NCBI GenBank assembly: GCA_012549035.1
Contig: GCA_012549035.1_4805.1
DNA from: a phage
Reading direction: 5' to 3' (one strand)
DNA length: 64,000 nt
The translations under genes were made by a program, and so were the position numbers. The notes under the pieces were generated by a model that searched no databases, was not told where the DNA came from, and was given only the letters and a program-made list of their open reading frames with translations. Positions within the stretch are counted from its first letter, which is position 1. The number at the start of each line of letters is the position of its first letter. Of this stretch, positions 1 to 64,000 are shown piece after piece.

Positions 1-1490
1 TACGGGTCGCCGCCGATTGAGCCAGAGTATGCAAGTGATGAGCCAGGTTGCATGAATGACTCGCCAACTACACCGTTTCTTGTCGTCAGCGGTCCGTTTG
101 CACAGGAGATGTTATTGAGTGTTCCCGCCGTTACAGACAGGATTGCTGTTCCGTCAGAAGGAGGGTTTTGCGTTCCATAAAAATAAGGCTCAGGTCCATT
201 TGGATTCTGAACAGGGTCGCAGACGCAAATCGAGTATCCAAACAAAAGAGCATCAGACCCTTCAGGCAATTCACGAGTTTGAGTTGATCCAGCGGCAGTC
301 GCCTTCAACTCTATTGAAAAGCTGGTACTTACTCCAGAAGCAGCGGTTGCCGTCTGCTCTACAATCCAGATTCGATACCAATCGCCGCCAATTGCTTTTA
401 TGCCACCACGGTTTGATTCCCTTCTTACTCCATCGAATTTGCCTTTGATGAAATAGCTCAATGACGGGTCCAAGTTGAACTGGCCAGTGACGGGGTCAAA
501 CAGCTTTCCATTACTCGATGCATCACTATTCTCTGTAACAGAAACAGAAGCGACATTTTCAGAAAGCACCTTTATGTAGAAGCTATAGCAAACGTTGACG
601 CCAGCCTGCGAAGGAAGCGAAATTGATTTGGCACTTGGATTATTGGCCAAAGAATACACAGGCTCACCGCTTGAAGCCGTCTTGATGACCCTTACTGCGT
701 TGGCAAAATTCTCTATGGCCTCGCCTGGGTAATCACCACACAACTGCCCATAGTAATCAGGCCCACCATACTGTCTGGTGTCGCCGCCGACAAGCCCTGT
801 GCCGGAACCATTTCCCCATGAGTACCAATCTGGGTGCGCCATCCGTGACACGGTGCCTGACACTCCGCTGATGGTCAACCCGGCGTTGTTGCCATGGCTT
901 AAAAGTATCTGCTTATAATCATGCTGAATCTCAGTCGACCCTTGCCAGTCGTACAGAAGGAATGAGCCATTTGTTGATTCAGATGAAGACACCGCACCTT
1001 GAGTATTGTCGGTCACATATGCGTAGCGTGATGAAGAGTAATCCCAAGCCTCTCCACGGTTAAAAATCCACTTAAGCATGCGGTTGATACTTTCGATGCG
1101 GCCATCACTTGTAAGCGTCAGATAACGAAGCTTAAGAAGTATTCGCGCTTCTTCGATATTCTTTACAACCTTCCCGCCAGCACCAAAGAAGTTGCCGCCG
1201 ATGTTGTCCGCACCTTCAAAGTTGTCGCGCGTCGGTCCAAACGCCCAGTTGTGCTCATAATTGCTTAAGTCCACAAAGTCTCTTGGTATGCAAAGAATGT
1301 CGCACCAAATATAAATGCCCATTGCATCACAAGTGTCAATGTTAAAAATGTTATTGTACCAGTCAGTCCAAAACTGATCTTGGTATCTTTCATACCAGTC
1401 ACTTTTCTTTTGCACCAAAGATGTAATGTTTGGTGCATTGTTCTGCATCCACTTAAGGTTTTGCAACAGGTTTGTGTCAAACTTTTGCAT
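1..1490 (-). CDS. Tail fiber / baseplate wedge-like protein, partial (3' end beyond window start)
   Basis: ATG at 1490-1488 with GAGGAA-like SD upstream; hand-translated open frame (MQKFDTNLLQNLKWMQNNAPNITSL...) toward window edge; follows baseplate J-like gene. Not in ORF track because no stop in window. Confidence 0.5.
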   Translation of the reverse strand, partial: MQKFDTNLLQNLKWMQNNAPNITSLVQKKSDWYERYQDQFWTDWYNNIFNIDTCDAMGIYIWCDILCIPRDFVDLSNYEHNWAFGPTRDNFEGADNIGGNFFGAGGKVVKNIEEARILLKLRYLTLTSDGRIESINRMLKWIFNRGEAWDYSSSRYAYVTDNTQGAVSSSESTNGSFLLYDWQGSTEIQHDYKQILLSHGNNAGLTISGVSGTVSRMAHPDWYSWGNGSGTGLVGGDTRQYGGPDYYGQLCGDYPGEAIENFANAVRVIKTASSGEPVYSLANNPSAKSISLPSQAGVNVCYSFYIKVLSENVASVSVTENSDASSNGKLFDPVTGQFNLDPSLSYFIKGKFDGVRRESNRGGIKAIGGDWYRIWIVEQTATAASGVSTSFSIELKATAAGSTQTRELPEGSDALLFGYSICVCDPVQNPNGPEPYFYGTQNPPSDGTAILSVTAGTLNNISCANGPLTTRNGVVGESFMQPGSSLAYSGSIGGDP

Positions 1491-1496
1491 AGTTCC

Positions 1497-2768
1497 TCAC
1501 ACAAATTTAACGTTGATGAAGCCGCGCATAGTATTCGCCTTATCCCAAGGGTTGGCAATCCACTCGCTGCCGTAATCGGATGGATAATTTGGCGCTGCCT
1601 GTCCGCTTTTTACTGCTGCAATTTTGCAATCTTTAATGTACAGACCTGGATACTCGCAAGACACTGCTGAAGCAATCTCAAAAGAAGATTGAGATTGGCC
1701 CACTGCATATCCTTGCTCGCCGTTAAAATTTCCATTACCGTAATTCAACACAGCGGCAATAATAGATTCGGCATCGGCGGTTGCGGTGCCTCTTACAACA
1801 GTAATATCGACATACAAGTCATATATGACAGCAGTGTTGAACTTTACGAAATAAGACAGTTGCGATTCTTCGTCGACAACTTCTATTCCATCAGGCGAGT
1901 TGACTGGATCACCCTGGTTGGTAGCACCAAAGTCCCACGGCTGGCCGCCCATCTTTGCCTTGAAAATAGTCTCAGCAAAAACTTGCTTATCGAACGTTCC
2001 GCTTGCGCACACCCAGACACCGTTAGGCGTTGAAAAGGTGATGTCGCGCACCGTTCCAGGCAATCCCGTGTCGTTCTCCACGACCATCACCGATTCCACG
2101 CCGTCGACCGACATGGCGCGAGCGCGAATAGCACCAAGCGATGCAATTCCCTGCTGGTAAAGGCGCTTAACGCGAGCGGCCTTTAACGCTCCGTCGCCCA
2201 TGTATTGCGTACCTGGTACGGTCGTCGTTGCTGATGTTGAATACGTTCTTGACCATCCGATGACGTCATATCCTTGCACCACGGTAAACTCTTCATCAGG
2301 TGCAACAGTAAATGAGCCATACTCTTTTGATGCAAGAGTCATATTACTTGTCTTGCCAGTCGAAGTGATTTGAACGTCTTCCAAAACATACCAGTATGTG
2401 CCATTTGAATCCGTCAGCAAACTTCCAGCAGGAATCTCCAACAGCGGCGTTCCTTCTGCGGTAATTCCTTTTAGCATCGTGCTGATGTTTTTAGTTCGCT
2501 CAATCCCAAGCAATGCCGCGATGGCATCAAGGTATACGCCATACGAATAATTTGGGTTGATGAGACTTCCCAGCTCGGCGTTGTTCTTCATCACTGAAGT
2601 TCTTGCCAAAGTCTCCGTTGCGATTAGGGTGCCTTGCGGTGTCGAGGCATCAACGTCAAGCCCGACCCCTAATGACTCAATCCATTCACTTTGAACGTCA
2701 GCCAGCAAATCGGCTGTGTCGATGGTTATTACACCAGTGCTTACTATGTAAGAATATTGTGCACTCAT
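1497..2768 (-). CDS. Baseplate J-like protein (putative)
   Basis: 423-aa ORF immediately downstream of spike gene with 4-nt overlap; size and position fit baseplate J/gp6 family; no search run. Confidence 0.5.
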   Translation of the reverse strand: MSAQYSYIVSTGVITIDTADLLADVQSEWIESLGVGLDVDASTPQGTLIATETLARTSVMKNNAELGSLINPNYSYGVYLDAIAALLGIERTKNISTMLKGITAEGTPLLEIPAGSLLTDSNGTYWYVLEDVQITSTGKTSNMTLASKEYGSFTVAPDEEFTVVQGYDVIGWSRTYSTSATTTVPGTQYMGDGALKAARVKRLYQQGIASLGAIRARAMSVDGVESVMVVENDTGLPGTVRDITFSTPNGVWVCASGTFDKQVFAETIFKAKMGGQPWDFGATNQGDPVNSPDGIEVVDEESQLSYFVKFNTAVIYDLYVDITVVRGTATADAESIIAAVLNYGNGNFNGEQGYAVGQSQSSFEIASAVSCEYPGLYIKDCKIAAVKSGQAAPNYPSDYGSEWIANPWDKANTMRGFINVKFV

Positions 2769-3493
2769 TCTATCATATCCCCAGTTCTGTTTCCAGGTCC
2801 GTTACCTATGTGACCGTGAGTGGATACATTTGTGCCGCCGATTGTTGTGCCAGTCGGAAGCGTTGCCGTCGTTCCTTCTTTCCCTTCTATACCACCATTG
2901 AACGTTGCCTTTCCATTAACTATCAATTGTTGGTCGATAGTGGTTATTGGTGTTTTCACATTTACTCCAGCCGATGCAGTTATGTTTATCGAGTCATCAC
3001 TTAATGCGATTCGTACAGCGCCGCTGAGTGACTGAATTACCATTGAGCCTGCATCCTCTCCGCTTATGGTGTATTTTCGGAATACATCCGGTATGAACAG
3101 TCCATCAGCGAAAGTTTTCGCGCGGCCATTGGTAGGCGCGGTCGGCTTCAATTCTTCAAGGAATGTCGATAACTCGCGGTCGCCAGCGAATATCCAGCCC
3201 AAATCGCCCTCTTTCAAAGGAAAGTTGATCACGAAGCCGCCGCCGCCAATTGCCAATACAGGAATTGACACCAAAGGTTGACGCTCCACTGGTTTATCAT
3301 CAAGACTTACGAAATGAATAACAGGCTTTATGACTGCTAAATTTTGTTTGCGGTCATAAGATATTACTTGTGCAGGAATCATGCCGTCAGTGGTATACTT
3401 GCCACGGTCCAGCATTCCCTGCAGCGCGGCAAACATACTTGATTTGTCAGTTTGGTTGGGGCTTGTAAGTTGGGTTAACTTTTCTGCCATCAT
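2765..3493 (-). CDS. Baseplate central spike protein (gpV / Gp138-N-like, putative)
   Basis: ORF with AAGGAG SD before tandem ATG at 3493/3490; Gly-rich C-terminus with HGH motif as in phage spike tips; context next to J-like gene. Confidence 0.45.
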   Translation of the reverse strand: MMAEKLTQLTSPNQTDKSSMFAALQGMLDRGKYTTDGMIPAQVISYDRKQNLAVIKPVIHFVSLDDKPVERQPLVSIPVLAIGGGGFVINFPLKEGDLGWIFAGDRELSTFLEELKPTAPTNGRAKTFADGLFIPDVFRKYTISGEDAGSMVIQSLSGAVRIALSDDSINITASAGVNVKTPITTIDQQLIVNGKATFNGGIEGKEGTTATLPTGTTIGGTNVSTHGHIGNGPGNRTGDMIE

Positions 3494-3550
3494 AGACTCC
3501 TTAGATCTGATCAACAAATTATAATCTATAAGGAGTCTATAAGCAATATT

Positions 3551-4072
3551 TTAGCGATTTGACTTTGATTCTTTAATGGCAGCTTCGTTTGAGTAGGCTT
3601 CATTAAGTGATTTTGCTATTAGTCCATCAAACATAGCGAATGCATCACGCAATGAATAATATTCTTCCAATTCTTTTAACGAAGCAAGACCATTGTTTAT
3701 TAGGCTTGCAACCATCGGCTCAAGATAATTAGGCTCTACGGTCGGGACGTCAGCCAAGAATCTATTTGGAATCTTAGTGCCTTTCCAATCACTGAGGAAT
3801 CCAAAATTGTGCTTCTTCACCGCTTCCATTAGAACTTTCAATACAAGGTTGGGCGGCAAGTGATTTGGCACACTTTTCACTTCTTCACTTATGGCCTTCT
3901 CAGAGTTTAATCTGACTTTAGTTCCGTCATATTTAATAACATAACATTCACTTAATAATTCAAGTGGAGTTAATATGCTTATCGCATCAACCATTTCAAA
4001 CGCGTCTATTGCGCTGAATTGATGTATTTCATAAGTAACTCCAAACAGCTCAATTACTTTATTCTTTCTCAT
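3551..4072 (-). CDS. Hypothetical tail/baseplate protein
   Basis: 173-aa ORF in baseplate gene block; no motif recognised. Confidence 0.5.
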   Translation of the reverse strand: MRKNKVIELFGVTYEIHQFSAIDAFEMVDAISILTPLELLSECYVIKYDGTKVRLNSEKAISEEVKSVPNHLPPNLVLKVLMEAVKKHNFGFLSDWKGTKIPNRFLADVPTVEPNYLEPMVASLINNGLASLKELEEYYSLRDAFAMFDGLIAKSLNEAYSNEAAIKESKSNR

Positions 4073-4074
4073 AT

Positions 4075-4947
4075 TTAGGCCGATGGTGCAACGCCGCCCG
4101 TCACCGTAAATATATCATCACGACTTGCTAAATCATATTCAAGTTGCATGATGACAAATGTGGTGTCGTTCAAGCTTGGGTTTAAGACTGATTTGAATTT
4201 CACACCTTGGGCAAGCTTCAAATCCGCGTTATACATGCAAGTGAAGTCAGCACCCCACTCGTTCCACATCGGTATTCCGACAAATTCCTCAATCACCGTT
4301 ATCTGTTCTGGATTCAGAATTTTGTCTTTATCCTTGACGATGAGCGTATCATCATCGATATATGCCGCAATAGAGTTCCTTTGATAGTTCTGAATCTCAA
4401 GCAACAAGGCGGCTGCAACATATGTTGTGCGGCCTGGGTTAACAAGGCGCTGATTGTTAATCGAAGTATCGCATATAACAGTATCAATATCCATTTGCTT
4501 TGCCGACCACTCCACAAACTCTTTGAATGTTGGGTTTGACGGTGCAGCTTGAGTGATAAACTTAGTCCTGTTTATCTGGTTGGTGTAGCAAGTGATGCGT
4601 ATGACGATGTTCGGCGGCGGCGCTGTTATCTCGACCGTTGTGACTTGCCCCTTGTAGACTAAGTTGCTACTAACAACGTTGCCTTCTCTATATCCAGCTT
4701 CAATTGTTACGTTGACATAATTCGCCGCCAATTGGCCTTGATCACGCAGACGTTTGTTGAATGCGGTGAAGTTGGAAAGCAGGTACTCTCTCAAGTACCC
4801 TGTCAATCCTGCAACTTCGATTGTGGCCTTATTCTGCACGGAAAGTGCTGCCTTTTTGATTCGGCATCTGAGCATCAATCCTTCATCAAGCACTTGGCTT
4901 GTGCCATCCGGCATAGATAAGGTGACTTTAAGGATTCTCTTTTTCAA
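4075..4947 (-). CDS. Hypothetical baseplate hub / tail protein
   Basis: 290-aa ORF directly downstream of tape measure gene; tightly packed with neighbours. Confidence 0.5.
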   Translation of the reverse strand: MKKRILKVTLSMPDGTSQVLDEGLMLRCRIKKAALSVQNKATIEVAGLTGYLREYLLSNFTAFNKRLRDQGQLAANYVNVTIEAGYREGNVVSSNLVYKGQVTTVEITAPPPNIVIRITCYTNQINRTKFITQAAPSNPTFKEFVEWSAKQMDIDTVICDTSINNQRLVNPGRTTYVAAALLLEIQNYQRNSIAAYIDDDTLIVKDKDKILNPEQITVIEEFVGIPMWNEWGADFTCMYNADLKLAQGVKFKSVLNPSLNDTTFVIMQLEYDLASRDDIFTVTGGVAPSA

Positions 4948-4951
4948 ATTA

Positions 4952-7132
4952 TCACCACTTCAAAGGTGTAGCAGTAAGGTTGTTTATGTCGTTGATATCA
5001 TCTTGTTCAAGCACCCGTTTCGTTTCGAATGCCGTGCTGCGTGGGTCTTGAGCGCCGTTGACGTTGATGACAACGTTTTTCTGACCCATAGTAATATCAC
5101 GCCCACCAGGTCGACTATTCGCGGAAAGGTCGCCGCCATATTTCTGGAATGCTTCAAGCTGGAATGCAGCAAGACGAGCGTTTTTCATCGCTTCGGCTTG
5201 AATGTTCGGTCTTACACCTGGAGTTGAAGCCAGTTGCATGTTTTTAATATAATCCCTTTGCGTGCCAAGCTTAAGGTAAGTTTGAGCAAAGTCAATATCA
5301 CCTTTGTTGACTTGTCCCTGCATCAACTGCTCAACTGGTACGTTCAGGTATCCTGCAATGGCTTCTTGCAATTGCCTGTATTGCACCGTTTGGCGCGATT
5401 GGCCTTGTACTGGTGCATAGCTGCCCTTTGGCGCTTCCGCTCCGCTACCGCTAAGTACTGGAGTAACTGGTGCACCTTGCGGCGCTGCCGTGGCATACTC
5501 ACCATTGGATTGTCGGTCGAGAGCGGCCATGACCTTTCCAGGATAAGCGCGTGTATTCTTGCCCCAGCCGCTGCGGTCGTAGCCACCGTGATACATCGTC
5601 AGCGCAAGATTCCAATCGCCGTTGGCAGCGTTTAAATACTCTTTCAACAGTTGAGCGCCGCCCATAATGTTTTGTCGAGGATCATTGCCATCGGTTATTC
5701 CAAGACCCTTGAAGTTAGAAGGCATTATTTGCATCAAACCAGTCGCGCCTGCTCCGCTCACAGCATTTGGATTGAATCCAGATTCAACTTCAGTCACGGC
5801 CTTCATCATCGCCACAGGTATGCCATAGCGTTTTGAAGCTTCCTCATATATTGAGTCATACGCTGTCGGGTTTCCTGACCCAAGATTATTCCCTATGGTC
5901 GCGCCAGTATTCAATGCAGGCGTTCCAGGCATCGCGGATTGCCCTGCGCTGCGCCCAATTTCACCTGCCCATGCCGCCCAAGCTTGACGCTCATCAATCA
6001 CGCCAGCAAAAGTTGACACGGCGCTTGAAAAAAGATTTATATCACGAGTGAAAAGCGCCTGTGCAGAACGTTGTTCAGCAGCGTTCTGCTCTTGATTCCT
6101 CTGGCGTTTCACATCGCCGTCTGCCATCTGCGTGATCCATCTATCAACGGCACGCTCGTGACGCTCGTTGACAGCGGCCTGCTTGTCGAACGGATGTTTC
6201 AAGTCAGCAATGAAATTGTCGACAAATTCGCTCCATCCGTCAGACATTCTTTGGAACATCATCTGGAATCCTTCGACTGTATCGGCGGTTTTGCTGACAA
6301 GCGTCGAGAATGCAGGCATAACGTTTTCACCGATGACCAGTTCAATACGCCGCCAATCTTCTTGAATTTGCCCCATACTATTTCGTATAGTCTCAAGAGC
6401 AGCTTGCTGTCTTTGCAGCTTCGCGGTTTCTTCGTCACTTATGCGCGTGCTTTCTTTCACAGACTGGTTGCGCTCACGAAGGGCGCGGACTTCATCAGCC
6501 GTGAATCCTGCCAGAGCACCAATGGCACGCGCGGTTTGCTCATTAACACTTCTCAGCTTTGTTCCAATTTCATCAAGCAGCTGATTCGTGTCTTTGATGC
6601 CGCCGTTACTGTTGAAAGGACTTGCCCCCATCTTGTTCAGCAACAAGTTGTCCTTGTTCATCACATCAGGGTTGGTGTATGCATTGAATGCCAAATTAGA
6701 AGCTTTGCTGATTAAATCGCGCGACCCCTGTGCGCCAAGGATGCCCCCTGAACTTTCATTCAACTGTCGTTGTAGTTGTTCGACACCCATTGGAGAGAGT
6801 CCGGCTTCAAAACCAAGCTTTCTTTGCGCTTCGTATTCTTTTCGAACATCAACGATGGATTTGACGACGACGGCCAATCCTGCGACAACAGGAACGAGCG
6901 CGGCAAAACGATATGTCAGCCGCGCAAGGATTCCGTCAATAGACCCCAGTTCAGCTGTGAGAGGCTTCAGCTCACCAAACACATCTTTGAATGCTCCGGT
7001 GAAGTCTTTACCAGCGGCCTTTGCCTTTTTGTTTGTCTGATCAACCTTATCTTGCAATTGCTCAAGACGATTGATGGACTCTTTCAAGTCCACCGTATAT
7101 TGAAGCACAAATTTTTCTAATGAGTCAGACAC
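4952..7132 (-). CDS. Tail tape measure protein with soluble lytic transglycosylase (SLT) domain
   Basis: 726-aa ORF; N-terminal coiled-coil/low-complexity; C-terminal segment AVTEVESGFNPNAVSGAGATGLMQIMPSNF matches SLT family catalytic-Glu motif. Confidence 0.65.
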   Translation of the reverse strand: MSDSLEKFVLQYTVDLKESINRLEQLQDKVDQTNKKAKAAGKDFTGAFKDVFGELKPLTAELGSIDGILARLTYRFAALVPVVAGLAVVVKSIVDVRKEYEAQRKLGFEAGLSPMGVEQLQRQLNESSGGILGAQGSRDLISKASNLAFNAYTNPDVMNKDNLLLNKMGASPFNSNGGIKDTNQLLDEIGTKLRSVNEQTARAIGALAGFTADEVRALRERNQSVKESTRISDEETAKLQRQQAALETIRNSMGQIQEDWRRIELVIGENVMPAFSTLVSKTADTVEGFQMMFQRMSDGWSEFVDNFIADLKHPFDKQAAVNERHERAVDRWITQMADGDVKRQRNQEQNAAEQRSAQALFTRDINLFSSAVSTFAGVIDERQAWAAWAGEIGRSAGQSAMPGTPALNTGATIGNNLGSGNPTAYDSIYEEASKRYGIPVAMMKAVTEVESGFNPNAVSGAGATGLMQIMPSNFKGLGITDGNDPRQNIMGGAQLLKEYLNAANGDWNLALTMYHGGYDRSGWGKNTRAYPGKVMAALDRQSNGEYATAAPQGAPVTPVLSGSGAEAPKGSYAPVQGQSRQTVQYRQLQEAIAGYLNVPVEQLMQGQVNKGDIDFAQTYLKLGTQRDYIKNMQLASTPGVRPNIQAEAMKNARLAAFQLEAFQKYGGDLSANSRPGGRDITMGQKNVVINVNGAQDPRSTAFETKRVLEQDDINDINNLTATPLKW

Positions 7133-7135
7133 AGT

Positions 7136-7552
7136 TTACCCCTTGTTTGGAGTCTCGCCGCTGAGGAATGGCGCGATTAATCGCATCGATTCGCCGATGA
7201 ATGCTGCAGCCATTTCGCCGCCAGCTTGTTCCCAGTAGCCTTCACGCTCGGCGTGAGTATCTGGGTTTATACCGTTCTCCATGAGGACTGCTTCGAAGAC
7301 TTCTTTAAGGTTTTCCCAGTCACCAAGATGGTTGTCAATTAGTGCACCAGTACTTAATGGGATTTCTTGGCCCACATCAAGCTCGACTTTTGCGAAGCTC
7401 AACACTTCCATCGTATACTCTGAACGAAAAGCAGGGTCTTTCGACATTGCAAATTCGACAAAGCGACGCTGAATATTCCAGCCTTCCATCGCAGTCATTT
7501 TGCTGATTTTAATTTCTACTGTACGACCAGTTTGTTTGTTGGTGATCTTCAT
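7136..7552 (-). CDS. Hypothetical protein (possible tail assembly chaperone)
   Basis: 138-aa acidic ORF immediately upstream of tape measure gene. Confidence 0.45.
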   Translation of the reverse strand: MKITNKQTGRTVEIKISKMTAMEGWNIQRRFVEFAMSKDPAFRSEYTMEVLSFAKVELDVGQEIPLSTGALIDNHLGDWENLKEVFEAVLMENGINPDTHAEREGYWEQAGGEMAAAFIGESMRLIAPFLSGETPNKG

Positions 7553-7553
7553 T

Positions 7554-8114
7554 TTATATTCCTACTGTTGATTTTATTTTATTATATAACGAACTCACAG
7601 TTGTAGTCAAACTGACTGGTTCTTTAATAGCAACACCATTTGATGATTCGTCTGCAGATTGTTTAGGGTCGAAGCTTCCTTGAATGCTAAATGACGTTTG
7701 CTCGAAGGTTATTACTATTGAGACTCCATTCAAGTTTTCTTCTGACTGGGTTATTTCAACGTCGGACATCGACATTTTACTGGCAATGATGCTTCGTGAA
7801 GTTATTGAAAATGTGACTTCGTCATCATCAAATGAATTTATGATATTTTCAATTGTAGACTGGTCATTGCAAATTACGTTTAACGCCATATGGGCTGGCA
7901 TTACAACCTTTGTCGCCTGTAAATTGCTTACTGATGACGTGCTTGATACTTCGACAACCTGCATGGCTGTACCAGCAAGAGGGAATTGAGTTGTTTCTGC
8001 TGGGGATGTTATTTCTGCAGAAACAGGTGAAAGCCTTGTCCAGACAGGAAGACCTGTTGACTCATTCGTTATGGTCAAAGATTGACCAGAAAGCAGAATC
8101 GAAACGAAGTCCAT
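7554..8114 (-). CDS. Hypothetical tail protein
   Basis: 186-aa ORF, 1-nt spacing to next gene. Confidence 0.45.
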   Translation of the reverse strand: MDFVSILLSGQSLTITNESTGLPVWTRLSPVSAEITSPAETTQFPLAGTAMQVVEVSSTSSVSNLQATKVVMPAHMALNVICNDQSTIENIINSFDDDEVTFSITSRSIIASKMSMSDVEITQSEENLNGVSIVITFEQTSFSIQGSFDPKQSADESSNGVAIKEPVSLTTTVSSLYNKIKSTVGI

Positions 8115-8647
8115 CAGAACATCCCCTTGATACCATTCATCACCTTTGTAGCGACGCCAGTGACGCTGGCAGAAGTTTCTTTTATGTATGCAATGCCGCG
8201 CTCTATTACTGTTGAGTCGCCTGCCTGCGCTGTTTGAATAGACACATCCTGCTGTGTTAATATCTCATGGAAGACCAATTGTATGGGCTGAGACGTTATA
8301 TTGTCAGCGTCCTGGCTGAAGTTGTTATTTTGCAGCACCATACGTTCGAATATTAGACCACGGGAATTAATTGTGTATATAGTCGACCTGTTTTGCAACA
8401 TCTTGGCTATTGCATCTGATGCGCTTTTCGTCTGAGCTATCACGGTGACAGTGAGTATTCGCGGCATCTTTACTCTGCCATCGACAATATAGCTGCCGTC
8501 TTCCCTTTGGTTTTTGAATATCTTCGCTTGGAGTCTTATTTTGACGTTGACTATGGCCCATCCAAGCGTGGATACTTCTCCAAGGTTGAAGCTCTTTATC
8601 GTGAAGCTTCTGTTTGATAGACTATATGACAGTAAATCGATAGCCAT
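8114..8647 (-). CDS. Hypothetical tail protein
   Basis: 177-aa ORF, start overlaps upstream stop. Confidence 0.5.
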   Translation of the reverse strand: MAIDLLSYSLSNRSFTIKSFNLGEVSTLGWAIVNVKIRLQAKIFKNQREDGSYIVDGRVKMPRILTVTVIAQTKSASDAIAKMLQNRSTIYTINSRGLIFERMVLQNNNFSQDADNITSQPIQLVFHEILTQQDVSIQTAQAGDSTVIERGIAYIKETSASVTGVATKVMNGIKGMF

Positions 8648-9144
8648 TAAATGGACCCCAATATGCTCTGCGCCACGCCCTTGGCAATTTGAGACGTGCT
8701 CTGCGCGCCGCCGTAGCTGGCAAACACAAATGTGTATCGGTTTGTCTTGCGACGGCCTGATTGCTCTATGGAGTCACCAAGCGGACCGCTGATTATTGTT
8801 CCGTTAGAGAATGCCACCCTTCCACCGTCAGGATATGTAATAAGCATTGATGTCACATCCTGAATTGGCAACCACTTGAATCCCCCTTTACGGGCAGATA
8901 ATAAAAGCTTAAGATTTATGTCATCTTCAGTGTTTGGAATGACCGCAATGGATACGCGAACGACGGCGGCTTTGTCGTATATGCAAATGCCGCCGTCGTA
9001 AGTAAGTTGATAACCTACTGATTCAACTTCCTCAATAATTAGCGAATCCTGGTCATCAGACAAAGAACTGATATTCAGCCCAACAGGAAAAGATTGAAGA
9101 GCGACAATTCTAATGCTTGTGCCAAATCCACTAATATTGACCAT
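8647..9144 (-). CDS. Tail tube-like protein, paralog of 10095..10562
   Basis: 165 aa; N-terminus MVNISGFGTSIRIVALQSFPVG parallels MINVSGFGASIRLVASNTFPNG of the other copy. Confidence 0.5.
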   Translation of the reverse strand: MVNISGFGTSIRIVALQSFPVGLNISSLSDDQDSLIIEEVESVGYQLTYDGGICIYDKAAVVRVSIAVIPNTEDDINLKLLLSARKGGFKWLPIQDVTSMLITYPDGGRVAFSNGTIISGPLGDSIEQSGRRKTNRYTFVFASYGGAQSTSQIAKGVAQSILGSI

Positions 9145-9146
9145 GT

Positions 9147-9413
9147 TTACTCCGCAGATGCAGATTTAACTGCAGCAAGAATTTCATCCTTATAAGAAAG
9201 ACCCTTGATGTCGATGCCATTTTCTTTGGCATAAGACTTCAATTCTGAAACGCTCATGGAATCAAAATCGAGTTTTTGTTCAACGGACTTTTCTTCGACC
9301 TGCTCTTTGATTTCTGTAACAGACTCAACCTTCTTATTAAACAGCTCTGATGCGTCTTCAAATTTTTCGCCAAATTTCATGACGCCATTTGCAAAATGAA
9401 TTACTTGTGCCAT
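9147..9413 (-). CDS. Hypothetical protein
   Basis: 88-aa ORF, Lys/Glu-rich with SAP/HeH-like C-terminal motif. Confidence 0.45.
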   Translation of the reverse strand: MAQVIHFANGVMKFGEKFEDASELFNKKVESVTEIKEQVEEKSVEQKLDFDSMSVSELKSYAKENGIDIKGLSYKDEILAAVKSASAE

Positions 9414-9769
9414 TATTGATTACTCACCTTTATACGTTCGCCATAAATAGTCACCACTTCTGCAGTGAATCCAAGGATACCGTTTTGGATGGTGACAGTC
9501 AATGAGTCGATTCCGGCAACGTCTGCTTTCTTCAGAATAGCATCTGCAATCGACTTTCGCGCACCGTCTTCGTCAACGGGCGACTTGAAAACGGTCCCCA
9601 AATAATCGACCCCGTTTTCTATATCGTACAAGTCTTCACCAAGTCGCATCTGATGCGCGGCCTTGATTACTTGCACCATCGCTTTTTCTCCTGAAAGAAT
9701 ATTTAAGTTTCTTCCATCAGGTAGAAAAAGGTCATTATTTTCGTTCACTTCAATGGTTAGAGTTGTCAA
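9413..9769 (-). CDS. Hypothetical protein
   Basis: 118-aa ORF in tail block, overlapping start/stop with neighbours. Confidence 0.5.
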   Translation of the reverse strand: MTTLTIEVNENNDLFLPDGRNLNILSGEKAMVQVIKAAHQMRLGEDLYDIENGVDYLGTVFKSPVDEDGARKSIADAILKKADVAGIDSLTVTIQNGILGFTAEVVTIYGERIKVSNQ

Positions 9770-10095
9770 ATTGCAAACTCCGCTTCAGCAGTGGCCTGGA
9801 ATTCAGCCAACTCAGATTCTGACATGTAATATAGATTACAGCCGCCAGAGTTAAACCTTTCATAATCAGGTACGCTGTCGAAAATGAAATTACCGTACCC
9901 AATCATGAGATACTTATAAGGCACCATTGGGATACCACCAAAACAGCGCACCCCTTGAATCAAAAGTTCACCATTGCGATATACGTCGGCACACATATGC
10001 TCGATAGCGGCAAAAATGTGCAACTGCCAATATGCACCGTCAACGTTAAAGCTGATATTCTGGTTAGGTACGCTGTCAAGTGGTATTTGATACAT
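9766..10095 (-). CDS. Hypothetical protein
   Basis: 109-aa ORF, coupled to neighbours. Confidence 0.5.
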   Translation of the reverse strand: MYQIPLDSVPNQNISFNVDGAYWQLHIFAAIEHMCADVYRNGELLIQGVRCFGGIPMVPYKYLMIGYGNFIFDSVPDYERFNSGGCNLYYMSESELAEFQATAEAEFAI

Positions 10096-10562
10096 TATAA
10101 AATCTCTTGGTTGCTCACGCCAGTTTTGACTACGTTCTCAAACTTGAAGCGATATTGACGTGTTTTCACACGACCTTGAGACTGGATGCCAGGAATTACT
10201 GAACCAGTTGTCAAGGTGCCTTTGTTTAGCGTGATAACCATTCCAGAAGGATAAGTCAGCACAAGTGTGATCACGTCTTTTGCGGAGTTCTTGCGCTTGC
10301 CTACGCGGTTTGCAGCTGCAAGAACGTCCAAGTTGACATCACTTTCAGAAGTAGGGATGATGTTCACACCTACTTCAAGCGGGTTTGCACGGTTCCACAC
10401 TACTAAGTCACCGTTAAGGCCCATTGCAGCCTCAGAGATTTGCAGGTCCGGCGCGTCAATCGGATCAGCATCATCTGCAAAATCAGAAAGGGTCACACCA
10501 TTAGGGAAAGTGTTTGATGCTACCAAACGAATCGAAGCGCCAAAACCGGAAACGTTAATCAT
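10095..10562 (-). CDS. Tail tube protein (putative)
   Basis: 155-aa ORF directly downstream of sheath-like gene; paralog of 8647..9144. Confidence 0.45.
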   Translation of the reverse strand: MINVSGFGASIRLVASNTFPNGVTLSDFADDADPIDAPDLQISEAAMGLNGDLVVWNRANPLEVGVNIIPTSESDVNLDVLAAANRVGKRKNSAKDVITLVLTYPSGMVITLNKGTLTTGSVIPGIQSQGRVKTRQYRFKFENVVKTGVSNQEIL

Positions 10563-10609
10563 TACAGATTCCTCTCAGAGAGATGGCCGCCAGTTACGGC
10601 GGCAATTAT

Positions 10610-12148
10610 TTAAATAAGAACGTCACGACCTTCAACGCGACGCACAGCATCATCTTTAGAGTAGATTAGCGTGTATGTTGCATAGTATTCGGTGCGGTTA
10701 TCGGAAGTGGTTTCAGTGTCAAAATCGACAGTCAACCAATAACCGATAGTCTCAACCTGCCGCCAAGCAGTGTTATCACCGGAAGTTTGCGTGATGTACT
10801 GTTTCTGGATTTCCGTCAGCGCCTTACCGACAGAGATGGTGCCGTTAACCTTCGCATTGTCAACAGCAACTTGAATCATTGCTTGTACAGTCGCTTTGCC
10901 TTCTTCGTTTGCAGGCACGCGACCAAGATTCAAGAACATGCTGAACAGCTGAGAAGTGATAGCAGATTTAAGCCACATCTCGTTGGCATAAGTGTTCATA
11001 TCAACTGCTGCGGTAGACCCGCCCATCAGAACACCACGCTGGAAGAACGCGAGAGTTTGACCAGCTTGCTGAGTCGCACCGATATAGTTTGCACGGTTTT
11101 GATCAGCAGTATCTGCGCGTGAATCAGTCGATACGGTTACATTTCGCGTTTCAAACTGATAATACATGTAGTTTTGAGTTGCATTTACAGTGTTATAGTT
11201 TGTCGCCGCGAGAATTTCAGCAGGTGCCTGGTCGATGTAATCATTCGCGAGGTTAGTTGCACGGATCATCATACCAACGCCTGAATAACCTTTCAACGCG
11301 GTATAGTATGAGCCGATGTTGGCGAATGCAGTCGAGAACAGATACATGTACATGTTGTTCTGCGAGTGAGTCCAAGCTGCAACGGCTGTGATTTCTTCCA
11401 GCGTTCGGTCTGCTCCAGCGAAAAGGAATGAGCCAAAGTTGTTGGAAATCTCCACAGATGCCGCGATGGCTTCTACCGGACTTGCTACACCCTGGCCAGC
11501 AACCGTAACGGTGCCAGTAGTCGTCCAACCAAGCGCCTGAGATGGGTCTGTAGGTTGGCCTGTGACGTTAATCGAAAGGTTTCCAGCGCCAGCGGTCGAC
11601 GTAGCGGCTTCCAAAGTGAACTGCTGGGTGTTGGCATTCCAATACACTTCTGCATCAGCAAGTGCAGGCACCGACGTGCCACCTTCTGCTGCAAACTTGG
11701 TGTTGATTGCCGTTTCCAAAAGTTCCGCTACGTTGGCAAGGCTTGTTGCCGCTGAAAGGTTGATGGCGTCAGTCAGGTAGTCTGTGCCGTCATAAGTGAT
11801 GCTTAAGATAGCGCCAGTGAATGCCTGGAAAGTGGCAAGTGTTTTAGGCTCAGTGTCGCCGATAACCATTGCAGGAATCGCCGTGGATACAACGCGAGAA
11901 AAGCTGATTGAATCAGGCGAGTTGATTTGCTTGCTGATGAATCCGAAATACAGTGCTGCACGCTTGTATTCTTCGGAAGAAAAACCGAAATATGATCCAA
12001 CGGCATCAGCAGTTGAAAATTCTGCTACAACGCCTGGCGGCAGAACTGTATTGGAAGTCATGATGCGAAGCGACAGTTTGCGAACTGCAACAGCCGCGCC
12101 TGCTCCGACCCCTGATACAATTTTAATATAACGAGATTGACTGATCAC
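10610..12148 (-). CDS. Tail sheath-like protein (putative)
   Basis: 512-aa ORF upstream of tube-like gene; size and position fit contractile-tail sheath; uncertain without search. Confidence 0.4.
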   Translation of the reverse strand: MISQSRYIKIVSGVGAGAAVAVRKLSLRIMTSNTVLPPGVVAEFSTADAVGSYFGFSSEEYKRAALYFGFISKQINSPDSISFSRVVSTAIPAMVIGDTEPKTLATFQAFTGAILSITYDGTDYLTDAINLSAATSLANVAELLETAINTKFAAEGGTSVPALADAEVYWNANTQQFTLEAATSTAGAGNLSINVTGQPTDPSQALGWTTTGTVTVAGQGVASPVEAIAASVEISNNFGSFLFAGADRTLEEITAVAAWTHSQNNMYMYLFSTAFANIGSYYTALKGYSGVGMMIRATNLANDYIDQAPAEILAATNYNTVNATQNYMYYQFETRNVTVSTDSRADTADQNRANYIGATQQAGQTLAFFQRGVLMGGSTAAVDMNTYANEMWLKSAITSQLFSMFLNLGRVPANEEGKATVQAMIQVAVDNAKVNGTISVGKALTEIQKQYITQTSGDNTAWRQVETIGYWLTVDFDTETTSDNRTEYYATYTLIYSKDDAVRRVEGRDVLI

Positions 12149-12160
12149 GTCGGTGTCCTC

Positions 12161-12646
12161 TTATTTAATGACTTGGCTGTTGACAGATTGCCACATAAGG
12201 CTGCTGTGAATTAAAGGTTTGTCGAATCCTTTCACACGCACGGTATATCTGGCGTTTCTTTGCCAAGGTCCGTTTTTAATTGATTCGACAATCTTTGCTT
12301 CCATCGCAAGCCCAATCTGACCTAATGCCTGTCTAGCGTCTATTTTACCGGAAAAAATCTTTTTAGCAATTTTATTCTCTATTTCACTGCGATCACTAAC
12401 GAATAATTCATAGGCATATCTCATGAATGGTCTGGGTGGCACTTCTACCCTGACTGGGCCTTGTCCAAAGTTCAAAACGGCTATGTGACCAAATTCATTA
12501 AGCCGCGCGACTTCTGACACCAACATCCCTTCTCCACCAGTTTCTGAAGGGTATCTGGTAGAATCAAACCATCCTGCCTCTACAGTAAGACCCTTCATCG
12601 ATTGAAGCGCCTTTATCTGTTTTTCTATCATTTTTGATTTTGTCAT
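12161..12646 (-). CDS. Head-tail connector / tail completion protein (putative)
   Basis: 161-aa ORF between capsid and tail blocks. Confidence 0.45.
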   Translation of the reverse strand: MTKSKMIEKQIKALQSMKGLTVEAGWFDSTRYPSETGGEGMLVSEVARLNEFGHIAVLNFGQGPVRVEVPPRPFMRYAYELFVSDRSEIENKIAKKIFSGKIDARQALGQIGLAMEAKIVESIKNGPWQRNARYTVRVKGFDKPLIHSSLMWQSVNSQVIK

Positions 12647-12647
12647 A

Positions 12648-13229
12648 TCACACCGGAATATCGCCTAAATCGTTATTAACAGCTCTTGCAACAGCAGGCG
12701 TGTCAATTGAAATTGCGTTTCTGTGAAGGATTACCAAATCAAAAGAAGGAAACGATTCAAATTGCGACATGTCGTCATAGAACTTTTCATTGTTGTTCAT
12801 GTCGACTCTATATACTGAAGCTTGATGCTTTTTAAACCAATCTCTCAAATTAGCCTTGTGGGTTATGAATCTTGCTAAATAAGTCAAAACGTCATTAGCC
12901 GTAGGCTTTTCTGGATTGCCAGGGACTTCTGGAAATAAACCGCTAATTTGAAGACGTGTTGCGTATATCTGATCTTCAATATCTTTGAATTTTCCATTAA
13001 CGAATTGAGATTCATCATTGACAAATTCATTCTTTCTCATCGACCAACCGAATGGAACTGAGAATAAAAGGTTAAACCAAATCTGATCACCAGTCGGAAT
13101 GCCCTGTTGAGTCGGTTGGTATTTTTTCTGGACCGGAACAGCAGAAAGGTCTGCACGACTATACGCCGCCAGACCTTCTTCAATTCGCGTTGCCAGCATG
13201 TCAATCAGGTCGACATCTGTCATATACAC
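12648..13229 (-). CDS. Hypothetical head-tail joining protein
   Basis: 193-aa ORF, tight spacing. Confidence 0.45.
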   Translation of the reverse strand: MYMTDVDLIDMLATRIEEGLAAYSRADLSAVPVQKKYQPTQQGIPTGDQIWFNLLFSVPFGWSMRKNEFVNDESQFVNGKFKDIEDQIYATRLQISGLFPEVPGNPEKPTANDVLTYLARFITHKANLRDWFKKHQASVYRVDMNNNEKFYDDMSQFESFPSFDLVILHRNAISIDTPAVARAVNNDLGDIPV

Positions 13230-13230
13230 C

Positions 13231-13617
13231 TCAAGTAGACACTGGAAAGCTTTGTTTTACTTCCACGGCAAGGCAAGACGTCCAACCATCTTGGTCAAAC
13301 CATGTCGTTTCATCTTCCATCTTGTACGTTTTGCCACCAAACACAAAATAGTCGCCGGAAGCGTCGCGGTCAAGGTCAACAATGTCTTTGTCCACCCAGA
13401 TTTTGACATAGTTCTTTTGAAGCTCTAAACCAAGCTCAACGTATTGGTTTCGAAGTACAGCCTGCACCGAAGCAAGTAAGGTGATTGGTTCTTCATATGT
13501 AGTGACATAGTTGCGCATTTTATCAAGGGTGCGCCCCTTGTACATGTAATATTGAATCGGTTGGCGACCGATAACCTTTGTCGCAACTCGATATAAGTTT
13601 ACGCCAGGAATCCTCAC
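13231..13617 (-). CDS. Hypothetical head-tail joining protein
   Basis: 128-aa ORF. Confidence 0.45.
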   Translation of the reverse strand: MRIPGVNLYRVATKVIGRQPIQYYMYKGRTLDKMRNYVTTYEEPITLLASVQAVLRNQYVELGLELQKNYVKIWVDKDIVDLDRDASGDYFVFGGKTYKMEDETTWFDQDGWTSCLAVEVKQSFPVST

Positions 13618-14078
13618 CAGAATACCCCACCAATTTTACGAAATCCTTCGCGCTCTGGAAGACCACCGAATGACAAGCCACCAACGGCCAATGCTTGAAG
13701 AAGCGCCCACAACGCCATGCCATATGGAGTGCTTGATAGCCAGTATTCCCAGCCATCACTCGCAGGCGGCGCGACTTTGTTCACTGTGATGTCACCAATT
13801 GTTGCGCCAGTCACGAAGCCGCCTTGTTCAACTCCGTCACCAGAAGACACAGACACTTGTTGGTCTGCGGCTATGCATAAAAGATGAGCCGTCATATATT
13901 CCAATGCCAGCTCCAATTTACTGCCATTTAAAACACGACAAGGACTGTCTTGTGATTCAATAAATTCACATGCCATGTCATAGAATACTTGAAGTGTTGT
14001 GTCAGGGAATTTAACCTGATCAGCAAACTGTGGAAATTTAATTCTGAACTTTTCGTAATCTAATGACATGGCATTCAC
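13614..14078 (-). CDS. Hypothetical head completion protein
   Basis: 154-aa ORF overlapping downstream start. Confidence 0.45.
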   Translation of the reverse strand: MNAMSLDYEKFRIKFPQFADQVKFPDTTLQVFYDMACEFIESQDSPCRVLNGSKLELALEYMTAHLLCIAADQQVSVSSGDGVEQGGFVTGATIGDITVNKVAPPASDGWEYWLSSTPYGMALWALLQALAVGGLSFGGLPEREGFRKIGGVFW

Positions 14079-14083
14079 CTTAT

Positions 14084-14548
14084 TTAAACGCGGAATAAAT
14101 CATCTTCTTGGTCGCCGCTCAACTTTACCTTGATGCGCTTGTCAGCAGTTTCGCGCGTCATAGGCGCAAACGGGTCGTCTGACATGCTGCGAACTTCTTT
14201 AGCGACGGCTTTGTGATTGCCAACAATGTCGTGATTTACGACTTTCACCAAACCTTTTTCAAGATGCTGCTTAAACACGTGATGATCTTTCAGATGCTCA
14301 AAATCTGCATCGCTTACAACGGTGACGATTCCTTCAGGAGTCCACAAAGGTGCACCGTCAGCGCCTTTTGCCATTTCACCAAAGCCGGAAGTTGCTGAAG
14401 TAAGACCAGCGCCACCCTTGATCAGAATCTGTTTGCGGATGTTTGGAAGAGCGCCTGAACCAGCTTTTGCATTCGGGTTTTCTTTCACTTCCGTATAGAA
14501 GGTGTAGTTAACTGACATAGACATAGTTGAAACGATGTATTTTGACAT
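14084..14548 (-). CDS. Hypothetical virion protein (possible decoration protein)
   Basis: 154-aa ORF immediately downstream of major capsid gene. Confidence 0.45.
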   Translation of the reverse strand: MSKYIVSTMSMSVNYTFYTEVKENPNAKAGSGALPNIRKQILIKGGAGLTSATSGFGEMAKGADGAPLWTPEGIVTVVSDADFEHLKDHHVFKQHLEKGLVKVVNHDIVGNHKAVAKEVRSMSDDPFAPMTRETADKRIKVKLSGDQEDDLFRV

Positions 14549-14663
14549 TTTGTAGTCCTATTTATATAAGCCTCAGATAAGCCCCTACAGCCCTTGAGGT
14601 CTATTGATATGGGGCGAAGCCTTTCGACCACGCCCCATGTGTTTTACTGTGTAATCACAGCAA

Positions 14664-15803
14664 TTAAATACCAGTCATACGGACGACTGCGAAAGGACGC
14701 TTGAGCAAAACGCCTGCTGTTGCGTTTGCGTAGTCTTCAACGTAGCTCTTAGCACGCTTTTCAACGCCCAGAGTCATGAACTTGGTCTGAACCAGCTGAC
14801 TGAATACGGAACCATCATCGCTTGAGCCATCGATTGAGGAATCAATGTGATCAGCGTACAGGTATGCCACGTTCAAGAAAGTCGGGTCACTGCCAAGTGC
14901 GCCGTTGAGTTCCGGTGCAGACTTGATCTTCATCTTCGGATAAGTCTGGGTGATCCAGTCACGTACAGAAATACCGAAGTCAGTGGTGTTGGACAGCCAA
15001 TCGATAGAGTTTGTCGGCAGCGCCAGAGTCATGTCAACCTTCTCTGGATCAATCTGGTCCTGAGAGTTCACACGAATTTGACGAACCATCAAACGGATGT
15101 CTGCAGTCACCTGTTGGAAGGTCGCAGTAGCCCAGCCGGAAGTGGTGTTGGAAGTCATCGCCGCTGGCAGGTTTGGATCATTCAGGAAGCCGAACGTGCG
15201 GTTGTTCCCGTTGTACCAACCATAGAAGCCGATTGCGTTACGCATGATTTCCAGAGATACAGCGGCCTGCTGGCGTTTGGTTTCTGCGGAGTTCAGACGC
15301 ATCGCAGACGCGCGGCCTTCTTCCAGCATACCAACTGCCATGCCCATTTCACCGCGAACGATAGAGCGACGTTCAAAGTTTACGTTCCAGCTTGCCAGAG
15401 GAATAGAGGTGAAATCACCATATTCAACTGCGGTGCCAGCTGGTTCAACGATGCCCTGAACGATTTCTGCATCTTCCCACTGACCAACGGTATCAATACC
15501 AACCAGCTCGTCGATTTTACGAGCAGCCGTCATGATTTTGACGAAGCCAGGCAGCCACTGCTGCAGGAATTGCAACGGGGTCGGGATTGACGGAGTAGTC
15601 TGCGGCGCAGTAAACGCGGCGTCACCTACGCGAAAAGCGCCTGCACGGTTTAAGTGCTCAATCTGATCACGCACAATCGCGGAATCAAACACAATACCGA
15701 TACGAGCAAGCTGGGAAACAGCCGCGTCAGTAACGGATTGCATATCAAAAGGGCGCACCTTGCTCGCTGGGAGGCGAGAGTGTGTTTGGCTAATGCGAGT
15801 CAT
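14664..15803 (-). CDS. Major capsid protein (putative)
   Basis: 379-aa ORF after scaffold/protease genes; size and position typical of HK97-fold capsid proteins. Confidence 0.55.
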
Positions 15804-15817
15804 TATTCACCTGCCTA

Positions 15818-16435
15818 TTAACGAGTCAATTGTACAATGGTATAAGTGGAAGACTGGACGCTTGGGCCGGAAAGGGCAATAGCAGTCGGGTCAATCACGA
15901 TACCGCCTGGAATGGCAACCATGCCAGTTGGCAGTGAGCCAGTGTAGGCGATAATTGCACCGATAGGCAAGTTGTTCGGGTTGTTACCGCTGGAAATGCC
16001 TTTAGGTACATAAGCGAGCAGGTCGCCGTAGTTCAGCGTCTGCGGACTGGTGCTTGGGTTGAATACTTCAACTACGAGGCCCGTGCACATATCGTAGAAC
16101 TCGCCTTCGCTATATTGAGGCAGAACCATGCTGGCGCCCAAAGGACCAGTAGAGTTGCCATACAGAGCGTAACGCTTGCTGTTGCCAAGGATGCCATAGT
16201 AATTGGTGCCGCCCAGTTCAACTTCAAAGTCCTGCGCGCCCAAGGTTTTGGTTTGACCAGTACCCATTAAAGATACGTCATCTTTAAAACCAAACACACG
16301 GCTAATGGCGTTTACGTTTGCACCGTCGTTGGCGCTAACGATTCGGCCTGGCTTCCCACGCTGTGGGCCGTCGCGAACGATGTCGCCAGGAAAGCCAGTT
16401 GTATATTGACGGCCTACACTAGTTTGGAAAGTCAT
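15818..16435 (-). CDS. Hypothetical head protein (scaffold or decoration)
   Basis: ATG at 16435 overlaps upstream stop and has AAGGGG SD; track ORF starts at non-ATG 16456. Confidence 0.5.
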   Translation of the reverse strand: MTFQTSVGRQYTTGFPGDIVRDGPQRGKPGRIVSANDGANVNAISRVFGFKDDVSLMGTGQTKTLGAQDFEVELGGTNYYGILGNSKRYALYGNSTGPLGASMVLPQYSEGEFYDMCTGLVVEVFNPSTSPQTLNYGDLLAYVPKGISSGNNPNNLPIGAIIAYTGSLPTGMVAIPGGIVIDPTAIALSGPSVQSSTYTIVQLTR

Positions 16436-16437
16436 GT

Positions 16438-17856
16438 TTATTCCCCTTTCAACCAAGCTTCAAATGCTTCGTCAGTTGCTGCAGAATCCGCAGCGGCCTT
16501 TTGTTTTGCGACTACACGCTGTTTTTGACCGTGTTCAACGCCGCGCAGATAATTATCCACAACGTCAAACTCAGCACCATCAACGCACTTCAAGCCTAAC
16601 TTTTTAGCGCCATATTTCGCTACGGACTTGGAGTCCATAGTTGCATGATCAAAGGCACCAACAACTTTAGACAGGCGCTGGTAGAGGCTATTCTTACGAG
16701 CAGAATCAGCGTAGAAAGCAGCAACTGCTGAATCAGATGCCATTGAGTGTTCCCCTTTTGCTGGACCTGGCGACGCTTTCGCCGCTTTTGTCGGTTTGTC
16801 ATCTTTTTCGACCGAAGCCCCCTTTACGTTGCTGTTTTGCAGGCCGCTAACCACATCTTCAGCTTTGTCGCAAGGTGATACATCTTCAGCCTTGACTTCA
16901 ACTTCTTCGTCTTTGACTTCGGCTTCAACTTCTTCTTCATCACCTACCGCGCCACCTTTCAGTTTTGCAATAAGTGCTTCGATTTGGCTGATCAATTGCG
17001 GAAGTTCGCCGCCAGCGTGAGATTCAGTTTCAACTTCAAACTTCTCTTCACCTTCTGGGGTTTCTTCTGCTTCTGCCTTGACTTCTGGATCAACCATTAC
17101 TTCTTCACGATTTTCGGTTGAGTCCTTCTCTTCTGCTTTCACTTCAACTTCATCCTGATGAGCAGCTTCAGCACTCTCTTCGTTCAGAAATTGTTCGAGC
17201 GCAGGGATCAGTGATTTCAGCTGTTCAACAGCATTATCACGCGCTTTACCTTTTAACGGTTTTGGCATGTCTAAATCCTCGTTGGATGGTGTTACAGTCG
17301 TCAAACAAAGATGGTCAAAGCAACGACCATCCAGCACCCGTGCACCTGGTACTCGACCAACGTCCACGAGAGCAATGTGGTTGCCGCGAAGAGTTGTCTG
17401 CACCACTTCATACGGCTGCCCGTCAAACTCTCCAGACTGTATGATGAATTCACAGTCATAGCCCAAAGACAAGTCAACCTTTCCAGAATCAATGGCCTTC
17501 TTCAGACGACGGCTAAACACTTTAAGGTCGCCGCGCATCCATGGCTTGTCATAATAAACATTGCCAGTCAGAACGCCATCAACTCCATACTCTTCGGGTG
17601 CTGTGTTATCCTCATCACCTTCAAATCCAGAAAGCATTTCGTGATTGTCGATGAAAGGGATATTTTTGAATGAATCTATCGCTTCGGGGTCTTTCACCGC
17701 TGACTCAGGGCGATAGACTTTTACGATGCGATTCGGATCACCATCAAGACCAACTTGACCAGCAGAATAATCAAAAATGCCAAATGACGAAATTGGACAA
17801 CCCATAATCGTCAAGAATCCATTTTTGTCAATTTCGCGTGCCGTTTGCATTCGCAT
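16438..17856 (-). CDS. Prohead protease / scaffolding-like protein with acidic coiled-coil region
   Basis: 472-aa ORF; Glu/Lys/Ala-rich central region typical of scaffolds; GAGGGTGG SD; alternative ATG at 17850. Confidence 0.45.
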   Translation of the reverse strand: MRMQTAREIDKNGFLTIMGCPISSFGIFDYSAGQVGLDGDPNRIVKVYRPESAVKDPEAIDSFKNIPFIDNHEMLSGFEGDEDNTAPEEYGVDGVLTGNVYYDKPWMRGDLKVFSRRLKKAIDSGKVDLSLGYDCEFIIQSGEFDGQPYEVVQTTLRGNHIALVDVGRVPGARVLDGRCFDHLCLTTVTPSNEDLDMPKPLKGKARDNAVEQLKSLIPALEQFLNEESAEAAHQDEVEVKAEEKDSTENREEVMVDPEVKAEAEETPEGEEKFEVETESHAGGELPQLISQIEALIAKLKGGAVGDEEEVEAEVKDEEVEVKAEDVSPCDKAEDVVSGLQNSNVKGASVEKDDKPTKAAKASPGPAKGEHSMASDSAVAAFYADSARKNSLYQRLSKVVGAFDHATMDSKSVAKYGAKKLGLKCVDGAEFDVVDNYLRGVEHGQKQRVVAKQKAAADSAATDEAFEAWLKGE

Positions 17857-17968
17857 CCACCCTCAAATAAGTATTGTGTATTATATCTAATGAAAAAAAC
17901 TTAGGCAAACAATAATTATGGTTTGAATATGTATAACAACCGATATAGCCGCGCCTTTATTAGTGTGA

Positions 17969-18193
17969 TACGGATGATACGGATAAAATGAGGCGTATTT
18001 TTATCCGTATCGGTGTATAAGCCGCGCTATCACTGGTGTGCTACGGATGATACGGATGATACGGATACTTTTCATATATAAGAGTTTATAAAAAAAAATA
18101 AAATTAAATTATATATATAATTTTAAATTAATTTATTTGAATTCCTATATAGTACGGCGGCAACGCGTATCATCCGTATCATCCGTAAGATTC
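17969..18193. repeat. Iteron cluster R1 (GATACGGAT-type 9-bp units) flanking extreme AT-rich tract
   Basis: GATACGGATGATACGGATA (x2), inverted TATCCGTATC, CTACGGATGATACGGATGATACGGATAC (x3), AT-rich 18075-18150, then 29-bp GCGTATCATCCGTATCATCCGTAAGATTC (18165-18193) identical to 34419-34447. Confidence 0.6.
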
Positions 18194-18273
18194 TTTTGAA
18201 AACAATAACTTACTTGATACGTATGATACGTCATTATACGTATAAAACTCGCGGCAATCCTTTGCCGATGAAT

Positions 18274-18411
18274 TCAGTGGATATTAAATAGCACTCCTGC
18301 AACTAAAACGCCAATCAGCATTGAGTCATAAACAGCCCATTTCCAAGAAAGCAAAGAGTTGCAATTAATATTTCGCACTTTAACATAATGTGACTGAATA
18401 ATCTTTTGCAT
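18274..18411 (-). CDS. Small membrane protein (45 aa)
   Basis: Hand-translated MQKIIQSHYVKVRNINCNSLLSWKWAVYDSMLIGVLVAGVLFNIH; GAGGAAG SD before ATG; hydrophobic C-terminus; below ORF-track size cut-off. Confidence 0.4.
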   Translation of the reverse strand: MQKIIQSHYVKVRNINCNSLLSWKWAVYDSMLIGVLVAGVLFNIH

Positions 18412-18421
18412 AACTTCCTCT

Positions 18422-19342
18422 TTAGTTCAGCTTGATTGCGGTGATCTGTCCGTAAACGGTAGATGTCAATGCCTCTGTGCATTGATAGTTTAGATACACG
18501 TTGCCAGGCGCGGCAAGAGTGATTATCTTTGTTGGAATATTGCCGCCGAAACGACCTGCAGCCCGAATGCCAGCTGACATCGTAAATGCATCATCCGTAA
18601 TATCTGAATCGCTTGTTGACAATTTGGCTGTAATTCCGGTATTCGCTTGAATTCCTGCTGTCGCGACAGTCAACTGACTTGCCGTCACAAGCCACTTTCC
18701 TGCAGGAAGGTTTAAGGTCGCCAGATTAACCAAAGTGGTTGGAGGATTGCTAACACTGTTCGTGGCACTCTGGACGGTGCTTTCCGCTGCGTTAAGCACA
18801 CCGGAACCATCAATTGATAGAGTTGTACCGACCTTTACGCCGCCTAAAGTAGATGCTGACGCAATCGGCAATGAGTATTGAGTAACGCTAATTGTACCGT
18901 CACCTGCGACGCTTATTCCGCTTCCTATTTTGACGCCGCCGAGAACAGAAGCCGTTGCCGCTGGTAACGTGTATTGGTTGCCGCTTGATTTGACCACTTT
19001 AACGGCGACAGCATTCTTTGACCCTCCAGACTCCATTCCTATAATCACTGCTTCTCCAAAAGCGATGGTGATTGTAGATGCAGTTAAACCAGTCTGCACG
19101 TCTGTTATGTTCATTTTGGGAACTGAAAGTGTCAGATTCGGCTTGCTGGTAGAATCGCCATCATTACCGATCATAAAGAATTGACCAACTGAATTGTATC
19201 CAGACGCCAATGGCGGACTCAATGGAACAATCAGGTTTTTATCGGATGTAAATTCTGAAACAATCGCCAAACCGTTAGCATATACAGCAGGCAATACTGG
19301 CGTTTGTCCAGATAGAGGAAACGTGCTGATTGGTATCGTCAT
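18422..19342 (-). CDS. Virion protein with Ig-like/fiber repeats (head fiber or decoration, putative)
   Basis: Repeats LPAATASVLGGVKIGSGISV / LPIASASTLGGVKVGTTLSI; ATG at 19342 with GAGGT SD avoids overlap with MuF-like gene. Confidence 0.5.
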   Translation of the reverse strand: MTIPISTFPLSGQTPVLPAVYANGLAIVSEFTSDKNLIVPLSPPLASGYNSVGQFFMIGNDGDSTSKPNLTLSVPKMNITDVQTGLTASTITIAFGEAVIIGMESGGSKNAVAVKVVKSSGNQYTLPAATASVLGGVKIGSGISVAGDGTISVTQYSLPIASASTLGGVKVGTTLSIDGSGVLNAAESTVQSATNSVSNPPTTLVNLATLNLPAGKWLVTASQLTVATAGIQANTGITAKLSTSDSDITDDAFTMSAGIRAAGRFGGNIPTKIITLAAPGNVYLNYQCTEALTSTVYGQITAIKLN

Positions 19343-19349
19343 AATGACC

Positions 19350-20201
19350 TCAAATGATTGGTATTTTTCTGCACTTGCAGTGTATTGCCCATCCAGGAGG
19401 ACCGATGTCACCCTTTTTGAACTTCAATTCGCCGCCAACTTCCCATAGGCGCTTGTCATCAAGTTTGAATCTCATTCCGTCGACGTGTTCATGAGAGATT
19501 CGCGGCTCCTTTCCTGCTCCTGAGTGCGCCCACTCAAATTCTTCGACTCCATTCTGGCGCATCCTTTCATCGCTTAGAACGCAATACAATTTGCTTGTCT
19601 GGTCTTTAGCGATCAAGTCGACTCTCTTTGCAGAGAAGTGTTTTACGTTTCGCAATGCCGCCTGAATGCCTGACGTGCCTTGCTGGGCTGGGTCGGGAGA
19701 AGTCAGCGAAAGCATGACTGCTTCGTACACTCTGTTGTGAATATCCTCGCCGACCTTAGTCACTAGAGTCGTGTTAAACTTCTCGCTTGTTCTAAGAGTG
19801 TTCTCAACGAATTTGTTATATGTGGCCTTTGGCGCTTCTATGCCTGCGGACTTAAGGCTTGCGAATGTAGCAGAAGTGGCACCCTTTTCGACCGATTTGA
19901 TAAAATCAGCGGCAATCTTCGACCCAACACGTGCAAACGCCTTTGCCCATTTCAGTTGCAGCCGTTTCATAAGGGTCTGGAATGTCGAATCAGCAGAGTC
20001 TTGCGCAAAAAACTTCTGCACCTGCTTCTTGTCAAGCCATTCTGAAATGCCTGCCTGATAGTCATCAATCATCGCATAGCAAAGACCTTTCATCTCACGA
20101 CGATAGGCCATCGCGATTGCGTTGGATGGGATTATCGGACTGCCGCGCCCGACTCTATCGGGTAAGCGGCGTTCACGTTTTTTCGAAGCTTTAAAAGCCA
20201 T
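19350..20201 (-). CDS. Head morphogenesis protein (Mu F / SPP1 gp7-like)
   Basis: C-terminal HVDG...PPGWAIHCKCRKIPII resembles conserved MuF-family motif; directly downstream of portal; ATG at 20201. Confidence 0.6.
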   Translation of the reverse strand: MAFKASKKRERRLPDRVGRGSPIIPSNAIAMAYRREMKGLCYAMIDDYQAGISEWLDKKQVQKFFAQDSADSTFQTLMKRLQLKWAKAFARVGSKIAADFIKSVEKGATSATFASLKSAGIEAPKATYNKFVENTLRTSEKFNTTLVTKVGEDIHNRVYEAVMLSLTSPDPAQQGTSGIQAALRNVKHFSAKRVDLIAKDQTSKLYCVLSDERMRQNGVEEFEWAHSGAGKEPRISHEHVDGMRFKLDDKRLWEVGGELKFKKGDIGPPGWAIHCKCRKIPII

Positions 20202-20202
20202 A

Positions 20203-22578
20203 TCAACCTTGCTTCGGTGAATTAGTAGGATTGTTGAGTGCTCCATATGCTTGAGAGCAATCACCCTTCAACCACTCCTTGAATGAGTTTACATCCAATT
20301 CGTGGATTGAGTCAAATCCATTCCAACCGTTACCAAATGATGCTTGATAAGCTTCTTTCGCTTCTTCTGCTGAATCGAATCCAAGCATACATTTGTGTTC
20401 ATCAAACTCGCCAGAGTAGTTATCGTTTTGGTTCACGATAAAAACTTTCGGTGACTTCAGATTTGGACCCACAAAGCAGTCGACTTCATCGCCGTCCGCG
20501 CCCTTGGTGCCCTTGATGAATCCGTAGTGGTGCGGCATCTTGACTGCCCATTCACCGTCAAGGCTGTTTCCTCTACGGATGCTGTTGCGAGGATTCTCAA
20601 TCCCAAGAATCAGTCCATGCAACTTCATCTTAGGTAATGATGCTGCGTCCATCTTTCCAACGTTGTGTCGTAAGTTTACGACATTACCTTTGACGCTTGG
20701 AAGGGTAGACGGTTGCACCGACCGTGAATCTTTTTGAGGGTCAAAATCCACATCCTGACCTTCTTTCAGGTAGTAATCCGCAATACCCTCCAGACCTTCT
20801 TTCAACTGCGTTAGGACATCAACCTGATGGCTTGATTCGTCATCGGTATCGTCCATGTTGATTTCAACAGGTGCTCTGTCAGGGTTTTCCGCCAACTCAC
20901 CACGCGCGGCACCCTCTGGCATAATACCTGTTTCGCTATAGAACTGGCCGCCCATCTTAACGACATCAGCTTTCGCCTGTTCAATATCGGCCTTACCTTG
21001 CAAGACTTCACCAGCAGACTTGCCAAGCAATGCCATATTCTCTGGAGACATCCCTGGGGTTTCTTCTGCTGCGTCTTCCGGCAGACGGTTGTAGCCGCTG
21101 TTTTTGTCGTCTTTGATGCGGTCGCGCTCTTCATCAGGAGAAATGACGCCAGCATCAATAAGAGTTTTGCCAGTGTTGGCTCGCTTATCATTGATTTCTG
21201 CAAGTTGAGTAGCAGTAAGTGAGCCAACTGGTTCCCATGCAACCTTAACATCGACATCCACCCCTTCTGATTTGAGAAGGATTTTGTAATGGCGGTCGAG
21301 AATTTTTGTCAGGTCATGCTGCTGGCACGTTTCCAACTCTTCGTGATAGCTGACCATCTCGAATTCACCAGTGGCATTAAAGCCTTTTGGCGAAGTCCCA
21401 AGCAGTTTGGTCGACGGAACTTTTGCGATTGCGGCCACCAGCTGGTACTGGTTCATGATGATGCTGTCGAAGTCTGACAAGTTGATGTCGAACTGGTCCA
21501 TCTCTTCTTTTTGGCCAAGCACTTTGACTGCATAGTTGTCGCGATACTTGATCCACATCATCAGACGTTCTGCAAAAGACCGCTCATTGGCAATCGCCTT
21601 GTCAACGTCGGTCCGCAGCGTGGTTGTACGCTTGGACATCGCCAGCAATGGCGCTTCGTTAGCGGTACGTTCAGCGGCATAGATGCGTTCATAAATCTGC
21701 TGAGTCAGAGGAATGCCGCCGTAAATATAAGTTGGCTTGAGAATATCAGCTGGCTCATCATTGCGCAAGATGATGAGGTGACTGCGATGATAACGTTGTC
21801 CGCTGATCACCCAGTATTCTGGATCATAGAAGTGCTGTGATGCAGGGTCTGCGGTATTTTCAGACGTCAAAAATGGCATCATCCAATAAGGGTCAACCTG
21901 AATGATTCCCTTGTAAGACCCCTTTGTCACACCATCAATGTTAAAAGGCTTGCTGTAATATTCTGGGTCATCGCTACGCACATCAAATATGATGACGCGG
22001 ATACCAAAAATATTTTTGAATCGTTCGGCTTCAACTAAGTGCTCTTTGATATTAAATTCTTTATCAATTTGCTTTAGGCGTTCGCTTGCCTGCACTGACA
22101 ATTCTGACTCAGAACTGGATTTGACTTCCCAACCTTTACGGACCGCATCGCGGCCTACCATGGAACACGCCTTGTTCACCAGCCAATGCTGTGCGATGAT
22201 GGCACAAGCTTGATAGCCGATGAATGACTGTGACAAATACCAGTTTTGAAGTTGAATAGGTACTGTGTATGGGTTGACCTGCCCTTCTGAACTGATGTTC
22301 TTCAAGGCATTATCCATAACTTTTTTGGATACTGTTGCGGAATCGACTGAACGACCTTTTATGATAGCAACACCGTCGCCATTAATATCAGGCTCATATA
22401 AAGGGAAGTCATCAACCGTTTTAAAGGTCGGTCGATTGCTTTCAGTCTTTTCCCAGCGTTGACCGCTGCCGCGCCTTTCAAGGCGTTCAAACGGTGCCAA
22501 TGGGTCGCCTGGCGGCATCTCCGCTGGTTCGGCTTCTGGTTGCGTCTTCTCCCAGAGTTTTATGCCAAGAATTTTCAT
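20203..22578 (-). CDS. Portal protein with C-terminal inorganic-pyrophosphatase-like extension
   Basis: About 790-aa ORF between terminase and MuF genes; AGGTGG SD before ATG at 22578; C-terminal HHYGFIKGTKGADGDEVDCFVG fits family I PPase signature D-[SGDN]-D-[PE]-[LIVMF]-D-[LIVMGAC]. Confidence 0.6.
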   Translation of the reverse strand: MKILGIKLWEKTQPEAEPAEMPPGDPLAPFERLERRGSGQRWEKTESNRPTFKTVDDFPLYEPDINGDGVAIIKGRSVDSATVSKKVMDNALKNISSEGQVNPYTVPIQLQNWYLSQSFIGYQACAIIAQHWLVNKACSMVGRDAVRKGWEVKSSSESELSVQASERLKQIDKEFNIKEHLVEAERFKNIFGIRVIIFDVRSDDPEYYSKPFNIDGVTKGSYKGIIQVDPYWMMPFLTSENTADPASQHFYDPEYWVISGQRYHRSHLIILRNDEPADILKPTYIYGGIPLTQQIYERIYAAERTANEAPLLAMSKRTTTLRTDVDKAIANERSFAERLMMWIKYRDNYAVKVLGQKEEMDQFDINLSDFDSIIMNQYQLVAAIAKVPSTKLLGTSPKGFNATGEFEMVSYHEELETCQQHDLTKILDRHYKILLKSEGVDVDVKVAWEPVGSLTATQLAEINDKRANTGKTLIDAGVISPDEERDRIKDDKNSGYNRLPEDAAEETPGMSPENMALLGKSAGEVLQGKADIEQAKADVVKMGGQFYSETGIMPEGAARGELAENPDRAPVEINMDDTDDESSHQVDVLTQLKEGLEGIADYYLKEGQDVDFDPQKDSRSVQPSTLPSVKGNVVNLRHNVGKMDAASLPKMKLHGLILGIENPRNSIRRGNSLDGEWAVKMPHHYGFIKGTKGADGDEVDCFVGPNLKSPKVFIVNQNDNYSGEFDEHKCMLGFDSAEEAKEAYQASFGNGWNGFDSIHELDVNSFKEWLKGDCSQAYGALNNPTNSPKQG

Positions 22579-22740
22579 TGTTAACGCCACCTGACAGTGA
22601 AAGGGAATCAATCTATATTATAAATATTCATGTGTTTGTAAGCAAATGATATGTATGGTGATCATAAATAGTTCATAAAATATTTTGCTTTTGTATCATT
22701 TTGAGTTATATTTTAGTTAACCAAACGAAAGGAGATTGAA

Positions 22741-23157
22741 ATGAGCACAACAATTGTATTTGTCGTCTTGCACAACGGCGAAGTCGTTAACGTATGCGAA
22801 TATGAAGAACTGGCAAAGGCCACTGCTGCGCGATACGAAGGTGCTACTATTGACCCGTGGATTTTAGATGCGCGAAACGTCTTGCAGGCGACTTTGGATG
22901 AGTGGTTGTTGGGTCGCAAAGTCTATCCAGTAGACAACATCGACTCAATTCAAGGTGAAACAGTATATTTTGAAGATGAATGCGTTCGCGGCATCGGCAA
23001 ATTTATGGGATTGTGCCCATCTTCATCCAAAAATAAATTTTATCGTATTCAAGTTGAAGAAAACGATATGTTTGACAAAGTTACGCGCTCGATTGTTCCT
23101 GGCGGCGGCACTCCAATATTTATGGCAGAATCAGACATCAAAGGGATTATCAAATGA
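22741..23157 (+). CDS. Hypothetical protein
   Basis: 138-aa ORF with AAAGGAG SD; opposite strand to flanking portal and terminase genes. Confidence 0.55.
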   Translation: MSTTIVFVVLHNGEVVNVCEYEELAKATAARYEGATIDPWILDARNVLQATLDEWLLGRKVYPVDNIDSIQGETVYFEDECVRGIGKFMGLCPSSSKNKFYRIQVEENDMFDKVTRSIVPGGGTPIFMAESDIKGIIK

Positions 23158-23393
23158 GAACTTTAACCGAACTCGATGTTTTGAAAGATGTTGCAGCCGC
23201 GCTGGGCGTTGAAGTCTCCGAAAAGTCGACACTGGGTGCACTGCGTCGTGATTTACTCGAAGCCGTCGACCGCAACGATTTTGATCGTAAGTGTTTGCAA
23301 AAGAAGATTCGACAGGCAGTAAGGGCGGGTAAGCGATTCCGTGCCAGGTCGTTTGCCGCAAGAAAACTCGACCTTCAGCACGGAATGCTTTAG
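23154..23393 (+). CDS. Hypothetical basic protein
   Basis: 79-aa ORF with ATGA overlap to upstream gene. Confidence 0.5.
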   Translation: MRTLTELDVLKDVAAALGVEVSEKSTLGALRRDLLEAVDRNDFDRKCLQKKIRQAVRAGKRFRARSFAARKLDLQHGML

Positions 23394-23396
23394 TTG

Positions 23397-24857
23397 TTAA
23401 AGGTTAGAGAAGAAGCCGGATGCTGCAACAATTGGTTTCATCAATGCCATGATTGCGGCGTCCGCTTTGTTAGGCGATTTAACTCCACGCTTTGCCATAT
23501 CCTTTTTCGATTCAACTTTGAACTTACCAAGAACAGACGTGTCTTTGCGCGGCGCTGACATCTCAAAAAGAAACGTCTCAATTTCTTCCGCAGACCAAGC
23601 AGGAATCCCAAGTTCTGGAATGCCGTCTGTGTCGATGGAAATCAACTCATCGGTCGGATATACGGCTTGCCCTGTCGCATACTCATATGTCTTTCTGAAT
23701 CGTTCGGCAATCTCAGTCCATTTTTGCGCTTTTATGTTTGCGAAATGGTCTTTATTGAGTATTTCAACGTGTGGTAACTCAAGGAAAACGTCATCAGGAT
23801 CATCAACAGCACCTTGCGCGTTGAACGCATTAAATTCGATTCTTGGGAATGTTGGATTTTCATGTATTGCATACTCATTGAGCTCATCAAATTTTGAACC
23901 AGCAAATGCACCGACACCGATGGCGTCATAGGTAATTGACGCGCCGAATGTCAATGCGTCTTTCCAAACTCCGCTTGCGGACTTAAGCAATTCATCTTCC
24001 AGACCTTCCCATGTCTTGATGCCACGTAATACGTTGCCTGTGACGAATGCAGTGGCGTTAAGGTCGTCGCCATCGTCCGCTACGTCAAAGCCTATACGGT
24101 TAGACCCTGACAAACTCCATCCCAGCGTAGGGTGCTTGTGGAGGTTAAGCGCAGCCTTAACGAATGCGCGGTTGATTACAGATTTGTCGCCGCCAGTCTT
24201 CGGCACGCCGCCATAAACGTGCTCTGCCTTTTTCGGGTCACGCTCGTACATGCCTGCAATAACGTCCAGCATTGTTTGCGACAAAAATGGATTGTCTTGC
24301 CAGTTTATCTTTTTAACAATGGCATTCTTCGGCGGTCGCATAACAAAGTTTTGGTAGACGAAATCGGCCTCTTCATCAGGGTTAAAGATGATCCATATTT
24401 CGGACCCTTCTTTACGGATTGTCGGCTCAATAATGTCCCACTGTTCTTCAGTAAGCGCGTGCGCTTCTTCCAGCCAAAGGACGTCAACACCTTCTGTTGA
24501 TTTAATTTCATCAACGTTACGTGCGATACCGTAAAATAGAAATTCAGATTTAGTTCTTTTATGTTCAATAGAGTTCTTTAATAAATTGAACTCATCTTTG
24601 AAATCAGAAATCTCTATTTTGTCTTTTAATAGAGTATATACAGATTCAGAAATCTTGTTCTGGAATTGTCGAACGCAAAGGAATTTTAATTTGAAGTTTG
24701 CCGCCAAATAAATAGCAAAACCAGCGGCATCGTGCGATTTGGAAGATGCACGACCGCCGTATATTACTTTGTATCGCGCTTTTGTCTTCCAGACTTCTTT
24801 TAAAGCAGGATTCAACTGGTACATGACTTTCCAATTATGTGTTAATATTTTATTCAT
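23397..24857 (-). CDS. terL: Terminase large subunit
   Basis: 486-aa ORF; Walker A-like YGGRASSKS near N-terminus; acidic nuclease-like C-terminal half; adjacent to portal. Confidence 0.8.
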   Translation of the reverse strand: MNKILTHNWKVMYQLNPALKEVWKTKARYKVIYGGRASSKSHDAAGFAIYLAANFKLKFLCVRQFQNKISESVYTLLKDKIEISDFKDEFNLLKNSIEHKRTKSEFLFYGIARNVDEIKSTEGVDVLWLEEAHALTEEQWDIIEPTIRKEGSEIWIIFNPDEEADFVYQNFVMRPPKNAIVKKINWQDNPFLSQTMLDVIAGMYERDPKKAEHVYGGVPKTGGDKSVINRAFVKAALNLHKHPTLGWSLSGSNRIGFDVADDGDDLNATAFVTGNVLRGIKTWEGLEDELLKSASGVWKDALTFGASITYDAIGVGAFAGSKFDELNEYAIHENPTFPRIEFNAFNAQGAVDDPDDVFLELPHVEILNKDHFANIKAQKWTEIAERFRKTYEYATGQAVYPTDELISIDTDGIPELGIPAWSAEEIETFLFEMSAPRKDTSVLGKFKVESKKDMAKRGVKSPNKADAAIMALMKPIVAASGFFSNL

Positions 24858-24933
24858 ATTATAGTTTGCTTGTGCAAGCTATATCAAGTAAAATTATGAT
24901 TCCAGCTTAGTAGTGGATAAAGGGTGATCTTTC

Positions 24934-24960
24934 GGCCAGATTCTTTCTGGCCATTTTTTT
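24934..24960 (+). terminator. Intrinsic terminator-like hairpin
   Basis: Stem ggccag/ctggcc, 7-nt loop, then TTTTTTT. Confidence 0.4.
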
Positions 24961-24974
24961 ATCAGGAGTAAACC

Positions 24975-25205
24975 ATGGCCCTAGTCAACATTCAACTCAC
25001 TCCCTCTTATACTTCCGTAATCTCTGTTGCTGAAAACGTATCAGGAGCACTTATTCAAGTTCGCGGCGGTGCCGCTGAGATTTGTTTTGGGGAAAAGGCC
25101 GATGACAATTTGATCGGAATCGCAGTTGTTGGTACAGTCACAATCCCGCCAGGCGTTGAGATTTTCGCAAAGGGAAGTGGCACATTAATTGCGTCTTCAC
25201 ACTAA
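24975..25205 (+). CDS. Hypothetical protein
   Basis: 76-aa ORF, AGGAG SD 5 nt upstream. Confidence 0.5.
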   Translation: MALVNIQLTPSYTSVISVAENVSGALIQVRGGAAEICFGEKADDNLIGIAVVGTVTIPPGVEIFAKGSGTLIASSH

Positions 25206-25293
25206 TACGATGCCATGGACGGCATAATTCACAAAAAGTTTGCCTTTCTGAAACTCTGCGTTATAATCATATTAACTCAAAACCGGAGGTAAT

Positions 25294-25509
25294 ATGAAAC
25301 TCATCGACCGTGCCATCAAAGCCATAGATAACCATTCCACAGCTATTGCATTTGTAATGGGATTCTGTTTTACTGCTGCGTTTGGCGACGTTCAAACATT
25401 CAAGTCTGTCATCTTGTGCTGGTCTATCTGGTCCCTCATTTCTCTGGTTTTGATTCTTCCGATGACGTGGCTTGTCCTTACTTGTCTGGAATCTCAAGGT
25501 GAAGACTGA
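25294..25509 (+). CDS. Small membrane protein (2 predicted TM; holin candidate)
   Basis: 71 aa; GGAGG SD; two hydrophobic stretches. Confidence 0.5.
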   Translation: MKLIDRAIKAIDNHSTAIAFVMGFCFTAAFGDVQTFKSVILCWSIWSLISLVLILPMTWLVLTCLESQGED

Positions 25510-25730
25510 TGAGACTATCAATCAAAGAGCGGGCAAAACGTCCCAAAAGGAGTGAGCCAAAAGCGAAATATACATGCGTAGGCGGTCCATTCGACGGTCA
25601 AGCGATGTGGCTTTCAAAATCTAATCCATCGACGGTTGAGTTTAGCCTTCATGGAATGCGCGGCAGATACCTGCTAAACAGAGAAACAATCGGCAGCACA
25701 TTTGTGGAGTGGAAAGAAAATGGCAAGTGA
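25509..25730 (+). CDS. Hypothetical protein
   Basis: 73-aa basic ORF, start overlaps upstream stop. Confidence 0.45.
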   Translation: MRLSIKERAKRPKRSEPKAKYTCVGGPFDGQAMWLSKSNPSTVEFSLHGMRGRYLLNRETIGSTFVEWKENGK

Positions 25731-25953
25731 ATTAACTTTAAAAGTACCAAAAGAAGTGCTAGATAAGGCATATGCAGATTCTGTAAAAGAATTGGCCGTG
25801 GTGCTTGGGATTGAAAATGAATTTAACGTTCAATTGCAATTCCTTAAGGACACGCTTCAAATTAAAGAGAATAGAGAGGCTGGAAGCGGTGCGCCTTTAG
25901 CTCTGGCAATCCTCTATACAGGTCTGATTTTGCAATCTGGAGACGAACTGTGA
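25720..25953 (+). CDS. Hypothetical protein
   Basis: ORF in track frame 25702..25953; likely start at MASELTL. Confidence 0.4.
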   Translation: MASELTLKVPKEVLDKAYADSVKELAVVLGIENEFNVQLQFLKDTLQIKENREAGSGAPLALAILYTGLILQSGDEL

Positions 25954-26149
25954 ATCGTTGGTGCAGTTGGAAGTTGAAACGACTCGCATGGGCCAATGCC
26001 GCCAATTCTGCTGGCCCAATCACCGCTGGTGTTGGGTCGATATGGGATGGCGAAGGCCGTTGGGACTCTCTGTGTGGCACGCGCCTATTCTTTCGCGTAA
26101 AATAATTATCACCCTTCCCGCTTCGGGAAGGGAATTTAAAGAGGTTATC

Positions 26150-26491
26150 ATGAACAACACTTTATCACAACTGTTAATCTGGACTATCGCCGCTATCATC
26201 GGCACCGTTATTATGATGTCAAGTGCAAAGGCTGAAACGGATATTTGCGGCAGGCTGATTTCTGAAAACGGCGAAATCTATTATGGCAACTCAAAAGGTG
26301 ATTATATATCGCCTGAAGTTTGCGCTCAGAAGAAAGCAGAAATGCAAAAGCAGTATCATGAAGATCAATCTATATCTCAAGCCGCTCTGATTGAATTAAG
26401 TATATCAGCCATCATCTTTCTAATCGTTTTTATGCTCATTATTAAACCAAATAATGGCAGCCACCGTCATATTCCTCTCAAAAGAAATTAA
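26150..26491 (+). CDS. Membrane protein with N-terminal signal/TM and C-terminal TM
   Basis: AAAGAGG SD before ATG at 26150 (MNNTLSQLLIWTIAAIIGTVIMMSSAKA); track N-terminal extension is Trp/Cys/Arg-rich and unlikely coding. Confidence 0.5.
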   Translation: MNNTLSQLLIWTIAAIIGTVIMMSSAKAETDICGRLISENGEIYYGNSKGDYISPEVCAQKKAEMQKQYHEDQSISQAALIELSISAIIFLIVFMLIIKPNNGSHRHIPLKRN

Positions 26492-26529
26492 GGTTATAAT
26501 ACGGTTGTCGACAAAACGAGGACCGTAAA

Positions 26530-28881
26530 ATGCCAAGGCTAATATTCAAAAACAACTTTGAGGTCGCGCTCGCTCAGCCAACGACGACTTCAGACACCAC
26601 AATCACAATCCGCTCAGGGTCGGGCTTTCCGGCCTTGGGCGCAAACGAGAGTGTAGTGGCGACAATCGTCGACGCTGCAACAGGCCTCCAATTCGAAATC
26701 ATCACAGTAACAGCCGTCGTTGGTGATGTCCTGACCGTTCAGCGTGCACAGGAAGGGACTGCAGCGCGTGCATGGGCTGCTGGTGACATGCTTTCCATTC
26801 GAACAACTGCTGCGACTTTGACGGGTACTGTCCGAAACTTTGGCGTAATTCCTAATGGAGTAAACCTTAACGCGCTGAACGGAAGCTGGTTCGGGCAGTA
26901 TTACCAACTGGCTGATTCTGGGGCATCAATATCACTCAACTATCCTGTCGCACAAGCGGGAATACTTGAAGTTTTACAAACGGGAGTTTCAACGAACGGA
27001 TGTGTTCAGCGATACACACCTTACAACACTAACACTGTATACCAGAGGCTGTATAATGCCATCACATCAACTTGGTCTGATTGGGTTCAAGTTTATAATA
27101 CGCAAAGCGTTATACCAGTCGCAAATGGCGGTACAGGACAAACGACCATCCAAGGGATGAAGTCTGCTTTTGGATTCGGAACGGTCGCTGATCAAAACAT
27201 TGTTCCCACTTCAATGGGCGGTACGGGATCAGCAGACAATGCGCAGGCATGGCTTAACATTCGTCCACAAGGGTCGACTCCGCTGGCTGGCGACCCTGTG
27301 AATGATTATGATGCCGCAACTAAGCGTTGGGTTGAGAACTTAGTAAATACTGGCACCGTTGGCCCAAGCATGAACGGTGTTATGAACTATGGCGTCGGTG
27401 ACTTCCACTTACGCGACAGTCGTGCTTATATTCAACCGTATGAAGTCGTTGCTGATGGGCAGTTGTTAAACCGCGCTGACTGGCCTGAACTTTGGGCGTA
27501 TGCGCAAATGCTTTCTCCTATTGCTGATGCCGACTGGCTTGCCGACCCAGCGAAACGCGGCAAGTATTCACTTGGTAATGGCACAACGACATTCCGTGTG
27601 CCAGACCGTAACGGTATTCAGACGGGATCAATAGATTCTCTTTACGGTCGAGGCGATGGTGGCAATTCAAGTCTCGACGGAACAGTGATTGAATCAGGTG
27701 CACCAGATATTCAAGGTTCCATCCGAACGGTTTCGGCAGCAGCTGTATTTGAAAACTCAGGGCAGAGCGGCGCATTTTACAATCAAGAGGCGACTTATCC
27801 TTATGCAGACCTTGGCAGCATAACTGCGCCAGGCGCTACAACAAATTATCCAAGGCGTGTGAGTTTTTCAGCCAATCGATCAAATTCCGTGTATGGCAGA
27901 ACGACAACCGAAATCCGACCGAAGTCATTCATCGGCGTTTGGGTAATCCGTGCATCTGGTGGGTTCGTGGCGGCGAATACGACTTGGAGCGTTATTAATG
28001 GTGACGCAGTAAAACCTGCAACCGGAACGCTTGTCAGAGGCGGCAGTGTAAAATCTGAATATAAAATTGGCACCAACATTGCGTATCAAGCATTCTTGCA
28101 AGCATACGGTAAGATTGATGGATTAACGTCTGAACAAGGTGCTGTGATATCTAATGGGGTGCAAGAATGGAAGTTTGCGCAAGACGGTACATTTTATTTC
28201 CCTGACTCCATAAATCAAATTGGCACGGAAAGGTCAGACGGGGCGTTGAATGTTAATGCATATCTCAGACCAAAAGACCTTGTTGCGAAACCGTTGAACT
28301 CAGTAGGCGTTTCAGCGTATGAAAGCAACGGCATGAGGATGATAAACTTCAACCAGTCAACACCTGGGTATGTATCATATTTTTCAGGGGATTGGTATGC
28401 TGGCAGTTATACATTCGGAGGCGTTCGAGGCACCGGAGTTGATTTGATGCACGCGCAAATATCCATAAACAATGGGCAAGGCGCTGCAGCAGACTTCAAA
28501 TTTCTACCTGATGGTACTGCTACTGCAGGGAACTGGGTAAGCACGTCTGATGAAAGGGTAAAAACAAATATTCAAAGGATTTCCGACCCGTTAGGAAAGA
28601 TGAGGTTGATCAAGGGTGTGACTTGGGAGCGCCTTGATAAGTCAGAGAAACCGAATGGCATCGGCTTTATAGCTCAAGATGTAGAAGGTGTATTCCCTGA
28701 CGCAGTAAGAACTTTGAAATATTCAAACACGGAACTTAAGGATGGCACGGTTGTAGAGAATATCAAGTCAGTCGACACTTACGGAGTGGCAGCGGCACTG
28801 CACCACGAGGCTATTCTCGCATTGATGGATCAAATAGATGAACTCAAGGCAGAGATAGCCGCGCTGAAAGAAGCGAAATAA
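26530..28881 (+). CDS. Tail fiber/spike with C-terminal intramolecular chaperone (peptidase S74-like) domain
   Basis: 783 aa; GAGGA SD; C-terminal SDERVKTNIQRISDPLGKMRLIKGVTWERLDKSEKPNGIGFIAQDVEGVFPDAV matches auto-cleaving chaperone domain of endosialidase-type fibers. Confidence 0.75.
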   Translation: MPRLIFKNNFEVALAQPTTTSDTTITIRSGSGFPALGANESVVATIVDAATGLQFEIITVTAVVGDVLTVQRAQEGTAARAWAAGDMLSIRTTAATLTGTVRNFGVIPNGVNLNALNGSWFGQYYQLADSGASISLNYPVAQAGILEVLQTGVSTNGCVQRYTPYNTNTVYQRLYNAITSTWSDWVQVYNTQSVIPVANGGTGQTTIQGMKSAFGFGTVADQNIVPTSMGGTGSADNAQAWLNIRPQGSTPLAGDPVNDYDAATKRWVENLVNTGTVGPSMNGVMNYGVGDFHLRDSRAYIQPYEVVADGQLLNRADWPELWAYAQMLSPIADADWLADPAKRGKYSLGNGTTTFRVPDRNGIQTGSIDSLYGRGDGGNSSLDGTVIESGAPDIQGSIRTVSAAAVFENSGQSGAFYNQEATYPYADLGSITAPGATTNYPRRVSFSANRSNSVYGRTTTEIRPKSFIGVWVIRASGGFVAANTTWSVINGDAVKPATGTLVRGGSVKSEYKIGTNIAYQAFLQAYGKIDGLTSEQGAVISNGVQEWKFAQDGTFYFPDSINQIGTERSDGALNVNAYLRPKDLVAKPLNSVGVSAYESNGMRMINFNQSTPGYVSYFSGDWYAGSYTFGGVRGTGVDLMHAQISINNGQGAAADFKFLPDGTATAGNWVSTSDERVKTNIQRISDPLGKMRLIKGVTWERLDKSEKPNGIGFIAQDVEGVFPDAVRTLKYSNTELKDGTVVENIKSVDTYGVAAALHHEAILALMDQIDELKAEIAALKEAK

Positions 28882-28889
28882 TTCACTCA

Positions 28890-28916
28890 AGGCGCTGAAA
28901 AGCGCCTTTACTTTAT
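28890..28916 (+). terminator. Intrinsic terminator after tail fiber gene
   Basis: Stem aggcgct/agcgcct, GAAA loop, T-rich tail. Confidence 0.5.
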
Positions 28917-28964
28917 GCGCTATTAAGTTATACTCATTATACGTTAACAAGTGAGGTGAATGAA

Positions 28965-29246
28965 ATGAAATTTGAATACATCGATAAGGCCCAAAAAGCA
29001 AAGGCGCTGCCTAAATATGTCATCTGTGGTATTGATCCTGAAGATAACCGCTTGGTCTTCTTAAAGCAAGTTGATAGCAATGAATCTGGCGATGCAGTTA
29101 ATTGGTGCATTCCTTTGTTTGAGACAGCAGAAGAAGCCCAGAAAGTATTGTCAGAAAGCAATCTGCCTAAACACTACAACGTGATTTCACAAGATGACAT
29201 GGCAAAATTAGTGTTTAATTTTATGGATATTGGAGAAAGGTTCTAA
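28965..29246 (+). CDS. Hypothetical protein
   Basis: ATG at 28965 after GAGGTGA SD. Confidence 0.5.
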   Translation: MKFEYIDKAQKAKALPKYVICGIDPEDNRLVFLKQVDSNESGDAVNWCIPLFETAEEAQKVLSESNLPKHYNVISQDDMAKLVFNFMDIGERF

Positions 29247-29455
29247 TGGAAATTAAATTATTGTCCGATTTCGTAAAAAGTATTGAATCCAAAGGAATGA
29301 CAATAAAGGCAAAGAAAGGTGGCCTTGTCTGCATCGATAAGCAACAAAGTGATCAGAGTATATCTCTTGATGATATCAAAACTATGCAAAAGCTTAACAA
29401 GAAGGGCGACTTGCACAAGTTCTTAATTGATATTGGGGCGGTGGACAATGGATAA
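29246..29455 (+). CDS. Hypothetical protein
   Basis: 69-aa ORF, start overlaps upstream stop. Confidence 0.5.
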   Translation: MEIKLLSDFVKSIESKGMTIKAKKGGLVCIDKQQSDQSISLDDIKTMQKLNKKGDLHKFLIDIGAVDNG

Positions 29456-29546
29456 AGAATCACGACGCTTTGCATTTTGGGGCACGGTATGCATCGCCGC
29501 GCTGTTTGGAATCGCTTATGCAATTGTTTACGCTGCAGCGGCATAA
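29448..29546 (+). CDS. Tiny hydrophobic peptide (32 aa)
   Basis: MDKESRRFAFWGTVCIAALFGIAYAIVYAAAA; ATG overlaps upstream stop; single TM-like segment. Confidence 0.35.
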   Translation: MDKESRRFAFWGTVCIAALFGIAYAIVYAAAA

Positions 29547-29548
29547 TT

Positions 29549-29944
29549 ATGATCATCGATATTGAAAAGGCTCTCAAGCGCGAATTGACACCAGGTGCGA
29601 CTCCTGGAGAAGAAGCCTACTACCGACCGAAAGCGCAACGCACCAATGAGATTCCGGTTGTGAAGCGGACAGTGAATAAGAACGGTCAGCGGTCGCGACC
29701 ACGCTCTATCCGGTCCGGTGAAAGGCTGAAAACGATTCGCCAGTGTCTACAACGTCTCGAAATAATGGGTTGTCGCGCTTATATCGACCCTGATGGAAAG
29801 GTCATGGTGAGAATTGGCAATAGTACACAGCTACAAGACGGATTGCCCTGCGGCGAATCCAGACCCATAGCCAAGACCGACCGTGTGGCTACTGGTCGCG
29901 AGGTTGAGGAAAGTTGGTTGGGTGCTTTCTTATTAAAATATTGA
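29549..29944 (+). CDS. Hypothetical basic protein
   Basis: ATG at 29549 (MIIDIEKALKR) just after tiny ORF stop. Confidence 0.45.
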   Translation: MIIDIEKALKRELTPGATPGEEAYYRPKAQRTNEIPVVKRTVNKNGQRSRPRSIRSGERLKTIRQCLQRLEIMGCRAYIDPDGKVMVRIGNSTQLQDGLPCGESRPIAKTDRVATGREVEESWLGAFLLKY

Positions 29945-29951
29945 GGTTAAT

Positions 29952-30146
29952 ATGAATAAAAATGAATCAGTAGCGTTCTTGCAATGGCTGGAAGGCGTGG
30001 TGGAGTATTACGCACCAAAAGACCGCTTCATCTTTCAAGGTAAAAGCTTCAAGCGCAAAGGACAAGCCCAGAAAGCAGCGCGTAAGTACTGGAAGGAAGT
30101 TTATTCAGATTTCTTTCAGCACATCGGCTCAGTTGGTATCGATTGA
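29952..30146 (+). CDS. Hypothetical protein
   Basis: 64-aa ORF. Confidence 0.45.
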   Translation: MNKNESVAFLQWLEGVVEYYAPKDRFIFQGKSFKRKGQAQKAARKYWKEVYSDFFQHIGSVGID

Positions 30147-30241
30147 TGAATCCAATCGTTACAATTAACAAACCGATTTGAATGCCGCGCTATGCGGCTT
30201 TATTATAATTCAAGTTAATCACCCTCATGAAAGGTAATGAT

Positions 30242-30622
30242 ATGTCAAATAAGAATGATTCTATTCACAATACATATACTAAAGGCAGCGGCACTGCTTT
30301 TGGTTCAAGTATCAAACTTGACGCTCCATCTTGCGATTCTGATGGATTGGAAGTCGGCAACCGCGACTTAACATGGGTTTTACGTCGCCAATCCGATTTA
30401 GAAGAGAAGCTGGAAAATATTGAGCGTTCTCTCGAAAGTTTGCGCGACCAGCTTTTTGGCTGTTCTGGAGATGAGTCAAAACCTGGACCATATGCAGCCA
30501 ATCGTGGTTTGATTGATAATATGCTTGCTATTACCGCTCGATCAATTGGTAAGACTGTGTCCATTGAATCATTGATCAGCCAGATTGCGGATGGCTTTGG
30601 TGATGCCCATAAGAGTGAATAG
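30242..30622 (+). CDS. Hypothetical protein
   Basis: Likely start at MSNKND within track ORF 30227..30622. Confidence 0.5.
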   Translation: MSNKNDSIHNTYTKGSGTAFGSSIKLDAPSCDSDGLEVGNRDLTWVLRRQSDLEEKLENIERSLESLRDQLFGCSGDESKPGPYAANRGLIDNMLAITARSIGKTVSIESLISQIADGFGDAHKSE

Positions 30623-30651
30623 TGGGTGTTGCTGATTTAACCGTGAATCGT

Positions 30652-30677
30652 GGGTCGCTGTTGCGGCCCTTTCTTTT
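30652..30677 (+). terminator. Intrinsic terminator closing plus-strand cassette
   Basis: Stem gggtcgc/gcggccc (one G-U), loop tgtt, tail tttctttt. Confidence 0.55.
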
Positions 30678-30893
30678 GCCTGCCGCGCAGGAGTGTACTG
30701 CAAAATTCCTGTGGGTACAAAATAGTACGGTACTGTCTAGGGCTTTTTCTTTGAAAAGTTAGTGGACCAAATGTGTCGTATTTTGATTAGTGTACCGCAA
30801 ATTTCATCAAGTACCAAAACGCACCAAAAGACCCATGCCATAAAAACCACACGAACGCAATAATCAATCGCCGTTACAGTTTCCAGCGTTACA

Positions 30894-30956
30894 ATTCGAA
30901 AGCGAATGATTCGACGCATAATAATATGAAGCACAATGATTCGAAAGCGAATGATT
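30894..30956. repeat. Direct repeat TTCGAAAGCGAATGATT x2 (46-bp spacing) in untranslated gap
   Basis: Identical 17-mers at 30894-30910 and 30940-30956; each contains cgaat-N-attcg inverted motif. Confidence 0.6.
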
Positions 30957-31274
30957 GTGTGTAGGATAATATCGGTGGGGATTATTCGAGATGCATGTAA
31001 TTTCGCATGCGTACTATTTTCGGGCGAAGGGTCGGCATATTCCTCGTTTTAGTTCGGAACGAAGGGAAAGTTTTGCGCCTTTATAAAACAACGACTTACG
31101 CGACCCGCCCTAACGGTCCGATATAGGTGTCTATATAAAACAAGGACTTACTCGATGTTCTCCATTTAACGTAATACCTGTTATGCGAACTAAGGCGCAT
31201 CTCGATGAAGATTATGCGACGAAGAAGGGAAGGATAAAGGAGTTTTTTGCGGAGAAGCGCATCGAGATAGGGAC

Positions 31275-31300
31275 GAAGAAAAGCCGCGACTAAGCGCGGC
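31275..31300 (-). terminator. Intrinsic terminator closing minus-strand island operon
   Basis: On minus strand GCCGCG-CTTAGT-CGCGGC followed by TTTTCTTC. Confidence 0.5.
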
Positions 31301-31326
31301 CTATTAGTAACGGTGGGTGATTATAA

Positions 31327-31536
31327 TTAAAGGAATAATCCGGCGCGTTTAATTTGCCCAAGGACGTTATCGCGACGGCGACGCATAACCGCGTATTTAA
31401 CTTCTTCTTCGTATCCCCAGCCGCCGATGGATAACATCGCGTTCATATTATCGCATAATTCCTTAAGCTCGCGAAACATATCGATTACGGCGGTGCGATG
31501 GGCGCGCGCGTTAAGAGAGTTATTCATATTAGTCAT
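31327..31536 (-). CDS. Hypothetical protein (CpG-rich island)
   Basis: 69-aa ORF with AAGGAG SD; CpG-rich codon usage unlike flanking genes. Confidence 0.5.
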   Translation of the reverse strand: MTNMNNSLNARAHRTAVIDMFRELKELCDNMNAMLSIGGWGYEEEVKYAVMRRRRDNVLGQIKRAGLFL

Positions 31537-31546
31537 TTTCTTCTCC

Positions 31547-31837
31547 TTAAAGGCTTACGATTTTAAAGTAAGTTACTTCGCCGCCGAGTTGCGGTACAGC
31601 GATATATTCGCCGCCGATTTCGGTGATCGTATAAACGAATCCGTTAATCGTTACGCGGTAGGATACGATGTCCTCGTCGCGATACTTGTAAAGGTCGAGG
31701 AAGTTGATCGGCTCATAAATAGACTCGATAATCGCGTCGACGTTAGAGAGATAAACGCTCTCTAAGGTTTCGCCAAATACGTTAGAGTTTTCGGAAGTTT
31801 CGACGCGAGCGGCGCGGATAGCGGATAAAGTAATCAT
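31547..31837 (-). CDS. Hypothetical protein (island; paralog of 31944..32246)
   Basis: 96 aa; AGGAGA SD; preceded by conserved promoter/5'UTR cassette A. Confidence 0.55.
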   Translation of the reverse strand: MITLSAIRAARVETSENSNVFGETLESVYLSNVDAIIESIYEPINFLDLYKYRDEDIVSYRVTINGFVYTITEIGGEYIAVPQLGGEVTYFKIVSL

Positions 31838-31940
31838 AATATTCTCCTAGTTAGTCGGGAGGGTAGCGACCTATTCGCTACCTCATCCCCTCTCGATATA
31901 AAACATTATAGCCTTAGTGTACGAATAAGTAAAGCACTTT
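31838..31940 (-). promoter_or_regulatory. Promoter + 5'UTR cassette A (sigma70-like -35 TTTACT / -10 TATAAT, UTR hairpin)
   Basis: Minus-strand TTTACTTATTCGTACACTAAGGCTATAATGTTTTATATCGAG; UTR hairpin ggtagcg...cgctacc; homologous to cassettes B and C. Confidence 0.5.
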
Positions 31941-31943
31941 TCG

Positions 31944-32246
31944 TTATTTTGCGATAAAATATTTGTAAGCCTTATCGCCTTCTACGTCGATATACTCGAC
32001 GATAATTAATGCTTCGCCGCGCGGCGTAACCGTCTCGATAAGGGTAACGGCTTCGTCGTCGGTCTTCGCGAAGCGGATGGCGCTACGTTCGGCGTACTTG
32101 ATATCGTCGAAGGAAAGACCGACGAAGGCGACCGCGCGGACCTTAATGGCGCTAGATTCTAGTTCGGCGTTAACGGCGGCGATAAGAGAGCGAACGGTTA
32201 AACGGTCTTCGTCGTAAGTAAGGATGGAAGAGATTAAAGTGGTCAT
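31944..32246 (-). CDS. Hypothetical protein (island; paralog of 31547..31837)
   Basis: Start at MTTLISS (ATG 32246) after GGGAG SD; about 100 aa; track N-terminal extension lies in promoter cassette. Confidence 0.5.
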   Translation of the reverse strand: MTTLISSILTYDEDRLTVRSLIAAVNAELESSAIKVRAVAFVGLSFDDIKYAERSAIRFAKTDDEAVTLIETVTPRGEALIIVEYIDVEGDKAYKYFIAK

Positions 32247-32336
32247 AATAAAACTCCCGATGCTAGTGGAAGGAAGGGCCATCGCCCGTCTCGATATAAA
32301 CAAGTATACGTGAGTGTACGAAGAAGTAAAGAAAAA
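32247..32336 (-). promoter_or_regulatory. Promoter + 5'UTR cassette B
   Basis: Minus-strand TTTACTTCTTCGTACACTCACGTATACTTGTTTATATCGAG; same architecture as cassette A. Confidence 0.5.
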
Positions 32337-32371
32337 GATAAATAATTTATCTCATTTTTATCGAAAAAGTG

Positions 32372-32469
32372 CTTTACTTTTTTCTACACTATATTATAAT
32401 GTACTCATATCGGGACGGGATGAGTTGACGAATAGGTCGTTAACACTGCTCCCAAACTAGGAGTTTATT
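32372..32469 (+). promoter_or_regulatory. Promoter + 5'UTR cassette C (inverted copy of cassette A)
   Basis: Plus-strand TTTACTTTTTCTACACTATATTATAATGTACTCATATCGGG then GGGATGAGTTGACGAATAGGTCG...ACTAGGAG; divergent from cassette B. Confidence 0.5.
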
Positions 32470-33108
32470 ATGGCCAGTTTGAATCGTTTCTCCACCAGCG
32501 GCGACGTAATCGCAACCAAGACAGCCGACCTCGTTGCATTCTATAACGAAAATTCAGGCTCAAAGCCGATTAAAAAATTCGCGGACCGCCGGACCGCCGA
32601 GACTCGCGTAATCGCGTTAATCGAGTCCTTAAACGCGCTCGATGAGCCGTCCAACGAATCGCCCATCCCAGACGTGAAGGCGCGTGAGGAAGTGTCCAGC
32701 GATGTAAAAACGCATAAGGCGCGTGCGGTCGTTAAAAAGGCTGAGCCGACCCAGGAAGAACTCGACGCGATGAGTGATGAAGAGTATGAAGCCTTCGTTA
32801 AGAGCAGCCTTAATAGCGCTCCGGTTGGCGCTCCGGTTGGCGCGGATAAAATTGCCAGCCCTTCCCATCGCCGTTCGAATAGCGAAGGTATTGCAAAAAG
32901 TTGGGATAACAAGGAAGTGGCGCAAAAGCGTCTCACCCGTAACGGCGTTATGGTCGAGGGTGTAGGCGAGTTCAAATCGGTCCGCGTAGCGTTCGCCGCG
33001 CTGGGATTACCGGATAGCAAGCACATTCGCTTCCGCATGAAGCTTAAAGAAGCTGGACGCTTGAACTTCGAGTTCGGCAACAAGTCCTACACCTTCCAGA
33101 TTATCTAA
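32470..33108 (+). CDS. Hypothetical protein (island)
   Basis: 212-aa ORF, CpG-rich codons; driven by cassette C. Confidence 0.55.
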   Translation: MASLNRFSTSGDVIATKTADLVAFYNENSGSKPIKKFADRRTAETRVIALIESLNALDEPSNESPIPDVKAREEVSSDVKTHKARAVVKKAEPTQEELDAMSDEEYEAFVKSSLNSAPVGAPVGADKIASPSHRRSNSEGIAKSWDNKEVAQKRLTRNGVMVEGVGEFKSVRVAFAALGLPDSKHIRFRMKLKEAGRLNFEFGNKSYTFQII

Positions 33109-33115
33109 TCGAATG

Positions 33116-33137
33116 GCGGCCCTTCGGGGTCGCTTTT
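33116..33137 (+). terminator. Intrinsic terminator (UUCG tetraloop hairpin + T-run)
   Basis: gcggccc-ttcg-gggtcgc followed by tttt. Confidence 0.55.
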
Positions 33138-33158
33138 CATAGTGCAAATTGGTGGCTT

Positions 33159-33422
33159 ATGAATACGCTTATTCTCATCGCTACGTTGTCCATCGGAAGT
33201 GGTCGCACCTTATCCCTTTATGATCATAGTGCAAATTGCGCTTACCCAACGCGCGTTGCGGCGATAGTTAATAGTGCAAATCGAATGCTATTCGAGACTT
33301 GTTGGCGGGTCGATAACGAGAAAGGGCGCATCGTCTTAGGTTATAGTGCAAATCTGCTGGTGGAGTCGTTCGACTGGACGGCGGAAGGTCGTAAATTGTT
33401 ACGTAAAGTGACTAAAAGATGA
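33159..33422 (+). CDS. Questionable small ORF encoding SAN tripeptide repeats
   Basis: 87-aa ORF; GGTGG SD; three in-frame motif copies give H/N/Y-S-A-N; nucleotide-level conservation suggests the DNA motif is the selected feature. Confidence 0.25.
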   Translation: MNTLILIATLSIGSGRTLSLYDHSANCAYPTRVAAIVNSANRMLFETCWRVDNEKGRIVLGYSANLLVESFDWTAEGRKLLRKVTKR

Positions 33423-33536
33423 CTTATAATAATACACTTTCTAACGCGTTTATGGCTGCAGCCTTCCCCGTCGTATTACCGATGGCCCTAGAAGTGGAGA
33501 AAATGTGTTCTAGGGCCGTTTTATAGTGCAAATTGG

Positions 33537-34010
33537 CTAGTGGCGGGAGAATTGCTCACCCTCTTTGGCCGCCTCTCCAAAATCCTTGTAGAAATCGTCC
33601 ATGGAACGGCCCATTTTACTATTGCCATTCTCATCAATCATCGTGATGCCGTAGATGATATTCAGTTCACGAATGGCATTAAGCTTGGCTGATGCCGCGA
33701 CTTCTGGATCACGCACAAGCTTCACTAAATTGTGAATGGAACTCTTTACACTCCACAATTCCTTCAATGGCATCTCTTCCATACGCTTTTTGTAGCGCAT
33801 CTTGTAGTACGGATTGCGTTGCGTGCAGAGGATTCGCTGGCCAGTGTAGTTATCGGTCGCAACCTCCATGCCAAATACTAGTGCAAAAGCTGCGCGCATG
33901 TCATGGCCCTGAATAACAAGGTCAATGAACTCATCGAATAATGCCTGATTATGCTCTGCAAATCGCGGGTCTTCAAAGTCTTCAGGCATTGCTACATAAT
34001 CTTGACTCAT
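33537..34010 (-). CDS. terS: Terminase small subunit-like protein (putative)
   Basis: About 157 aa from ATG 34010 (MSQDYVAMPEDFEDPRFAEHNQALFDEFIDLV...); N-terminal HTH-like segment and ..AKLNAIRELN.. recall Terminase_2-type small subunits by memory; track N-terminal extension rejected. Confidence 0.45.
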   Translation of the reverse strand: MSQDYVAMPEDFEDPRFAEHNQALFDEFIDLVIQGHDMRAAFALVFGMEVATDNYTGQRILCTQRNPYYKMRYKKRMEEMPLKELWSVKSSIHNLVKLVRDPEVAASAKLNAIRELNIIYGITMIDENGNSKMGRSMDDFYKDFGEAAKEGEQFSRH

Positions 34011-34062
34011 AGTGCAAATCCCATAGTGCAAATTAATAGTGTGAATTATACAATGATTGAAC

Positions 34063-34091
34063 ATTATATTCAAGTGCAGATTGATGTTCAA
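34063..34091 (-). promoter_or_regulatory. Sigma70-like promoter for terS-like gene
   Basis: Minus-strand TTGAAC, 17-nt spacer, TATAAT; 5'UTR carries the tandem ATTTGCACTAT motifs. Confidence 0.45.
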
Positions 34092-34237
34092 ATTGGCTGT
34101 AAACGTACATAAATCATAGTGCTGAATGAATATCGGACCGTGGTGCGTGGTGTACTGTTTGATACGTATAAAAGAAATCCATCCCTTTCGCCGCTTGTTA
34201 TGCAAATCAATGACTTAGCCGCTGCTGGCTGGTTGAA

Positions 34238-34513
34238 GCGTATCATGACGTATCATCCGTATTGCCGCAAGTCTTTGTTTTTACTTATATCTTACGGATA
34301 ATACGTTAAATATATAAATTAACATAAGTATGAGGATGTAGAAAAAAATTAATTTAAATTAATTCAAAATGGAGTTAATTAATTTTTGAAATAATTCTGG
34401 TTACAATAAGGAAAAATGGCGTATCATCCGTATCATCCGTAAGATTCAGTGTACAAATCCAGGCGCGGCGCACCCTAGCGCCATGATACGGATAAAAACC
34501 TATCCGTAAGAGT
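34238..34513. repeat. Iteron cluster R2 (GATACGGAT / ATCCGTATC 9-bp units) flanking AT-rich tract
   Basis: GTATCATGACGTATCATCCGTAT, TTACGGATAATACG, 29-bp GCGTATCATCCGTATCATCCGTAAGATTC (34419-34447), inverted pair TACGGATA-N6-TATCCGTA; AT-rich block 34305-34410. Confidence 0.6.
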
Positions 34514-34741
34514 GTACGCTTCAAGCAAAGAATCCAGGCGCGGCGCGGCTTTCGCCACCACACACCACGGTTCACTCTCCAAAATCCGCACACTAAATTC
34601 CAAAATCCAATGCTCATACTCCAAAAATAAATCAAAATTTCCATTTTATTTATTATTTTCATCCACAATATCCTAAATTCTATCCGTATCAACCATGCCT
34701 CAACCCACCACTATTCACGCCACTCACTTCAAAATTTCCAT

Positions 34742-34772
34742 CGAAAACAACAAAAGGTCGCATAAAGCGACC
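34742..34772 (-). terminator. Intrinsic terminator ending minus-strand early operon
   Basis: Minus-strand GGTCGC-TTTAT-GCGACC followed by TTTTGTTGTTTTCG. Confidence 0.55.
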
Positions 34773-34824
34773 CATTGCACACATTCCATTATTCAAAACA
34801 CGTAAACGAGTGTTCTTTTATCCA

Positions 34825-35364
34825 CTATAATTTAGGCATCAATCCCTTTTCCGTTCTCCTTTTTATCTCGTCTTCTATCATTTTATTGGTTACTCTATAC
34901 CCAATCCTCTCCAATTCCAGCAATACTTCCTTTTGGTATTTTCTTATTTTTACGATGTCGACCGTATCCCTCCAATAAGATAATACCTTCTTAATGACTG
35001 ACTTTTCCATTTTATATCTGGCTGTCGTCATATATTTCATTTTGAAAATAGAGTTGATGGCATCCGTCTTTAACCATTCCTTTCTTAATTCAGGATGATC
35101 ATCCCAAAGAGCAATGGCGAACTCCTGCGGACTTTTGCACCTGCTTTGAAGCTCCTTTATGTAGTCGACCGTTTTCACTTTTCTATCTAAACGCTCGCGG
35201 CAAACGGTGCACTCTTCCTTGAGCAACCAATCGGCCTTCTTGTCAATTTGCAAAGTTGAATTACCATCCCTTTTATACCTGCCGCAAATGCTTATGCCTT
35301 CATCTTTTAAGAAGTAATGCAACTCTTTAGAGTATTTCGCTTTACGCCAAAAGCCTCCCATCAC
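34825..35364 (-). CDS. Hypothetical protein
   Basis: 179-aa ORF, Cys-containing basic protein. Confidence 0.5.
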   Translation of the reverse strand: MMGGFWRKAKYSKELHYFLKDEGISICGRYKRDGNSTLQIDKKADWLLKEECTVCRERLDRKVKTVDYIKELQSRCKSPQEFAIALWDDHPELRKEWLKTDAINSIFKMKYMTTARYKMEKSVIKKVLSYWRDTVDIVKIRKYQKEVLLELERIGYRVTNKMIEDEIKRRTEKGLMPKL

Positions 35365-35783
35365 CCCTCCTTAACGACCCGATAAGCAACAATCTTTGCG
35401 CCAGTCGGGCTTGCCACTGCACCCCAGTTCAAATTATCCGAAGGGACGGCCTCTTTTGATTTATAACCGTTGAGTAATTCAAACATGACCATCTTCCCAG
35501 GCACCGGATTATCGCCACCAAACCACACGGTCCACGCTTCTTCCTTTTGTGCGACAGTCTTCTTGCTTTGTTCGATGATGTCACTAAAATTCTTCACTAC
35601 CAGCTCAGCGGCTTTGATGCACTCGTGGTATTGTTCAATCTCTTTTGTTAGAGAATCATTAAGCTTGAGTAGTGATTCATAGTCCTCATATGCAACAAAA
35701 CGTCCTTCGTGACTTTCTGGAACAGGAGTGATGTCGAAATCTTCTGTCGCCACATCGTATGTCAGATCATAACGTTGTATCAT
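35361..35783 (-). CDS. Hypothetical protein sharing C-terminal domain with 36934..37434
   Basis: C-terminal WTVWFGGDNPVPGK...AYRVVKEG parallels WIEWAGGENPVPGK...AYRVVEE. Confidence 0.5.
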   Translation of the reverse strand: MIQRYDLTYDVATEDFDITPVPESHEGRFVAYEDYESLLKLNDSLTKEIEQYHECIKAAELVVKNFSDIIEQSKKTVAQKEEAWTVWFGGDNPVPGKMVMFELLNGYKSKEAVPSDNLNWGAVASPTGAKIVAYRVVKEG

Positions 35784-36267
35784 TTAACTTCTCCAAAATT
35801 TCAATAGCGATTTGCGTTTGCTTCTCAAGAGCGATACGCAACATGTCAATTTGCAAGTCACGGTGAGCCAGTTCAGCGGCGATGTCCGACTTGCTGTAAA
35901 GTCCTTCGTGAGTCATGGCATAAATGTGGCGCGTATAATAGCCGCCCTCGTCGAGTTGCTCGATGTCACGTTGCCCGACTGCGTATTGTTTATCGGTTGA
36001 TGGCGCTTGGATTTTGATTGATTCGACTTCTTGAAGAGAATAAATTGATGCTGGTCGGTTCTCTTCAAACGTCTTTACTTGGTCAATGCGCTGACACCAA
36101 GATGATTCACCGATTTCAAATCCCCACTGTCCGTGTGTGCTTACCCATGAAGGTTTCTTCTCATACACCCAAATGCTGCCATTAGAATCGCGCGCAACGA
36201 ATCGTGCACGAGCGTCTATTTCGTATTCTTTACCTTCGAACTTGATGCGCTGTCTATTGTTAGTCAT
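35767..36267 (-). CDS. Hypothetical protein
   Basis: 166-aa ORF. Confidence 0.5.
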   Translation of the reverse strand: MTNNRQRIKFEGKEYEIDARARFVARDSNGSIWVYEKKPSWVSTHGQWGFEIGESSWCQRIDQVKTFEENRPASIYSLQEVESIKIQAPSTDKQYAVGQRDIEQLDEGGYYTRHIYAMTHEGLYSKSDIAAELAHRDLQIDMLRIALEKQTQIAIEILEKLNDTTL

Positions 36268-36596
36268 GATGCATCCTTAGTTGGATAGAATTTAGGGTTG
36301 TTCTTATAGAATGCCTTGAGCCATGCCTTTGCTTCTGCGATGCTGCTGAACTCTTCCTTGGAGAGTCCGGTGCGGTCCTCGCCTGCGACCTTGAAATGGA
36401 TGCGCACCTTGAGCCGAAGGTTGGTTGCTCTCGCGTAGTGGCCTTCATAGCCGTGATGGTCGAGGCTTACGATTGCGGCAAGCAGCTCGCAGTCTTCTTT
36501 ATCGGGATTGCCGCTGTAACAAGTCGGCCAGCCGCGACGTTGGAATGACCTGTATTGGCCTGTTGGCTCAGGGTCCACGTACCATTTCAATTTCAT
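36264..36596 (-). CDS. Hypothetical protein
   Basis: 110-aa ORF, ATGA-type overlap. Confidence 0.5.
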   Translation of the reverse strand: MKLKWYVDPEPTGQYRSFQRRGWPTCYSGNPDKEDCELLAAIVSLDHHGYEGHYARATNLRLKVRIHFKVAGEDRTGLSKEEFSSIAEAKAWLKAFYKNNPKFYPTKDAS

Positions 36597-36934
36597 TTAA
36601 CCTTCTCCAATTGGAATCTTGTTTCTGGAAAGCCTGCGACAAACATGTCACGACCCTCGACATCACGCTTCACGAACCAACGCATGCCGTTGACTACCGT
36701 GAAGACAATTTGCCTTCCATCAATAATAAGTCCTTTTGCCTCATAAAGCAAATAAGTCTGACCGACTTTGAAGCTCAATATGTCCTTGCTTGTGCTGGTG
36801 CACTTGAGCCGCCACTGGGTGAGATTGGATTCACTCGCCTCGATGTCAACAACCTTACCGCGCAGCGGCGATGTGCGTTGAATCTCTTTCATTTGCTCGT
36901 CGAACGTTAGCTCACGGCCTTCTTGCTCTTCCAT
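36593..36934 (-). CDS. Hypothetical protein
   Basis: 113-aa ORF. Confidence 0.5.
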   Translation of the reverse strand: MEEQEGRELTFDEQMKEIQRTSPLRGKVVDIEASESNLTQWRLKCTSTSKDILSFKVGQTYLLYEAKGLIIDGRQIVFTVVNGMRWFVKRDVEGRDMFVAGFPETRFQLEKVK

Positions 36935-37434
36935 TATTCCTCCACGACGCGATAAGCGATGATGTCATCGCCGCTTCCAACGTGCTTCCATCTTACTGAT
37001 TGTGAGCCGTAACACCCGACGGACTTTATCCCGCTTCTCATTTTGTACTTGATAATCTTCCCAGGCACCGGATTCTCGCCTCCAGCCCATTCAATCCAAC
37101 CTTCATGAGACTCTTCGGACTTCTTCAATTGCTCATGCTTCTCACCAATGTGGGCAATTGGTTGGTTGCTGTTGTAAAAGAATCCAAGCGCAACATCGTA
37201 GCACGGATGACTATGAGAAAGACAGATGTCATCACACCAAAGCTCCATGGTGCGCGACTTAAGCGTCATGATATTGGTATACCACTCGATGGTGTAGTGG
37301 TCGTTAAGGTTGCCGACGATGTAGAAGTTGCGACAAAAGTGCGAAGCATCGTCAGACTTCTCGCGGCGATAGCTTTTGATTGCGCCAGCCTTTACAGCCA
37401 TTTCCAGTACTGCTTCGAGTTGTTTGATTTTCAT
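36934..37434 (-). CDS. Hypothetical protein (paralogous C-terminal domain)
   Basis: 166 aa; see 35361..35783. Confidence 0.5.
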   Translation of the reverse strand: MKIKQLEAVLEMAVKAGAIKSYRREKSDDASHFCRNFYIVGNLNDHYTIEWYTNIMTLKSRTMELWCDDICLSHSHPCYDVALGFFYNSNQPIAHIGEKHEQLKKSEESHEGWIEWAGGENPVPGKIIKYKMRSGIKSVGCYGSQSVRWKHVGSGDDIIAYRVVEE

Positions 37435-37667
37435 TTCTTTACTCCGAGTTCAATTTGATAGCCGATTGACAATTCATTTTCGCCGATGGTAAATGCATCG
37501 ACGGGCTGCGACATCACCGCTTTTAAATATACCTTCTTGCGCCGCTTCGCCTTGTACAAGCAACGGTCGCCGCTGCGGTTGTAAATATTAAGCCAGGTGC
37601 GCTTACTAATCTTATACGGCACATGCGGCTTGATGAATAATAAACGGGCCTTAAGATTTGATGTCAT
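37431..37667 (-). CDS. Hypothetical basic protein
   Basis: 78-aa ORF. Confidence 0.45.
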   Translation of the reverse strand: MTSNLKARLLFIKPHVPYKISKRTWLNIYNRSGDRCLYKAKRRKKVYLKAVMSQPVDAFTIGENELSIGYQIELGVKK

Positions 37668-37944
37668 AATATTTACCTCCAGCCATATTCTCTTTAATTT
37701 CTTTTAATGCTGCACGACCTGCTTTTGTCATCACCACGGATGAATAGCGCGTCGTGTCTTTCTCACCTGGCATTGCCCAATCAACAAGGCCCAGGCGGAA
37801 TAAGACAGGGATTGATGGCGCATTGATGTCGTGAAATAGTGATGGCCGCTTTTCATAAGCCTTCTTGCGGTCGCCGCGCAGCATGTATGGCGTTCCGTCT
37901 TCCATCCGGTACAATGTTTGAATTTGCGCTAGGCTTAGTCTCAT
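37651..37944 (-). CDS. Hypothetical protein
   Basis: ATG at 37944 (MRLSLAQ) after GGAGAAG SD. Confidence 0.5.
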   Translation of the reverse strand: MRLSLAQIQTLYRMEDGTPYMLRGDRKKAYEKRPSLFHDINAPSIPVLFRLGLVDWAMPGEKDTTRYSSVVMTKAGRAALKEIKENMAGGKYYDIKS

Positions 37945-38125
37945 TGTTGTCTTCTCCAAACTGCGTGTAATGTTTTCTGGTCGAACTTGGACAGCGTTTC
38001 ACGCTCCGATGCCTTAAGGAATCGCGTGCCAAAGAATAACATACCTTGCGGCGTTTTAACGAGCGACACGCCTTTGTTACGGTAAAGCTTACCAAGGCTG
38101 ATGCGTTGTGGACTTCGGTACTCAT
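37853..38125 (-). CDS. Questionable ORF (overlaps 37651..37944 by 92 nt)
   Basis: Strong AAGGAG SD and ATG at 38125 but Arg/Ser/Cys-rich product and large overlap; may terminate earlier in reality. Confidence 0.3.
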   Translation of the reverse strand: MSTEVHNASALVSFTVTKACRSLKRRKVCYSLARDSLRHRSVKRCPSSTRKHYTQFGEDNNETKPSANSNIVPDGRRNAIHAARRPQEGL

Positions 38126-38153
38126 AATCAGTTCTCCTTTGCTTGATGAACTA

Positions 38154-38201
38154 AGTATAATACAGGCAAATAAAAAGGCAAGCATCTAGCTCACCTTTTT
38201 G
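38154..38201 (-). promoter_or_regulatory. Terminator-promoter cassette, copy 1
   Basis: Hairpin aggcaagc/gcttgcct with flanking A/T runs; minus-strand TTGCCT, 16-nt spacer, TATACT; about 60 bp near-identical to copy at 39414-39461. Confidence 0.45.
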
Positions 38202-38203
38202 AA

Positions 38204-38464
38204 TTAAATATTCTTCGCCTCTTCGTGGAGGCCGACTGACCTTAGTTTGCGTCGCAAGTAAGCTTTCTTCTCGCTCTCCCGTCCTGCTGGGGTGACTCGC
38301 CAACGTAATGTGTTCTCCAGATTCTTGCGTCGGTTGTGCTCGTCGAGTAGCTCTACCAGTGCCTTTGCATCGTCGAGTGTTAACACCACGGGCCGCGACC
38401 CATTAACGGCTTGTCGAAGCTTCCGCGCGGCAACGGCCAGCTTAGTCATCGGACCCTTGTTCAC
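38204..38464 (-). CDS. Hypothetical protein
   Basis: 86-aa ORF; GTG start with AAGGAG SD, or ATG at 38449. Confidence 0.45.
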   Translation of the reverse strand: MNKGPMTKLAVAARKLRQAVNGSRPVVLTLDDAKALVELLDEHNRRKNLENTLRWRVTPAGRESEKKAYLRRKLRSVGLHEEAKNI

Positions 38465-38853
38465 GGCAACTCCTTATTCATCGGCGTTATGGAAAGCACC
38501 TTCACTTCAGTGATGTCACGGTTGTATTCGCGCTTGATTTGTAGAATCTGGGATTGGATGCGCGCGATAAAATGCGGCGTGATTCCTTCCTTAACGTTAA
38601 TCCAGGCCGCAAGCTGCATCGAGTCGATGTCACTTCTCAATGTCGTTGGGCAGTTAATAGCACTTGGTGCACCACTAGCACCGTAAGCAAGTTGCGCGTC
38701 ATAAGCTGAATACTTGAATGACACCAGGAACATTCTTTCTTCAAGCTGACTCTCGCTCTTAGGATTCTTATCACAATTAGTCATGTGCTGCACAAACTCT
38801 TCGTGTGGAAGATGCATCACATCGTGGCAATACGGACAACGTTTCATTCTCAT
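38461..38853 (-). CDS. Hypothetical zinc-finger protein
   Basis: N-terminal CPYCHDVMHLPHEEFVQHMTNC cysteine/histidine cluster. Confidence 0.5.
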   Translation of the reverse strand: MRMKRCPYCHDVMHLPHEEFVQHMTNCDKNPKSESQLEERMFLVSFKYSAYDAQLAYGASGAPSAINCPTTLRSDIDSMQLAAWINVKEGITPHFIARIQSQILQIKREYNRDITEVKVLSITPMNKELP

Positions 38854-39086
38854 TTTGCATACTCCATAGCATATTGCTGCAGCTTAAACGCAGCCTTTTG
38901 TAATTGTTTGTGGCGTTCAAATAACGTCTCACGCTTTTCAGCAGGGCAATCGGCGCGAAGCATTGTTATGGCAACGCTTGACATAGCATTCAATAAAAAC
39001 TGAAAACAAGACACCATTCTCAGCTCATTGCGCTTGTTGAAAGACAACTTACCCAGCGCGGCATTCATAATTGCACCTCGACACAC
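38850..39086 (-). CDS. Hypothetical protein
   Basis: 78-aa ORF. Confidence 0.45.
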   Translation of the reverse strand: MCRGAIMNAALGKLSFNKRNELRMVSCFQFLLNAMSSVAITMLRADCPAEKRETLFERHKQLQKAAFKLQQYAMEYAK

Positions 39087-39382
39087 GATTCACTAGCCGA
39101 GAATCCCCAGCCTTCCAGACCGACTTCGCCGCAACAGCGCACCTTTGCCCAACCAGTCATGAGCCATTGGCGATACTTTTCGAAGTATGTTGGCTTTTCT
39201 GAATAACAATGAACAAGGCCGTCGTCATCAATGGCCACGTAACGCGTCCAAGGCGCAACGGGTACAACTACGTCGGGGTGCGACTCTGGCCAAGGCTTGA
39301 TGTGTACAGCTGTGTTCAAGTCTACGTTTAACACGCTGCCTAACCGCTCGTCTTGCTCCTGGTCGATGCCTAAGTAAATCAT
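39065..39382 (-). CDS. Hypothetical protein
   Basis: ATG at 39382 (MIYLGIDQEQ) after GAGGTGA SD; track extension lies in promoter cassette. Confidence 0.5.
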   Translation of the reverse strand: MIYLGIDQEQDERLGSVLNVDLNTAVHIKPWPESHPDVVVPVAPWTRYVAIDDDGLVHCYSEKPTYFEKYRQWLMTGWAKVRCCGEVGLEGWGFSASESCVEVQL

Positions 39383-39413
39383 AATCACCTCGCTTGTTTG
39401 TCTTGATGAAAAG

Positions 39414-39461
39414 AGTATAAGTATTGATAAAAGAAAAGGCAAGCATTTAGCTCACCTTTTT
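39414..39461 (-). promoter_or_regulatory. Terminator-promoter cassette, copy 2
   Basis: Same hairpin and -35/-10 arrangement as 38154-38201. Confidence 0.45.
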
Positions 39462-39466
39462 GATAT

Positions 39467-39799
39467 TCATTTTACATAGTGAAGTAGGTCAATCTCTATC
39501 TGTTCACGTGTCCTTGTTATCTTTGTATCACCCGTCCGGTGAGAGAATCGATAGATGGTCAACTCTCCGTCACCTCCTCTATCGAACTTCATGTTGGCTA
39601 GTCGACAAGCATATATTGCATTAAGCTTATTACCATAAGACAAAATGTTAAATGTCAAAACGGTATCGCCCATCCTCACATTCTCTTTTATGCACCTCTT
39701 TAAGAAGTAATAGGACTCGGCAAAGGCGTTGTGCCTTTTCCAGATTTCGTTCACCTTCCTACGCTCATGCGCGGCAAGTATCTGATCACGGGTCATCAC
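39467..39799 (-). CDS. Hypothetical protein
   Basis: 110-aa ORF. Confidence 0.5.
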   Translation of the reverse strand: MMTRDQILAAHERRKVNEIWKRHNAFAESYYFLKRCIKENVRMGDTVLTFNILSYGNKLNAIYACRLANMKFDRGGDGELTIYRFSHRTGDTKITRTREQIEIDLLHYVK

Positions 39800-40035
39800 T
39801 GCACCTCTGTTATTCCGGTAATTCGAACGATGACGGTGTCATCCAAATTGAACTGCTGCCGCGCGACGCGTTTGATGTCGTCCTTAAGGTCAGAAATCAA
39901 CTCCCTTGTTAACACTGTACGCTCTGAGACGCCATATTGAACGTCAAAGGTATACTCGCCATAAAATACCGCGCCATTGGGAAGTTGAACGACATAGAAT
40001 GCCATATACATGGCGTTAATATAATCTTCCATCAC
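39796..40035 (-). CDS. Hypothetical protein
   Basis: Start at MEDYINAMYMAF (ATG 40035) gives ATGA-type coupling to upstream gene. Confidence 0.45.
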   Translation of the reverse strand: MMEDYINAMYMAFYVVQLPNGAVFYGEYTFDVQYGVSERTVLTRELISDLKDDIKRVARQQFNLDDTVIVRITGITEVQ

Positions 40036-40379
40036 ACATTCTCCACGGGTCGACGAATGAGTTTGCGTAATCCTTCGGGCCAGACCTTCTTGATGACGGC
40101 CTTTGCTGGGCTGGATGAAAGCTTCTTCAGCTTCAATAGGACACATCCTTCATCACCGTTCGGTTGCACCTGGATAACGACTCGCGCTTGTCGGTCGATG
40201 ACCATGACATCGCCAATGCGAATGTCTTTTACCAACACGCCCATCTCCTTCGTGCCGGATACGCCATTGATGTGATCAAAACCTTTTCGCAGCGGCTTCA
40301 TCCTTTCTTCTCCTGCCATTTCTCTGACACGTTTCTTAATCTCTGCGCCAAACAACACTTCGTCTTTAACATGAGCCAT
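40032..40379 (-). CDS. Hypothetical protein
   Basis: 115-aa ORF. Confidence 0.5.
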   Translation of the reverse strand: MAHVKDEVLFGAEIKKRVREMAGEERMKPLRKGFDHINGVSGTKEMGVLVKDIRIGDVMVIDRQARVVIQVQPNGDEGCVLLKLKKLSSSPAKAVIKKVWPEGLRKLIRRPVENV

Positions 40380-40860
40380 GGTCGAGCACCTTATAAAGAA
40401 TGCAAGAAGGACTGCTGAACTCCCTTAATGCATAAGCCACGTTCAAGCTGCCAGGTTCTTTCTTTGCGTTTGTCACTTCCATGTATTGGCAACCGTTTAT
40501 GCTGTATCGCCTTACTACAACAGCATTGAAAATCTGACTGCCGTAATATACGCAAACAATAACGTCACCAACTTCTATCTTATCAGCCGGAACAGGCTTA
40601 AGGCGCGGCTTTTTATCAACATAAGTTTGAATAGGAACTCTTACGCAACGTGATTGATGGTGAATAGGTCTTGTTGCACCCTTGACGTTTCGCTTCAGTA
40701 ATTCATCGATGGCATAGTCGACATCATCACTTTTAAACTCATTCATGATAAAGTTTCTTACCTTTACACGAATGTTGACATCTGCCTCTGCACGTCTCAA
40801 TGCGTGTAAAATTTCTTCACACTCTTCTTTGTTTAACATTAAAGGGCGATGAATGATCAT
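40366..40860 (-). CDS. Hypothetical protein
   Basis: 164-aa ORF; AGAGGT SD. Confidence 0.5.
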   Translation of the reverse strand: MIIHRPLMLNKEECEEILHALRRAEADVNIRVKVRNFIMNEFKSDDVDYAIDELLKRNVKGATRPIHHQSRCVRVPIQTYVDKKPRLKPVPADKIEVGDVIVCVYYGSQIFNAVVVRRYSINGCQYMEVTNAKKEPGSLNVAYALREFSSPSCILYKVLDHGSC

Positions 40861-40865
40861 AATTA

Positions 40866-41018
40866 ACCTCTGATTTGTGACACAAAACGTTTATAGTGTT
40901 CTTTGGCCAGGACGCGTGCGCGCTCTTTCGTATGGCCGCTGGCTTCAAGTACGCGGCGAAGCTGCTTGATTGCGTCTGCCTTACTGATTTTATTATCGCT
41001 AAATTGATATTTATTCAT
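40866..41018 (-). CDS. Small hypothetical protein (50 aa)
   Basis: MNKYQFSDNKISKADAIKQLRRVLEASGHTKERARVLAKEHYKRFVSQIRG; ATG overlaps upstream TGA (ATGA coupling); below track cut-off. Confidence 0.4.
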
Positions 41019-41236
41019 GCTTCACAAGCCGCCTTAATTTGACGTGTAGTAACGATGACCACTTCACCAACCAGTGACTTGTCATCTTCTTTTACCGTAT
41101 CGATTCGAACGCGGTAGTGATTGCGACCGCGCAAATCGGTAAGGTATTCATCCAGCTCAAGGATGGTGCCTGCTCGCATATGTTGTCCTGATACCCAACG
41201 GATACGGTCGCCAGCCTTAAGGGTTTTCTTGCTCAT
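41015..41236 (-). CDS. Hypothetical protein
   Basis: Start at MSKKTLKAGDRIRW (ATG 41236); track N-terminus is Arg/Cys-rich and unlikely. Confidence 0.45.
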   Translation of the reverse strand: MSKKTLKAGDRIRWVSGQHMRAGTILELDEYLTDLRGRNHYRVRIDTVKEDDKSLVGEVVIVTTRQIKAACEA

Positions 41237-41243
41237 CTTCAAC

Positions 41244-41522
41244 TCACTTATAATATTTAAACATAGCCGCGCAAAAGTCTTGCATGGCATTCTTAATTTG
41301 CTTCTTGAACAACGGATCATGCATCGTTTCAACATTCGTCTTAATCCGAACGTGACCGATAACATCAAACGCAGTCGCTGGCATCGGCTCATAGATTTCA
41401 TGATCGTTCAAGATTATGTCTAGCTTTGACTCAGAAATCACGGGATAATTCTTGCCAGCAGTAAATTGGTCATCAATAGATGATATGCACTTGACAAAGA
41501 ATACTTTGTATGTAGTAATCAT
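41244..41522 (-). CDS. Hypothetical protein
   Basis: 92-aa ORF. Confidence 0.5.
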   Translation of the reverse strand: MITTYKVFFVKCISSIDDQFTAGKNYPVISESKLDIILNDHEIYEPMPATAFDVIGHVRIKTNVETMHDPLFKKQIKNAMQDFCAAMFKYYK

Positions 41523-41728
41523 AGAGAATCCTTCGGGCCGCAGTAGCGCCCGTCCAGGTAGCGGTCGTATTGGATTAAAGCGAATGTTTTCAATGAAAGG
41601 TTACGGCGCTTAAACAGGTGACCCGTTGATGGATTCCGCTCGTGCGCCGTTGGATAAAGGCGTGTCAGGTAGTGGATGAGGACTTGTAAAGCCCTACGTT
41701 GCTTTGTTATTCTCCCTTGTGTATTCAT
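41519..41728 (-). CDS. Questionable small ORF
   Basis: 69 aa; ATGA coupling to downstream gene but GC-rich, possibly structured non-coding region. Confidence 0.3.
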   Translation of the reverse strand: MNTQGRITKQRRALQVLIHYLTRLYPTAHERNPSTGHLFKRRNLSLKTFALIQYDRYLDGRYCGPKDSL

Positions 41729-41918
41729 GGCTGAATCTACCCTCTGTCAATATCCGGTCATGGATAACTATACCAGTACAGCGCAGGCGGTTGGCATTGC
41801 TTCTCGCCTTTGCTGCTTGATGAGGATTGAACAAGCCAAACAAACTAGCCTTAAACGCAAACTGGTAATATTTGATTAAGGTACTAAGTGCTAACTCAAT
41901 CCTGTCTAAATTAATCAT
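41694..41918 (-). CDS. Hypothetical protein
   Basis: 74-aa ORF with strong GAGGTGA SD before ATG 41918. Confidence 0.4.
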   Translation of the reverse strand: MINLDRIELALSTLIKYYQFAFKASLFGLFNPHQAAKARSNANRLRCTGIVIHDRILTEGRFSHEYTRENNKAT

Positions 41919-41957
41919 AATATCACCTCGTCAGAAAAGCAAATATTTTGATGATAA

Positions 41958-42605
41958 TTATCCTGTGGCCTGCATATTGCGTACATACTTCTGCTCTAAT
42001 GAATAGATGAAGTCGGCGACAGTCAATCCCTTCGTGTGCCATTCATACATGGTGAAGCCTGTATTCAGGAAATAGCCGCGCACCTTGTCCATCGCTTCAG
42101 CTTCCTCCATTGAAGCCATCAGCGCGGCGACGTTGTCATAAGAAGGCACAAATCCCTTCTTGCGTAGCGCATTGCGCAAATCTTTAGTTCTGAAGCCAAT
42201 CTTGCAAGGGTCATCGCGGCCCGTGGATGATGCAACCTTTGGAAGAGCAAGGAACTCTTTGAGGAACATTGCAATGTTCAAGTCGCCTGCATCATCAAGC
42301 TTCTGGATTCGGTTGCGACCGCGACCCTTGAATTCACTCGCACGAGGGTGAGCGCCAAAACAGTGCGCCCCTTCCAGTTTAGGGTCAATGATCATCACAT
42401 CTTTCCCAATGCGCAGCTCTACGTAGTAAAGATAAGACTCATCGACAAGCTTTGTGCGCTTGCAAGTGATTGAGTCCTTATCATAACCAAAGCCGCGCAA
42501 CACGGTTGAGATCATTCGGTTCATTTCTTCGCCGTGAACGTCACTTTCTTTGTTCAGTTCACCAAGATGTTGAAAGAATTTAGCGATGTTGATTGCTTTA
42601 TTCAT
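41958..42605 (-). CDS. Hypothetical protein
   Basis: 215-aa ORF overlapping primase-helicase stop. Confidence 0.55.
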   Translation of the reverse strand: MNKAINIAKFFQHLGELNKESDVHGEEMNRMISTVLRGFGYDKDSITCKRTKLVDESYLYYVELRIGKDVMIIDPKLEGAHCFGAHPRASEFKGRGRNRIQKLDDAGDLNIAMFLKEFLALPKVASSTGRDDPCKIGFRTKDLRNALRKKGFVPSYDNVAALMASMEEAEAMDKVRGYFLNTGFTMYEWHTKGLTVADFIYSLEQKYVRNMQATG

Positions 42606-44275
42606 CAGAATTCATCCTTATCTCTTCCCAAAGAACGTTTACGCTCAATAACCTTCTTCAAGAATTCAATATCTTCAGGGTCAGACTCATCGCGGATAAG
42701 ATACGCTAAGATGGTCATCAAATCAGAAATGTATTCTCCTGCTTCATTCTTAATCAGCGGCGTAAAGTACCCGCGCTGGTTGCGATAGGTTGCAGGCTCA
42801 AAACCAAGCTTCGACATGTGCGGCGCAAGGGTACGAGAGAAAGGCGACTTGCCACACTTCGCTCTGAATCCCATAGCAATAGCGCCACTGGTGATGTGCC
42901 AGCGTCCGCTGTGATGTCGGTCATAAGGCGCGGTGATGACGACTTCAACAAGGTCGTTGTCGACCATCTCATCACGGATAACGCCGCGCGCACGTTCCAT
43001 TTCGTTCTTGCTGAACTCAGTAAGCATGCGAGATGTTTCACCAACAAACGCGTTATAGCCTGCTTCGCCGTGCTTCTCCATCCACGCAGCGCACTCAGCC
43101 ATAAGCTGCCAAACGTCTTCTTTCAAAGTGGAAAGGTCGGCTTGGAAGTCCTTAGACCAGTTCGGTTGCCCGTCCTTGTCAGCGAGTTGGCCAACAAAGA
43201 TAGGGTACACACGACGGTTGCCCGTGTCGTCACGCTGCATGCCTGCGTATTCGTTGCCGTCCATGATCGCAATCCACTGGCGTGGTTTAACCTGCGTATC
43301 TTCAAATTTGAAGTCCAGGTCATCTTCCGTCTTAGTCAGGAATGCTTTCATGTTTTCGATGTCGGCCTTTTTAAAGCCTGTCATCTCGCCAACGTTCGCG
43401 ATAATTGAGCGACCCGTGATAGCTCGCAAGAACGGGTTGAAGTTTTGCGCGGCTAAGTTCAACGGAATCGGTGTTGCGTGGCGGTCGTTCATAATAGCTT
43501 CGCAAAGCAGCTTGCTAAAATAACTCTTCCCTGCGTTCTGGCCGCCGATGAGCGCAATGGAGATTGGCGCTTGACAGCCAGGGTTGGTCAGGCGGTTGTA
43601 GAGCGATAGCCAAAAATACACACCGATTTGTCGGTTTAACTCTGTATCGAACGGTCGGAATAGCTCGATAAGGTATTTCTCGATGCGCGCAGTACCGTCC
43701 CATTCAGGCAGCTTCTTGTAGAAGAAGTCCATCAGGTCGTCGCGCTGATAACGCATGGCCCATTCCTTATAGGATTGAGCGACCTGACGTGAGTTTGGGT
43801 TGGACAACCCTGCTGCGTCGACAGCGGCAACTATCTCTGTGACTTCCAAGGTACGGTCAGTGAATGTTTCGCCGCGATGGTCGACTAAGCGCCCACGAAA
43901 AGTATCTTTGTGAGGGAATGGAACAACGCCACTTCCCTTATCAAACAACGCGTCGAACACCGCATAACGGTTCATGTCACTCGTCCGGTCTGCCTGTAGA
44001 ACGAAGTCATCTTTAGTCGGCTTGTAGTGAGGGAACTTGATTACCTGAAGTGAGGCGAGCAAGCGTGCTCTTTCAACCAAGTCTTCTTCACCGTAGCATT
44101 CCATGCGCTCTGAATCTTTTTCAACGGCTTTATGTTGAAGGCTGATTTTAGCTCTGGTGCCTTGCTGCTCTGCTGCCTGCATTTCTTCCGAAACACCTGC
44201 ATCTTGAATTTCGTCAAAGATTGCACCAAATTCATCACCTGTATCCTCTGGAAGATTGTCATTATTAATTGACAT
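42605..44275 (-). CDS. SF3 primase-helicase (D5 / P4 alpha C-terminal type, putative)
   Basis: 556 aa; Walker A GGQNAGKSYFSKLL; acidic N-terminus; size and motifs fit phage/plasmid primase-associated SF3 helicases. Confidence 0.6.
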   Translation of the reverse strand: MSINNDNLPEDTGDEFGAIFDEIQDAGVSEEMQAAEQQGTRAKISLQHKAVEKDSERMECYGEEDLVERARLLASLQVIKFPHYKPTKDDFVLQADRTSDMNRYAVFDALFDKGSGVVPFPHKDTFRGRLVDHRGETFTDRTLEVTEIVAAVDAAGLSNPNSRQVAQSYKEWAMRYQRDDLMDFFYKKLPEWDGTARIEKYLIELFRPFDTELNRQIGVYFWLSLYNRLTNPGCQAPISIALIGGQNAGKSYFSKLLCEAIMNDRHATPIPLNLAAQNFNPFLRAITGRSIIANVGEMTGFKKADIENMKAFLTKTEDDLDFKFEDTQVKPRQWIAIMDGNEYAGMQRDDTGNRRVYPIFVGQLADKDGQPNWSKDFQADLSTLKEDVWQLMAECAAWMEKHGEAGYNAFVGETSRMLTEFSKNEMERARGVIRDEMVDNDLVEVVITAPYDRHHSGRWHITSGAIAMGFRAKCGKSPFSRTLAPHMSKLGFEPATYRNQRGYFTPLIKNEAGEYISDLMTILAYLIRDESDPEDIEFLKKVIERKRSLGRDKDEF

Positions 44276-44341
44276 TTAATCCTCCTGATACGGCTTTGTT
44301 ATATTGTTGCATGGATATATCCTTTCAGGGTGCGGTAAATA

Positions 44342-44361
44342 AACGCCAGAAATCTGGCGTT
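44342..44361 (-). terminator. Hairpin terminator (possibly bidirectional)
   Basis: aacgccag-aaat-ctggcgtt with T-rich flanks on both strands. Confidence 0.4.
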
Positions 44362-44411
44362 GTATATTAATATAGTAAAACTCAATTTAAAGCAATATAA
44401 CTGGTGAACTA

Positions 44412-44702
44412 TCAGCAAGGAAATTGGTTGGCGTATGCCTTTCTCAATTTGTTTACTGATTGAACAGCATGAAGGTATTGGCAATCGGTGAAGATGCGGC
44501 GCAAATGATCCATAGAAGACAGGTCATCGTTAGTAACCACCAGAATCTCTTCCGAAGGACAGCCAGCCTCTTTGGCAATCTCATTGAGATTTGCGCCACT
44601 AATTTCTTCAACACGTTTCACCTCATCGATACCGTAAACATCAACGGCAACTTCGATGTCGTCATCGCTGATATTTTCACCATAAAGAATTACAATATTC
44701 AT
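44412..44702 (-). CDS. Hypothetical acidic protein
   Basis: 96-aa ORF. Confidence 0.5.
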   Translation of the reverse strand: MNIVILYGENISDDDIEVAVDVYGIDEVKRVEEISGANLNEIAKEAGCPSEEILVVTNDDLSSMDHLRRIFTDCQYLHAVQSVNKLRKAYANQFPC

Positions 44703-44803
44703 CCGCTCACCCCTGCCAAATAATATGCCATATCCAATACATATAATAGCCCCAGGATGATGACAAGGGAAATGATTAATGTGTATTTCTTTACGGCTTT
44801 CAT
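44699..44803 (-). CDS. Tiny membrane peptide (34 aa)
   Basis: MKAVKKYTLIISLVIILGLLYVLDMAYYLAGVSG; stop overlaps next ATG (ATGA). Confidence 0.35.
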   Translation of the reverse strand: MKAVKKYTLIISLVIILGLLYVLDMAYYLAGVSG

Positions 44804-44821
44804 AAGTATCTATACCTAAAT

Positions 44822-45085
44822 TTACTGTTGAGGATCACCAATGGAGTCTGTTGCATCCCATTCAACGCGTGCTGTACGTTCTGCTGGTGGACAACCTTCG
44901 CCAGCGTAAAGTTCCACAACACCTTCATGAGAGCGGCACTGGCACTCTACAAGGTCGCCATCCTCCCAGGCGCCTTCCTCCGCGTTGCGATGTTGCCGCA
45001 CCTTGATAACATCGCTCGCACAGTTAGGACAAGTCGAGAGATTGCTGGTAACGTTCCAGATGAACTCGTTACGGAAAGCACCCAT
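44822..45085 (-). CDS. Hypothetical zinc-ribbon protein
   Basis: CPNC...CQC cysteine pairs; start at MGAFRNEF. Confidence 0.45.
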   Translation of the reverse strand: MGAFRNEFIWNVTSNLSTCPNCASDVIKVRQHRNAEEGAWEDGDLVECQCRSHEGVVELYAGEGCPPAERTARVEWDATDSIGDPQQ

Positions 45086-45086
45086 G

Positions 45087-45377
45087 CTACACCTCTTGAT
45101 CTCTTTGCTGTTGAATCGCGACTGAAGCTTCGTCAAAATTGACTGGCTCAACAGTGAACGTTGCGCTGACGGTAAGGTCTTTAATAGTCAGAAGTGTGTT
45201 GAATCGCTCGGCCTGAAGATTCATAGCGACATGCGTTGATACGTTAAGGATTGCACCAACAACTTCCTCCACTGCGTAGCCTGCAAACAAGGGGAGAATC
45301 TGGTTGACAAGCTTAAGCTCGTTTTCAACACGAAGCTTTTGTGCTTCTTCAACGGTCATCATTTTTGGTTCGTTCAT
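45087..45377 (-). CDS. Hypothetical protein
   Basis: Start at MNEPKMMTVEE (ATG 45377) with AAGGA SD. Confidence 0.45.
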   Translation of the reverse strand: MNEPKMMTVEEAQKLRVENELKLVNQILPLFAGYAVEEVVGAILNVSTHVAMNLQAERFNTLLTIKDLTVSATFTVEPVNFDEASVAIQQQRDQEV

Positions 45378-45381
45378 TTTT

Positions 45382-45528
45382 TTATTCCTTAACAAATTCA
45401 GAGTAGTGTTTGGCCGCAGCCGCTTGATGGTGAGCCATGACTCCTTGAAGGGTCGGAAGCTCTGCTGGTTTAGGTTCTAACGACTTTAACAGACATTCAA
45501 CCTCGATGTTCAATTCTTCGCTTTGCAT
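45382..45528 (-). CDS. Small hypothetical protein (48 aa)
   Basis: MQSEELNIEVECLLKSLEPKPAELPTLQGVMAHHQAAAAKHYSEFVKE; AGAGGTGA SD; below track cut-off. Confidence 0.4.
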   Translation of the reverse strand: MQSEELNIEVECLLKSLEPKPAELPTLQGVMAHHQAAAAKHYSEFVKE

Positions 45529-45586
45529 GAATCACCTCTGCTTCAGTTCATAAAATGATTATAGTTGCTATGAAAATAAAAGCAAA

Positions 45587-46669
45587 CTATTTTATGCCAC
45601 CTGCACGACGATTTATCATGTCAAGTTGATTCTCAATATAAGGCATGACGATTGCTTCAACAAAAGCAGTCCAACCTTTCTTGCCTTCCCCTTTCCGGTG
45701 ACAGTCGTGGGCGCAACCGAACACAAATTCATGTTCTGCACCAGGGATAGGGCCGCGAAAGTAAGCGCCATACGGGTCGCCGTTGGTGTGCTCTTCACCC
45801 CAAGGACAGATTATGCGGCACTTGCCTGACATATTCTCGATGACGTCGCCATCAGACCCTTCACCCATCTTGTTGCGCGCTAGAATTTGCTGGGCTATTT
45901 TATACCAAACGGCATCATACTTGTATTCATCGACGTCAATTTGAATCTCACGCTTTTGCGGCATGACGACGTGAAAGCCAAATGCCTGACAAATGTCTTC
46001 GATGGTGTAGCGCAAGGAGTAGTCTGCATGGACAAGTCGGCAGCGGAACGGGTCGCCGTTCTCATCGACATATTTATAGGGGCCGTCGTGAGTCACACGC
46101 TTGTTATTGATGCACCCAGGAACACGGCCCACGCGCGTTACGTCTTTAATCGTGTTGTCGCCGCCCTTCTTGAGTACCATGTTAACGAAAGACCCAAGGA
46201 ACGCTTTGAACTGAATAAGATGGTCAATCGGTTCTTTAAAGAAGTACCAAAGCTGGTGGTTGTTCGGTGAAGTCTCGACGATGACAGTCGGCTTCAGTCG
46301 CTCAAAAAAGAATTCCAAATCTAAATCGCCTTTGGACCCTTTACCGTGACCGATGTCGTCGACCATCATCGCCATACCGTGACCAAAGGCCGACTCTGTA
46401 CGCCAGTATCGCATCTCACCCGTCTTTGGGTTGGGAGACTTACGCATTGAACTGATGCAAGCATAGCCGTTTTGGTGCTGCATGAGCGGCTTGCCCAACT
46501 TCCAAGGCTTAGGCCAGAAGCTGCTGTTAATCTTCTTGCCGCGCTCGTCAGTCTGCACCGTTGCTTCAGGAGCAAACACCGTCATGACGCGCTCATCTTC
46601 TGGGATGCCTCTTTGGAGTTCTGTTAAAAACTCTTCAATTATTTTTGCTTCTTCTCTTAAACTAGCCAT
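45587..46669 (-). CDS. Primase/replication-initiation-like protein with Cys/His zinc cluster (putative)
   Basis: 360 aa; first gene of minus-strand early operon; CPWGEEH...FGCAHDCH motif; family assignment tentative. Confidence 0.4.
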   Translation of the reverse strand: MASLREEAKIIEEFLTELQRGIPEDERVMTVFAPEATVQTDERGKKINSSFWPKPWKLGKPLMQHQNGYACISSMRKSPNPKTGEMRYWRTESAFGHGMAMMVDDIGHGKGSKGDLDLEFFFERLKPTVIVETSPNNHQLWYFFKEPIDHLIQFKAFLGSFVNMVLKKGGDNTIKDVTRVGRVPGCINNKRVTHDGPYKYVDENGDPFRCRLVHADYSLRYTIEDICQAFGFHVVMPQKREIQIDVDEYKYDAVWYKIAQQILARNKMGEGSDGDVIENMSGKCRIICPWGEEHTNGDPYGAYFRGPIPGAEHEFVFGCAHDCHRKGEGKKGWTAFVEAIVMPYIENQLDMINRRAGGIK

Positions 46670-46829
46670 CTTTCTTTCCTTTGGTGATCAATACCTGCAG
46701 TATAATATTGAGTGATACAAAGTCAACAATATTTACCATTTAGTTCACAATTTCGATTTACTTTGCTTTATACTATATCTGCAATTATACTATCAGAAAA
46801 TATTTCCGCACTAACAAAGGTCGCCTGAA
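46670..46829. promoter_or_regulatory. Divergent promoter region between early minus operon and plus replication module
   Basis: 160-bp AT-rich gap with several TATAAT/TATACT-like hexamers between oppositely oriented genes. Confidence 0.45.
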
Positions 46830-47156
46830 ATGAACGAAAAAGAGACGAAGCAACGCGAACGTGCAACACACGTCGGAATCGTTGAGTCCTTCCTTAATAC
46901 AAGATTGAATTCAAGCCTAACAATCATGCGATTCCTGGGTCAACCAGACAGAATCAAATTTATTTTTGCCGCAAATCCGGTATCGCTGTACATCCCTGTT
47001 GAATCCATGGCGTACTTAGTGCGCGACGAGAAAGGATGGAAGATACCAAACACAACTGTTTTCTTCAGCCATGTTGATGGTGAGATGTTTGAACGAAAAG
47101 AAGATTGCCATTTTATTCCAGTATATCTGGACCTTGAAAGCGTAGTGGAGTTATAA
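46830..47156 (+). CDS. Hypothetical protein
   Basis: 108-aa ORF. Confidence 0.5.
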   Translation: MNEKETKQRERATHVGIVESFLNTRLNSSLTIMRFLGQPDRIKFIFAANPVSLYIPVESMAYLVRDEKGWKIPNTTVFFSHVDGEMFERKEDCHFIPVYLDLESVVEL

Positions 47157-48340
47157 TGAACATTCCAGAATTTAATGATGAGCCAGTGATTCAGTTTAAC
47201 GCGCAACAAATCGACGCCATCGAGAAAGCCGTTGCATGGTACAAGCGATTGCAGGACGGTAAAACGACGAAGCGCGTGTTTTTCATCGCTGGCTATGCAG
47301 GAACTGGTAAAACCTCTATTGCTCGCGAGATTGTGCGCCGTTGTGTCGGTGAGTATGGAGCTATCTATATTGCGCCGACCGGAAAGGCTGCAAGCCGATT
47401 AAAGCAAAAAGGCTGTCGTGGCGCTAAGACCCTTCACCAGTTCATCTATAACGTGCGCGGCGTAAATGACGACAATGAGCCAATCTTTTCGAGAAAGTCA
47501 AAGCTGGATGAAAGGCCGCACCTTGTTGTACTCGATGAAGCGTCGATGGTTGGCGAGTGGGACACAGAGCGCCTTCTTGATCACCGCATCCCTGTCCTGG
47601 CATTAGGCGACATTGGACAAGTCCCTCCGGTAAAAGCCGCCGCCTACTTTACTGAAGATGCCGTTGACGTACTGTTAACAGAAATCATGCGGCAAGGGAA
47701 AGAGTCCAATATAATCCGCGCCTCCTTCTTCGTGCGCCAAGGCAACCGCCTTCCTCCGCGTGAATACGATGACGTCAAAGTATTGGCAGAATCGCCGCGC
47801 GTTACTGCATTGAAGAAATTCATGGGCGAAGATGATCAAATTATTTGCTCCTATAATAGCACCAAAGATAAATGGAATTCATTATTACGGCAAGTGAGCG
47901 GACGTATAACGCCAATGCCAGGAATCGGCGAGAAAGTTATTTGCACCTTCAACCAGCACGGGCCAGGATTCTGTAATGGCGAGCAAGGGATTGTTATTAG
48001 CTATGAGCCAGTGCCGGACTTTGAAAGGGATGAAGATGAGTCGAATGAAATAATGTATGTCAACTTGCGTTCATTGACTGATGGTAAAGATATAAAGGTA
48101 AAGATTAATCCTCTTTCCTTCTCTACTGATCAGGAAGTGCGCAAAGAAGCGCAACGTGCTGTTGGCGGGATGGACTACGGCTATGTCATCACGGTGCACA
48201 AATCGCAAGGCAGCGAGTGGGACAATGTGTGCGTGCTGGAAGAAATCTTGCGCGGCGTTCCGTACTCCAAGATGATGTACACCGCTATCACCCGTGCTAA
48301 GAAGAATCTGACCGTGTACCGTGATTTGAAAGCGCGTTAA
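47156..48340 (+). CDS. SF1 DNA helicase (Dda / RecD-like)
   Basis: Walker A AGYAGTGKTS, motif II VVLDEASMV, C-terminal VITVHKSQGSEWDNV. Confidence 0.75.
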   Translation: MNIPEFNDEPVIQFNAQQIDAIEKAVAWYKRLQDGKTTKRVFFIAGYAGTGKTSIAREIVRRCVGEYGAIYIAPTGKAASRLKQKGCRGAKTLHQFIYNVRGVNDDNEPIFSRKSKLDERPHLVVLDEASMVGEWDTERLLDHRIPVLALGDIGQVPPVKAAAYFTEDAVDVLLTEIMRQGKESNIIRASFFVRQGNRLPPREYDDVKVLAESPRVTALKKFMGEDDQIICSYNSTKDKWNSLLRQVSGRITPMPGIGEKVICTFNQHGPGFCNGEQGIVISYEPVPDFERDEDESNEIMYVNLRSLTDGKDIKVKINPLSFSTDQEVRKEAQRAVGGMDYGYVITVHKSQGSEWDNVCVLEEILRGVPYSKMMYTAITRAKKNLTVYRDLKAR

Positions 48341-48493
48341 TGTTGACGTAAATTTACGAAAAATAAAACTGAAAATCAGTTTAATTAAAGTGGCATTGCC
48401 GCCATAGTTTTTAGTTGCTACTGGCGGCAACTGAAGGCATAATTAAGTTATCCCAAACGGGGAATATAAAATAAACTAATTTATTTAAGGACT

Positions 48494-49339
48494 GTGAATA
48501 TGGCCGAAGCAATCAAAGTATTATCTAAAGAAGAAAAACAAGCAGCCGCAGCAGAACGTCGTCGCGTGGCTGAAGAAAAACGCCTGGCTAAAAAGAAAGA
48601 AGCCGAAGAGAAACGCCAGAAGCGTGAGCAGGAAAAACAAGCCAAGCGTGAAGAAGCTGCGCTGAAACGCAAGCAGGCTGCTGATGAGAAGGCTCAGAAG
48701 CGTGCTGAAGAAGCAGCTAAGAAAGCTAAAGAGCGTGCAGAAAAGGCTGCTGCTAAGAAAGCAGAGCGTGAAGCCGCTAAAGCAGCAAAAGAAATCGAAA
48801 AGGCAAAGGCTAAAGAAGAAGCCAAGCGCCTGAAAGCTGAGCAGGCTGCGGCCAAGAAAGCAGAGCGTGATCAAGCCCGTGCTGCAGCGAAGGCCGAAAA
48901 AGAGAAGGCCAAAGAAGAAGCTAAAGCGAAACGCAAGGCAGAGCGTGAAGCTGCTAAGATTGCGGCGAAAGAAGCTGCAGAACAGCAGAAAGAACAGCGT
49001 AAGAAAGAAGCTGAAGAACGTCGCAAAGCCATCGCAGAACGTAAGGCTGCTAAAAAGGCAAACGGTCAGCGTCGTGCAAAAGCCACTCACTTCATCTACA
49101 CTGGCAATGGCCTGAGCCAGCCGCAAGAGCATTCCACTCGTGGACGCGTTCTGGCGGCGATCAAAGAAGGCGAAGTTGGCGTGGCGCAGTCTATCGATGA
49201 GCTGGGCGAAAAAGTTAAAGATCAACTGTTTGGCGCTTCCGTTCGCTCCTACCTGAGCAAGCTGGAAGAGATGGGCCACATCGAGTTTGTCGATGTTGAA
49301 TCCAACGACGATGCTGAAGACGGTGATCAAGCGGAATAA
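48494..49339 (+). CDS. Lys/Ala/Glu-rich low-complexity protein with globular C-terminal domain (histone H1 / TolA-like)
   Basis: About 190 aa of KAKE/AAKK repeats followed by non-repetitive 90-aa C-terminus. Confidence 0.55.
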   Translation: MNMAEAIKVLSKEEKQAAAAERRRVAEEKRLAKKKEAEEKRQKREQEKQAKREEAALKRKQAADEKAQKRAEEAAKKAKERAEKAAAKKAEREAAKAAKEIEKAKAKEEAKRLKAEQAAAKKAERDQARAAAKAEKEKAKEEAKAKRKAEREAAKIAAKEAAEQQKEQRKKEAEERRKAIAERKAAKKANGQRRAKATHFIYTGNGLSQPQEHSTRGRVLAAIKEGEVGVAQSIDELGEKVKDQLFGASVRSYLSKLEEMGHIEFVDVESNDDAEDGDQAE

Positions 49340-49367
49340 CCTGTAGGACGGTTATATAGCGGTAATT

Positions 49368-49394
49368 GACCCACACTTGTTGTGGGTCTTTTTT
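49368..49394 (+). terminator. Intrinsic terminator
   Basis: gacccaca-cttgt-tgtgggtc followed by tttttt. Confidence 0.6.
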
Positions 49395-49473
49395 CGTCTG
49401 TACTAAATAGAAATGACTTGTTGCTGTAAAATAATTTAGCTATTATACTTCTCATATCACCCACAAAGGACAA

Positions 49474-50469
49474 ATGAACATGAAACAACATGTAATGATT
49501 ATCGGCGGCGGTTTGGCAGGACTTATTACCGCGTGTCACTTCCCGAACTCTATTGTGTACGAAGCAGGGGAGCGAGCGCAGCAGCACAAGGCGTTGCTAC
49601 GCTTTCGCGGCGAAGAAGTAAGCCGTATTACCGGAATCCCTTTTAAGGCCGTGACAGTTGACAAGGCTGTGTATTTTCGCGGCAACTACTACCACGACCA
49701 TTGCCCAATCAACCTTGCCAATATGTATTCCATGAAGGTCACCAATCAATTCGGTAGCCGCTCAATTATGAAGCTTAAAACTGCAACGCGTTATATTGCG
49801 CCTGATGACTTTTATGATCAGCTTGTCGACAAACTGGGTGACCGCATATTCTTTAACACTCCTGTTGATACGCTTTGCGGCTATAGCGAGACGCCAATCA
49901 TCAACACGTCGCCGCTGCCAGTCATGATGAAGCTTGCTGGGATTGATCAAAAGATTGATTTCTCATTCGATAAGGCGAACATTCGTGTTTACCGCTTTAA
50001 GATTAAACGCAAGTGTGAACTGTATCAAACCATTTACTTCCCTGACTACTCCGTCAGAACTTACCGCGCATCAATCACTGGCGACACATTGATCATCGAA
50101 ACAATTCCTTTGGTTAGCGTAAGTGAAGCTGCAGTTGAAGCCGCTGGCGGCATTACTCGTTACCGTGACATTAAGTTGCGTGCAGAAGTTGACGAAGTGT
50201 TGACAGCCTTTGGCCTCTCATGGAGTGACATTACTCTTGAAGAAGTTGAAAAGGTCGACCAGAAATATGGCAAGATTGTCGACATTCCGAAGGACTTGCG
50301 ACACGCCCTACTCCTGCAGCTGACTATGGATTTGAACGTGTTTAGTGTCGGTCGATTTGCTACCTGGCGCAACATTTTGCTTGATGATGTCGCTCATGAC
50401 CTTGTTGAAGTTGAAAAACTCATCAAAGCAAATAACTATCAAAAATTTGCTTATATTGCTAATAAATAA
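49474..50469 (+). CDS. FAD/NAD(P)-binding oxidoreductase (putative)
   Basis: N-terminal Rossmann dinucleotide motif MIIGGGLAGL; 331 aa. Confidence 0.5.
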   Translation: MNMKQHVMIIGGGLAGLITACHFPNSIVYEAGERAQQHKALLRFRGEEVSRITGIPFKAVTVDKAVYFRGNYYHDHCPINLANMYSMKVTNQFGSRSIMKLKTATRYIAPDDFYDQLVDKLGDRIFFNTPVDTLCGYSETPIINTSPLPVMMKLAGIDQKIDFSFDKANIRVYRFKIKRKCELYQTIYFPDYSVRTYRASITGDTLIIETIPLVSVSEAAVEAAGGITRYRDIKLRAEVDEVLTAFGLSWSDITLEEVEKVDQKYGKIVDIPKDLRHALLLQLTMDLNVFSVGRFATWRNILLDDVAHDLVEVEKLIKANNYQKFAYIANK

Positions 50470-50477
50470 TTTGCTTT

Positions 50478-50514
50478 CTGCTTCAATGGGCGTATACTTT
50501 AATCATTGAAGCAG
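50478..50514. repeat. 11-bp perfect inverted repeat (ctgcttcaatg / cattgaagcag)
   Basis: 15-nt loop, no T-run; between FAD gene and secreted-protein gene. Confidence 0.5.
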
Positions 50515-50534
50515 AACTCATAGAGGAAACGAAA

Positions 50535-50981
50535 ATGAAACGAATCACTGGAATCGCGCTTGCCGCAACCGCTATTCTCGGCACCATGTATATGGAAGCT
50601 ACTGAAGCGGCTGTCCGCACTTCCGATTCAGTAGCTGTGTATGATTGCGAAGCGATGGACGGTAAAACCGCAGCAGCCACTGGCGCAACTATCACGGCTT
50701 ACATCGGCGTGAACGAGCAAGAAGGTCTGAATATTCAGATTCAAGGATTCACAGGCAAAGGTGCCAACCGCACTCCTTGGATGCAACGTTTCACTTTCGT
50801 TCAGCCTCGTTCAACTGGCGGCTTTATCAACCTGATTGGTGAAAATCGTTCTGGTGCAGAAATCTTTACATCAATGAGTTCTAATAATGAACCAAAGAAA
50901 AGTTTTCAGTTGCTTTATAACGCACAATTCGTTTATCATTGCACCTTCTCTGGTGATCAGCAACTAGTAAATTACCGTTAA
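50535..50981 (+). CDS. Secreted hypothetical protein (signal peptide)
   Basis: N-terminal MKRITGIALAATAILGTMYMEATEAA; 148 aa. Confidence 0.5.
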   Translation: MKRITGIALAATAILGTMYMEATEAAVRTSDSVAVYDCEAMDGKTAAATGATITAYIGVNEQEGLNIQIQGFTGKGANRTPWMQRFTFVQPRSTGGFINLIGENRSGAEIFTSMSSNNEPKKSFQLLYNAQFVYHCTFSGDQQLVNYR

Positions 50982-50994
50982 TAGGATAATTAAA

Positions 50995-51804
50995 ATGAAA
51001 GTTGAATTAATTCGATACACCCAAGATGCACTTGACCTTTTGCTGGAAACAAAGAACACGCGCATGACTGGTAAGCCTGTCTCTGAGATGACGGAATCAG
51101 AGAAGCAAGAGCATTGGCGCTACATGCTTGACACCATCAAGTCGCCTTTTGACTTTGTGGACTATATCTTTGACATCACCGCTGTATCAAAGAATATGAC
51201 TCATCAGATGGTACGCACACGCACAGGTGCATATCAAGAACGCACCAGCCGCGCTCAGGAATCTTCTGCATTTGATGCGATTCGTCCGAAGGCATTCGAG
51301 CACCCTTCTGACTGCAATGATGAAAATGCATTTGATGATGTGCACATAAGACATCACTCATTGGCAGAGAAATGGGATGATGCAATGGCGACTATCGATG
51401 CTTTGTATCAAGAACTTCGCGCGGCTGGCGCAGAGATTCAAGATGCACGTGCCGTGTTGCCTTCTAATATGCAAACGCATATCATGGCAAAGTTCAACTT
51501 GCGCACCCTGCAACAAATGGCTTCCAACCGCTTGTGTACGCGCACCCAAGGCGAGTATCAGGAAGTTTTCCGTGCGATGGTAGCGGAAGTCCTCAAGGTG
51601 CACCCGTGGGCTAATCCTTTACTACAGCCGCAATGCATCGGTATGGGCAAGTGCGCATTCCCTCGCCATGGCAAGGCCCATTGCCCTTGGTATCGTGATT
51701 GGATGGATACCACTGCACAGCAAGAAGAGTTGCGCATCCAGTTTTGGGATGCCGCGCCAATCACCAATAATCCAGTTGCTAAAGATGGAGTATCAAAAGG
51801 ATGA
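50995..51804 (+). CDS. ThyX-like (flavin-dependent thymidylate synthase family) protein, divergent
   Basis: ThyX-like pattern (MKVELI.., SPFDF, HQMVRTRTGAYQERTSR, ARAVLP) but canonical RHR-x7-S reads RTR-x7-TS; C-terminal CIGMGKCAFPRHGKAHCPW Cys cluster. Confidence 0.4.
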   Translation: MKVELIRYTQDALDLLLETKNTRMTGKPVSEMTESEKQEHWRYMLDTIKSPFDFVDYIFDITAVSKNMTHQMVRTRTGAYQERTSRAQESSAFDAIRPKAFEHPSDCNDENAFDDVHIRHHSLAEKWDDAMATIDALYQELRAAGAEIQDARAVLPSNMQTHIMAKFNLRTLQQMASNRLCTRTQGEYQEVFRAMVAEVLKVHPWANPLLQPQCIGMGKCAFPRHGKAHCPWYRDWMDTTAQQEELRIQFWDAAPITNNPVAKDGVSKG

Positions 51805-52673
51805 GCATTAAAAACAGCGAAATCTTAAACGTATTCGACCTTGACGGAACGCTGTTTGATGACCGTTGGCGCTTAGACCGCATCAAGGTGGCAGGTCCGT
51901 TGTCAGACTATGATGACTATCACAGCGGTATTGGTTATGATCAGTTCTATCCTCACATTGCATCAGCAGTAGAGTCGGCATCTCTTCGCGGTGAGGCGGT
52001 TGAATATTGGACTGCAAGGCCAGAAAAATACAGACAAGTGACTTTTGAACGTCTGGACAATGTTTTCCCTTTTGATGAATTTACAATCAAGATGAGAGAC
52101 TATGGCGACAAACGTCCATCAACTATTATGAAATCTGCATGGCTATCGCACGCTTTGCGGCACGGCGATTATCGAATCATCAATGTATTCGACGACCGAC
52201 AAGACGTACTCGCGCGGATGCAAGATGAAGCATTGTATTATAACTCCGTTGCTCAAAATAAAATCGCTTTTACATTTAATCTTTGCAAAGCAGGTGAAGT
52301 GGTGCAACAATTAGCAATTGATCCAAGCGCAACAGGGCAAGAAGAGACTAAGGCTGTGGAAGTTGAACAATCTCCGGCAACTGCCGCCGATATTCTTGAT
52401 GCGATGGCCGCGACCTTCCGTGAGCGCAATGCCGTTTATGGCGATAACGCTGTGATGGTAGGTCAGGTTATGCAGGTGTTGTTCCCTAATGGCGTAACTT
52501 TGAAGACACCGGAAGACTACCACATGTGGCATCTGTTCGAGCTTAAGATTGTCAAGCTTACACGCTTCGCAATCAGCGGCCTGAAGCACGAAGACTCAAT
52601 ACGCGACGATGGTGTTTATAGCGCCATGTGTGAACGTCTTGTAAACACCCATAATATTAATTTCAATAAATAG
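51801..52673 (+). CDS. HAD-superfamily phosphatase-like protein with unknown C-terminal domain
   Basis: HAD motif I FDLDGTL near N-terminus, later VFDDRQDV; 290 aa. Confidence 0.45.
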   Translation: MSIKNSEILNVFDLDGTLFDDRWRLDRIKVAGPLSDYDDYHSGIGYDQFYPHIASAVESASLRGEAVEYWTARPEKYRQVTFERLDNVFPFDEFTIKMRDYGDKRPSTIMKSAWLSHALRHGDYRIINVFDDRQDVLARMQDEALYYNSVAQNKIAFTFNLCKAGEVVQQLAIDPSATGQEETKAVEVEQSPATAADILDAMAATFRERNAVYGDNAVMVGQVMQVLFPNGVTLKTPEDYHMWHLFELKIVKLTRFAISGLKHEDSIRDDGVYSAMCERLVNTHNINFNK

Positions 52674-52717
52674 TTTACTTGTGCGTTTCGATGAGTTATA
52701 TTTACCTCATCGAAACG
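52674..52717 (+). promoter_or_regulatory. Promoter-like element with 12-bp perfect inverted repeat CGTTTCGATGAG-N10-CTCATCGAAACG
   Basis: TTTACT, 17-nt spacer, TATATT; right half-site CTCATCGAAACGAA recurs at 59538-59550. Confidence 0.45.
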
Positions 52718-52738
52718 AAGTCCAAAAAGGATAAATAA

Positions 52739-53422
52739 ATGAAAAAAGTAATTGTTGTAACAGGTTCCAATTCCGGTCTTGGTAAATCTATTTTTGACAC
52801 CCTTGGCGCTTACGGTCATAACGTGCTTGGCATCGATTCAGCATACGGATATGACGTCCGCGATGCTAAACAGATGAAAGAAATTTTAAGCCCATGTGAT
52901 GTTGAAGGCTTGATCAACTGTGCTGGTGTCAACTCTAACAATTGGTTTGAAGATGTAAACTATGAAGAGTTTAACCGCGTTATGCACACCAACGCATTCT
53001 CTTTCGTTAACACGACTCAGGCTGCGCTGAAAAGTCTTATCGACAACAAAGGCTTTGTGATCAACATCGTTTCCAACGCTGCGCATATTCCTATGACGTC
53101 CAGCTTGTGTTATAATGCATCCAAGGCCGCTGCGCTTATGATCAGCAAGCAGATGGCTCACGAACTTACGCCTAAGTACGGCATCACGGTATTCTCTATT
53201 AGTCCTAACAAGTTGCGCGGCACTGGCATGTCTAAACAGATTGAAGATGCCGTTTGCGCGACTCGCGGCTGGACTCCTGAATACGCTGCTGAATACCAGA
53301 AAAAGGCATTGATGAATGGATTGGAAACTGAGCCGCAAGTAATTGCTGACTTCATTCGCCATATCTTAATTACGGGCGCATGGCGCTTTATGTCTGGCAC
53401 TGATATTCCATTTGGTAAATAA
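52739..53422 (+). CDS. Short-chain dehydrogenase/reductase (SDR)
   Basis: TGSNSGLGKS cofactor motif, NCAG, catalytic YNASK. Confidence 0.7.
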   Translation: MKKVIVVTGSNSGLGKSIFDTLGAYGHNVLGIDSAYGYDVRDAKQMKEILSPCDVEGLINCAGVNSNNWFEDVNYEEFNRVMHTNAFSFVNTTQAALKSLIDNKGFVINIVSNAAHIPMTSSLCYNASKAAALMISKQMAHELTPKYGITVFSISPNKLRGTGMSKQIEDAVCATRGWTPEYAAEYQKKALMNGLETEPQVIADFIRHILITGAWRFMSGTDIPFGK

Positions 53423-53514
53423 CAAACATTTGAAGTTGTCACACCCGCTCCTGAAAAGAAACAGGACGAAGACAACACAGTAATTAATCAATAATATTTA
53501 ATTAAGGAAACAAA

Positions 53515-54066
53515 ATGCCACATTTTAAAATTGAACAAATCGCCCTGTCAATTCCAGATGCTCAGCGCGCACAGGATTTCTTGGCTAAAATCGGCCTGAC
53601 AGAATGGTTCCATGATCATGTTGTTGCTACTGGTCGCGTATTTGAAGCTGATGACTTTAAAGGTCGTCGCGACGATTGCACCAATGAAGCTGACTTGCGC
53701 TTCAACTATCAGGCTGGCAACGGTACTGATGGTGGCGCTGGTAAGCCTCTTGAGCTTGAAATCCTTGACTACACAATGGGCTGCAACTGGATTAACGAAA
53801 ACATCGAATATATCGATGCGCATGACAATCAGGTCAGCCATCTTGGCATGCACGTAACTGCCGCTGAACTTGCTGAATGGCGTAAGTTCTTTAGCGAAGA
53901 AGGCATTCAGGTTGCACAGGAAGTTGTAACTGACTCTCATACCAACCCGAACATTGCTGGTCAACGTCGTTACAACTATGTGATCTTTGATACGCGTGAA
54001 ATCATCGGTGTTGATTTGAAGTTTATCGTGCGCTTGAATCAAGACGGTACTCCGTACACTGTATAA
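53515..54066 (+). CDS. Hypothetical protein (possible VOC/glyoxalase-like)
   Basis: 183-aa ORF; weak His/Glu pattern only; tentative. Confidence 0.4.
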   Translation: MPHFKIEQIALSIPDAQRAQDFLAKIGLTEWFHDHVVATGRVFEADDFKGRRDDCTNEADLRFNYQAGNGTDGGAGKPLELEILDYTMGCNWINENIEYIDAHDNQVSHLGMHVTAAELAEWRKFFSEEGIQVAQEVVTDSHTNPNIAGQRRYNYVIFDTREIIGVDLKFIVRLNQDGTPYTV

Positions 54067-54082
54067 CGAATCGTGAATCTGT

Positions 54083-54107
54083 GGCCGTCCTAATGGGCGG
54101 CCTTTTT
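54083..54107 (+). terminator. Intrinsic terminator
   Basis: ggccgtcc-taat-gggcggcc followed by ttttt. Confidence 0.6.
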
Positions 54108-54120
54108 GTAGGAGGCCAAT

Positions 54121-54663
54121 GTGTTATTTCTCCCTTATGACTTCGAAACAACCGGATTAACCGTGCACCCGAAAGCGCCGCTTGGAATGCAGCCGCGCCC
54201 TATTGAATTTGCAGGCTTGCTGACAGACGGCAAAGAGATTCTTGAAACGTTTGAATTCATAATTAATCCTGAAATCGTGATCGAAGAAATCATCACAAAG
54301 ATTACCGGATTAACAAATGAAGACCTTGAGTGCAATCCACCGTTCATCAATTTCGTCCCGCAGCTAAAAGAAATCCTCAAGAAGACTGATGCAACTATCG
54401 CGCACAACCATGCGTTCGATAAAAACATTCTTGATTATGCACTACAGCGCGAAGGACTTACGCTTGATGATGTTAATTTTCCAGAAATAAACATATGTAC
54501 AGTTGAGCAAACCTTGCCTATTTTTGGCCGAAGAGTTAAGCTTCAAGAGCTGTATGAATTATATTTCGGAAAATATGAACAGAAGCACCGTGCATTAGAC
54601 GACGTAATATTACTGCACAAAGTCTGCCAACAAATTGGCGTATATGACATCTGGAGTAAATAA
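54121..54663 (+). CDS. DEDD-family 3'-5' exonuclease (DnaQ / epsilon-like)
   Basis: GTG start after AGGAGG SD; Exo I DFETTGL, Exo II AHNHAFD, Exo III HRALDDV. Confidence 0.75.
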   Translation: MLFLPYDFETTGLTVHPKAPLGMQPRPIEFAGLLTDGKEILETFEFIINPEIVIEEIITKITGLTNEDLECNPPFINFVPQLKEILKKTDATIAHNHAFDKNILDYALQREGLTLDDVNFPEINICTVEQTLPIFGRRVKLQELYELYFGKYEQKHRALDDVILLHKVCQQIGVYDIWSK

Positions 54664-57560
54664 TGTTTCCACAATTGAGAGTTCGCAGCGGTTACACGTT
54701 CAAAGAAGTTTATGGACGGCATCCTGAAATTATAGCACGGCTCAAAGAGTTGGGCTGCGAAGTCGCGGCATTAGTTGATAACAACACATGGGGTCACGTT
54801 CGCTGGGAAAAGGAATGCCAGAAAAATGATATTAAGCCTATGTTTGGAATGGAGATTCCAATCATCGACCCTGATGCGGACCCTAAAAAGGGATTCAAAC
54901 CGAAGGCTTGGATATTGGCCCTTGACTTAAAATCTTTTTACAACGCTACAACACTTTCAACGCAGCGCGGTGGACTTACCCGTTCAGAGTTCGGTGCGCT
55001 CGATGGCGTCGTTAAATTCTGTGGCGGTGCCGTGGAGTTGCTGCGGCCAGAGGACTACGACTATATAGACGTCAACCCATCATCGTTCCTTTTGGCAAAG
55101 CGCCAGGCATTGGCTCATCGTAGCAGTGGAAGGCCGCTGGTTTTAACCGGATACAACCACATGCCTTCACCTGAGCACGTTGACTTTGCTTATGCGTGGG
55201 AAGTGCGCGACACGGTCAAGCCGCACTGCATCGTTGACGCGGAAGACTTGCGCAAACAGCTTAAAGGCATCTTGACTGAAGATGAGCTCAATCAGGCAAC
55301 GGCCAATGCTGTTGACATAGCAAACGGCATAGTCGGACTTGACCTGAAATTACGCAAGGCACCGATTATTCACCTTGCTGGTGACATGGTAAAGCTTGCT
55401 CGCGAGGGTATGGAGTACCGTCTAAAAGCAGGTCACATCAAAGAATGGACTCAGGAATACGAGGACCGCTTCAACGAAGAAATTCACCAGATTCAGCTGA
55501 AAGATTTCGACTCATACTTTCTGGTGGTAGCGGACCTTGTACGATTCGCAAAAACAAAAATGCTCGTCGGTCCTGCGCGCGGCTCATCGGCTGGTTCACT
55601 TGTTTGCTATTGCCTCGGCATCACGGAAGTGGACCCAATCCCGTATAAGCTGCTGTTTGCCCGATTCATCGACGTAAGCCGCGCCGACCTTCCTGACATC
55701 GACATCGACTTTGAAGATACCAAACGCTATATGGTGTTTGATTATCTTAAAGAGAAATACGGCGAAATGAACGTTGCAAAGCTTGGCAACATCAACACGC
55801 TTAAGGCCAACTCAGTAATGGCTCAAGTTGGTAAGAAGTTCAACATTGGATACCACGAAACAGCCAACATTAAAAACGCACTGCTTGAATACTCATCCGG
55901 TGACGCCCGTTATGGTCACGGCCTGGAGGATACCTTTGCAACAACGACCACGGGTCAAGAGTTCGTGGCTAAATATCCCGATGCCGCGCGATGCATGGGT
56001 GACCTTGAGATTCACCCTTCCCACACTGGCGTTCACGCAGCGGGAATCATCGTGTGTAATGACCCAATCTCTGATTACTGTACTGTAACTGCAGAAGGGA
56101 TTGCGCAAATCGATAAGCCTGACAGCGAATACCTCAACCTTTTGAAGCTTGATGCACTGGGCCTTCGTACTCTCGGCATCATTTCTGATACAGGCGTCAT
56201 TGATGCTGAAACGCTGTACGGAATCAAGCTTGATGATCAAAGTGTCCTTGACATTCTTAATGAAAACAAAATGTCAGGCATCTTCCAGTTTGAAGGTGAT
56301 GCTGTACGCTCAGTAACAAACTTTGTGCACGTCGATAACTTTAACAAAATCGACAACCTGACGGCGTTGGGTCGACCTGGACCATTGTCATCCGGTATGG
56401 CCCAGAAATACATTGAACGCGCGGCAGGGCGTGCGCCGATTGAGTACGACGTGCCGCAGCTTGAGCCGTACTTGAAAGAGACTTACGGCGTGTTTCTTTA
56501 CCAAGAGCAAATCATGGCCGTGGTTAAAGAGATTGGTTCATTTGACTGGGCGAAAACATCCGCTGTACGTAAGGCGATGTCAGGCCGTAAGGGTGAGGAA
56601 TACTTTAACAAGCTTGGCGAAGACTTCGTTGCAGGCGCAATAAATAATGGCGTGCCGGAAGCGGATGCAAGAAAGCTTTGGCAGGCGATGGCGACGTTCG
56701 GGTCATGGGGCTTTAACAAGTCACACTCCGTGTCATACGCGGTCGTGACCTACTGGACCTTGTGGCTTAAACGACACTACCCGTTGGAATTTGCCGCTGC
56801 TTGCTTACGCGCTGCTAAGGACGAAGACCAGACGATTGCGATATTACGTGAACTTGCGAAGGAAGGCGTGGATTATGTGCCAATCGATCCTGATCACTCT
56901 TCAATGAACTGGACCATCGCTAACGGAAAGCTAATCGGCGGCATCATGAACGCTAAAGGGTACGGAATGGTGAAGGCGATGAAGTACATCGAAGCACGTG
57001 AAGCCGGAACCTTAACGCAAAAGCAGAAGGATGCATTGGCCAATGCTGAAGTCAAATACGGCGACCTTACAGAGATGCACACCAAGTTCGGCTGGGCATA
57101 TAATGACCCATATCTTATTGGCGTCACTTCCGGCGCTTCAATACGCCAGATGAAGGAAGTAGGCGATGATGAGCGTGCAATAGTAATCGGCAAGTTGACA
57201 AAGAAAGTGCTTGCGGACGAGAATGAAGCAACACGCATCCGTAAACGACTTGAGCGCGGCATCTATACAAAGCACGGCAAGCTTAAAAAGGGTCTTCAAG
57301 CTGATGGCCGCTACGCAGAGTTTGACCAGTACGGGAACAAGCTTGAGACTCAGTTCATCGACCTTATGTGCAAAGACGACTCGACCGACTCGCCAATGCG
57401 ATTCAGGATTCGTCCAGAGAAGTTCCAGAAGTACGGGAAGTACATCGCTGAAAACGTCGGGAACGGCGCATTCTTCCTGATGAAAGGTCGTAAGCTTGAA
57501 GGCATTGACATGTTCATTGTTGACGTGATCAAACAGGTGTACCCAGATGGCAACAAATAA
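54663..57560 (+). CDS. DNA polymerase III alpha-like (DnaE-family) replicative polymerase
   Basis: 965 aa; GSSAGSLVCYCLGITEVDPIPYKLLFARFIDVSRADLPDIDIDFE matches DnaE palm region; N-terminal PHP-like region lacks the usual His-rich motifs. Confidence 0.7.
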   Translation: MFPQLRVRSGYTFKEVYGRHPEIIARLKELGCEVAALVDNNTWGHVRWEKECQKNDIKPMFGMEIPIIDPDADPKKGFKPKAWILALDLKSFYNATTLSTQRGGLTRSEFGALDGVVKFCGGAVELLRPEDYDYIDVNPSSFLLAKRQALAHRSSGRPLVLTGYNHMPSPEHVDFAYAWEVRDTVKPHCIVDAEDLRKQLKGILTEDELNQATANAVDIANGIVGLDLKLRKAPIIHLAGDMVKLAREGMEYRLKAGHIKEWTQEYEDRFNEEIHQIQLKDFDSYFLVVADLVRFAKTKMLVGPARGSSAGSLVCYCLGITEVDPIPYKLLFARFIDVSRADLPDIDIDFEDTKRYMVFDYLKEKYGEMNVAKLGNINTLKANSVMAQVGKKFNIGYHETANIKNALLEYSSGDARYGHGLEDTFATTTTGQEFVAKYPDAARCMGDLEIHPSHTGVHAAGIIVCNDPISDYCTVTAEGIAQIDKPDSEYLNLLKLDALGLRTLGIISDTGVIDAETLYGIKLDDQSVLDILNENKMSGIFQFEGDAVRSVTNFVHVDNFNKIDNLTALGRPGPLSSGMAQKYIERAAGRAPIEYDVPQLEPYLKETYGVFLYQEQIMAVVKEIGSFDWAKTSAVRKAMSGRKGEEYFNKLGEDFVAGAINNGVPEADARKLWQAMATFGSWGFNKSHSVSYAVVTYWTLWLKRHYPLEFAAACLRAAKDEDQTIAILRELAKEGVDYVPIDPDHSSMNWTIANGKLIGGIMNAKGYGMVKAMKYIEAREAGTLTQKQKDALANAEVKYGDLTEMHTKFGWAYNDPYLIGVTSGASIRQMKEVGDDERAIVIGKLTKKVLADENEATRIRKRLERGIYTKHGKLKKGLQADGRYAEFDQYGNKLETQFIDLMCKDDSTDSPMRFRIRPEKFQKYGKYIAENVGNGAFFLMKGRKLEGIDMFIVDVIKQVYPDGNK

Positions 57561-57969
57561 CCGTGAGCAGAAATACATATTCGTCCCATTGAAGAAGCAT
57601 TCGGAATCAATATTGAAGCTTCAACGAATCGAGTCAATGACGGGCGATGGCGTGCCGGACGTAATCGGCACCAACCGGAAAGGGCGCGGCTTTTGGCTTG
57701 AAATGAAGTTCTTTGAATCGTGGCCTGCAAGGGCCACCACTGCACCTTTCAGAAATGCATTTGAGAAAGGCCAATGCAGCTTTCTTTCTTCGTGGAATGA
57801 TTGGAAATACCCATCATTTGTTCTGCTTAAGGTTGATTCTGAGAAGATGTTTTATTTAGTCCACCCTTCTATTGAATTAAAGCGTTATAATACTGCAGAC
57901 GTTCAACGTGAGATAATCGTGAAGGGAACTATTCATCACATCATCAAGTATTTAGAGGAATTGTCATGA
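57547..57969 (+). CDS. VRR-NUC-like nuclease (PD-(D/E)xK)
   Basis: GVPDVIGTNRKGRGFWLEMK fits PD...E-x-K; lies directly upstream of SNF2 helicase. Confidence 0.5.
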   Translation: MATNNREQKYIFVPLKKHSESILKLQRIESMTGDGVPDVIGTNRKGRGFWLEMKFFESWPARATTAPFRNAFEKGQCSFLSSWNDWKYPSFVLLKVDSEKMFYLVHPSIELKRYNTADVQREIIVKGTIHHIIKYLEELS

Positions 57970-59489
57970 AAACACAAGGAATGCGCCACCAATTATTGGC
58001 GCTTGATAAAGCAGGCCGCAGAAAATACTTTGCTTATTTCATGGAGCAGGGTCTTGGTAAAACCTGGACTGCTTTGGCAGAGTTTGAAAAGCATTTCACC
58101 GCTGGCGCATTTGACGCCATGGTTGTCATCGCTCCTAATGGTGTACACTCAAACTGGATTCGTCGTGAAGCGCCAGAGCACCTTTCCATCAAGTGGATTG
58201 GGCATTACTGGCGCGGCAATGACAAGATGAAAACTAAAAAGGGCAAAGCAATTTGGGAGAAGATGTTTGCTGATCACTATCCTGAAGGTGAAGTGCCTGC
58301 GCGCATCTTCTCATTCAACATTGACACGGTGAATACGCCAGTCGGTTATCAACACATTGAGTCCGTACTGAAGAAGTACCGCTGTTTGATGATCATTGAT
58401 GAATCGACGCGTATCAAAAATAACACAGCCAAGCGTTCCATCAAGGTTGTGGAATTGGGACGGCTGGCAAAGGCCCGTCGAATCCTTTCCGGTACGCCGC
58501 TGCCGCGCTCGCCTGCTGATATTTACATGCAGTATCACTTCCTTGAAGCTGGCTTGCTTGGCACCAAATCGTTCCGTGCATTCAATTCTGAATTCACGGT
58601 GCTGCTTGAAGCGCACGACCCAGAGATGCAGGCCATTCTCAAGAAAATCGGCGGCAACGGTTATGGCATTCCGCAAGTGCCGCGCAAAGACCAGTTTGGC
58701 CGACCGATGTATAAAAACCTTGACAAGCTTATCCGGCTGATGGAGCCGCACTATTTCCGCGCGACAAAAGCGGAATACCTGCCGGAACTTCCAGAGAAGG
58801 TGTACAAGTTTATCGACTTCGAGTTGTCGCCTAAGCAGCGCGATGTCTATGATGAACTCAAGAATGAGTACAACTATCTGATGGAGTATAAAGGCGAAGA
58901 AGAAAACGTTAAGTTTGAGATGATCGCATCTCGCACTAAGATGAAGCAGGTGACATCAGGCTTTGTTAAGGTGTATGATGAGATGGTCTACATGGAAGAT
59001 AACCCACGATTCACGGCCTTTAAGGACTATGTTGAAGGGGTGTTGGAAGATGACCCAGAGCGCAAATTCATTGTGTGGGCAATCTTTAAGGAAGAGATGA
59101 ACCAGATTAAGGATTGGCTTGAGTCTGAAGGCGTGGTCACTGGTGTGTACAACGGTGAAACGTCAAAAGAGCAGCGCGAGTTCTTGATTGATGACTTCCA
59201 GAAAAACACAGTCGAGAACGGTGGGACGCAAGTCTTAGTTTGTCACGCTGCAGCGGCAGGCATCGGAATCACGCTTACCGCCGCCGACTTGGCAATCTAT
59301 TATTCTTGCAACTATGACAACGAGTTGCGCAAGCAATCCGAAGACCGAAATCACCGCATCGGCACCAAATCAAGCGTGTTGTATGTTGATTTTATTGGGG
59401 TTGATACCATCGACGAAGAAATTCAGCGTTCATTGAGTATGAAGTCTATGCTTGCTGATCACATCCTCGACGGCAAAAAGATGAATTAA
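57966..59489 (+). CDS. SNF2-family (SF2) helicase
   Basis: Motif I GLGKT, motif II MIIDESTRIKN, C-terminal helicase motifs. Confidence 0.75.
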   Translation: MKTQGMRHQLLALDKAGRRKYFAYFMEQGLGKTWTALAEFEKHFTAGAFDAMVVIAPNGVHSNWIRREAPEHLSIKWIGHYWRGNDKMKTKKGKAIWEKMFADHYPEGEVPARIFSFNIDTVNTPVGYQHIESVLKKYRCLMIIDESTRIKNNTAKRSIKVVELGRLAKARRILSGTPLPRSPADIYMQYHFLEAGLLGTKSFRAFNSEFTVLLEAHDPEMQAILKKIGGNGYGIPQVPRKDQFGRPMYKNLDKLIRLMEPHYFRATKAEYLPELPEKVYKFIDFELSPKQRDVYDELKNEYNYLMEYKGEEENVKFEMIASRTKMKQVTSGFVKVYDEMVYMEDNPRFTAFKDYVEGVLEDDPERKFIVWAIFKEEMNQIKDWLESEGVVTGVYNGETSKEQREFLIDDFQKNTVENGGTQVLVCHAAAAGIGITLTAADLAIYYSCNYDNELRKQSEDRNHRIGTKSSVLYVDFIGVDTIDEEIQRSLSMKSMLADHILDGKKMN

Positions 59490-59502
59490 TATCAAAAATA
59501 AT

Positions 59503-59550
59503 TTGACTTGTCACGGAAGATGAGTCATAATTACTTCATCGAAACGAAAC
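59503..59550 (+). promoter_or_regulatory. Promoter-like element homologous to 52674-52717
   Basis: TTGACT, 17-nt spacer, CATAAT, then TTCATCGAAACGAA; AGAGGA SD before ATG 59564. Confidence 0.45.
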
Positions 59551-59563
59551 AGAGGAATACAAA

Positions 59564-59827
59564 ATGGTACGCATCCTTGAACGTTACAAAAATGAAGCTA
59601 CTGGAGTAATCGCTTTCAAACGTCTTTTGGTCAAAGAAATTGACGGAATGTTCCGCGTTGTTAAAGAGTTTGATTATGGCAACGGTGCTGGGGTGAATAC
59701 CGTTATTATGCCTGGCATCAAGGCATATAAAACCTTAAAAGGCGCTGAGAAGGCTTTGGCGGCTTGGAAACCTGAACGTTATCAAATGACCCGTGTTGAA
59801 GGGCTAATGCAAGAAGGTAAAATATGA
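59564..59827 (+). CDS. Hypothetical protein
   Basis: 87-aa ORF. Confidence 0.5.
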   Translation: MVRILERYKNEATGVIAFKRLLVKEIDGMFRVVKEFDYGNGAGVNTVIMPGIKAYKTLKGAEKALAAWKPERYQMTRVEGLMQEGKI

Positions 59828-60381
59828 GCAATATTAATTGGGAAGATGATTTGCCGCAGGTTGCTCCTGAGAGCATTCAAGAGCGCCTTGCGCGCTTAGT
59901 ATCTGAACTGGCAGAACGCCAAGAAGCTTTGACGGAGCTTGAAGATGAAGCTGATATGCAAAAGCAGCGCATCAGTGAAATCAAAACTGTTCTGCTTCCT
60001 GGCGTTATGGATGAGCTTGGTGTGTCTGAAATCAAGCTTGAGGACAAGACCAAAATCAAGGTCGAGTCAAAGGTGAATGCTTCAATCAAGAAAGAAAACG
60101 AATTAAAAGTTTTCGATTGGCTTGTCAACAACGGTTACGGCGGCTTGATCAAGTCCAGCGTCACGGCTGAGTTCGGTCGCGAAGAAATCGAACAGGCGCA
60201 AGAGATTGTTGCCGCGCTGCGTGAAGATGGTGTTGAAGCCACGTTGAAACAAGGCGTTCACTCTGCTACACTGAAGTCGTTTGTAAAAGAACAGCTGGAA
60301 GCGGGCAATCCAGTTAGTGAAGATATTAGCGTTTTTGAATACAAAGAAGCTAAAATAACCTTGCCTAAAAGCAAAAAGTAA
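59824..60381 (+). CDS. Hypothetical acidic coiled-coil protein
   Basis: 185-aa ORF upstream of SSB-like gene. Confidence 0.5.
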   Translation: MSNINWEDDLPQVAPESIQERLARLVSELAERQEALTELEDEADMQKQRISEIKTVLLPGVMDELGVSEIKLEDKTKIKVESKVNASIKKENELKVFDWLVNNGYGGLIKSSVTAEFGREEIEQAQEIVAALREDGVEATLKQGVHSATLKSFVKEQLEAGNPVSEDISVFEYKEAKITLPKSKK

Positions 60382-60440
60382 TTTAACCTTTATCTTGAAA
60401 TCAGGTTGCCACGAAACTTGATACTATAGGAAAATATCAA

Positions 60441-61301
60441 ATGTCTAAGAAAGAAACTACCGAAGTTGCAGTGAAAAACACCCAGATGTCCGCTATGGCT
60501 GATTTTGTCGACATGACCGATTTTGGCGCTGGTTTTGAAGGTGCCGATGCCGATGCGTATGCCATTCCTTTTATCGTCGTACTGCAGAAGATGTCTCCTA
60601 TGGTCGACGAAGATGATCCAAAACACGTTCCTGGCGCAAAAGCTGGCATGCTTTACAACACCGTTACTGGTGAGTTGTATGACGGCAAGAAAGGCGTGCA
60701 GATCATCCCTTGCGCATTCAAACGCACCTTCATTCTTTGGGGCGGTCGCGAGTCCGACGATAAAGGCTTTAAAGGTGAATTCACCAAAGAGCACGTTGAT
60801 GCAGAAGTCGCGGCAGGCCGCGCTGTTGAGATCAACGGTAAGGTATTCGTGCCGGACGAAAACGGCAAGGTGCACGAGAAGAAATCTCCTTACTACGCAG
60901 ATACACGCAACCACTTCGTAATTCTGTTGAACGAAGAAACTGGTGAATTTGGTAGCGCAATGCTGTCTCTGACTTCTTCCATGATCAAGCCGTCTCGCAT
61001 GCTGATGACCGCTCTGCAGCAGAAGAAAGTTCAGACTCCGCAGGGTCTGAAAACGCCGCCGACCTTTATGAACATCGTTCGCATGGGTACTGCATCCCAG
61101 TCCAAAGACGGCAACACCTGGTCTGTTCTGAAGTTTGAGCTGGAAGGTCTGGTGCAGGACAAAGGCCTGTACGAAGTCGCCAAGGCATTCCACAACGACG
61201 TAGTTGGCGGTAACGTTAACATCGACCGCAGCAAGCAGGAAGAAGCAAGCGGTGCCGCTGGTCCTGTCAATGAAACTCCGACCGACGCAGAAGAGTTTTA
61301 A
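60441..61301 (+). CDS. ssDNA-binding / annealing-like protein (putative) with acidic C-terminal tail
   Basis: 286 aa ending ...ETPTDAEEF, like acidic aromatic-terminated SSB tails; in replication module. Confidence 0.4.
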   Translation: MSKKETTEVAVKNTQMSAMADFVDMTDFGAGFEGADADAYAIPFIVVLQKMSPMVDEDDPKHVPGAKAGMLYNTVTGELYDGKKGVQIIPCAFKRTFILWGGRESDDKGFKGEFTKEHVDAEVAAGRAVEINGKVFVPDENGKVHEKKSPYYADTRNHFVILLNEETGEFGSAMLSLTSSMIKPSRMLMTALQQKKVQTPQGLKTPPTFMNIVRMGTASQSKDGNTWSVLKFELEGLVQDKGLYEVAKAFHNDVVGGNVNIDRSKQEEASGAAGPVNETPTDAEEF

Positions 61302-61320
61302 TCGACAATCAAATCAACAA

Positions 61321-61349
61321 GGCTGCCGATTGGCGGCCTTTTATTTATC
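61321..61349 (+). terminator. Intrinsic terminator
   Basis: aggctgcc-gatt-ggcggcct followed by tttatttat. Confidence 0.55.
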
Positions 61350-61358
61350 TGGTGCATC

Positions 61359-61877
61359 ATGATAGAAAGAATTGTACCGCTCCTGAAGATTCTGGCCCTT
61401 GTTGGCGCGTTTGCCGCTGGATCATACGTTGAAGAACTGCAGCAAACCAACGCATCACTGGCCAAGGATAACCAATATCTGACATCGCTGAATGAGCGTA
61501 AGGACAAGATAAATGCACTCGAAGAGCAAATTGCATCTTTACAGGTTGAATCGGCATCGGCATATGAGAAAGGTCGCCAGGAAGCGCAACTGGTTGCTGA
61601 TGACACTATTGCTCGTTACAAGTCTGGGAATATCAAGCTGCGCGCGCAACTCAGCTGCTCCCGTGAGTTACTCAGGAGTGTGCCCGACTCTGCGACCACT
61701 GGACGCCTCTCTGTCCCAGAAGGAAACTGTGGACTATCAGAAGAGGATGTCAGATTTCTTGTTCAGTTCGCCGCAGAAACAAATCGATTAAAAGAGAAAG
61801 TTAATAGCTTGATTGATACTTATAATCAGGCTAAAATAAAAATCGATCAATTCAATGCATCAAAGGAAAATAAATGA
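61359..61877 (+). CDS. i-spanin (Rz-like)
   Basis: N-terminal TM (IVPLLKILALVGAFAAGSYV) then coiled-coil periplasmic domain. Confidence 0.55.
   Translation: MIERIVPLLKILALVGAFAAGSYVEELQQTNASLAKDNQYLTSLNERKDKINALEEQIASLQVESASAYEKGRQEAQLVADDTIARYKSGNIKLRAQLSCSRELLRSVPDSATTGRLSVPEGNCGLSEEDVRFLVQFAAETNRLKEKVNSLIDTYNQAKIKIDQFNASKENK
61564..61791 (+). CDS. o-spanin (Rz1-like lipoprotein) embedded in +1 frame within Rz-like gene
   Basis: MRKVARKRNWLLMTLLLVTSLGISSCARNSAAPVSY...: basic n-region, hydrophobic core, lipobox-like ISSC, Pro-rich mature part. Confidence 0.5.
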   Translation: MRKVARKRNWLLMTLLLVTSLGISSCARNSAAPVSYSGVCPTLRPLDASLSQKETVDYQKRMSDFLFSSPQKQID

Positions 61878-62497
61878 AACAGATTTATGCAAACATTCGC
61901 CAGTGGGCTTCTGACCGTAACATCATCCAAGGTTGCGACCTTAAGGACCAATACCCGAAGCTTATCAGCGAGTTCGGGGAGTTAACCGACCACGTTGATC
62001 AACTCCATGACCTTGTGTTCTTCGACCCTGAAATTGGATATACAGAGCAAGCCATCTGTGACTTGCAGGCAGCAATTAAGGACGACATCGGCGATTGCCT
62101 TGTTGTGTTGACCATCCTGGCAGCGCAAAACGGTACTGAAATCGAAAACATTAATGGCGGCGGTTGCGCTGATAAAGGTGCTCACCCTCATTCATTTATC
62201 CTTCGCCTGGCAAAGACCCTTGGACGACTTGGTGATGCAATCGCTAAGAATCAGACCATGGATATTGACGTGACCATCATGGCCGCAGCCGATTACCTTT
62301 CCGGCGTAGCTCATGATTATGGCCTTCGCTTATCCGACTGTGCGCAAGCGGCCTACGAAGACATTAAAGACCGAAAAGGTGTCATGTACAACGGCACATT
62401 CATCAAATCGACTGATCCAGCTTATGAGCACTCCTGCAAAATGGTAAAGAAGCTGGAACTTGAAGACCGTGTGATCAGAGAAGTTACAGGACAATAA
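61874..62497 (+). CDS. MazG-like nucleotide pyrophosphohydrolase (putative)
   Basis: 207-aa acidic helical protein with EFGELTDHVDQ and DDIGD segments; tentative. Confidence 0.4.
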   Translation: MKQIYANIRQWASDRNIIQGCDLKDQYPKLISEFGELTDHVDQLHDLVFFDPEIGYTEQAICDLQAAIKDDIGDCLVVLTILAAQNGTEIENINGGGCADKGAHPHSFILRLAKTLGRLGDAIAKNQTMDIDVTIMAAADYLSGVAHDYGLRLSDCAQAAYEDIKDRKGVMYNGTFIKSTDPAYEHSCKMVKKLELEDRVIREVTGQ

Positions 62498-62499
62498 TT

Positions 62500-63462
62500 A
62501 TGACAGCATTAAAACCAATGAAGGGTTGCCAACGTAAGCAAATAATCGAGCGCGGCGAGGACGTGCCGCTGCCTTGCGGACTGTCATTCAAGGTCGATGG
62601 CATACGTGCAATGGCGTATGACAACTTGCCAATGGGCACTTCCGGCATGCCGTTGCGCAACGTTCAAATCAAAAAAGAGTTCCTCTTCTTGGGTGAATTA
62701 ATTCACGGACTTGATGGAGAGCTAATCGACGGCAATCCGAATGACAAGAACGTCATGCAACAGGCCTATACTGCATGCATGAATACTGATGCAATCACTA
62801 ACTTTACATGGTGGGTGTTTGATGACTTCAGTGACCCTGATTTGCCTTTTGAAAAGCGTTATGCAAACTATCGAGCTAGAGTTGCTGAGGTCAATCAGCA
62901 TCTCATCAACCATGGTCGACGCCCATTCCTTCGCGCTCTCGAATATCGAAACATCGAAAATATGGAACAGTACGCGGCGATGCAAATCGAAGCAGACCAG
63001 CTTGGATATGAAGGCTTGTATGGCAAGTCTTGGACGGGCAAATACAAGCATGGCCGCGCAACGCCAAAGTCACGTGATGTATGGAAGGATAAGCCGTGGA
63101 CGGATGAAGAAGGATTGATCATAGACTTCGTTGAGATGATGGAGAACAACAACGAAGCATTCATTGACGAATTGGGTCGCACCAAGCGTTCAAAAGAGGC
63201 TGAAGGTTTAGTTGCGAAAGGATACCTTGGCTCATTTGTAGTCGTCAATCCAAAATATGTTGATGAGAAAGGTGAAATGATTCCTTTCCGCGTTTCAGCT
63301 GGTTCGATGCCTATGGCAGAGCGTAAAATGCTTTGGGAGAATCGCGAGAACTATCGCGATAAATATCTAACGTATAAATTCTTTAACTTTGGCATCGTTG
63401 ATGTGCCGCGCTCTGCTTTGTATAAATGCTTCCGTGATATTACCGATATGGAGTATTTTTAA
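62500..63462 (+). CDS. ATP-dependent DNA ligase
   Basis: Motif I KVDGIR (FKVDGIRAMAY); length and Lys-rich downstream motifs fit small phage ligases. Confidence 0.7.
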   Translation: MTALKPMKGCQRKQIIERGEDVPLPCGLSFKVDGIRAMAYDNLPMGTSGMPLRNVQIKKEFLFLGELIHGLDGELIDGNPNDKNVMQQAYTACMNTDAITNFTWWVFDDFSDPDLPFEKRYANYRARVAEVNQHLINHGRRPFLRALEYRNIENMEQYAAMQIEADQLGYEGLYGKSWTGKYKHGRATPKSRDVWKDKPWTDEEGLIIDFVEMMENNNEAFIDELGRTKRSKEAEGLVAKGYLGSFVVVNPKYVDEKGEMIPFRVSAGSMPMAERKMLWENRENYRDKYLTYKFFNFGIVDVPRSALYKCFRDITDMEYF

Positions 63463-63536
63463 GACACTAGATAAATAATTGGTGCGGATAATCTATCGCG
63501 TCGTTTTATAGAATTTAATATACAGTGTATACATAA

Positions 63537-63565
63537 AGCCGGAAATCTCCGGCTTTTCTTTTATT
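63537..63565 (+). terminator. Intrinsic terminator after ligase gene
   Basis: agccgga-aatc-tccggct followed by tttcttttattt. Confidence 0.6.
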
Positions 63566-63638
63566 TACCTTTCGCCTTATTTACTTTCAAAACCTTCGGC
63601 CTATACTATTAATATTCGTAATCAAAAGGTGAATTATA

Positions 63639-64000
63639 ATGAAATCGAAAACTTTAAAGATTGTTTTGATCACCATCATGGCTATGCTGACAGTCTTGTT
63701 CTTCACCAAAAGTGCAGCGGCTGAAAGTATGTTTACGCCGCCAAATAGTAATGCCAAAGTGTTAACGAGATATTTTAACAACGGCCAATCGTTCGAATTT
63801 TGCTGGAACAAATATGATGTGATAAAGGAAAGGTTTGATAAGGAAAAGATGTGCGTAATGAATGATCGCGGTCGCCAAGTCGTTTCGTTTGTGTTCGGAA
63901 TGTCAATTGCAAAAGTTGATGCCGCTGAAATCGTTGTCAGGTATAATACATTGGACAGCGGCCTTGTCGACAAGACATACCCTGTTGCAGTAGACAGCAG
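63639..64000 (+). CDS. Secreted hypothetical protein, partial (3' end beyond window)
   Basis: AAGGTGA SD; signal-peptide-like MKSKTLKIVLITIMAMLTVLFFTKSAAA; open to window end; preferred over antisense track ORF 63587..63973. Confidence 0.45.
   Translation, partial: MKSKTLKIVLITIMAMLTVLFFTKSAAAESMFTPPNSNAKVLTRYFNNGQSFEFCWNKYDVIKERFDKEKMCVMNDRGRQVVSFVFGMSIAKVDAAEIVVRYNTLDSGLVDKTYPVAVDS

Follow-up and report, generated by a model that had tools for sequence, protein, structure and literature searches.

An inverted-repeat element before the head protease gene of a Wifcevirus phage is an internal paralogue of the genome-end element and a candidate second replication origin

The DNA analysed here is a single stretch of 64,000 nucleotides (the window) from a Wifcevirus, a PB1-like E. 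coli myophage with a genome of ~68 kb. The element under study, R1, occupies most of a 420-bp gap between a 45-aa ORF and the head maturation protease gene, all on the minus strand. Across R1 the window is 99.5% identical to phage vB_EcoM_WFC (WFC below), and 29 Wifcevirus-related records match. R1 and its surroundings contain the following features.

16438-17856, minus strand: head maturation protease gene, downstream of R1
17880-17908, minus strand: sigma-70-like promoter TTGCCT-17-TATAAT for the protease gene, downstream of R1 and outside the repeat array
~17947-18267: R1, the whole element, upstream of the head-protease gene
17947-17955, plus strand: GC block AGCCGCGCC, with a GCCGC pentamer
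17966-17984, plus strand: two tandem 9-bp units (TGATACGGA twice; GATACGGAT twice at 17967-17984), the outer array on the protease side
17976-18011, no strand: 13-nt inverted pair GATACGGATAAAA and TTTTATCCGTATC with a 10-nt spacer
18003-18011: single inverted unit, the second arm of the 13-nt inverted pair
18020-18028: second copy of the GC block, AGCCGCGCT
18039-18066, plus strand: three tandem units TGCTACGGA, TGATACGGA and TGATACGGA, adjoining the AT tract and oriented toward it
18074-18143, no strand: AT tract of 70 bp, 95.7% A+T, the proposed melting region
18157 and 18251: GCGGC pentamers on the degenerate-unit side of R1
18165-18193, minus strand: 29-mer GCGTATCATCCGTATCATCCGTAAGATTC, two inverted units oriented toward the AT tract
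18215-18245, plus strand: degenerate outer units TGATACGTA, TGATACGTC and TTATACGTA
18252-18267, minus strand: terminator-like hairpin, the outer limit of R1, ending the upstream transcription unit (portal to small ORF)

The array consists of 13 units over 300 bp. The units read TGATACG(GAT), have a 9-bp period and a conserved core TGATACG, and face inward on both sides of the AT tract. An earlier note on this DNA had described tandem and inverted 9-bp units (two, one inverted, three) around a 70-bp tract of about 95% A+T. The units are present at slightly shifted coordinates, the first of the three tandem ones (18040-18066) being GCTACGGAT with one mismatch, and the tract measures 95.7% A+T at 18074-18143, the highest value of any 70-bp segment in the whole 64 kb. 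It is bracketed by a perfect 22-nt inverted repeat (18042-18063 and 18166-18187), and the single-strand DNA fold of R1 is strongly favoured (z = -7.15). The GC blocks AGCCGCGCC and AGCCGCGCT lie within a 38-nt direct repeat that precedes each R1 unit array. A known structured RNA was considered and rejected; the only Rfam matches are sub-threshold ones to plant miRNA precursors, and they arise from the long hairpin.

The repeat motif is restricted to two loci and is not common throughout the genome. Exact GATACGGAT occurs 9 times in the 64-kb window against 0.36 expected, and only in R1 and at 34426-34690; the 7-mer TACGGAT occurs 22 times in the window, with 15 of the 22 inside the R1 and R2 loci. 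In Bas100, a complete relative of 68,486 bp, the motif clusters at the same two loci only, and a third R-type copy was found neither in the window nor in the complete Bas100 genome. A divergent region at 46.7-47.2 kb has promoters and no repeats. The 29-bp sequence that the earlier note saw recurring 16 kb away does so exactly: the 29-mer GCGTATCATCCGTATCATCCGTAAGATTC at 18165-18193 is identical to 34419-34447, on the same strand and 16,254 bp off. What recurs is part of an entire paralogous element, R2, whose locus has the following features.

33537-34010, minus strand: small terminase (TerS) gene, directly downstream of R2 (Mansfield annotation)
34140-34720, minus strand: R2, paralogue of R1, directly upstream of terS
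34300-34415: AT tract of R2, ~115 bp, with units on both sides
34361-34381, minus strand: cut-site motif AATTAACTCC/ATTTTGAA, the slash marking the left physical end between 34371 and 34370

R1 and R2 align at 66-68% identity over ~200 bp, in both orientations. Besides the identical 29-mer (34419-34447), R2 holds GCCGC/GCGGC arrays and GT-rich and CA-rich outer arms. The profile of the adjacent TerS matches the TerS of phage E217 (PDB 7uxe) with an E value of 2e-61. The GenBank records of WFC and of phage Mansfield start at the identical base, ...AATTAACTCC/ATTTTAAAA, within the AT tract of R2, which places the left physical end in R2. A direct terminal repeat of 3,673 bp has been predicted for Mansfield by PhageTerm from sheared-DNA libraries (PMC6753283), and a "terminal repeat of about 3.7 kb" has been reported for WFC (PMC6563267). 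All Wifceviruses examined, and a sister lineage, have the motif AATTAACTCC/ATTTT unchanged in their R2. R1 does not have it, and none of the best 25 of the 29 Wifcevirus matches is a record that starts at R1. R1 is thus an internal paralogue of the terminus element R2. The other terminal-repeat boundary (~30.75-30.83 kb) differs between the WFC and Mansfield records, and the sequence around it (~30.7-30.9 kb) resembles neither R1 nor R2, whether in Wifcevirus or in the Serratia phage MTx (Myosmarvirus). A metagenome contig that ends in the R1 29-mer was considered as a physical end and rejected, since assemblers break at repeats.

To define how widely the pair is distributed, the regions upstream of the protease gene and upstream of terS were paired in 16 genomes of the wider PB1-like group, comprising Wifcevirus, Myosmarvirus, four Pbunavirus-size isolates and several metagenomic lineages. 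R1 and R2 match within the genome in 15 of the 16, in direct orientation, with 62-73% identity over 140-420 bp (E 1e-12 to 1e-36), and cross-genus R1/R2 controls gave zero similarity. These matches require a sensitive setting on the defined upstream regions; a strict self-BLAST of the loci within +/-10 kb of terL missed most of the pairs. In every lineage examined that has both elements, R1 and R2 lie upstream of the two late genes in the same orientation, and among relatives the highest A+T content within 20 kb usually falls before the protease gene or before terS. TerL is ~50-68% identical between these lineages. The blocks of 29-60 bp that are identical between R1 and R2 suggest gene conversion, which would be expected whatever the function of the elements; the similarity extends over 140-420 bp and includes the spacers, more than shared binding sites would need.

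Eighteen elements from 9 lineages have a common layout, kept even where the sequence itself has turned over completely: GCCGC repeats, an AT tract, GCGGC repeats and inverted repeats that are specific to each lineage. GCCGC outnumbers GCGGC by 40 to 3 to the left of the AT centre, and the ratio is 1 to 52 to the right (Fisher 3e-22; 9 lineages). The pan-lineage pentamer has the consensus ~tCGCGGCAa and points outward from the AT centre. As a genome-wide polar motif GCCGC/GCGGC was rejected, being common and unpolarised in coding DNA; its polarity is significant solely at the R elements, across lineages.

The distant relatives show both the constancy of the layout and its limits. The protease of MTx is 53% and its TerL 68% identical to those of Wifcevirus. 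Its R1 has inverted 26-nt arms (ATAAAAACGAAAAGTAAAAAC...) around an AT tract upstream of the protease gene, in a sequence unrelated to that of Wifcevirus, and is 69% identical over 260 bp to the end/start junction of its own record, the match spanning the end. This junction is the start of a PhageTerm-predicted terminal repeat of 3,566 bp. The far inverted-repeat arm was not seen in MTx R2. Xanthomonas phage XcP1 (Carpasinavirus) has no R1 and a single R-type element, which lies beside the helicase gene and 3.1 kb from terS; a second copy is therefore dispensable.

The replication module of the phage encodes a RepB'-type primase, a Dda-like helicase and a VapE-like protein of 556 aa. Two of its genes bear directly on the R elements.

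42605-44275, minus strand: VapE-like SF3 helicase (Pfam VapE-like), a predicted full-length structural homologue of SaPI1 Rep1
45587-46669, minus strand: RepB'-type (RSF1010-like) primase with a Cys/His-rich C-terminal part

The VapE-like helicase matches PDB 7pds by sequence (phmmer, E 4e-11). The best Foldseek match of its AlphaFold model (pLDDT 89) is the same entry, SaPI1 PriRep1 with dsDNA (E 1e-16, TM 0.61). The alignment runs over ~479 columns, nearly the full chain (448-457 residues), and covers the whole of Rep1; 7pds leads the structural matches by nine orders of magnitude, with other SF3 primase-helicases next. In the model, residues 436-505 have the order H-E-H-H-E-E and appear winged-helix-like. 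The C-terminal part is the least conserved of the protein, with 55% identity to the sister lineage against 84% in the ATPase core. When the repeats and this C-terminal part were compared for co-variation in the sister lineage, the core TGATACG was common to both lineages. The VapE-like helicase is the proposed binding partner of the R repeats. The primase, which is 59% identical between Wifcevirus and MTx, may in turn read the pan-lineage GCGGC motif.

Gene order also links R2 to these proteins. The helicase gene is followed directly on its 3' side by R2 in Pbunavirus 14-1, Myosmarvirus MTx, Carpasinavirus XcP1 and 20 of the 27 non-Wifcevirus loci, and the primase gene lies upstream of the helicase gene, which with R2 gives the order pri-rep-ori. 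Wifcevirus has about twenty small genes inserted between the helicase gene and R2, which lie 8 kb apart; R1 is ~24 kb from the helicase gene.

The closest described system is the SaPI pri-rep-ori replicon, with its self-loading helicase-initiators Rep1 and PriRep5. SaPI Reps are helicases that double as initiators, and their C-terminal winged helix reads iterons of 5-6 nt (PMC9371898). The 6-12 iterons of a SaPI origin lie just downstream of rep, at least two of them on each side of an AT-rich centre and in opposite directions, and the model is that two hexamers load, one per side (PMC9371898). R1 similarly has three plus-strand units (18039-18066) and two minus-strand units (18166-18187) around its AT tract. 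The phage also encodes an SF3 helicase, a Rep1 homologue with a variable C-terminal domain that is predicted to be a winged helix, and for R2 the order primase, helicase, origin is found in most lineages. Unlike the SaPI origin, R1 is not adjacent to rep, and its units have a 9-bp period instead of 5-6 nt. The phage is a virulent myophage of 68 kb, whereas SaPI is a satellite; it carries two co-evolving copies per genome, 16 kb apart, and a second, pan-lineage array of GCGGC, and one of its copies, R2, contains the end of the packaged genome.

We put the probability at about 50% that R1 is a second, internal replication origin of the Rep type, the internal copy of a two-copy genome-specific element. 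In support of this, R1 has at least two opposed units on each side of the AT-richest tract of the window, which is the SaPI layout; the phage encodes a Rep1-like helicase; in most related lineages R2 adjoins the 3' end of the helicase gene and the primase gene lies upstream; and R1 and R2 match within genomes and share their layout across 9 lineages. The earlier note had recognized the layout of a replication origin in these repeats, and the comparative evidence (the SaPI-like arrangement, the Rep1 homologue and the position of R2 3' of the helicase gene) favours that suggestion. Its term "iterons" does not hold in the classical plasmid or lambda sense of direct, helically phased repeats of 17-22 bp. 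The R1 units differ from those of lambda ori and theta plasmids in that they are 9 bp long, contiguous and inverted about the AT tract. An origin of the host-DnaA type was also rejected, as R1 has no perfect DnaA box (the best has 1 mismatch), no IHF consensus and no GATC. GC skew, from which the location of the PB1-like origin was guessed in a recent paper (PMC12390725), was rejected as an indicator; its turning points at ~21, 34 and 47 kb coincide with changes of gene orientation, and in the window it tracks the direction of transcription and gives no origin signal.

If R1 is an origin, we infer that the VapE-like helicase would read the TGATACG(GAT) units through its variable, putative winged-helix C-terminal domain. 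The inward-facing units nearest the AT tract would position two oppositely oriented complexes, one per side; the 70-bp tract of 96% A+T would open, the helicases would load, and unwinding would proceed in both directions. The RepB'-like primase and a DnaE-type polymerase would then begin synthesis. The outward-pointing GCGGC pentamers may act as priming or loading signals, a role consistent with their conservation beside a well-conserved primase. R2 would be the ancestral copy of the same device, in its place in the order primase, helicase, R2, terS, and in Wifcevirus and Myosmarvirus an extra terminase cut site in R2 would make the left end of the 3.7-kb direct terminal repeat.

Several observations count against initiation at R1. 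The element is 24 kb from the helicase gene and not just 3' of rep, and its 9-bp period and 7-bp core contrast with the 5-6 nt of SaPI iterons. XcP1 does without R1 altogether. The similarity of R1 and R2, spacers included, suggests gene conversion, which would be independent of function, and GCGGC is common throughout the genome, its polarity being significant only across lineages.

Other replicons show some of these features in different combinations. Bacillus phage SPP1 has two homologous origins, oriL and oriR, with initiator-binding repeats by an AT-rich region, and, like the R pair, one of them lies in the replication module and the other among the late genes; unlike in our phage, the initiator G38P is not known to be an SF3 helicase, its boxes are not known to form inward-facing arrays around the AT tract, and neither origin is known to coincide with pac. 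In P4 the alpha protein, an SF3 primase-helicase with a C-terminal DNA-binding domain, reads short direct and inverted octamers at two separate loci, ori and crr, that lie kilobases apart. The two P4 loci, however, are dissimilar and both required in cis, neither is known to involve a packaging end, and primase and helicase are fused. The oriV of RSF1010, with the ssiA and ssiB sites of the RepB' primase, combines repeats, GC-rich and AT-rich blocks and a large inverted repeat with priming sites on opposite strands. The phage resembles RSF1010 in encoding a RepB'-type primase; the iterons of RSF1010, by contrast, are direct repeats of 20 bp bound by RepC, and its helicase belongs to another family.

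The only functional datum for this family of elements is the packaging end in R2. It points to terminase and counts against replication from R1. R1 could be a pac-like terminase-recognition site, bound by TerS or by TerS-TerL and left uncut, R2 having an extra cut site. Such a site might load or titrate terminase near the head genes, pair up with R2, or control how those genes are expressed. R1 is indeed paralogous to the region with the left physical end, at which WFC and Mansfield share their start base and MTx behaves likewise. In Wifcevirus, Myosmarvirus and Pbunavirus terS is the gene directly downstream of R2, and TerS evolves fast (35% identity between Wifcevirus and MTx), as expected of a partner to lineage-specific repeats. 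The cut regions of P1 pac and SPP1 pac have repeats on both sides, and gene 19 of T4 contains a second sequence that resembles a pac site. As in R2, the short motifs of P1 pac and of SPP1 pacL-pacC-pacR flank a cut region beside the small-terminase gene. R1 differs from these sites: it lacks the AATTAACTCC/ATTTT motif, lies 16 kb from terS, and contains no physical end in the listed records, with no record start among the best 25 of 29 matches. The lack in R1 of a cut-site motif, and of record starts among those 25 matches, instead supports the reading of R1 as an origin.

Further observations make a terminase site a somewhat unlikely explanation of R1. The other terminal-repeat boundary has no such repeats, and in XcP1 the R-type element stays by the helicase gene, 3.1 kb from terS. 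The symmetric, inward-facing layout, with ~250 bp on each side, has no obvious use in packaging that proceeds in one direction. The TerS of the Pbunavirus E217, a decamer (PDB 7uxe), showed no appreciable DNA binding in vitro (PMC9611059), which again favours replication over packaging. Reports on the genome ends of Pbunavirus conflict, an early study describing non-permuted linear genomes and later work finding no fixed ends and favouring headful packaging (PMC10913387, PMC12345254, PMC12390725); for the Pbunavirus phage Banzai, PhageTerm analysis gave no fixed genome ends (PMC12390725). The R pair is retained in Pbunavirus, where fixed ends go undetected, so the function shared by the two copies may not be end formation.

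Replication and packaging might also be joined, the R elements coupling the initiation of replication to the formation of the genome end, which we regard as clearly unlikely. The Rep-like helicase and the RepB'-type primase would then launch strand-displacement synthesis at R2 that duplicates the 3.7-kb repeat on concatemers, and terminase, cutting in the melted AT tract, would set the left end; R1 would initiate in the same way but lack a cut site. Phage T7 offers a partial likeness. Its genome has direct terminal repeats, its secondary origins phiOL and phiOR lie next to the genome ends, a further origin is internal, and the terminal repeat is believed to be duplicated by local DNA synthesis. 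The T7 origins differ in being RNA-polymerase promoters with an AT-rich stretch, the repeat is 160 bp compared with 3.7 kb, and the sites are not known to share extended paralogy.

It is quite improbable that R1 is instead the transcriptional control region of the protease-scaffold-capsid operon, R2 serving terS in the same way. A phage regulator would use the repeats as operators or as activator sites, and the AT tract would be an UP-like element, a bending element or a promoter. The elements do lie upstream of two late genes in the same orientation in every lineage, and a consensus scan places a good sigma-70-like promoter after R1, the sole good promoter there (17908-17880). The AT tract of the R1 homologue in the Pbunavirus JG024 was predicted to be a sigma-70 promoter (PMC3008698), which counts in the same direction. 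Transcription starts of phage 14-1 determined by ONT-cappable-seq (bioRxiv 10.1101/2023.10.13.562163, Tables S3, S5) bear on both copies. At R2, transcription into terS begins at P040 (59399), on the margin of the AT tract. The corresponding tract of the R1 homologue, however, has no start, and the proximal P014 (start at 13257), 65 nt before the protease gene, is the only one in the gap. This weakens the enhancer or operator array of a late promoter that the earlier note had offered as the alternative, and supports R1 as an origin. In addition, an element of this kind is lacking from the other late units (terL, portal), the protease operon of XcP1 is expressed in the absence of R1, the analysis yielded no candidate for the regulator, and 13 units over 300 bp with a 70-bp core of 96% A+T far exceed the known needs of an operator.

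It is highly improbable, finally, that R1 has no sequence-specific protein partner of its own and acts through its structure or in recombination, for example as a palindrome that forms a cruciform, as a region that insulates or terminates transcription, or as a hotspot of recombination, with gene conversion keeping it similar to R2. The perfect 22-nt inverted repeat with its strongly favoured single-strand fold (z = -7.15), the terminator-like hairpin at the edge of R1 and the identical blocks of 29-60 bp would fit this. Against it, position and architecture are conserved over deep divergence (TerL ~50-68% identical), the motif turns over from lineage to lineage yet stays the same in R1 as in R2, which speaks for selection by a binding protein that co-evolves with it, and the far inverted-repeat arm was not seen in every R2 copy, that of MTx being an example.

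In the literature we found no description of the R1/R2 pair, of its conservation or of how it relates to the genome end. Phages of the PB1-like group (Pbunavirus, Wifcevirus, Myosmarvirus and relatives) belong to those most used in therapy, and the pair provides a precise origin candidate for a group whose genome ends are disputed. It also marks sequences to retain when PB1-like genomes are rebuilt or engineered. An origin-type element tied to a terminal-repeat boundary bears on how long terminal repeats arise, and coupling of initiation to end formation, if true, would be a concrete mechanism for making long direct ones. Should R1 and R2 prove to be Rep-type origins, for which we see roughly equal chances either way, the combination of a SaPI-type self-loading helicase with an inverted-repeat origin would be extended from satellites to many virulent myophages.

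The repeat/AT-tract element R1 (17947-18267, in the gap before the head-protease gene) and its paralogue R2 (34140-34720, upstream of terS, and holding the left physical genome end) share a polarity, GCCGC / AT tract / GCGGC. Over both elements in nine lineages (loci L104-L148 and L186-L210), the ratio of GCCGC to GCGGC is 40:3 on the left of the tract and 1:52 on the right. Locally, the flanks have a G/C skew of the opposite sense, so the polarity is not explained by composition.

R2 also carries long arms of skewed composition that are absent from R1 (34456-34700 in the window, with equivalents in Serratia phage MTx, Pbunavirus 14-1 and Xanthomonas phage XcP1). In genome orientation, the arm on the early-gene side is GT-rich and that on the terS side is CA-rich. 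The arms contain short repeats, CCAAAAT in the window and CCCCAGAACAA four times in XcP1, and the window has a 16-bp direct repeat, AATCCAGGCGCGGCGC, at 34456 and 34531. A role for these arms in packaging is possible.

A 2.4-copy tandem repeat of ATAGTGCAAATCCA (34009-34041) overlaps the terS start codon; it reads TTGCACTATGGGATTTGCACTATG on the minus strand, and a pair of sigma-70-like promoters that overlap each other (34091-34045) comes before it. About four 15-bp units resembling AATGATTCGAAAGCG lie in tandem at 30894-30956; the right boundary predicted for the terminal repeat is approximately 70-130 bp away, with the array on the inner side. The terminal repeat is 3,784 bp long in the related phage WFC and 3,673 bp in Mansfield. 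When homologous positions are compared, the right boundaries in these two records differ by about 80 bp, and the right end therefore looks less sharply defined than the left.

The 68.5-kb metagenome contig IMGVR_UViG_3300045988_152943 (L008/L105) ends exactly in the R1 29-mer, a sequence with an identical copy in R2; the assembly most likely broke off at the R1/R2 repeat, and the contig end is then not a physical one. Just upstream of R1 lies the following gene:

18422-19411, minus strand, gene with a match to the Pfam head-fibre family (Phage_head_fibr, E 1e-7)

The Bas100 record labels it "tail fiber protein"; the Pfam match is consistent with the "head fiber protein" label of the WFH record.

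The RepB'-type primase (45587-46669, minus strand) has a Cys/His-rich C-terminal segment, CPWGEEH...FGCAHDCH, conserved in MTx, which looks like a zinc-binding module and could be a template-recognition domain.

The protease-upstream copy is absent from XcP1 (Carpasinavirus; L216, XcP1 54480-55000, and L012/L118), where a single R-type element, at a distance of 3.1 kb from terS, directly follows the helicase gene. XcP1 is a natural example of a one-copy genome.

Follow-up and report, generated by a model that had tools for sequence, protein, structure and literature searches.

The C-terminal ~125 residues of a portal protein encoded in a 64,000-nucleotide stretch of phage DNA (hereafter, the window) form a true, though divergent, homologue of the family I inorganic pyrophosphatases (PPases), fused to a portal of the PF06381 family. 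A preliminary description of this sequence had proposed a portal ORF with a PPase-like C-terminal domain, which is borne out by a match to the Pfam family PF18823 (InPase), by PPase fold matches and by an hhalign alignment over the whole domain. The same description mentioned no precedent for a portal with a PPase-like module; the fusion is real but already catalogued, with its own family in Pfam (PF18823) and its own PHROG (4660), and was described by Iyer, Burroughs, Anand, de Souza and Aravind in 2017 (J Bacteriol, PMC5512222), who defined the InPase domain and reported the portal fusion BcepF1.124. The observation, as far as the sequence is concerned, is not new. The source of the window is a phage of Escherichia coli from the coliphage genus Wifcevirus, a distant relative of Pbunavirus. 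Pbunavirus phages are used in therapy, and the InPase domain is under strong constraint and unseen in both published portal structures; knowledge of its substrate, and of whether it is ejected, would show what Pbunavirus and Wifcevirus phages need to hydrolyse at the onset of infection.

Organization of the portal-InPase gene

The gene is part of a TerL-portal-MuF-protease-MCP module, with TerL located upstream and the genes for MuF, the protease and MCP downstream:

23397..24857 (-), large terminase subunit (PHROG 3717, PHROG 2; Mansfield annotation), upstream in the same head module
20203..22578 (-), portal-InPase gene, 791 aa from the ATG, plus stop codon
19350..20201 (-), MuF-like head morphogenesis gene (PF04233; PHROG 324 at E 2e-66)
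16438..17856 (-), head maturation protease (PF09979 at E 5.5e-35; PHROG 3778 at E 1.5e-172)

In the ORF list, the longest portal-InPase ORF covers 20203..22611 (-) and encodes 802 aa, its first codon being a TTG at 22611. The ATG located 11 codons inside this ORF is the start annotated in phage Mansfield (97% identical), and another protein of 791 aa (P0168) is 99% identical to the portal-InPase protein, which matches PHROG 4660 over its full length. The ATG of the MuF-like gene lies one base past the portal stop codon (TGAtATG). The head maturation protease, encoded three genes downstream of the portal-InPase gene, consists of a DUF2213 N-terminal domain and an acidic region rich in Glu, Val, Lys and Ala. 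Separate production of the InPase domain from an internal start was considered and rejected, the ATGs of M654 and M662 being without a convincing Shine-Dalgarno sequence. Between 19300 and 23300, sites resembling promoters or terminators occur at no higher a frequency than in shuffled sequence.

The protein can be divided into four consecutive parts:

21175..22215 (-), portal core, PF06381 Phage_portal_3, ORF residues 133-479 (TTG numbering)
20929..21045 (-), long predicted helix, residues 512-550 (ATG numbering) of the full-length AF2 model
20635..20928 (-), variable tether from the barrel helix to the enzyme domain, residues 551-648 (ATG numbering)
20266..20634 (-), InPase domain, PF18823, ORF residues 660-782 (TTG numbering), 123 residues

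The portal core, encoded beside terminase and head genes, matches PF06381 with 296 bits (E 3.4e-88), and in blocks of 20 residues its conservation relative to homologues ranges between 0.45 and 0.88. We take the helix 512-550 to be the probable equivalent of the C-terminal barrel helix that projects into the capsid in the portals of phages E217 and Pa193. The tether of ~100 residues comprises two predicted disordered segments on either side of a single helix (580-603), with pLDDT below 50 at 552-579 and 619-632 in the AF2 model. Across residues 521-640 (ATG numbering), identity to homologues drops to 0.12-0.27, with gaps of up to 49%, and the length of the stretch 520-645 varies between 93 and 166 residues in 121 homologues. 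The InPase domain itself is modelled by AF2 with a pLDDT of 88.6 and a pTM of 0.82.

Relationship to family I pyrophosphatases and the active site

The InPase domain matches PF18823 with 156.8 bits (cut-off, 26.8; E 3.7e-46) over profile positions 12-135 of 135. At the sequence level, the match to PF00719 is below the cut-off (18.0-20.6 bits versus 23.5, 25 residues aligned), the similarity to classical PPase sequences is limited to a 24-residue YG..DGD..D stretch, and a PDB sequence search retrieved classical PPases with E-values of 0.17-1.1 when queried with the single sequence and of 0.01-0.6 with a 21-sequence profile. Given that such matches are insufficient alone, fold and profile-profile comparisons were used. 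PPases were the sole top matches in the fold comparison, and the domain displays the PPase OB-fold with C-terminal helices; as in family I PPases (PF00719, EC 3.6.1.1), an OB-fold core is followed by a helix-strand-helix. An hhalign comparison against a 9-sequence PPase profile, constructed from plasmid-borne ppa genes, aligned 124 columns with 95.7% probability (E 1e-8). This profile replaced the single E. coli sequence, against which the second half of the domain was mis-registered, with FDEHK paired with YDHIK. That the domain lacks a PPase fold, or resembles PPases in the Asp-rich stretch only, was checked and is not the case at the fold and profile level.

Family I PPases share ~14 conserved active-site residues, namely, E20, K29, E31, R43, Y51, Y55, D65, D67, D70, D97, D102, K104, Y141 and K142; all 14 identities were verified against the E. 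coli ppa sequence. The E. coli motifs that the preliminary description quoted, including DEAGEDAK, are correct against MG1655 ppa, and the PPase-like motifs to which it drew attention in the portal C-terminus are found at the first two of the following positions:

20467..20532 (-), HHYGFIKGTKGADGDEVDCFVG motif, in which Y696, D706, D708 and D711 correspond to E. coli Y55, D65, D67 and D70
20392..20406 (-), FDEHK motif, in which D737 corresponds to E. coli D102, with K740 or H739 in place of K104
20596..20598 (-), codon of E672 (IENP motif), corresponding to E. coli E20 (hhalign)
20575..20577 (-), codon of R679, within two positions of E. coli K29 (hhalign)

The InPase domain does not have the complete set of 14. 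Seven E. coli residues (E20, Y55, D65, D67, D70, D97 and D102) have an identical residue opposite them in the alignment. E672, D706, D708, D711, D730 and D737 make up the retained acidic centre for metal binding and water activation, with Y696, R679 and K740 also kept; the latter two are basic counterparts, one or two positions off, of K29 and K104, K740 being the probable counterpart of K104. E31, Y51 and K142 are replaced by Gly, Met and Gly, respectively, and R43 is deleted. Y141 corresponds to F759 in the Wifcevirus copy and is Tyr in most family members. In E. coli PPase, R43, Y51, Y141 and K142 contact phosphate, and R43, Y141 and K142 hold the leaving phosphate. With E31, R43, Y51 and K142 lacking counterparts and Y141 being a Phe, canonical binding of pyrophosphate (PPi) is doubtful, and the PPi handling suggested in the preliminary description is putative.

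The domain is also more compact than E. coli Ppa, ~125 residues compared to 175, that is, about 50 shorter, with the E20-Y55, D70-D97 and D102-Y141 spans reduced to 24, 19 and 22 residues from 35, 27 and 39, respectively, and it is fused to a structural protein, whereas E. coli Ppa is a free hexamer. Judging from the alignment, the hairpin insert between the first and second core strands is absent, the gap falling opposite E. coli ~37-45, which includes R43. This is a family trait: all solved PPases contain the beta-hairpin insert at this position, whereas the InPase family is without it (Iyer et al., 2017; PMC5512222).

The residues that are retained are extremely well conserved. In 164 diverse family members, conservation reaches 99% or more at E672, R679, Y696, D706, D711, Q728, D737, E738 and K740; none of these residues varies in 121 portal fusions of only ~50% identity, a set in which D708 is 93% conserved. 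Family-specific residues are similarly constrained in the portal fusions, with N673, Q728 and Y755 being invariant, W688 present in 120 of 121 and H739 in 100 of 121; in the wider family, H695 reaches 75% conservation. The constellation E..R..W..YG..D.D..D..G..Q..DEHK..G..A..Y, which comprises every position conserved in at least 90% of the 164 members, is present in the Wifcevirus protein, and its positions are at least 93% conserved in the 121 portal fusions except for H739 (83%). The InPase domains of the Wifcevirus copy and phage Mansfield differ by 21 synonymous and one non-synonymous substitutions (pN/pS 0.012), and purifying selection on this domain equals that on the portal core in strength.

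Relatives and other fusions

The portal-InPase architecture was found in 120 of 120 full-length homologues listed, down to 48% identity, in a single ORF in 29 sequenced Wifcevirus records and, overall, in every Pbunavirus and Wifcevirus checked. BcepF1.124 (YP_001039808.1; P0198) is a full-length homologue with 53% identity and the same portal-then-InPase order. Some GenBank records name the protein 'inorganic pyrophosphatase' or 'phosphatase family protein'. The InPase family as a whole is large, with 11,279 cluster representatives in a metagenome-scale library and occurrence in 466 of 50,697 phage records. The domain is also found in polyvalent proteins of giant phages and in proteins matching DarB-like antirestriction families. 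Longer relatives append an Alt-like ADP-ribosyltransferase or a topoisomerase IB (TopoIB) to the portal-InPase core, and there is a split version with InPase, portal and TopoIB encoded by separate adjacent genes. Further stand-alone copies are located in a head module or beside a gene for a DarA_N protein. Compared with the polyvalent-protein versions, in which the N-terminal AQKEAGNYKKGH motif is conserved, the portal-fused clade is without this motif and begins at profile position 12. Polyvalent proteins carry several effector domains per polypeptide delivered by virions or by conjugation, often together with a processing peptidase (Iyer et al., 2017; PMC5512222). By comparison, the portal-InPase protein combines one effector-type domain with the portal and lacks a peptidase domain of its own, although a head protease gene lies nearby.

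Probable place in the virion and possible roles

The gp19 portals of the Pbunavirus Pseudomonas phages E217 and Pa193 are homologous to the Wifcevirus protein (representative P0232, 765 aa, ~52% identical) and share both the portal core and the C-terminal InPase, the C-terminal query matching 9b41 at 599-763 with E 5e-50. Cryo-EM revealed dodecameric portals in both phages (PDB 9B41; PMC10329688, PMC11456595), with models spanning residues 94/97-528 of 765 and no density for Pa193 residues 529-765 (PMC10329688, PMC11456595). Because the models end at residue 528, the InPase domain has never been seen and the solved structures are silent on it; the word pyrophosphatase is absent from the main text of both papers. 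The C-terminal barrel of the E217 portal projects into the head and folds only in the presence of DNA (PMC10329688), so that the InPase domain lies at the end of the DNA channel facing the capsid interior. The suggestion in the preliminary description that the domain sits at the DNA channel thus stands as far as the inner end is concerned, but not for a rigid position, the domain being attached through a ~100-residue, poorly conserved tether, most of which is predicted to be disordered. Nothing usable on PB1-like virion proteomics covering the portal C-terminus was found in our literature search, and the literature searched contained no enzymatic assay or biochemical study of any PF18823 member or phage pyrophosphatase domain.

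Taken together, these observations suggest a model, to which we give a reasonable though far from overwhelming probability, in which twelve tethered, active copies of a Mg-dependent phosphoanhydride hydrolase reside in the capsid and are delivered to the host with the DNA. Its parts differ in strength. With the C-terminal barrel directed into the head, a portal assembled as a dodecamer would hold twelve enzyme copies within the capsid, where the DNA channel opens into it, and such an interior location is indeed highly likely; flexibility of the tethers would render the copies invisible in symmetrised cryo-EM maps. Catalytic activity is also very probable, and the virion would then carry the Mg2+-dependent phosphoanhydride hydrolase as cargo. 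Release and ejection of the domain is a more tentative proposition. The head maturation protease is a candidate for the enzyme that would cut the InPase module free of the portal, and the freed domain might then enter the host together with the DNA. Inside the host, its target would be either PPi, the removal of which would drive early polymerase reactions forward, or a nucleotide containing PPi. That the substrate is plain PPi is somewhat more doubtful still than ejection. A packaged-and-injected role for InPase has already been proposed (Iyer et al., 2017; PMC5512222), and capsid-carried enzymes thought to act early are known from T4 Alt, P1 DarA/DarB, the N4 virion RNA polymerase and MuF-fused effectors. 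However, unlike these head-internal injected enzymes, InPase has the portal itself as its carrier, and since the portal stays in the virion, delivery requires proteolytic release. It counts against ejection that the tail would not let through a folded domain of 14 kDa, nor one still attached to the ring by its tether.

An unlikely but still sizeable alternative is that the virion-delivered hydrolase acts not on PPi but on a nucleotide-type phosphoanhydride, such as a signalling or toxic nucleotide induced by infection, making it an anti-defence effector mounted on the portal. This option was raised from NUDIX and TmrB associations (Iyer et al., 2017; PMC5512222) and is consistent with the active site, in which the metal centre is kept, R43, Y51 and K142 are lost, Y141 is a Phe, and the family-specific N673, Q728 and Y755 are invariant instead, as nearly are W688 and H739. 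The co-occurrence of InPase with DarA, DarB-like, ADP-ribosyltransferase and GmrSD-type conflict proteins points in the same direction. However, the residues engaging the electrophilic phosphate and the metals suit PPi equally well, and R679, R680, K740 and K778 could compensate for those lost. Substrates conceivable under this alternative may include signals of host immunity, alarmones and chain-terminating nucleotides. The full sequence of events, in which such a nucleotide hydrolase is freed by the head protease and enters with the DNA, is slightly less likely again. If true, the nucleotide-directed alternative would mean that the portal of a lineage in wide therapeutic use (Pbunavirus, Wifcevirus) carries an anti-defence enzyme, and would give an identity to the unseen 237 C-terminal residues of the E217 and Pa193 portals.

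It is less probable that InPase is never delivered and acts only in the producing cell, late in infection, within portals that are free or bound to procapsids, clearing the PPi generated by massive DNA synthesis, with the fusion serving to couple its expression to that of the head genes. The portal is a late protein, and removal of PPi favours replication (Iyer et al., 2017; PMC5512222). However, the host already contains abundant PPase, and twelve copies per procapsid would be a poor bulk metabolic supply. Furthermore, the InPase family is found overwhelmingly in virion-associated or polyvalent proteins and head modules, and the fusion partners, ADP-ribosyltransferase and TopoIB, point to delivered cargo.

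More improbable yet is a non-catalytic, structural function, with InPase serving as a plug or organiser that binds cations or DNA at the channel's inner end and helps to retain or position the genome. The last-packaged end of the DNA lies there, the E217 barrel folds only with DNA present (PMC10329688), and nucleic acids are commonly bound by OB folds. Nevertheless, an acidic pocket is ill-suited to DNA binding, the catalytic-type acidic residues are invariant also in polyvalent proteins and stand-alone genes, and the variation of the tether in length and sequence argues against a fixed structural position. Finally, coincidence, with an Asp-rich motif arising in a disordered tail, or an ORF that artefactually joins two genes, would fit the direct matches to classical PPases, which span 24 residues and fall below the PF00719 threshold, but is refuted by the profile-profile and fold comparisons spanning the whole domain, by its confident AF2 fold (pLDDT ~90) and by the recurrence of the single-ORF architecture in all of the listed homologues and the Wifcevirus records, leaving this explanation with a negligible probability.

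A pyrophosphatase-like domain at the portal C-terminus

The window derives from a Wifcevirus, a genus of E. coli/Shigella myoviruses (~68 kb) distantly related to the Pseudomonas Pbunavirus phages. The portal gene is matched in 29 phage records at 90-98% nucleotide identity, and a public protein of 791 aa (P0168) is 99% identical to its product. Residue numbers follow the TTG-start ORF unless marked ATG.

20203..22611, minus strand: portal-InPase ORF from the first TTG, 802 codons
20203..22578, minus strand: the same gene from the ATG 11 codons downstream, 791 aa, the start annotated in Mansfield, a 97%-identical phage
20467..20532, minus strand: HHYGFIKGTKGADGDEVDCFVG peptide
20392..20406, minus strand: FDEHK peptide

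Pfam searches placed Phage_portal_3 (PF06381) at residues 133-479 (E 3.4e-88) and InPase ('Inorganic Pyrophosphatase', PF18823) at 660-782 (E 3.7e-46); PF00719, the model for classical PPases, aligned over 25 residues at 18-20.6 bits, under its 23.5-bit threshold. The match to PHROG 4660 covers the full length of the protein; on its own, the C-terminal part additionally hits giant phage proteins, among them a DarB-like antirestriction family. Residues 650-802 were modelled by AF2 with high confidence (pLDDT 88.6, pTM 0.82) as a beta-barrel followed by a helix-strand-helix; the best 50 Foldseek matches listed from the PDB are without exception PPases of family I (probability 0.92-1.0, E from 2e-4, TM 0.31-0.51). 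Profile comparison by hhalign (164 InPase versus 9 PPase sequences) aligned 124 columns with 95.7% probability (E 1e-8). Given that the Foldseek and hhalign matches span the domain, the similarity extends beyond the Asp-rich stretch, and the PPase-like C-terminal domain proposed in the preliminary description is real and was correctly read. Both peptides quoted there are present, and the E. coli motifs given alongside them agree with MG1655 ppa.

Active-site residues of E. coli PPase (mature numbering) and their counterparts in the window domain (TTG numbering), with conservation counted in 164 InPase family members and 121 portal fusions
E20: E672; 99% in family, invariant in portal fusions
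K29: R679, within two positions; 99% in family, invariant in portal fusions
E31: G681; lost
R43: no counterpart; position inside deleted hairpin
Y51: M692; lost
Y55: Y696; invariant
D65: D706; 99% in family, invariant in portal fusions
D67: D708; 93%
D70: D711; invariant
D97: D730; D in 56% of family, 64% of portal fusions
D102: D737; 99% in family, invariant in portal fusions
K104: H739 (91% in family, 83% in portal fusions) or K740 (99% in family, invariant in portal fusions)
Y141: F759; Tyr in 76% of family
K142: G760; lost

Judged from this alignment, the metal-binding and water-activating carboxylates of PPase are intact, and several phosphate-contacting residues are missing. In the E. 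coli enzyme, which is ~50 residues longer than the window domain, R43, Y141 and K142 bind the leaving phosphate. N673, W688, Q728, E738, H739 and Y755 are specific to the InPase family and invariant or nearly so. An N-terminal AQKEAGNYKKGH motif is present in the InPase copies of polyvalent proteins, but not in the portal-fused ones.

Distribution and constraint

PF06381 and PF18823 co-occur in all 120 homologues listed (48-99% identical, mostly on 60-75 kb contigs), including those of Pbunavirus NP3, Burkholderia BcepF1, Maja and WTB, Serratia Hera, Xanthomonas Carpasina and Luteibacter Pluto. The InPase domain alone matched 11,279 cluster representatives (E up to 1e-3), for the most part in proteins that are thousands of residues long, and 466 of 50,697 phage records. 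The Pluto homologue is annotated as 'inorganic pyrophosphatase' and BFVD holds viral proteins with this fold under the name 'Inorganic pyrophosphatase domain-containing protein'; Iyer et al. 2017 (PMC5512222) defined the domain, noted the missing hairpin and cited the BcepF1 portal fusion. Thus, the portal-InPase was already known as an annotation.

Sequence comparison with 120 full-length homologues indicates a sharp contrast along the protein: identity is 0.45-0.88 in the portal core and 0.45-0.84 in the InPase domain, whereas ATG residues 521-640 (barrel-helix end and tether) show 0.12-0.27, with gaps up to 49%, and the length from ATG 520 to 645 varies among homologues between 93 and 166 residues. 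Relative to Mansfield, the InPase region carries 21 synonymous and one non-synonymous differences, with pN/pS similar to that of the core (0.012 versus 0.008). In the AF2 prediction for the whole protein, the well-folded enzyme domain is preceded by a long helix (ATG 512-550), disorder (552-579), a helix (580-603) and further disorder (619-632). The first ~100 residues (22279..22578, minus strand) are also variable, with an identity of 0.15-0.30 and numerous gaps, and are probably disordered, as their pLDDT is below 50; LC-MS of Pa193 did not detect portal residues 1-93, which may be cleaved (PMC11456595).

Possible function in the virion

In the homologous portals (gp19) of Pseudomonas phages E217 and Pa193, only residues 97/94-528 of 765 were built (PMC10329688, PMC11456595), and PDB 9B41 matches our C-terminal query solely via unmodelled sequence. 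The E217 C-terminal barrel points into the head (PMC10329688), so that everything C-terminal of it would lie in the capsid lumen. Symmetric averaging would blur out twelve InPase domains on flexible tethers, consistent with the missing density.

Some relatives encode longer portal-InPase-ADP-ribosyltransferase or portal-InPase-topoisomerase IB polypeptides. Five (P0183, P0189, P0242, P0024 and P0269; 1191-1321 aa) carry a C-terminal ADP-ribosyltransferase exoenzyme domain (PF03496) reminiscent of T4 Alt, an injected enzyme, and metagenomic P0029 combines InPase, portal and topoisomerase IB in 1106 aa. In two metagenomic contigs, the modules are split in the order terminase, DUF5661, InPase (219 aa), portal without InPase (543 aa, PF06381) and TopoIB (350 aa).

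L013 4370..7699: split InPase, portal and TopoIB genes, adjoining, after terminase
L014 2142..5471: same arrangement

Other stand-alone InPase genes are located in a head module or next to DarA_N. On a 70-kb metagenomic contig (L011 2289..6699), the gene for a 954-aa DarA_N protein is followed, two genes downstream, by one for a 232-aa InPase, which adjoins holin and LydB lysis genes and has a GmrSD_N gene nearby. These extensions, split genes and stand-alone copies point to the portal C-terminus as a cargo slot for enzymes acting in the host cytoplasm. The module could be freed by the head maturation protease and then ejected into the host.

16438..17856, minus strand: head maturation protease (DUF2213), three genes downstream of the portal

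Iyer et al. 2017 (PMC5512222) proposed that InPase is packaged and injected, suggesting PPi clearance or attack on a nucleotide-like substrate. It is reasonably probable, in our view, that the portal brings a Mg-dependent phosphoanhydride hydrolase into the capsid in the form of this domain, and that the enzyme acts early in infection; our literature search found no enzymatic assay of any PF18823 member. A non-PPi nucleotide substrate, with an anti-defence role, appears unlikely but deserves consideration. Action solely in the producing cell is improbable in view of the virion-associated distribution of the family, and a non-catalytic structural role more improbable still, given that the catalytic-type residues are invariant in non-portal contexts too. 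A chance motif or ORF artefact is refuted.

Other features of the head module and genome

The protease comprises an N-terminal DUF2213 domain (residues 7-174), a long acidic low-complexity stretch rich in Glu, Val, Lys and Ala (~220-330) and a C-terminal region, a layout that resembles a fusion of protease and scaffold-like segment. A 306-aa protein (18422..19342, minus strand), annotated as hypothetical in Mansfield, is encoded between the MuF-like and protease genes and has several segments of the form A(S/T)xxxLGGVK(I/V)G; the sole matches of this protein are weak, to large tail/fibre-like PHROGs (9625 and 10588), and a role in head fibres or decoration is possible. ARAGORN detected no tRNA or tmRNA genes in the whole 64-kb window (1..64000). 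A report, as cited in the BASEL paper, puts Wifcevirus progeny release only 3-5 minutes after adsorption. A 138-aa ORF on the opposite strand (22741..23157, plus strand), without a PHROG match, is wedged between TerL and the portal gene, where the Mansfield record also has two small opposite-strand genes.

Follow-up and report, generated by a model that had tools for sequence, protein, structure and literature searches.

The 64-kb window, which is the whole stretch of DNA analyzed here, belongs to a Wifcevirus, an ECML-117-like myovirus of E. coli and Shigella with a genome of about 68 kb. The region under study showed 94-96% identity to Wifcevirus genomes. The following features were identified in it (o/e is the observed/expected ratio).

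30652-30669, plus strand: terminator, matched by the terminator scan
30746-30829, no strand: inner boundary of the direct terminal repeat (DTR), from the end identity of WFC and the PhageTerm boundary of Mansfield
30870-31274, no strand: non-coding stretch that avoids TG/CA (CpG o/e 1.7-2.2, TG/CA o/e 0.4-0.7)
31275-31302, minus strand: intrinsic terminator at the end of the leftward unit (scan: 8 pairs, 6 of them G-C, then a T-run)
31327-31536, minus strand: gene C, 69 aa, accessory, known only by its PHROG 10377 label, 'transcriptional regulator'
31547-31837, minus strand: gene B, 96 aa, acidic orphan restricted to Wifcevirus
31838-31943, minus strand: cassette P1 (-35 TTTACT at 31933-31928, -10 TATAAT at 31910-31905, predicted start at about 31898)
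31944-32246, minus strand: gene A, 100 aa, acidic orphan
32247-32345, minus strand: cassette P2 (-35 TTTACT at 32330-32325, -10 TATACT at 32308-32303, predicted start at about 32296)
32355-32469, plus strand: cassette P3 (-35 TTTACT at 32373-32378, -10 TATAAT at 32395-32400, predicted start at about 32407)
32470-33108, plus strand: gene D, 212 aa, PHROG 4730, no assigned function
33116-33137, plus strand: putative terminator 3' of gene D, a visible stem-loop followed by TTTTC, missed by the scan
33159-33422, plus strand: gene E, 87 aa, in the weakly biased tail of the island

The block was found to lie within the DTR of the phage, which is about 3.7 kb long. The WFC record carries the same 3784 bp at both of its ends, which places the inner DTR boundary at about 30746 of the window, and the annotated DTR of Mansfield places it at about 30829. 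A terminal repeat of about 3.7 kb was reported for both WFC and WFH (PMC6563267). The gap between the edge of the block and the inner boundary is only about 40-120 bp. In the right-hand copy of the repeat the genome physically ends, on its right side, at this boundary, and the block therefore makes up the outermost 2.6 kb or so of the genome in that copy. As in modules of the T5 or SPO1 type, the genome is linear and non-permuted and the block is inside the repeat.

CpG o/e was about 1.9-2.5 over positions 30,870-32,400 and 1.4-1.8 from there to about 33,450, compared to 1.09 ± 0.23 in 300-nt windows outside the region. A first-pass annotation of this DNA had described a compositional oddity, and this stands for CpG but not for G+C, which was 0.45-0.50 in the region and about 0.46 in the rest of the window. 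The onset of the bias is at about 30,870 and not at 30,678, as had been proposed. The symmetrised TG/CA o/e fell to about 0.2-0.45, compared to 1.18 ± 0.13, and TA o/e rose to 1.1-1.5, compared to 0.65; the k-mer analysis likewise showed CG and TA raised and TG/CA lowered. The apparent CpG island follows from a more stringent rule, a four- to five-fold avoidance of TG/CA, by which the pyrimidine-purine steps of the duplex are CG or TA rather than TG/CA. As NCG codons are not favoured, the CG enrichment is secondary to the avoidance of TG/CA. The depletion was observed on both strands, in coding as well as non-coding DNA, and on the sense strand CA and TG were depleted alike (28 versus 27). Short palindromes are not avoided, 4-mer palindromes being twice as frequent in the island as in a control stretch.

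Avoidance is achieved by the choice of codons, by their order and by the choice of amino acids. The codons had been described as C-ending. Pyrimidine-ending codons of the island end in C in 93% of cases before G but in only 19% before A (Fisher p = 7e-34), compared to 42% and 61%, respectively, in the rest of the window. There is thus no general preference for C-ending codons, and the actual rule is the avoidance of TG/CA. Genes A, B and C contain none of the codons CTG, TTG, GTG, TCA, CCA and ACA. Gene A contains 9 TG+CA, compared to an expectation of 35.7 ± 4.2 if its protein were encoded with phage-average codons and 24.1 ± 3.3 when its own codons were permuted among synonymous positions. 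The start codon is the sole TG on its coding strand. Gene B likewise contains 9 TG+CA, where phage-average codons for its protein would give 32.6 ± 4.1. Gene C follows the rule, with C16/T1 before G and C2/T12 before A.

Gene A was found by tblastn in 29 of 29 Wifcevirus records, defined as those carrying the genus capsid gene, and in no others; its products form 20 protein clusters. Gene B is represented by 16 protein clusters only, all on contigs of about 68 kb, and the WFC orthologue is 61% identical. F13 and Mansfield carry a paralogue of gene B (E = 2e-5) downstream of their P3. The 96-aa and 100-aa proteins had been regarded as paralogues of each other, but no similarity was found by BLASTP (E = 21) or hhalign (probability 0.7%). 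The predicted order of secondary-structure elements is alike in A and B, both models being of low confidence (AlphaFold pLDDT 52 and 60). Homologues of gene C occur in about 9 Wifcevirus and 308 Klebsiella Webervirus records at about 45% identity. A self-regulated module had been suggested, which comes down to the PHROG label of gene C (match 1.6e-37). No Pfam match, including any Pfam HTH or DNA-binding domain, was found for the protein, and the gene is missing from Mansfield, Bas101, WFC and most other relatives, while the cassettes persist.

The proposal of three promoter/5'UTR cassettes, two on the minus strand and one on the plus strand, was confirmed. The 19-nt core CTTTACTTNTTCGTACACT is found at 31916-31934 (minus), 32313-32331 (minus) and 32372-32390 (plus) with 0, 0 and 2 mismatches, compared to 0.03 matches expected by chance, and the three cassettes align over about 110 nt with 74% column identity. 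The sigma-70-like hexamers, TTTACT and TATAAT or TATACT with a spacing of 16/17, match 9-10 of 12 consensus promoter positions at the level of sequence. Even these -35 hexamers are without TG, being TTTACT rather than TTGACT. The start region is conserved in all of them as UAUAUCGRGA, and every cassette also has a stem-loop at the 5' end of the message and a strong Shine-Dalgarno sequence. In P1 the stem-loop (31862-31882; -21.3 kcal/mol, z = -2.6) is accompanied by the Shine-Dalgarno sequence AGGAG. P2 has a shorter leader hairpin and stands back-to-back with P3, whose stem-loop (32424-32444) carries a loop, AAUAGGU, identical to that of P1. Two base pairs differ between the P3 and P1 hairpins by compensatory double changes, with 98% of cells paired, and the loop is invariant. 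Each of the three cassette types is kept across 20 genomes. The predicted units, as read from the sequence, are P2 with gene A, P1 with genes B and C followed by a terminator, and P3 with gene D followed by a terminator.

Terminators had been proposed to bound the block. Those at 30652-30669 (plus) and 31302-31281 (minus) were recovered by the scan, and the latter has an annotated counterpart in Mansfield and WFC. The one at 33116-33137 was not recovered, but its counterpart is annotated in WFC (-16.8 kcal/mol). The non-coding stretch beyond the leftward unit contains short direct repeats at 30894-30972 (families D4 and D6 of the repeat search), and its WFC counterpart has a TG/CA o/e of 0.36-0.45. 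The leader-like remnants at 31079-31103 and 31131-31155 may be decayed cassettes, as suggested by their common GTTTTATAT motif.

The bias weakens gradually through genes D and E, and it stops near the DTR boundary. Homologues of gene D were found in 356 phage records (Pbunavirus and Serratia, Xanthomonas, Pantoea and Burkholderia phages), and gene D is one of the core genes that the PB1-like phage group inherits vertically. Its first 53 or so codons follow the rule strongly (C13/T1 before G), those beyond them only weakly; the gene as a whole contains 57 TG+CA, compared to 77 ± 5.8 expected. Polymorphism analysis of gene D showed no present constraint. Gene E has a CpG o/e of 1.7 and a TG/CA o/e of 0.7-1.0, and contains many ATAGTGCAAAT repeats as well as a Chi site that is conserved.

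The block was present in 29 records, the same number as carry the genus capsid gene at an identity of at least 99%. The core TG/CA o/e was 0.25-0.38 in 13 genomes, and in WFC the depletion extends from position 850 or so to about 3650 of the 3784 bp of the DTR. Gene content varies: only some relatives carry gene C, others have additional genes of 94-104 aa or 50 aa, and F13 has a tandem duplication between cassettes. The gene set is thus one of fast turnover, made up of genus-restricted, diverging orphans that are gained and lost. The TG/CA rule holds for each of six unrelated island genes. The rule is imposed locally on any resident gene and is still maintained. Among the synonymous polymorphisms, TG/CA-creating and TG/CA-destroying changes numbered 31 and 1, respectively. 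In genes A and B, TG/CA-creating synonymous transitions were observed at 27% of sites, compared to 49% for neutral ones. Singletons made up 15 of 31 creating and 15 of 35 neutral variants, the same frequency spectrum.

The supported core of the first-pass annotation is an aberrant, terminator-bounded block of small genes of unknown function with private cassettes. Taken as a whole, the block is best read as an immediate-early module of Wifcevirus whose DNA is under a local constraint against TG/CA, a reading to which we give a probability of roughly 0.6 on the basis of the sequence and of analogy. The term immediate-early is suggested by the promoter consensus, the position in the DTR and the analogy with other phages. 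Host RNA polymerase would fire the cassettes once the end of the DNA is inside the cell, the 5' hairpins would stabilise the messages, and the products would be a changing set of small acidic proteins acting in host takeover or anti-defence. Such a role had been guessed at first pass and is reasonable because the block sits in the terminal repeat. No homologue of known function was found for the products in Pfam, PHROGs, PADLOC or the PDB, fold searches gave nothing useful, and no member of the island matched a known anti-defence protein. Anti-defence operons of the acr-aca type are closed by a helix-turn-helix Aca repressor gene; the candidate for such a gene here would be gene C, with its regulator label but no Pfam HTH match.

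An explanation for the rule could be selection on the DNA itself, keeping the first-expressed segment free of a short target that contains TG/CA. The target would belong to some host or phage factor, although we know of no factor specific for TG/CA. Confidence in this cause is low. The equal frequency spectra of creating and neutral variants count against it, as do the lack of present constraint on gene D and the L014 lineage, which has DNA of normal composition and a TTGACT promoter at this locus.

An unlikely alternative is a local, strand-symmetric mutational bias, arising from some process tied to the repeat end or to very heavy divergent transcription, which turns TG/CA into CG or TA. In that case no selection on sequence would be needed, and the block would consist of early genes of the ordinary kind that happen to sit in a mutational hot zone. 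Such a bias would account for the effect on non-coding DNA and on genes of any ancestry, for the equality of the two strands and for the gradual fade through genes D and E with a stop near the repeat boundary. TG/CA-creating variants that are not skewed to low frequency relative to neutral ones also fit, and since even functional -35 hexamers are without TG, mutational bias fits these as well as selection does. However, the ratio of 31 creating to 1 destroying synonymous changes is the opposite of a mutational drive. At a single step, TG, two different transitions would be needed, T>C as well as G>A, and to our knowledge no bacterial or phage process makes both. Furthermore, TG/CA is normal or even high in the terS-like part of the same repeat, and L014 has DNA of normal composition at this locus.

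Of the restriction systems tested, EcoP1_I is the only one to which Wifceviruses are not resistant, and no means of genome protection has been described for them. The island could accordingly be avoiding the motif of a putative base modification, made in a TG/CA context and protecting the DNA from restriction, with the early genes kept motif-free for host polymerase at full speed or against modification-dependent nucleases. In favour are the depletion at the level of the duplex, the avoidance of TG by the -35 hexamers and a single gene cluster for ThyX, a PNKP-type HAD phosphatase, an SDR and a MazG-like enzyme. We nevertheless consider it improbable. The enzyme that was checked, a 'UGM-like' protein, is common to Pbunavirus, which is without the island, and so does not point to a lineage-specific modification gene. 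EcoRI and EcoRV are also resisted, and their sites, which are present in the window, contain no TG/CA.

Horizontal acquisition of an accessory island that retains the composition of its donor was the origin first proposed. The dinucleotide composition differs strongly from that elsewhere in the window, homologues of genes A and B are confined to the genus, gene C is related to genes of an unrelated phage genus, and gene content differs among relatives. The same block with the same promoters is, however, present in all 29 Wifcevirus records and is not patchy. The composition cannot be read as a donor signature, because homologues of genes C and D are normal elsewhere and the six unrelated resident genes obey the rule. 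KP36 gp06, the Webervirus homologue of gene C, is free of the rule and even biased the opposite way (CG 1.05, TA 0.53, TG/CA 1.40). The Pbunavirus and Serratia-phage homologues of gene D have normal composition (TG/CA about 1.0), yet gene D, a vertical core gene of PB1-like phages, is partly recoded here. B orthologues at 31% nucleotide divergence still contain only 6-9 TG+CA, so the signature outlasts that divergence. No donor bearing such a signature was found, and neither were an integrase or transposase ORF or flanking direct or att-like repeats. This origin is largely refuted and highly improbable.

Selection at the level of RNA or translation, against endoribonuclease sites (MazF, ACA) or alternative starts (AUG, GUG, UUG) or for fast-translation codons, fits the lack of UG in gene A apart from its start codon, the likeness of the Arg, Ile, Asn, Asp, Pro and Ser codons to those of highly expressed E. 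coli genes and the very short latent period reported for the phage, but is hardly credible, given that the sense strand is as poor in CA as in UG, that non-coding DNA is also affected, that the bias at codon junctions exceeds what codon choice explains, that CTG, the best leucine codon of E. coli, is unused and that no NNC|G or NNT|A rule holds in the highly expressed genes of E. coli. Translational optimisation of the E. coli type was rejected, as the choice between C and T flips with the next base and CTG is unused; in the E. coli genes for ribosomal proteins and elongation factors the C fraction is 0.44-0.50 in every next-base context.

The module was compared with known systems. Vertebrate CpG islands share with it a local excess of CpG and a reciprocal deficit of TpG/CpA relative to the surroundings. 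They arise where a stretch of a CpG-poor genome escapes the loss of CpG that methylation drives, whereas the phage island has a CpG o/e above 2, a host without CpG methylation, raised TA and unchanged G+C, and the resemblance is superficial. Phages avoid restriction sites and other motifs, and ACA-less messages escape MazF; in such cases synonymous recoding deprives a sequence-specific enzyme of its target. In contrast, the island avoids a bare dinucleotide step, on both strands and in a 2.6-kb patch only, and we know of no cognate enzyme for this step.

The takeover module of Bacillus phage SPO1 resembles the island in having many small early genes in the terminal redundancy. As in the island, every unit comes with a strong promoter of the host type and a strong ribosome-binding site, and the presumed role of both is subversion of the host. 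SPO1 has another host and other genes than the present phage, and we know of no report of a dinucleotide rule in SPO1. The class I early region of T7 (promoters A1/A2/A3, ocr) has, like the island, clustered strong promoters for host polymerase at the leading end and a small acidic protein first, in T7 the anti-restriction DNA mimic Ocr. No sequence or structural similarity to Ocr was found for A or B. Unlike the island, T7 has a CpG o/e of about 1.0 and a TG/CA o/e of 1.0-1.2, and ocr is without the context rule.

The pre-early region of T5, which is first-step-transfer DNA in a 10-kb terminal repeat, shares with the island small, mostly unknown genes in a long DTR and strong host-type promoters with diverging units. 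The repeat of the present phage has a length of 3.7 kb and includes the terS-like gene as well. The T5 genes A1, A2 and dmp are unrelated to those of the island, and two-step DNA transfer is a proven property of T5. CpG o/e in T5 is about 1.3 inside the repeat and about 0.75 outside, with a mild NNC|G preference, but CpG only reaches the E. coli level, TG/CA is not depleted (0.8-1.07) and TA does not rise. As T7 is without the signature and T5 has only a mild CpG excess, the rule is not a general property of the coliphage DNA that enters the cell first.

The 3-kb region was found to be 94-96% identical to 29 Wifcevirus records, including ECML-117, vB_Eco4M-7, WFC/WFH, Mansfield and Bas98-101. 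Wifceviruses are ~68-kb myoviruses of E. coli and Shigella and are distant relatives of the Pseudomonas PB1-like phages. A direct terminal repeat (DTR) of 3673 bp, predicted by PhageTerm, is annotated in Mansfield and covers exactly the island region. A terminal repeat of ~3.7 kb has been published for WFC and WFH (PMC6563267), and recomputation on the WFC record gave identical ends across 3784 bp. The DTR was mapped onto the window from WFC and Mansfield; in the right-hand repeat copy, the genome's physical right end coincides with its inner boundary. The region contains the following features.

30652-30669, plus strand: terminator found by scanning
~30746/30829: inner boundary of the DTR
31302-31275, minus strand: terminator closing the P1 unit after genes B and C (31302-31281 in the scan)
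31327-31536, minus strand: gene C (69 aa), P1 unit
31547-31837, minus strand: gene B (96 aa), P1 unit
31838-31943, minus strand: promoter/leader cassette P1; its unit lies directly downstream of the P2 unit
31944-32246, minus strand: gene A (100 aa), P2 unit
32247-32345, minus strand: promoter/leader cassette P2
32355-32469, plus strand: promoter/leader cassette P3
32470-33108, plus strand: gene D (212 aa), P3 unit, followed by a terminator
33159-33422, plus strand: gene E (87 aa), after the terminator of the P3 unit
~34370: outer end of the DTR

The three copies of a promoter cassette proposed in the first-pass annotation were confirmed. A core of 19 nt was located at 31916-31934 (minus), 32313-32331 (minus) and 32372-32390 (plus), against a chance expectation of 0.03 matches, and P1, P2 and P3 could be aligned across ~110 nt. 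The promoters have the form TTTACT-16/17-TATAAT or TATACT, and P2 and P3 are arranged back-to-back. Of the terminators said to bound the block, two were recovered by scanning and the one after gene D is that of the WFC annotation. The P1 and P3 leaders carry a stem of 8 bp with an invariant AAUAGGU loop. Among 13 distinct sequences 98% of cells were paired, with two compensatory double changes, a modest covariation support since it reflects essentially a single divergence of P1 from P3. Judged by its sequence, the hairpin may be a 5' stabilising element or a protein-binding site, and the naturally triplicated, compact cassette makes available a putative strong promoter with a stabilising leader. 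In phage F13 a P1 cassette and a truncated copy of gene A are duplicated in tandem between the cassettes (2760-3160 of locus L003), which points to recombination between cassette copies. Searches for RNA genes in the region returned no Rfam match and no tRNA.

Several further elements were observed, most of them in the repeat. A Chi site (GCTGGTGG) at 33356-33363 (plus), within gene E, is kept in all Wifcevirus loci examined and is oriented to be read by RecBCD entering through the outer end of the DTR, at a distance of ~1 kb. Another Chi site, at the start of gene D (32492-32499, minus), faces the other terminus and is found only in this genome and vB_Eco4M-7. Seven exact same-strand copies of ATAGTGCAAAT (in some copies TATAGTGCAAAT) are present at 33139-34033 (plus), around gene E and the terS-like gene, with no further copy anywhere in the 64-kb window; 5-7 copies are kept in every relative. 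These repeats may serve as pac-type recognition sites for the small terminase, or as a promoter or operator specific to the phage. Iteron-like repeats, GATACGGATGAT / ATCATCCGTAT, lie on either side of an extremely A+T-rich intergenic stretch at 17940-18250, and the motif recurs at 34245-34262, 34289-34305 and 34416-34445, at the outer DTR end. Their arrangement resembles an origin or a group of binding sites for a regulator, and they produce a separate local CpG peak (observed/expected, o/e, 2.4-2.6) independent of the island rule described below.

The reported CpG richness of the island was also confirmed. CpG o/e was 1.9-2.5 over ~30,870-32,400 and 1.4-1.8 up to ~33,450, compared to 1.09 +/- 0.23 elsewhere; G+C content was the same as elsewhere, ruling out a G+C shift. 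A k-mer comparison over the whole island showed that TG/CA is depleted more than 2-fold, and that CG and TA are enriched. In 300-nt windows the symmetrised (both-strand) TG/CA o/e fell to 0.21-0.45, compared to 1.18 +/- 0.13 outside. The coding strand of gene A has a single TG, which is its start codon. A, B and C make no use of the codons CTG, TTG, GTG, TCA, CCA and ACA; the products of A and B contain no His, Cys, Trp or internal Met, and B has a single Gln. A preference for CpG as such was ruled out: NCG codons are not enriched, and CG results from the avoidance of T at NNY|G junctions. The rule is thus not aimed at CpG, whose excess follows from it.

The C-ending codon usage described in the first-pass annotation proved to depend on the following base. 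Among codons ending in a pyrimidine, the share of C was 93% before G, 19% before A and ~50% before C or T (Fisher p = 7e-34). The tendency is the opposite in the rest of the window, and E. coli ribosomal-protein and elongation-factor genes have no next-base dependence. Both general C-ending and host-optimal codon usage were ruled out by the next-base test together with the ribosomal-protein control. In gene A, nine TG+CA steps were observed, compared to 35.7 +/- 4.2 expected for the same protein with phage-average codons and 24.1 +/- 3.3 when its own codons were permuted among synonymous positions. In these comparisons B and C behaved like A, D responded weakly, and the terS-like gene, a neighbour within the same repeat, showed no effect. 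Sense-strand CA (28) and TG (27) were depleted equally and the non-coding stretch 30870-31274 follows the same rule. The rule is therefore one of duplex DNA, rather than of mRNA or tRNA usage.

Horizontal acquisition of the block, as previously proposed, was contradicted by its presence in 29/29 records bearing the capsid gene of the genus. The composition signature goes with the location, not with a donor. For the Webervirus homologue of C the normalised values are 1.05 for CG, 0.53 for TA and 1.40 for TG/CA, with the opposite context preference, and homologues of D from Pbunavirus and a Serratia phage are of normal composition. Among the resident genes, all of which obey the rule, are an additional gene of 50 aa and the P3-proximal gene in two versions. 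In thirteen genomes the core o/e values were 2.07-2.19 for CG, 1.24-1.41 for TA and 0.25-0.38 for TG/CA. Orthologues of B with 31% nucleotide differences and 37/96 residue differences still have only 6-9 TG+CA, and the rule has therefore been maintained over time. An informative exception is a natural variant, the Logan ERR11172834 contig (L014, locus 1907-3082), in which DNA of normal composition stands in place of the divergent P2/P3 promoters, of gene B and of A in its 5' half. This DNA has a canonical TTGACT-17-TATATT promoter and a gene for 193 aa; the N-terminal part of the product shows distant similarity to proteins from large myoviruses of Klebsiella and Cronobacter.

Selection on the DNA itself is favoured, with low confidence, as the cause of the rule. 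The exclusion of TG/CA, by a factor of four to five, may be an adaptive "stealth" recoding of the first-expressed DNA against an activity with a TG/CA-containing minimal duplex target, a tentative reading given a probability of roughly 0.3. The main rival is a local mutational process that removes TG/CA. Polymorphism at synonymous third positions was compared in 20 genomes: in A and B, transitions creating TG/CA were polymorphic at 27% of 113 sites and neutral transitions at 49% of 72, and D and E showed no such difference in this test. Changes creating TG/CA outnumbered those destroying it by 31 to 1, which argues against a mutational drive. The creating changes were spread in frequency much like neutral ones, as a mutational process would have it; for this reason, and because of phylogenetic structure among the genomes, the test gives no more than an indication.

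Modification of DNA in TG/CA context was also considered. The recognition sites of EcoRI and EcoRV contain no TG/CA, and the one candidate checked for lineage restriction, a "UGM-like" gene, is common to Pbunavirus and was ruled out as a lineage-specific modification gene. This gene, annotated as UDP-galactopyranose mutase and without a Pfam hit, belongs to a cluster at 48.3-53.1 kb of the Mansfield record (L011 41356-46084), together with ThyX, a PNKP-type HAD phosphatase, a short-chain dehydrogenase and a glyoxalase-like protein, adjoining the replication genes. Restriction-site avoidance was unsupported: 4-mer palindromes numbered 134, compared to 72 in a control stretch, a roughly 2-fold difference, and TCGA, CGCG and CTAG were enriched. 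The control (27001-28600) has the usual deficit against 102 expected from dinucleotides, and the island (30870-32469), with 150 expected, is without it. Selection for palindromes or repeated longer motifs was ruled out by the lack of excess over dinucleotide expectation, no 6-mer families except cassette pieces were found in the island, and the frequency of H-NS nucleation-like motifs (TCGWTWAATT), 4-5 times that of controls, was fully explained by dinucleotide content.

Nothing relevant on a TpG/CpA rule of phages came up in a literature search. As far as could be found the exclusion is undescribed, and its local strength (CpG o/e >2 and TG/CA o/e 0.2-0.4 in any resident gene) is newly documented. 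If adaptive, the rule indicates a new factor reading TG/CA steps; "stealth" recoding would reveal a new host or phage nuclease, sensor, modification enzyme or DNA-binding factor, and dinucleotide-exclusion patches may then flag vulnerable early DNA in other phages. If mutational, it indicates a new local mutagenic or repair process. A genome-assembly platform exists for vB_Eco4M-7 (PMC11074155), on which the rule is open to direct test by synonymous recoding.

Gene content differs from one relative to another. Homologues of A and B were found solely in Wifcevirus-sized contigs. Both products are acidic, and their low-confidence AlphaFold models (pLDDT 52 and 60) are alike in helix/strand order; the suggested paralogy was not borne out, as no relationship between the 96-aa and 100-aa sequences could be detected. 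Two Foldseek searches on these models were empty, and Pfam, PHROGs, PADLOC and a PDB sequence search gave no usable match to the function of island products. A true B paralogue lies downstream of P3 in F13 and Mansfield, many genomes carry an additional 94-104-aa gene downstream of P3, and the 50-aa gene lies between A and B in AV128, RCIP0363 and ECO71P1. Gene C, missing from Mansfield, Bas101 and WFC, is present in only ~9 Wifcevirus records compared to 308 Klebsiella Webervirus records; it belongs to PHROG 10377, labelled "transcriptional regulator", without Pfam support. Gene D is a core gene throughout the PB1-like group (356 records). It encodes 212 aa here and 208 aa in nearly all relatives, the extra length being a tandem duplication of the 12-nt unit GCTCCGGTTGGC that gives APVGAPVG (32800-32850).

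From their sequence organisation and by analogy, the island genes are likely the immediate-early genes of Wifcevirus. Of the first-pass interpretation, the private promoters and a probable role in host takeover or anti-defence were retained; horizontal acquisition was abandoned, and paralogy found no support in sequence. The Wifcevirus literature holds no expression or functional study of the region. EcoP1_I is the sole tested restriction system not resisted by Wifceviruses, and cryptic prophages of K-12 block them. Since restriction is resisted without any known protection, the island products are natural anti-restriction candidates. In the search for novel proteins of anti-restriction or host takeover, A, B, C and D, along with the variable genes next to them, come first; the genus is common in E. 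coli sequencing data and has an unusually fast life cycle.

Comparison with known systems ruled out a general signature of first-entering DNA. The T7 early region has no compositional signature. In T5 (L012) the first-step-transfer DNA shows a CpG step at the repeat boundary, with o/e of ~1.3 in 1-10219 and ~0.75 in 10220-20000, and a mild preference for NNC before G; unlike the Wifcevirus island, it has no loss of TG/CA. The rule is thus not generic to first-entering coliphage DNA. Arginine codons in the T5 terminal repeat are shifted from AGA/AGG to CGC/CGT. We know of no earlier description of this CpG and codon shift, which may simply reflect translation preceding phage tRNA synthesis. In architecture, the Wifcevirus module is the same as the T5 pre-early region and, presumably, the SPO1 host-takeover module.
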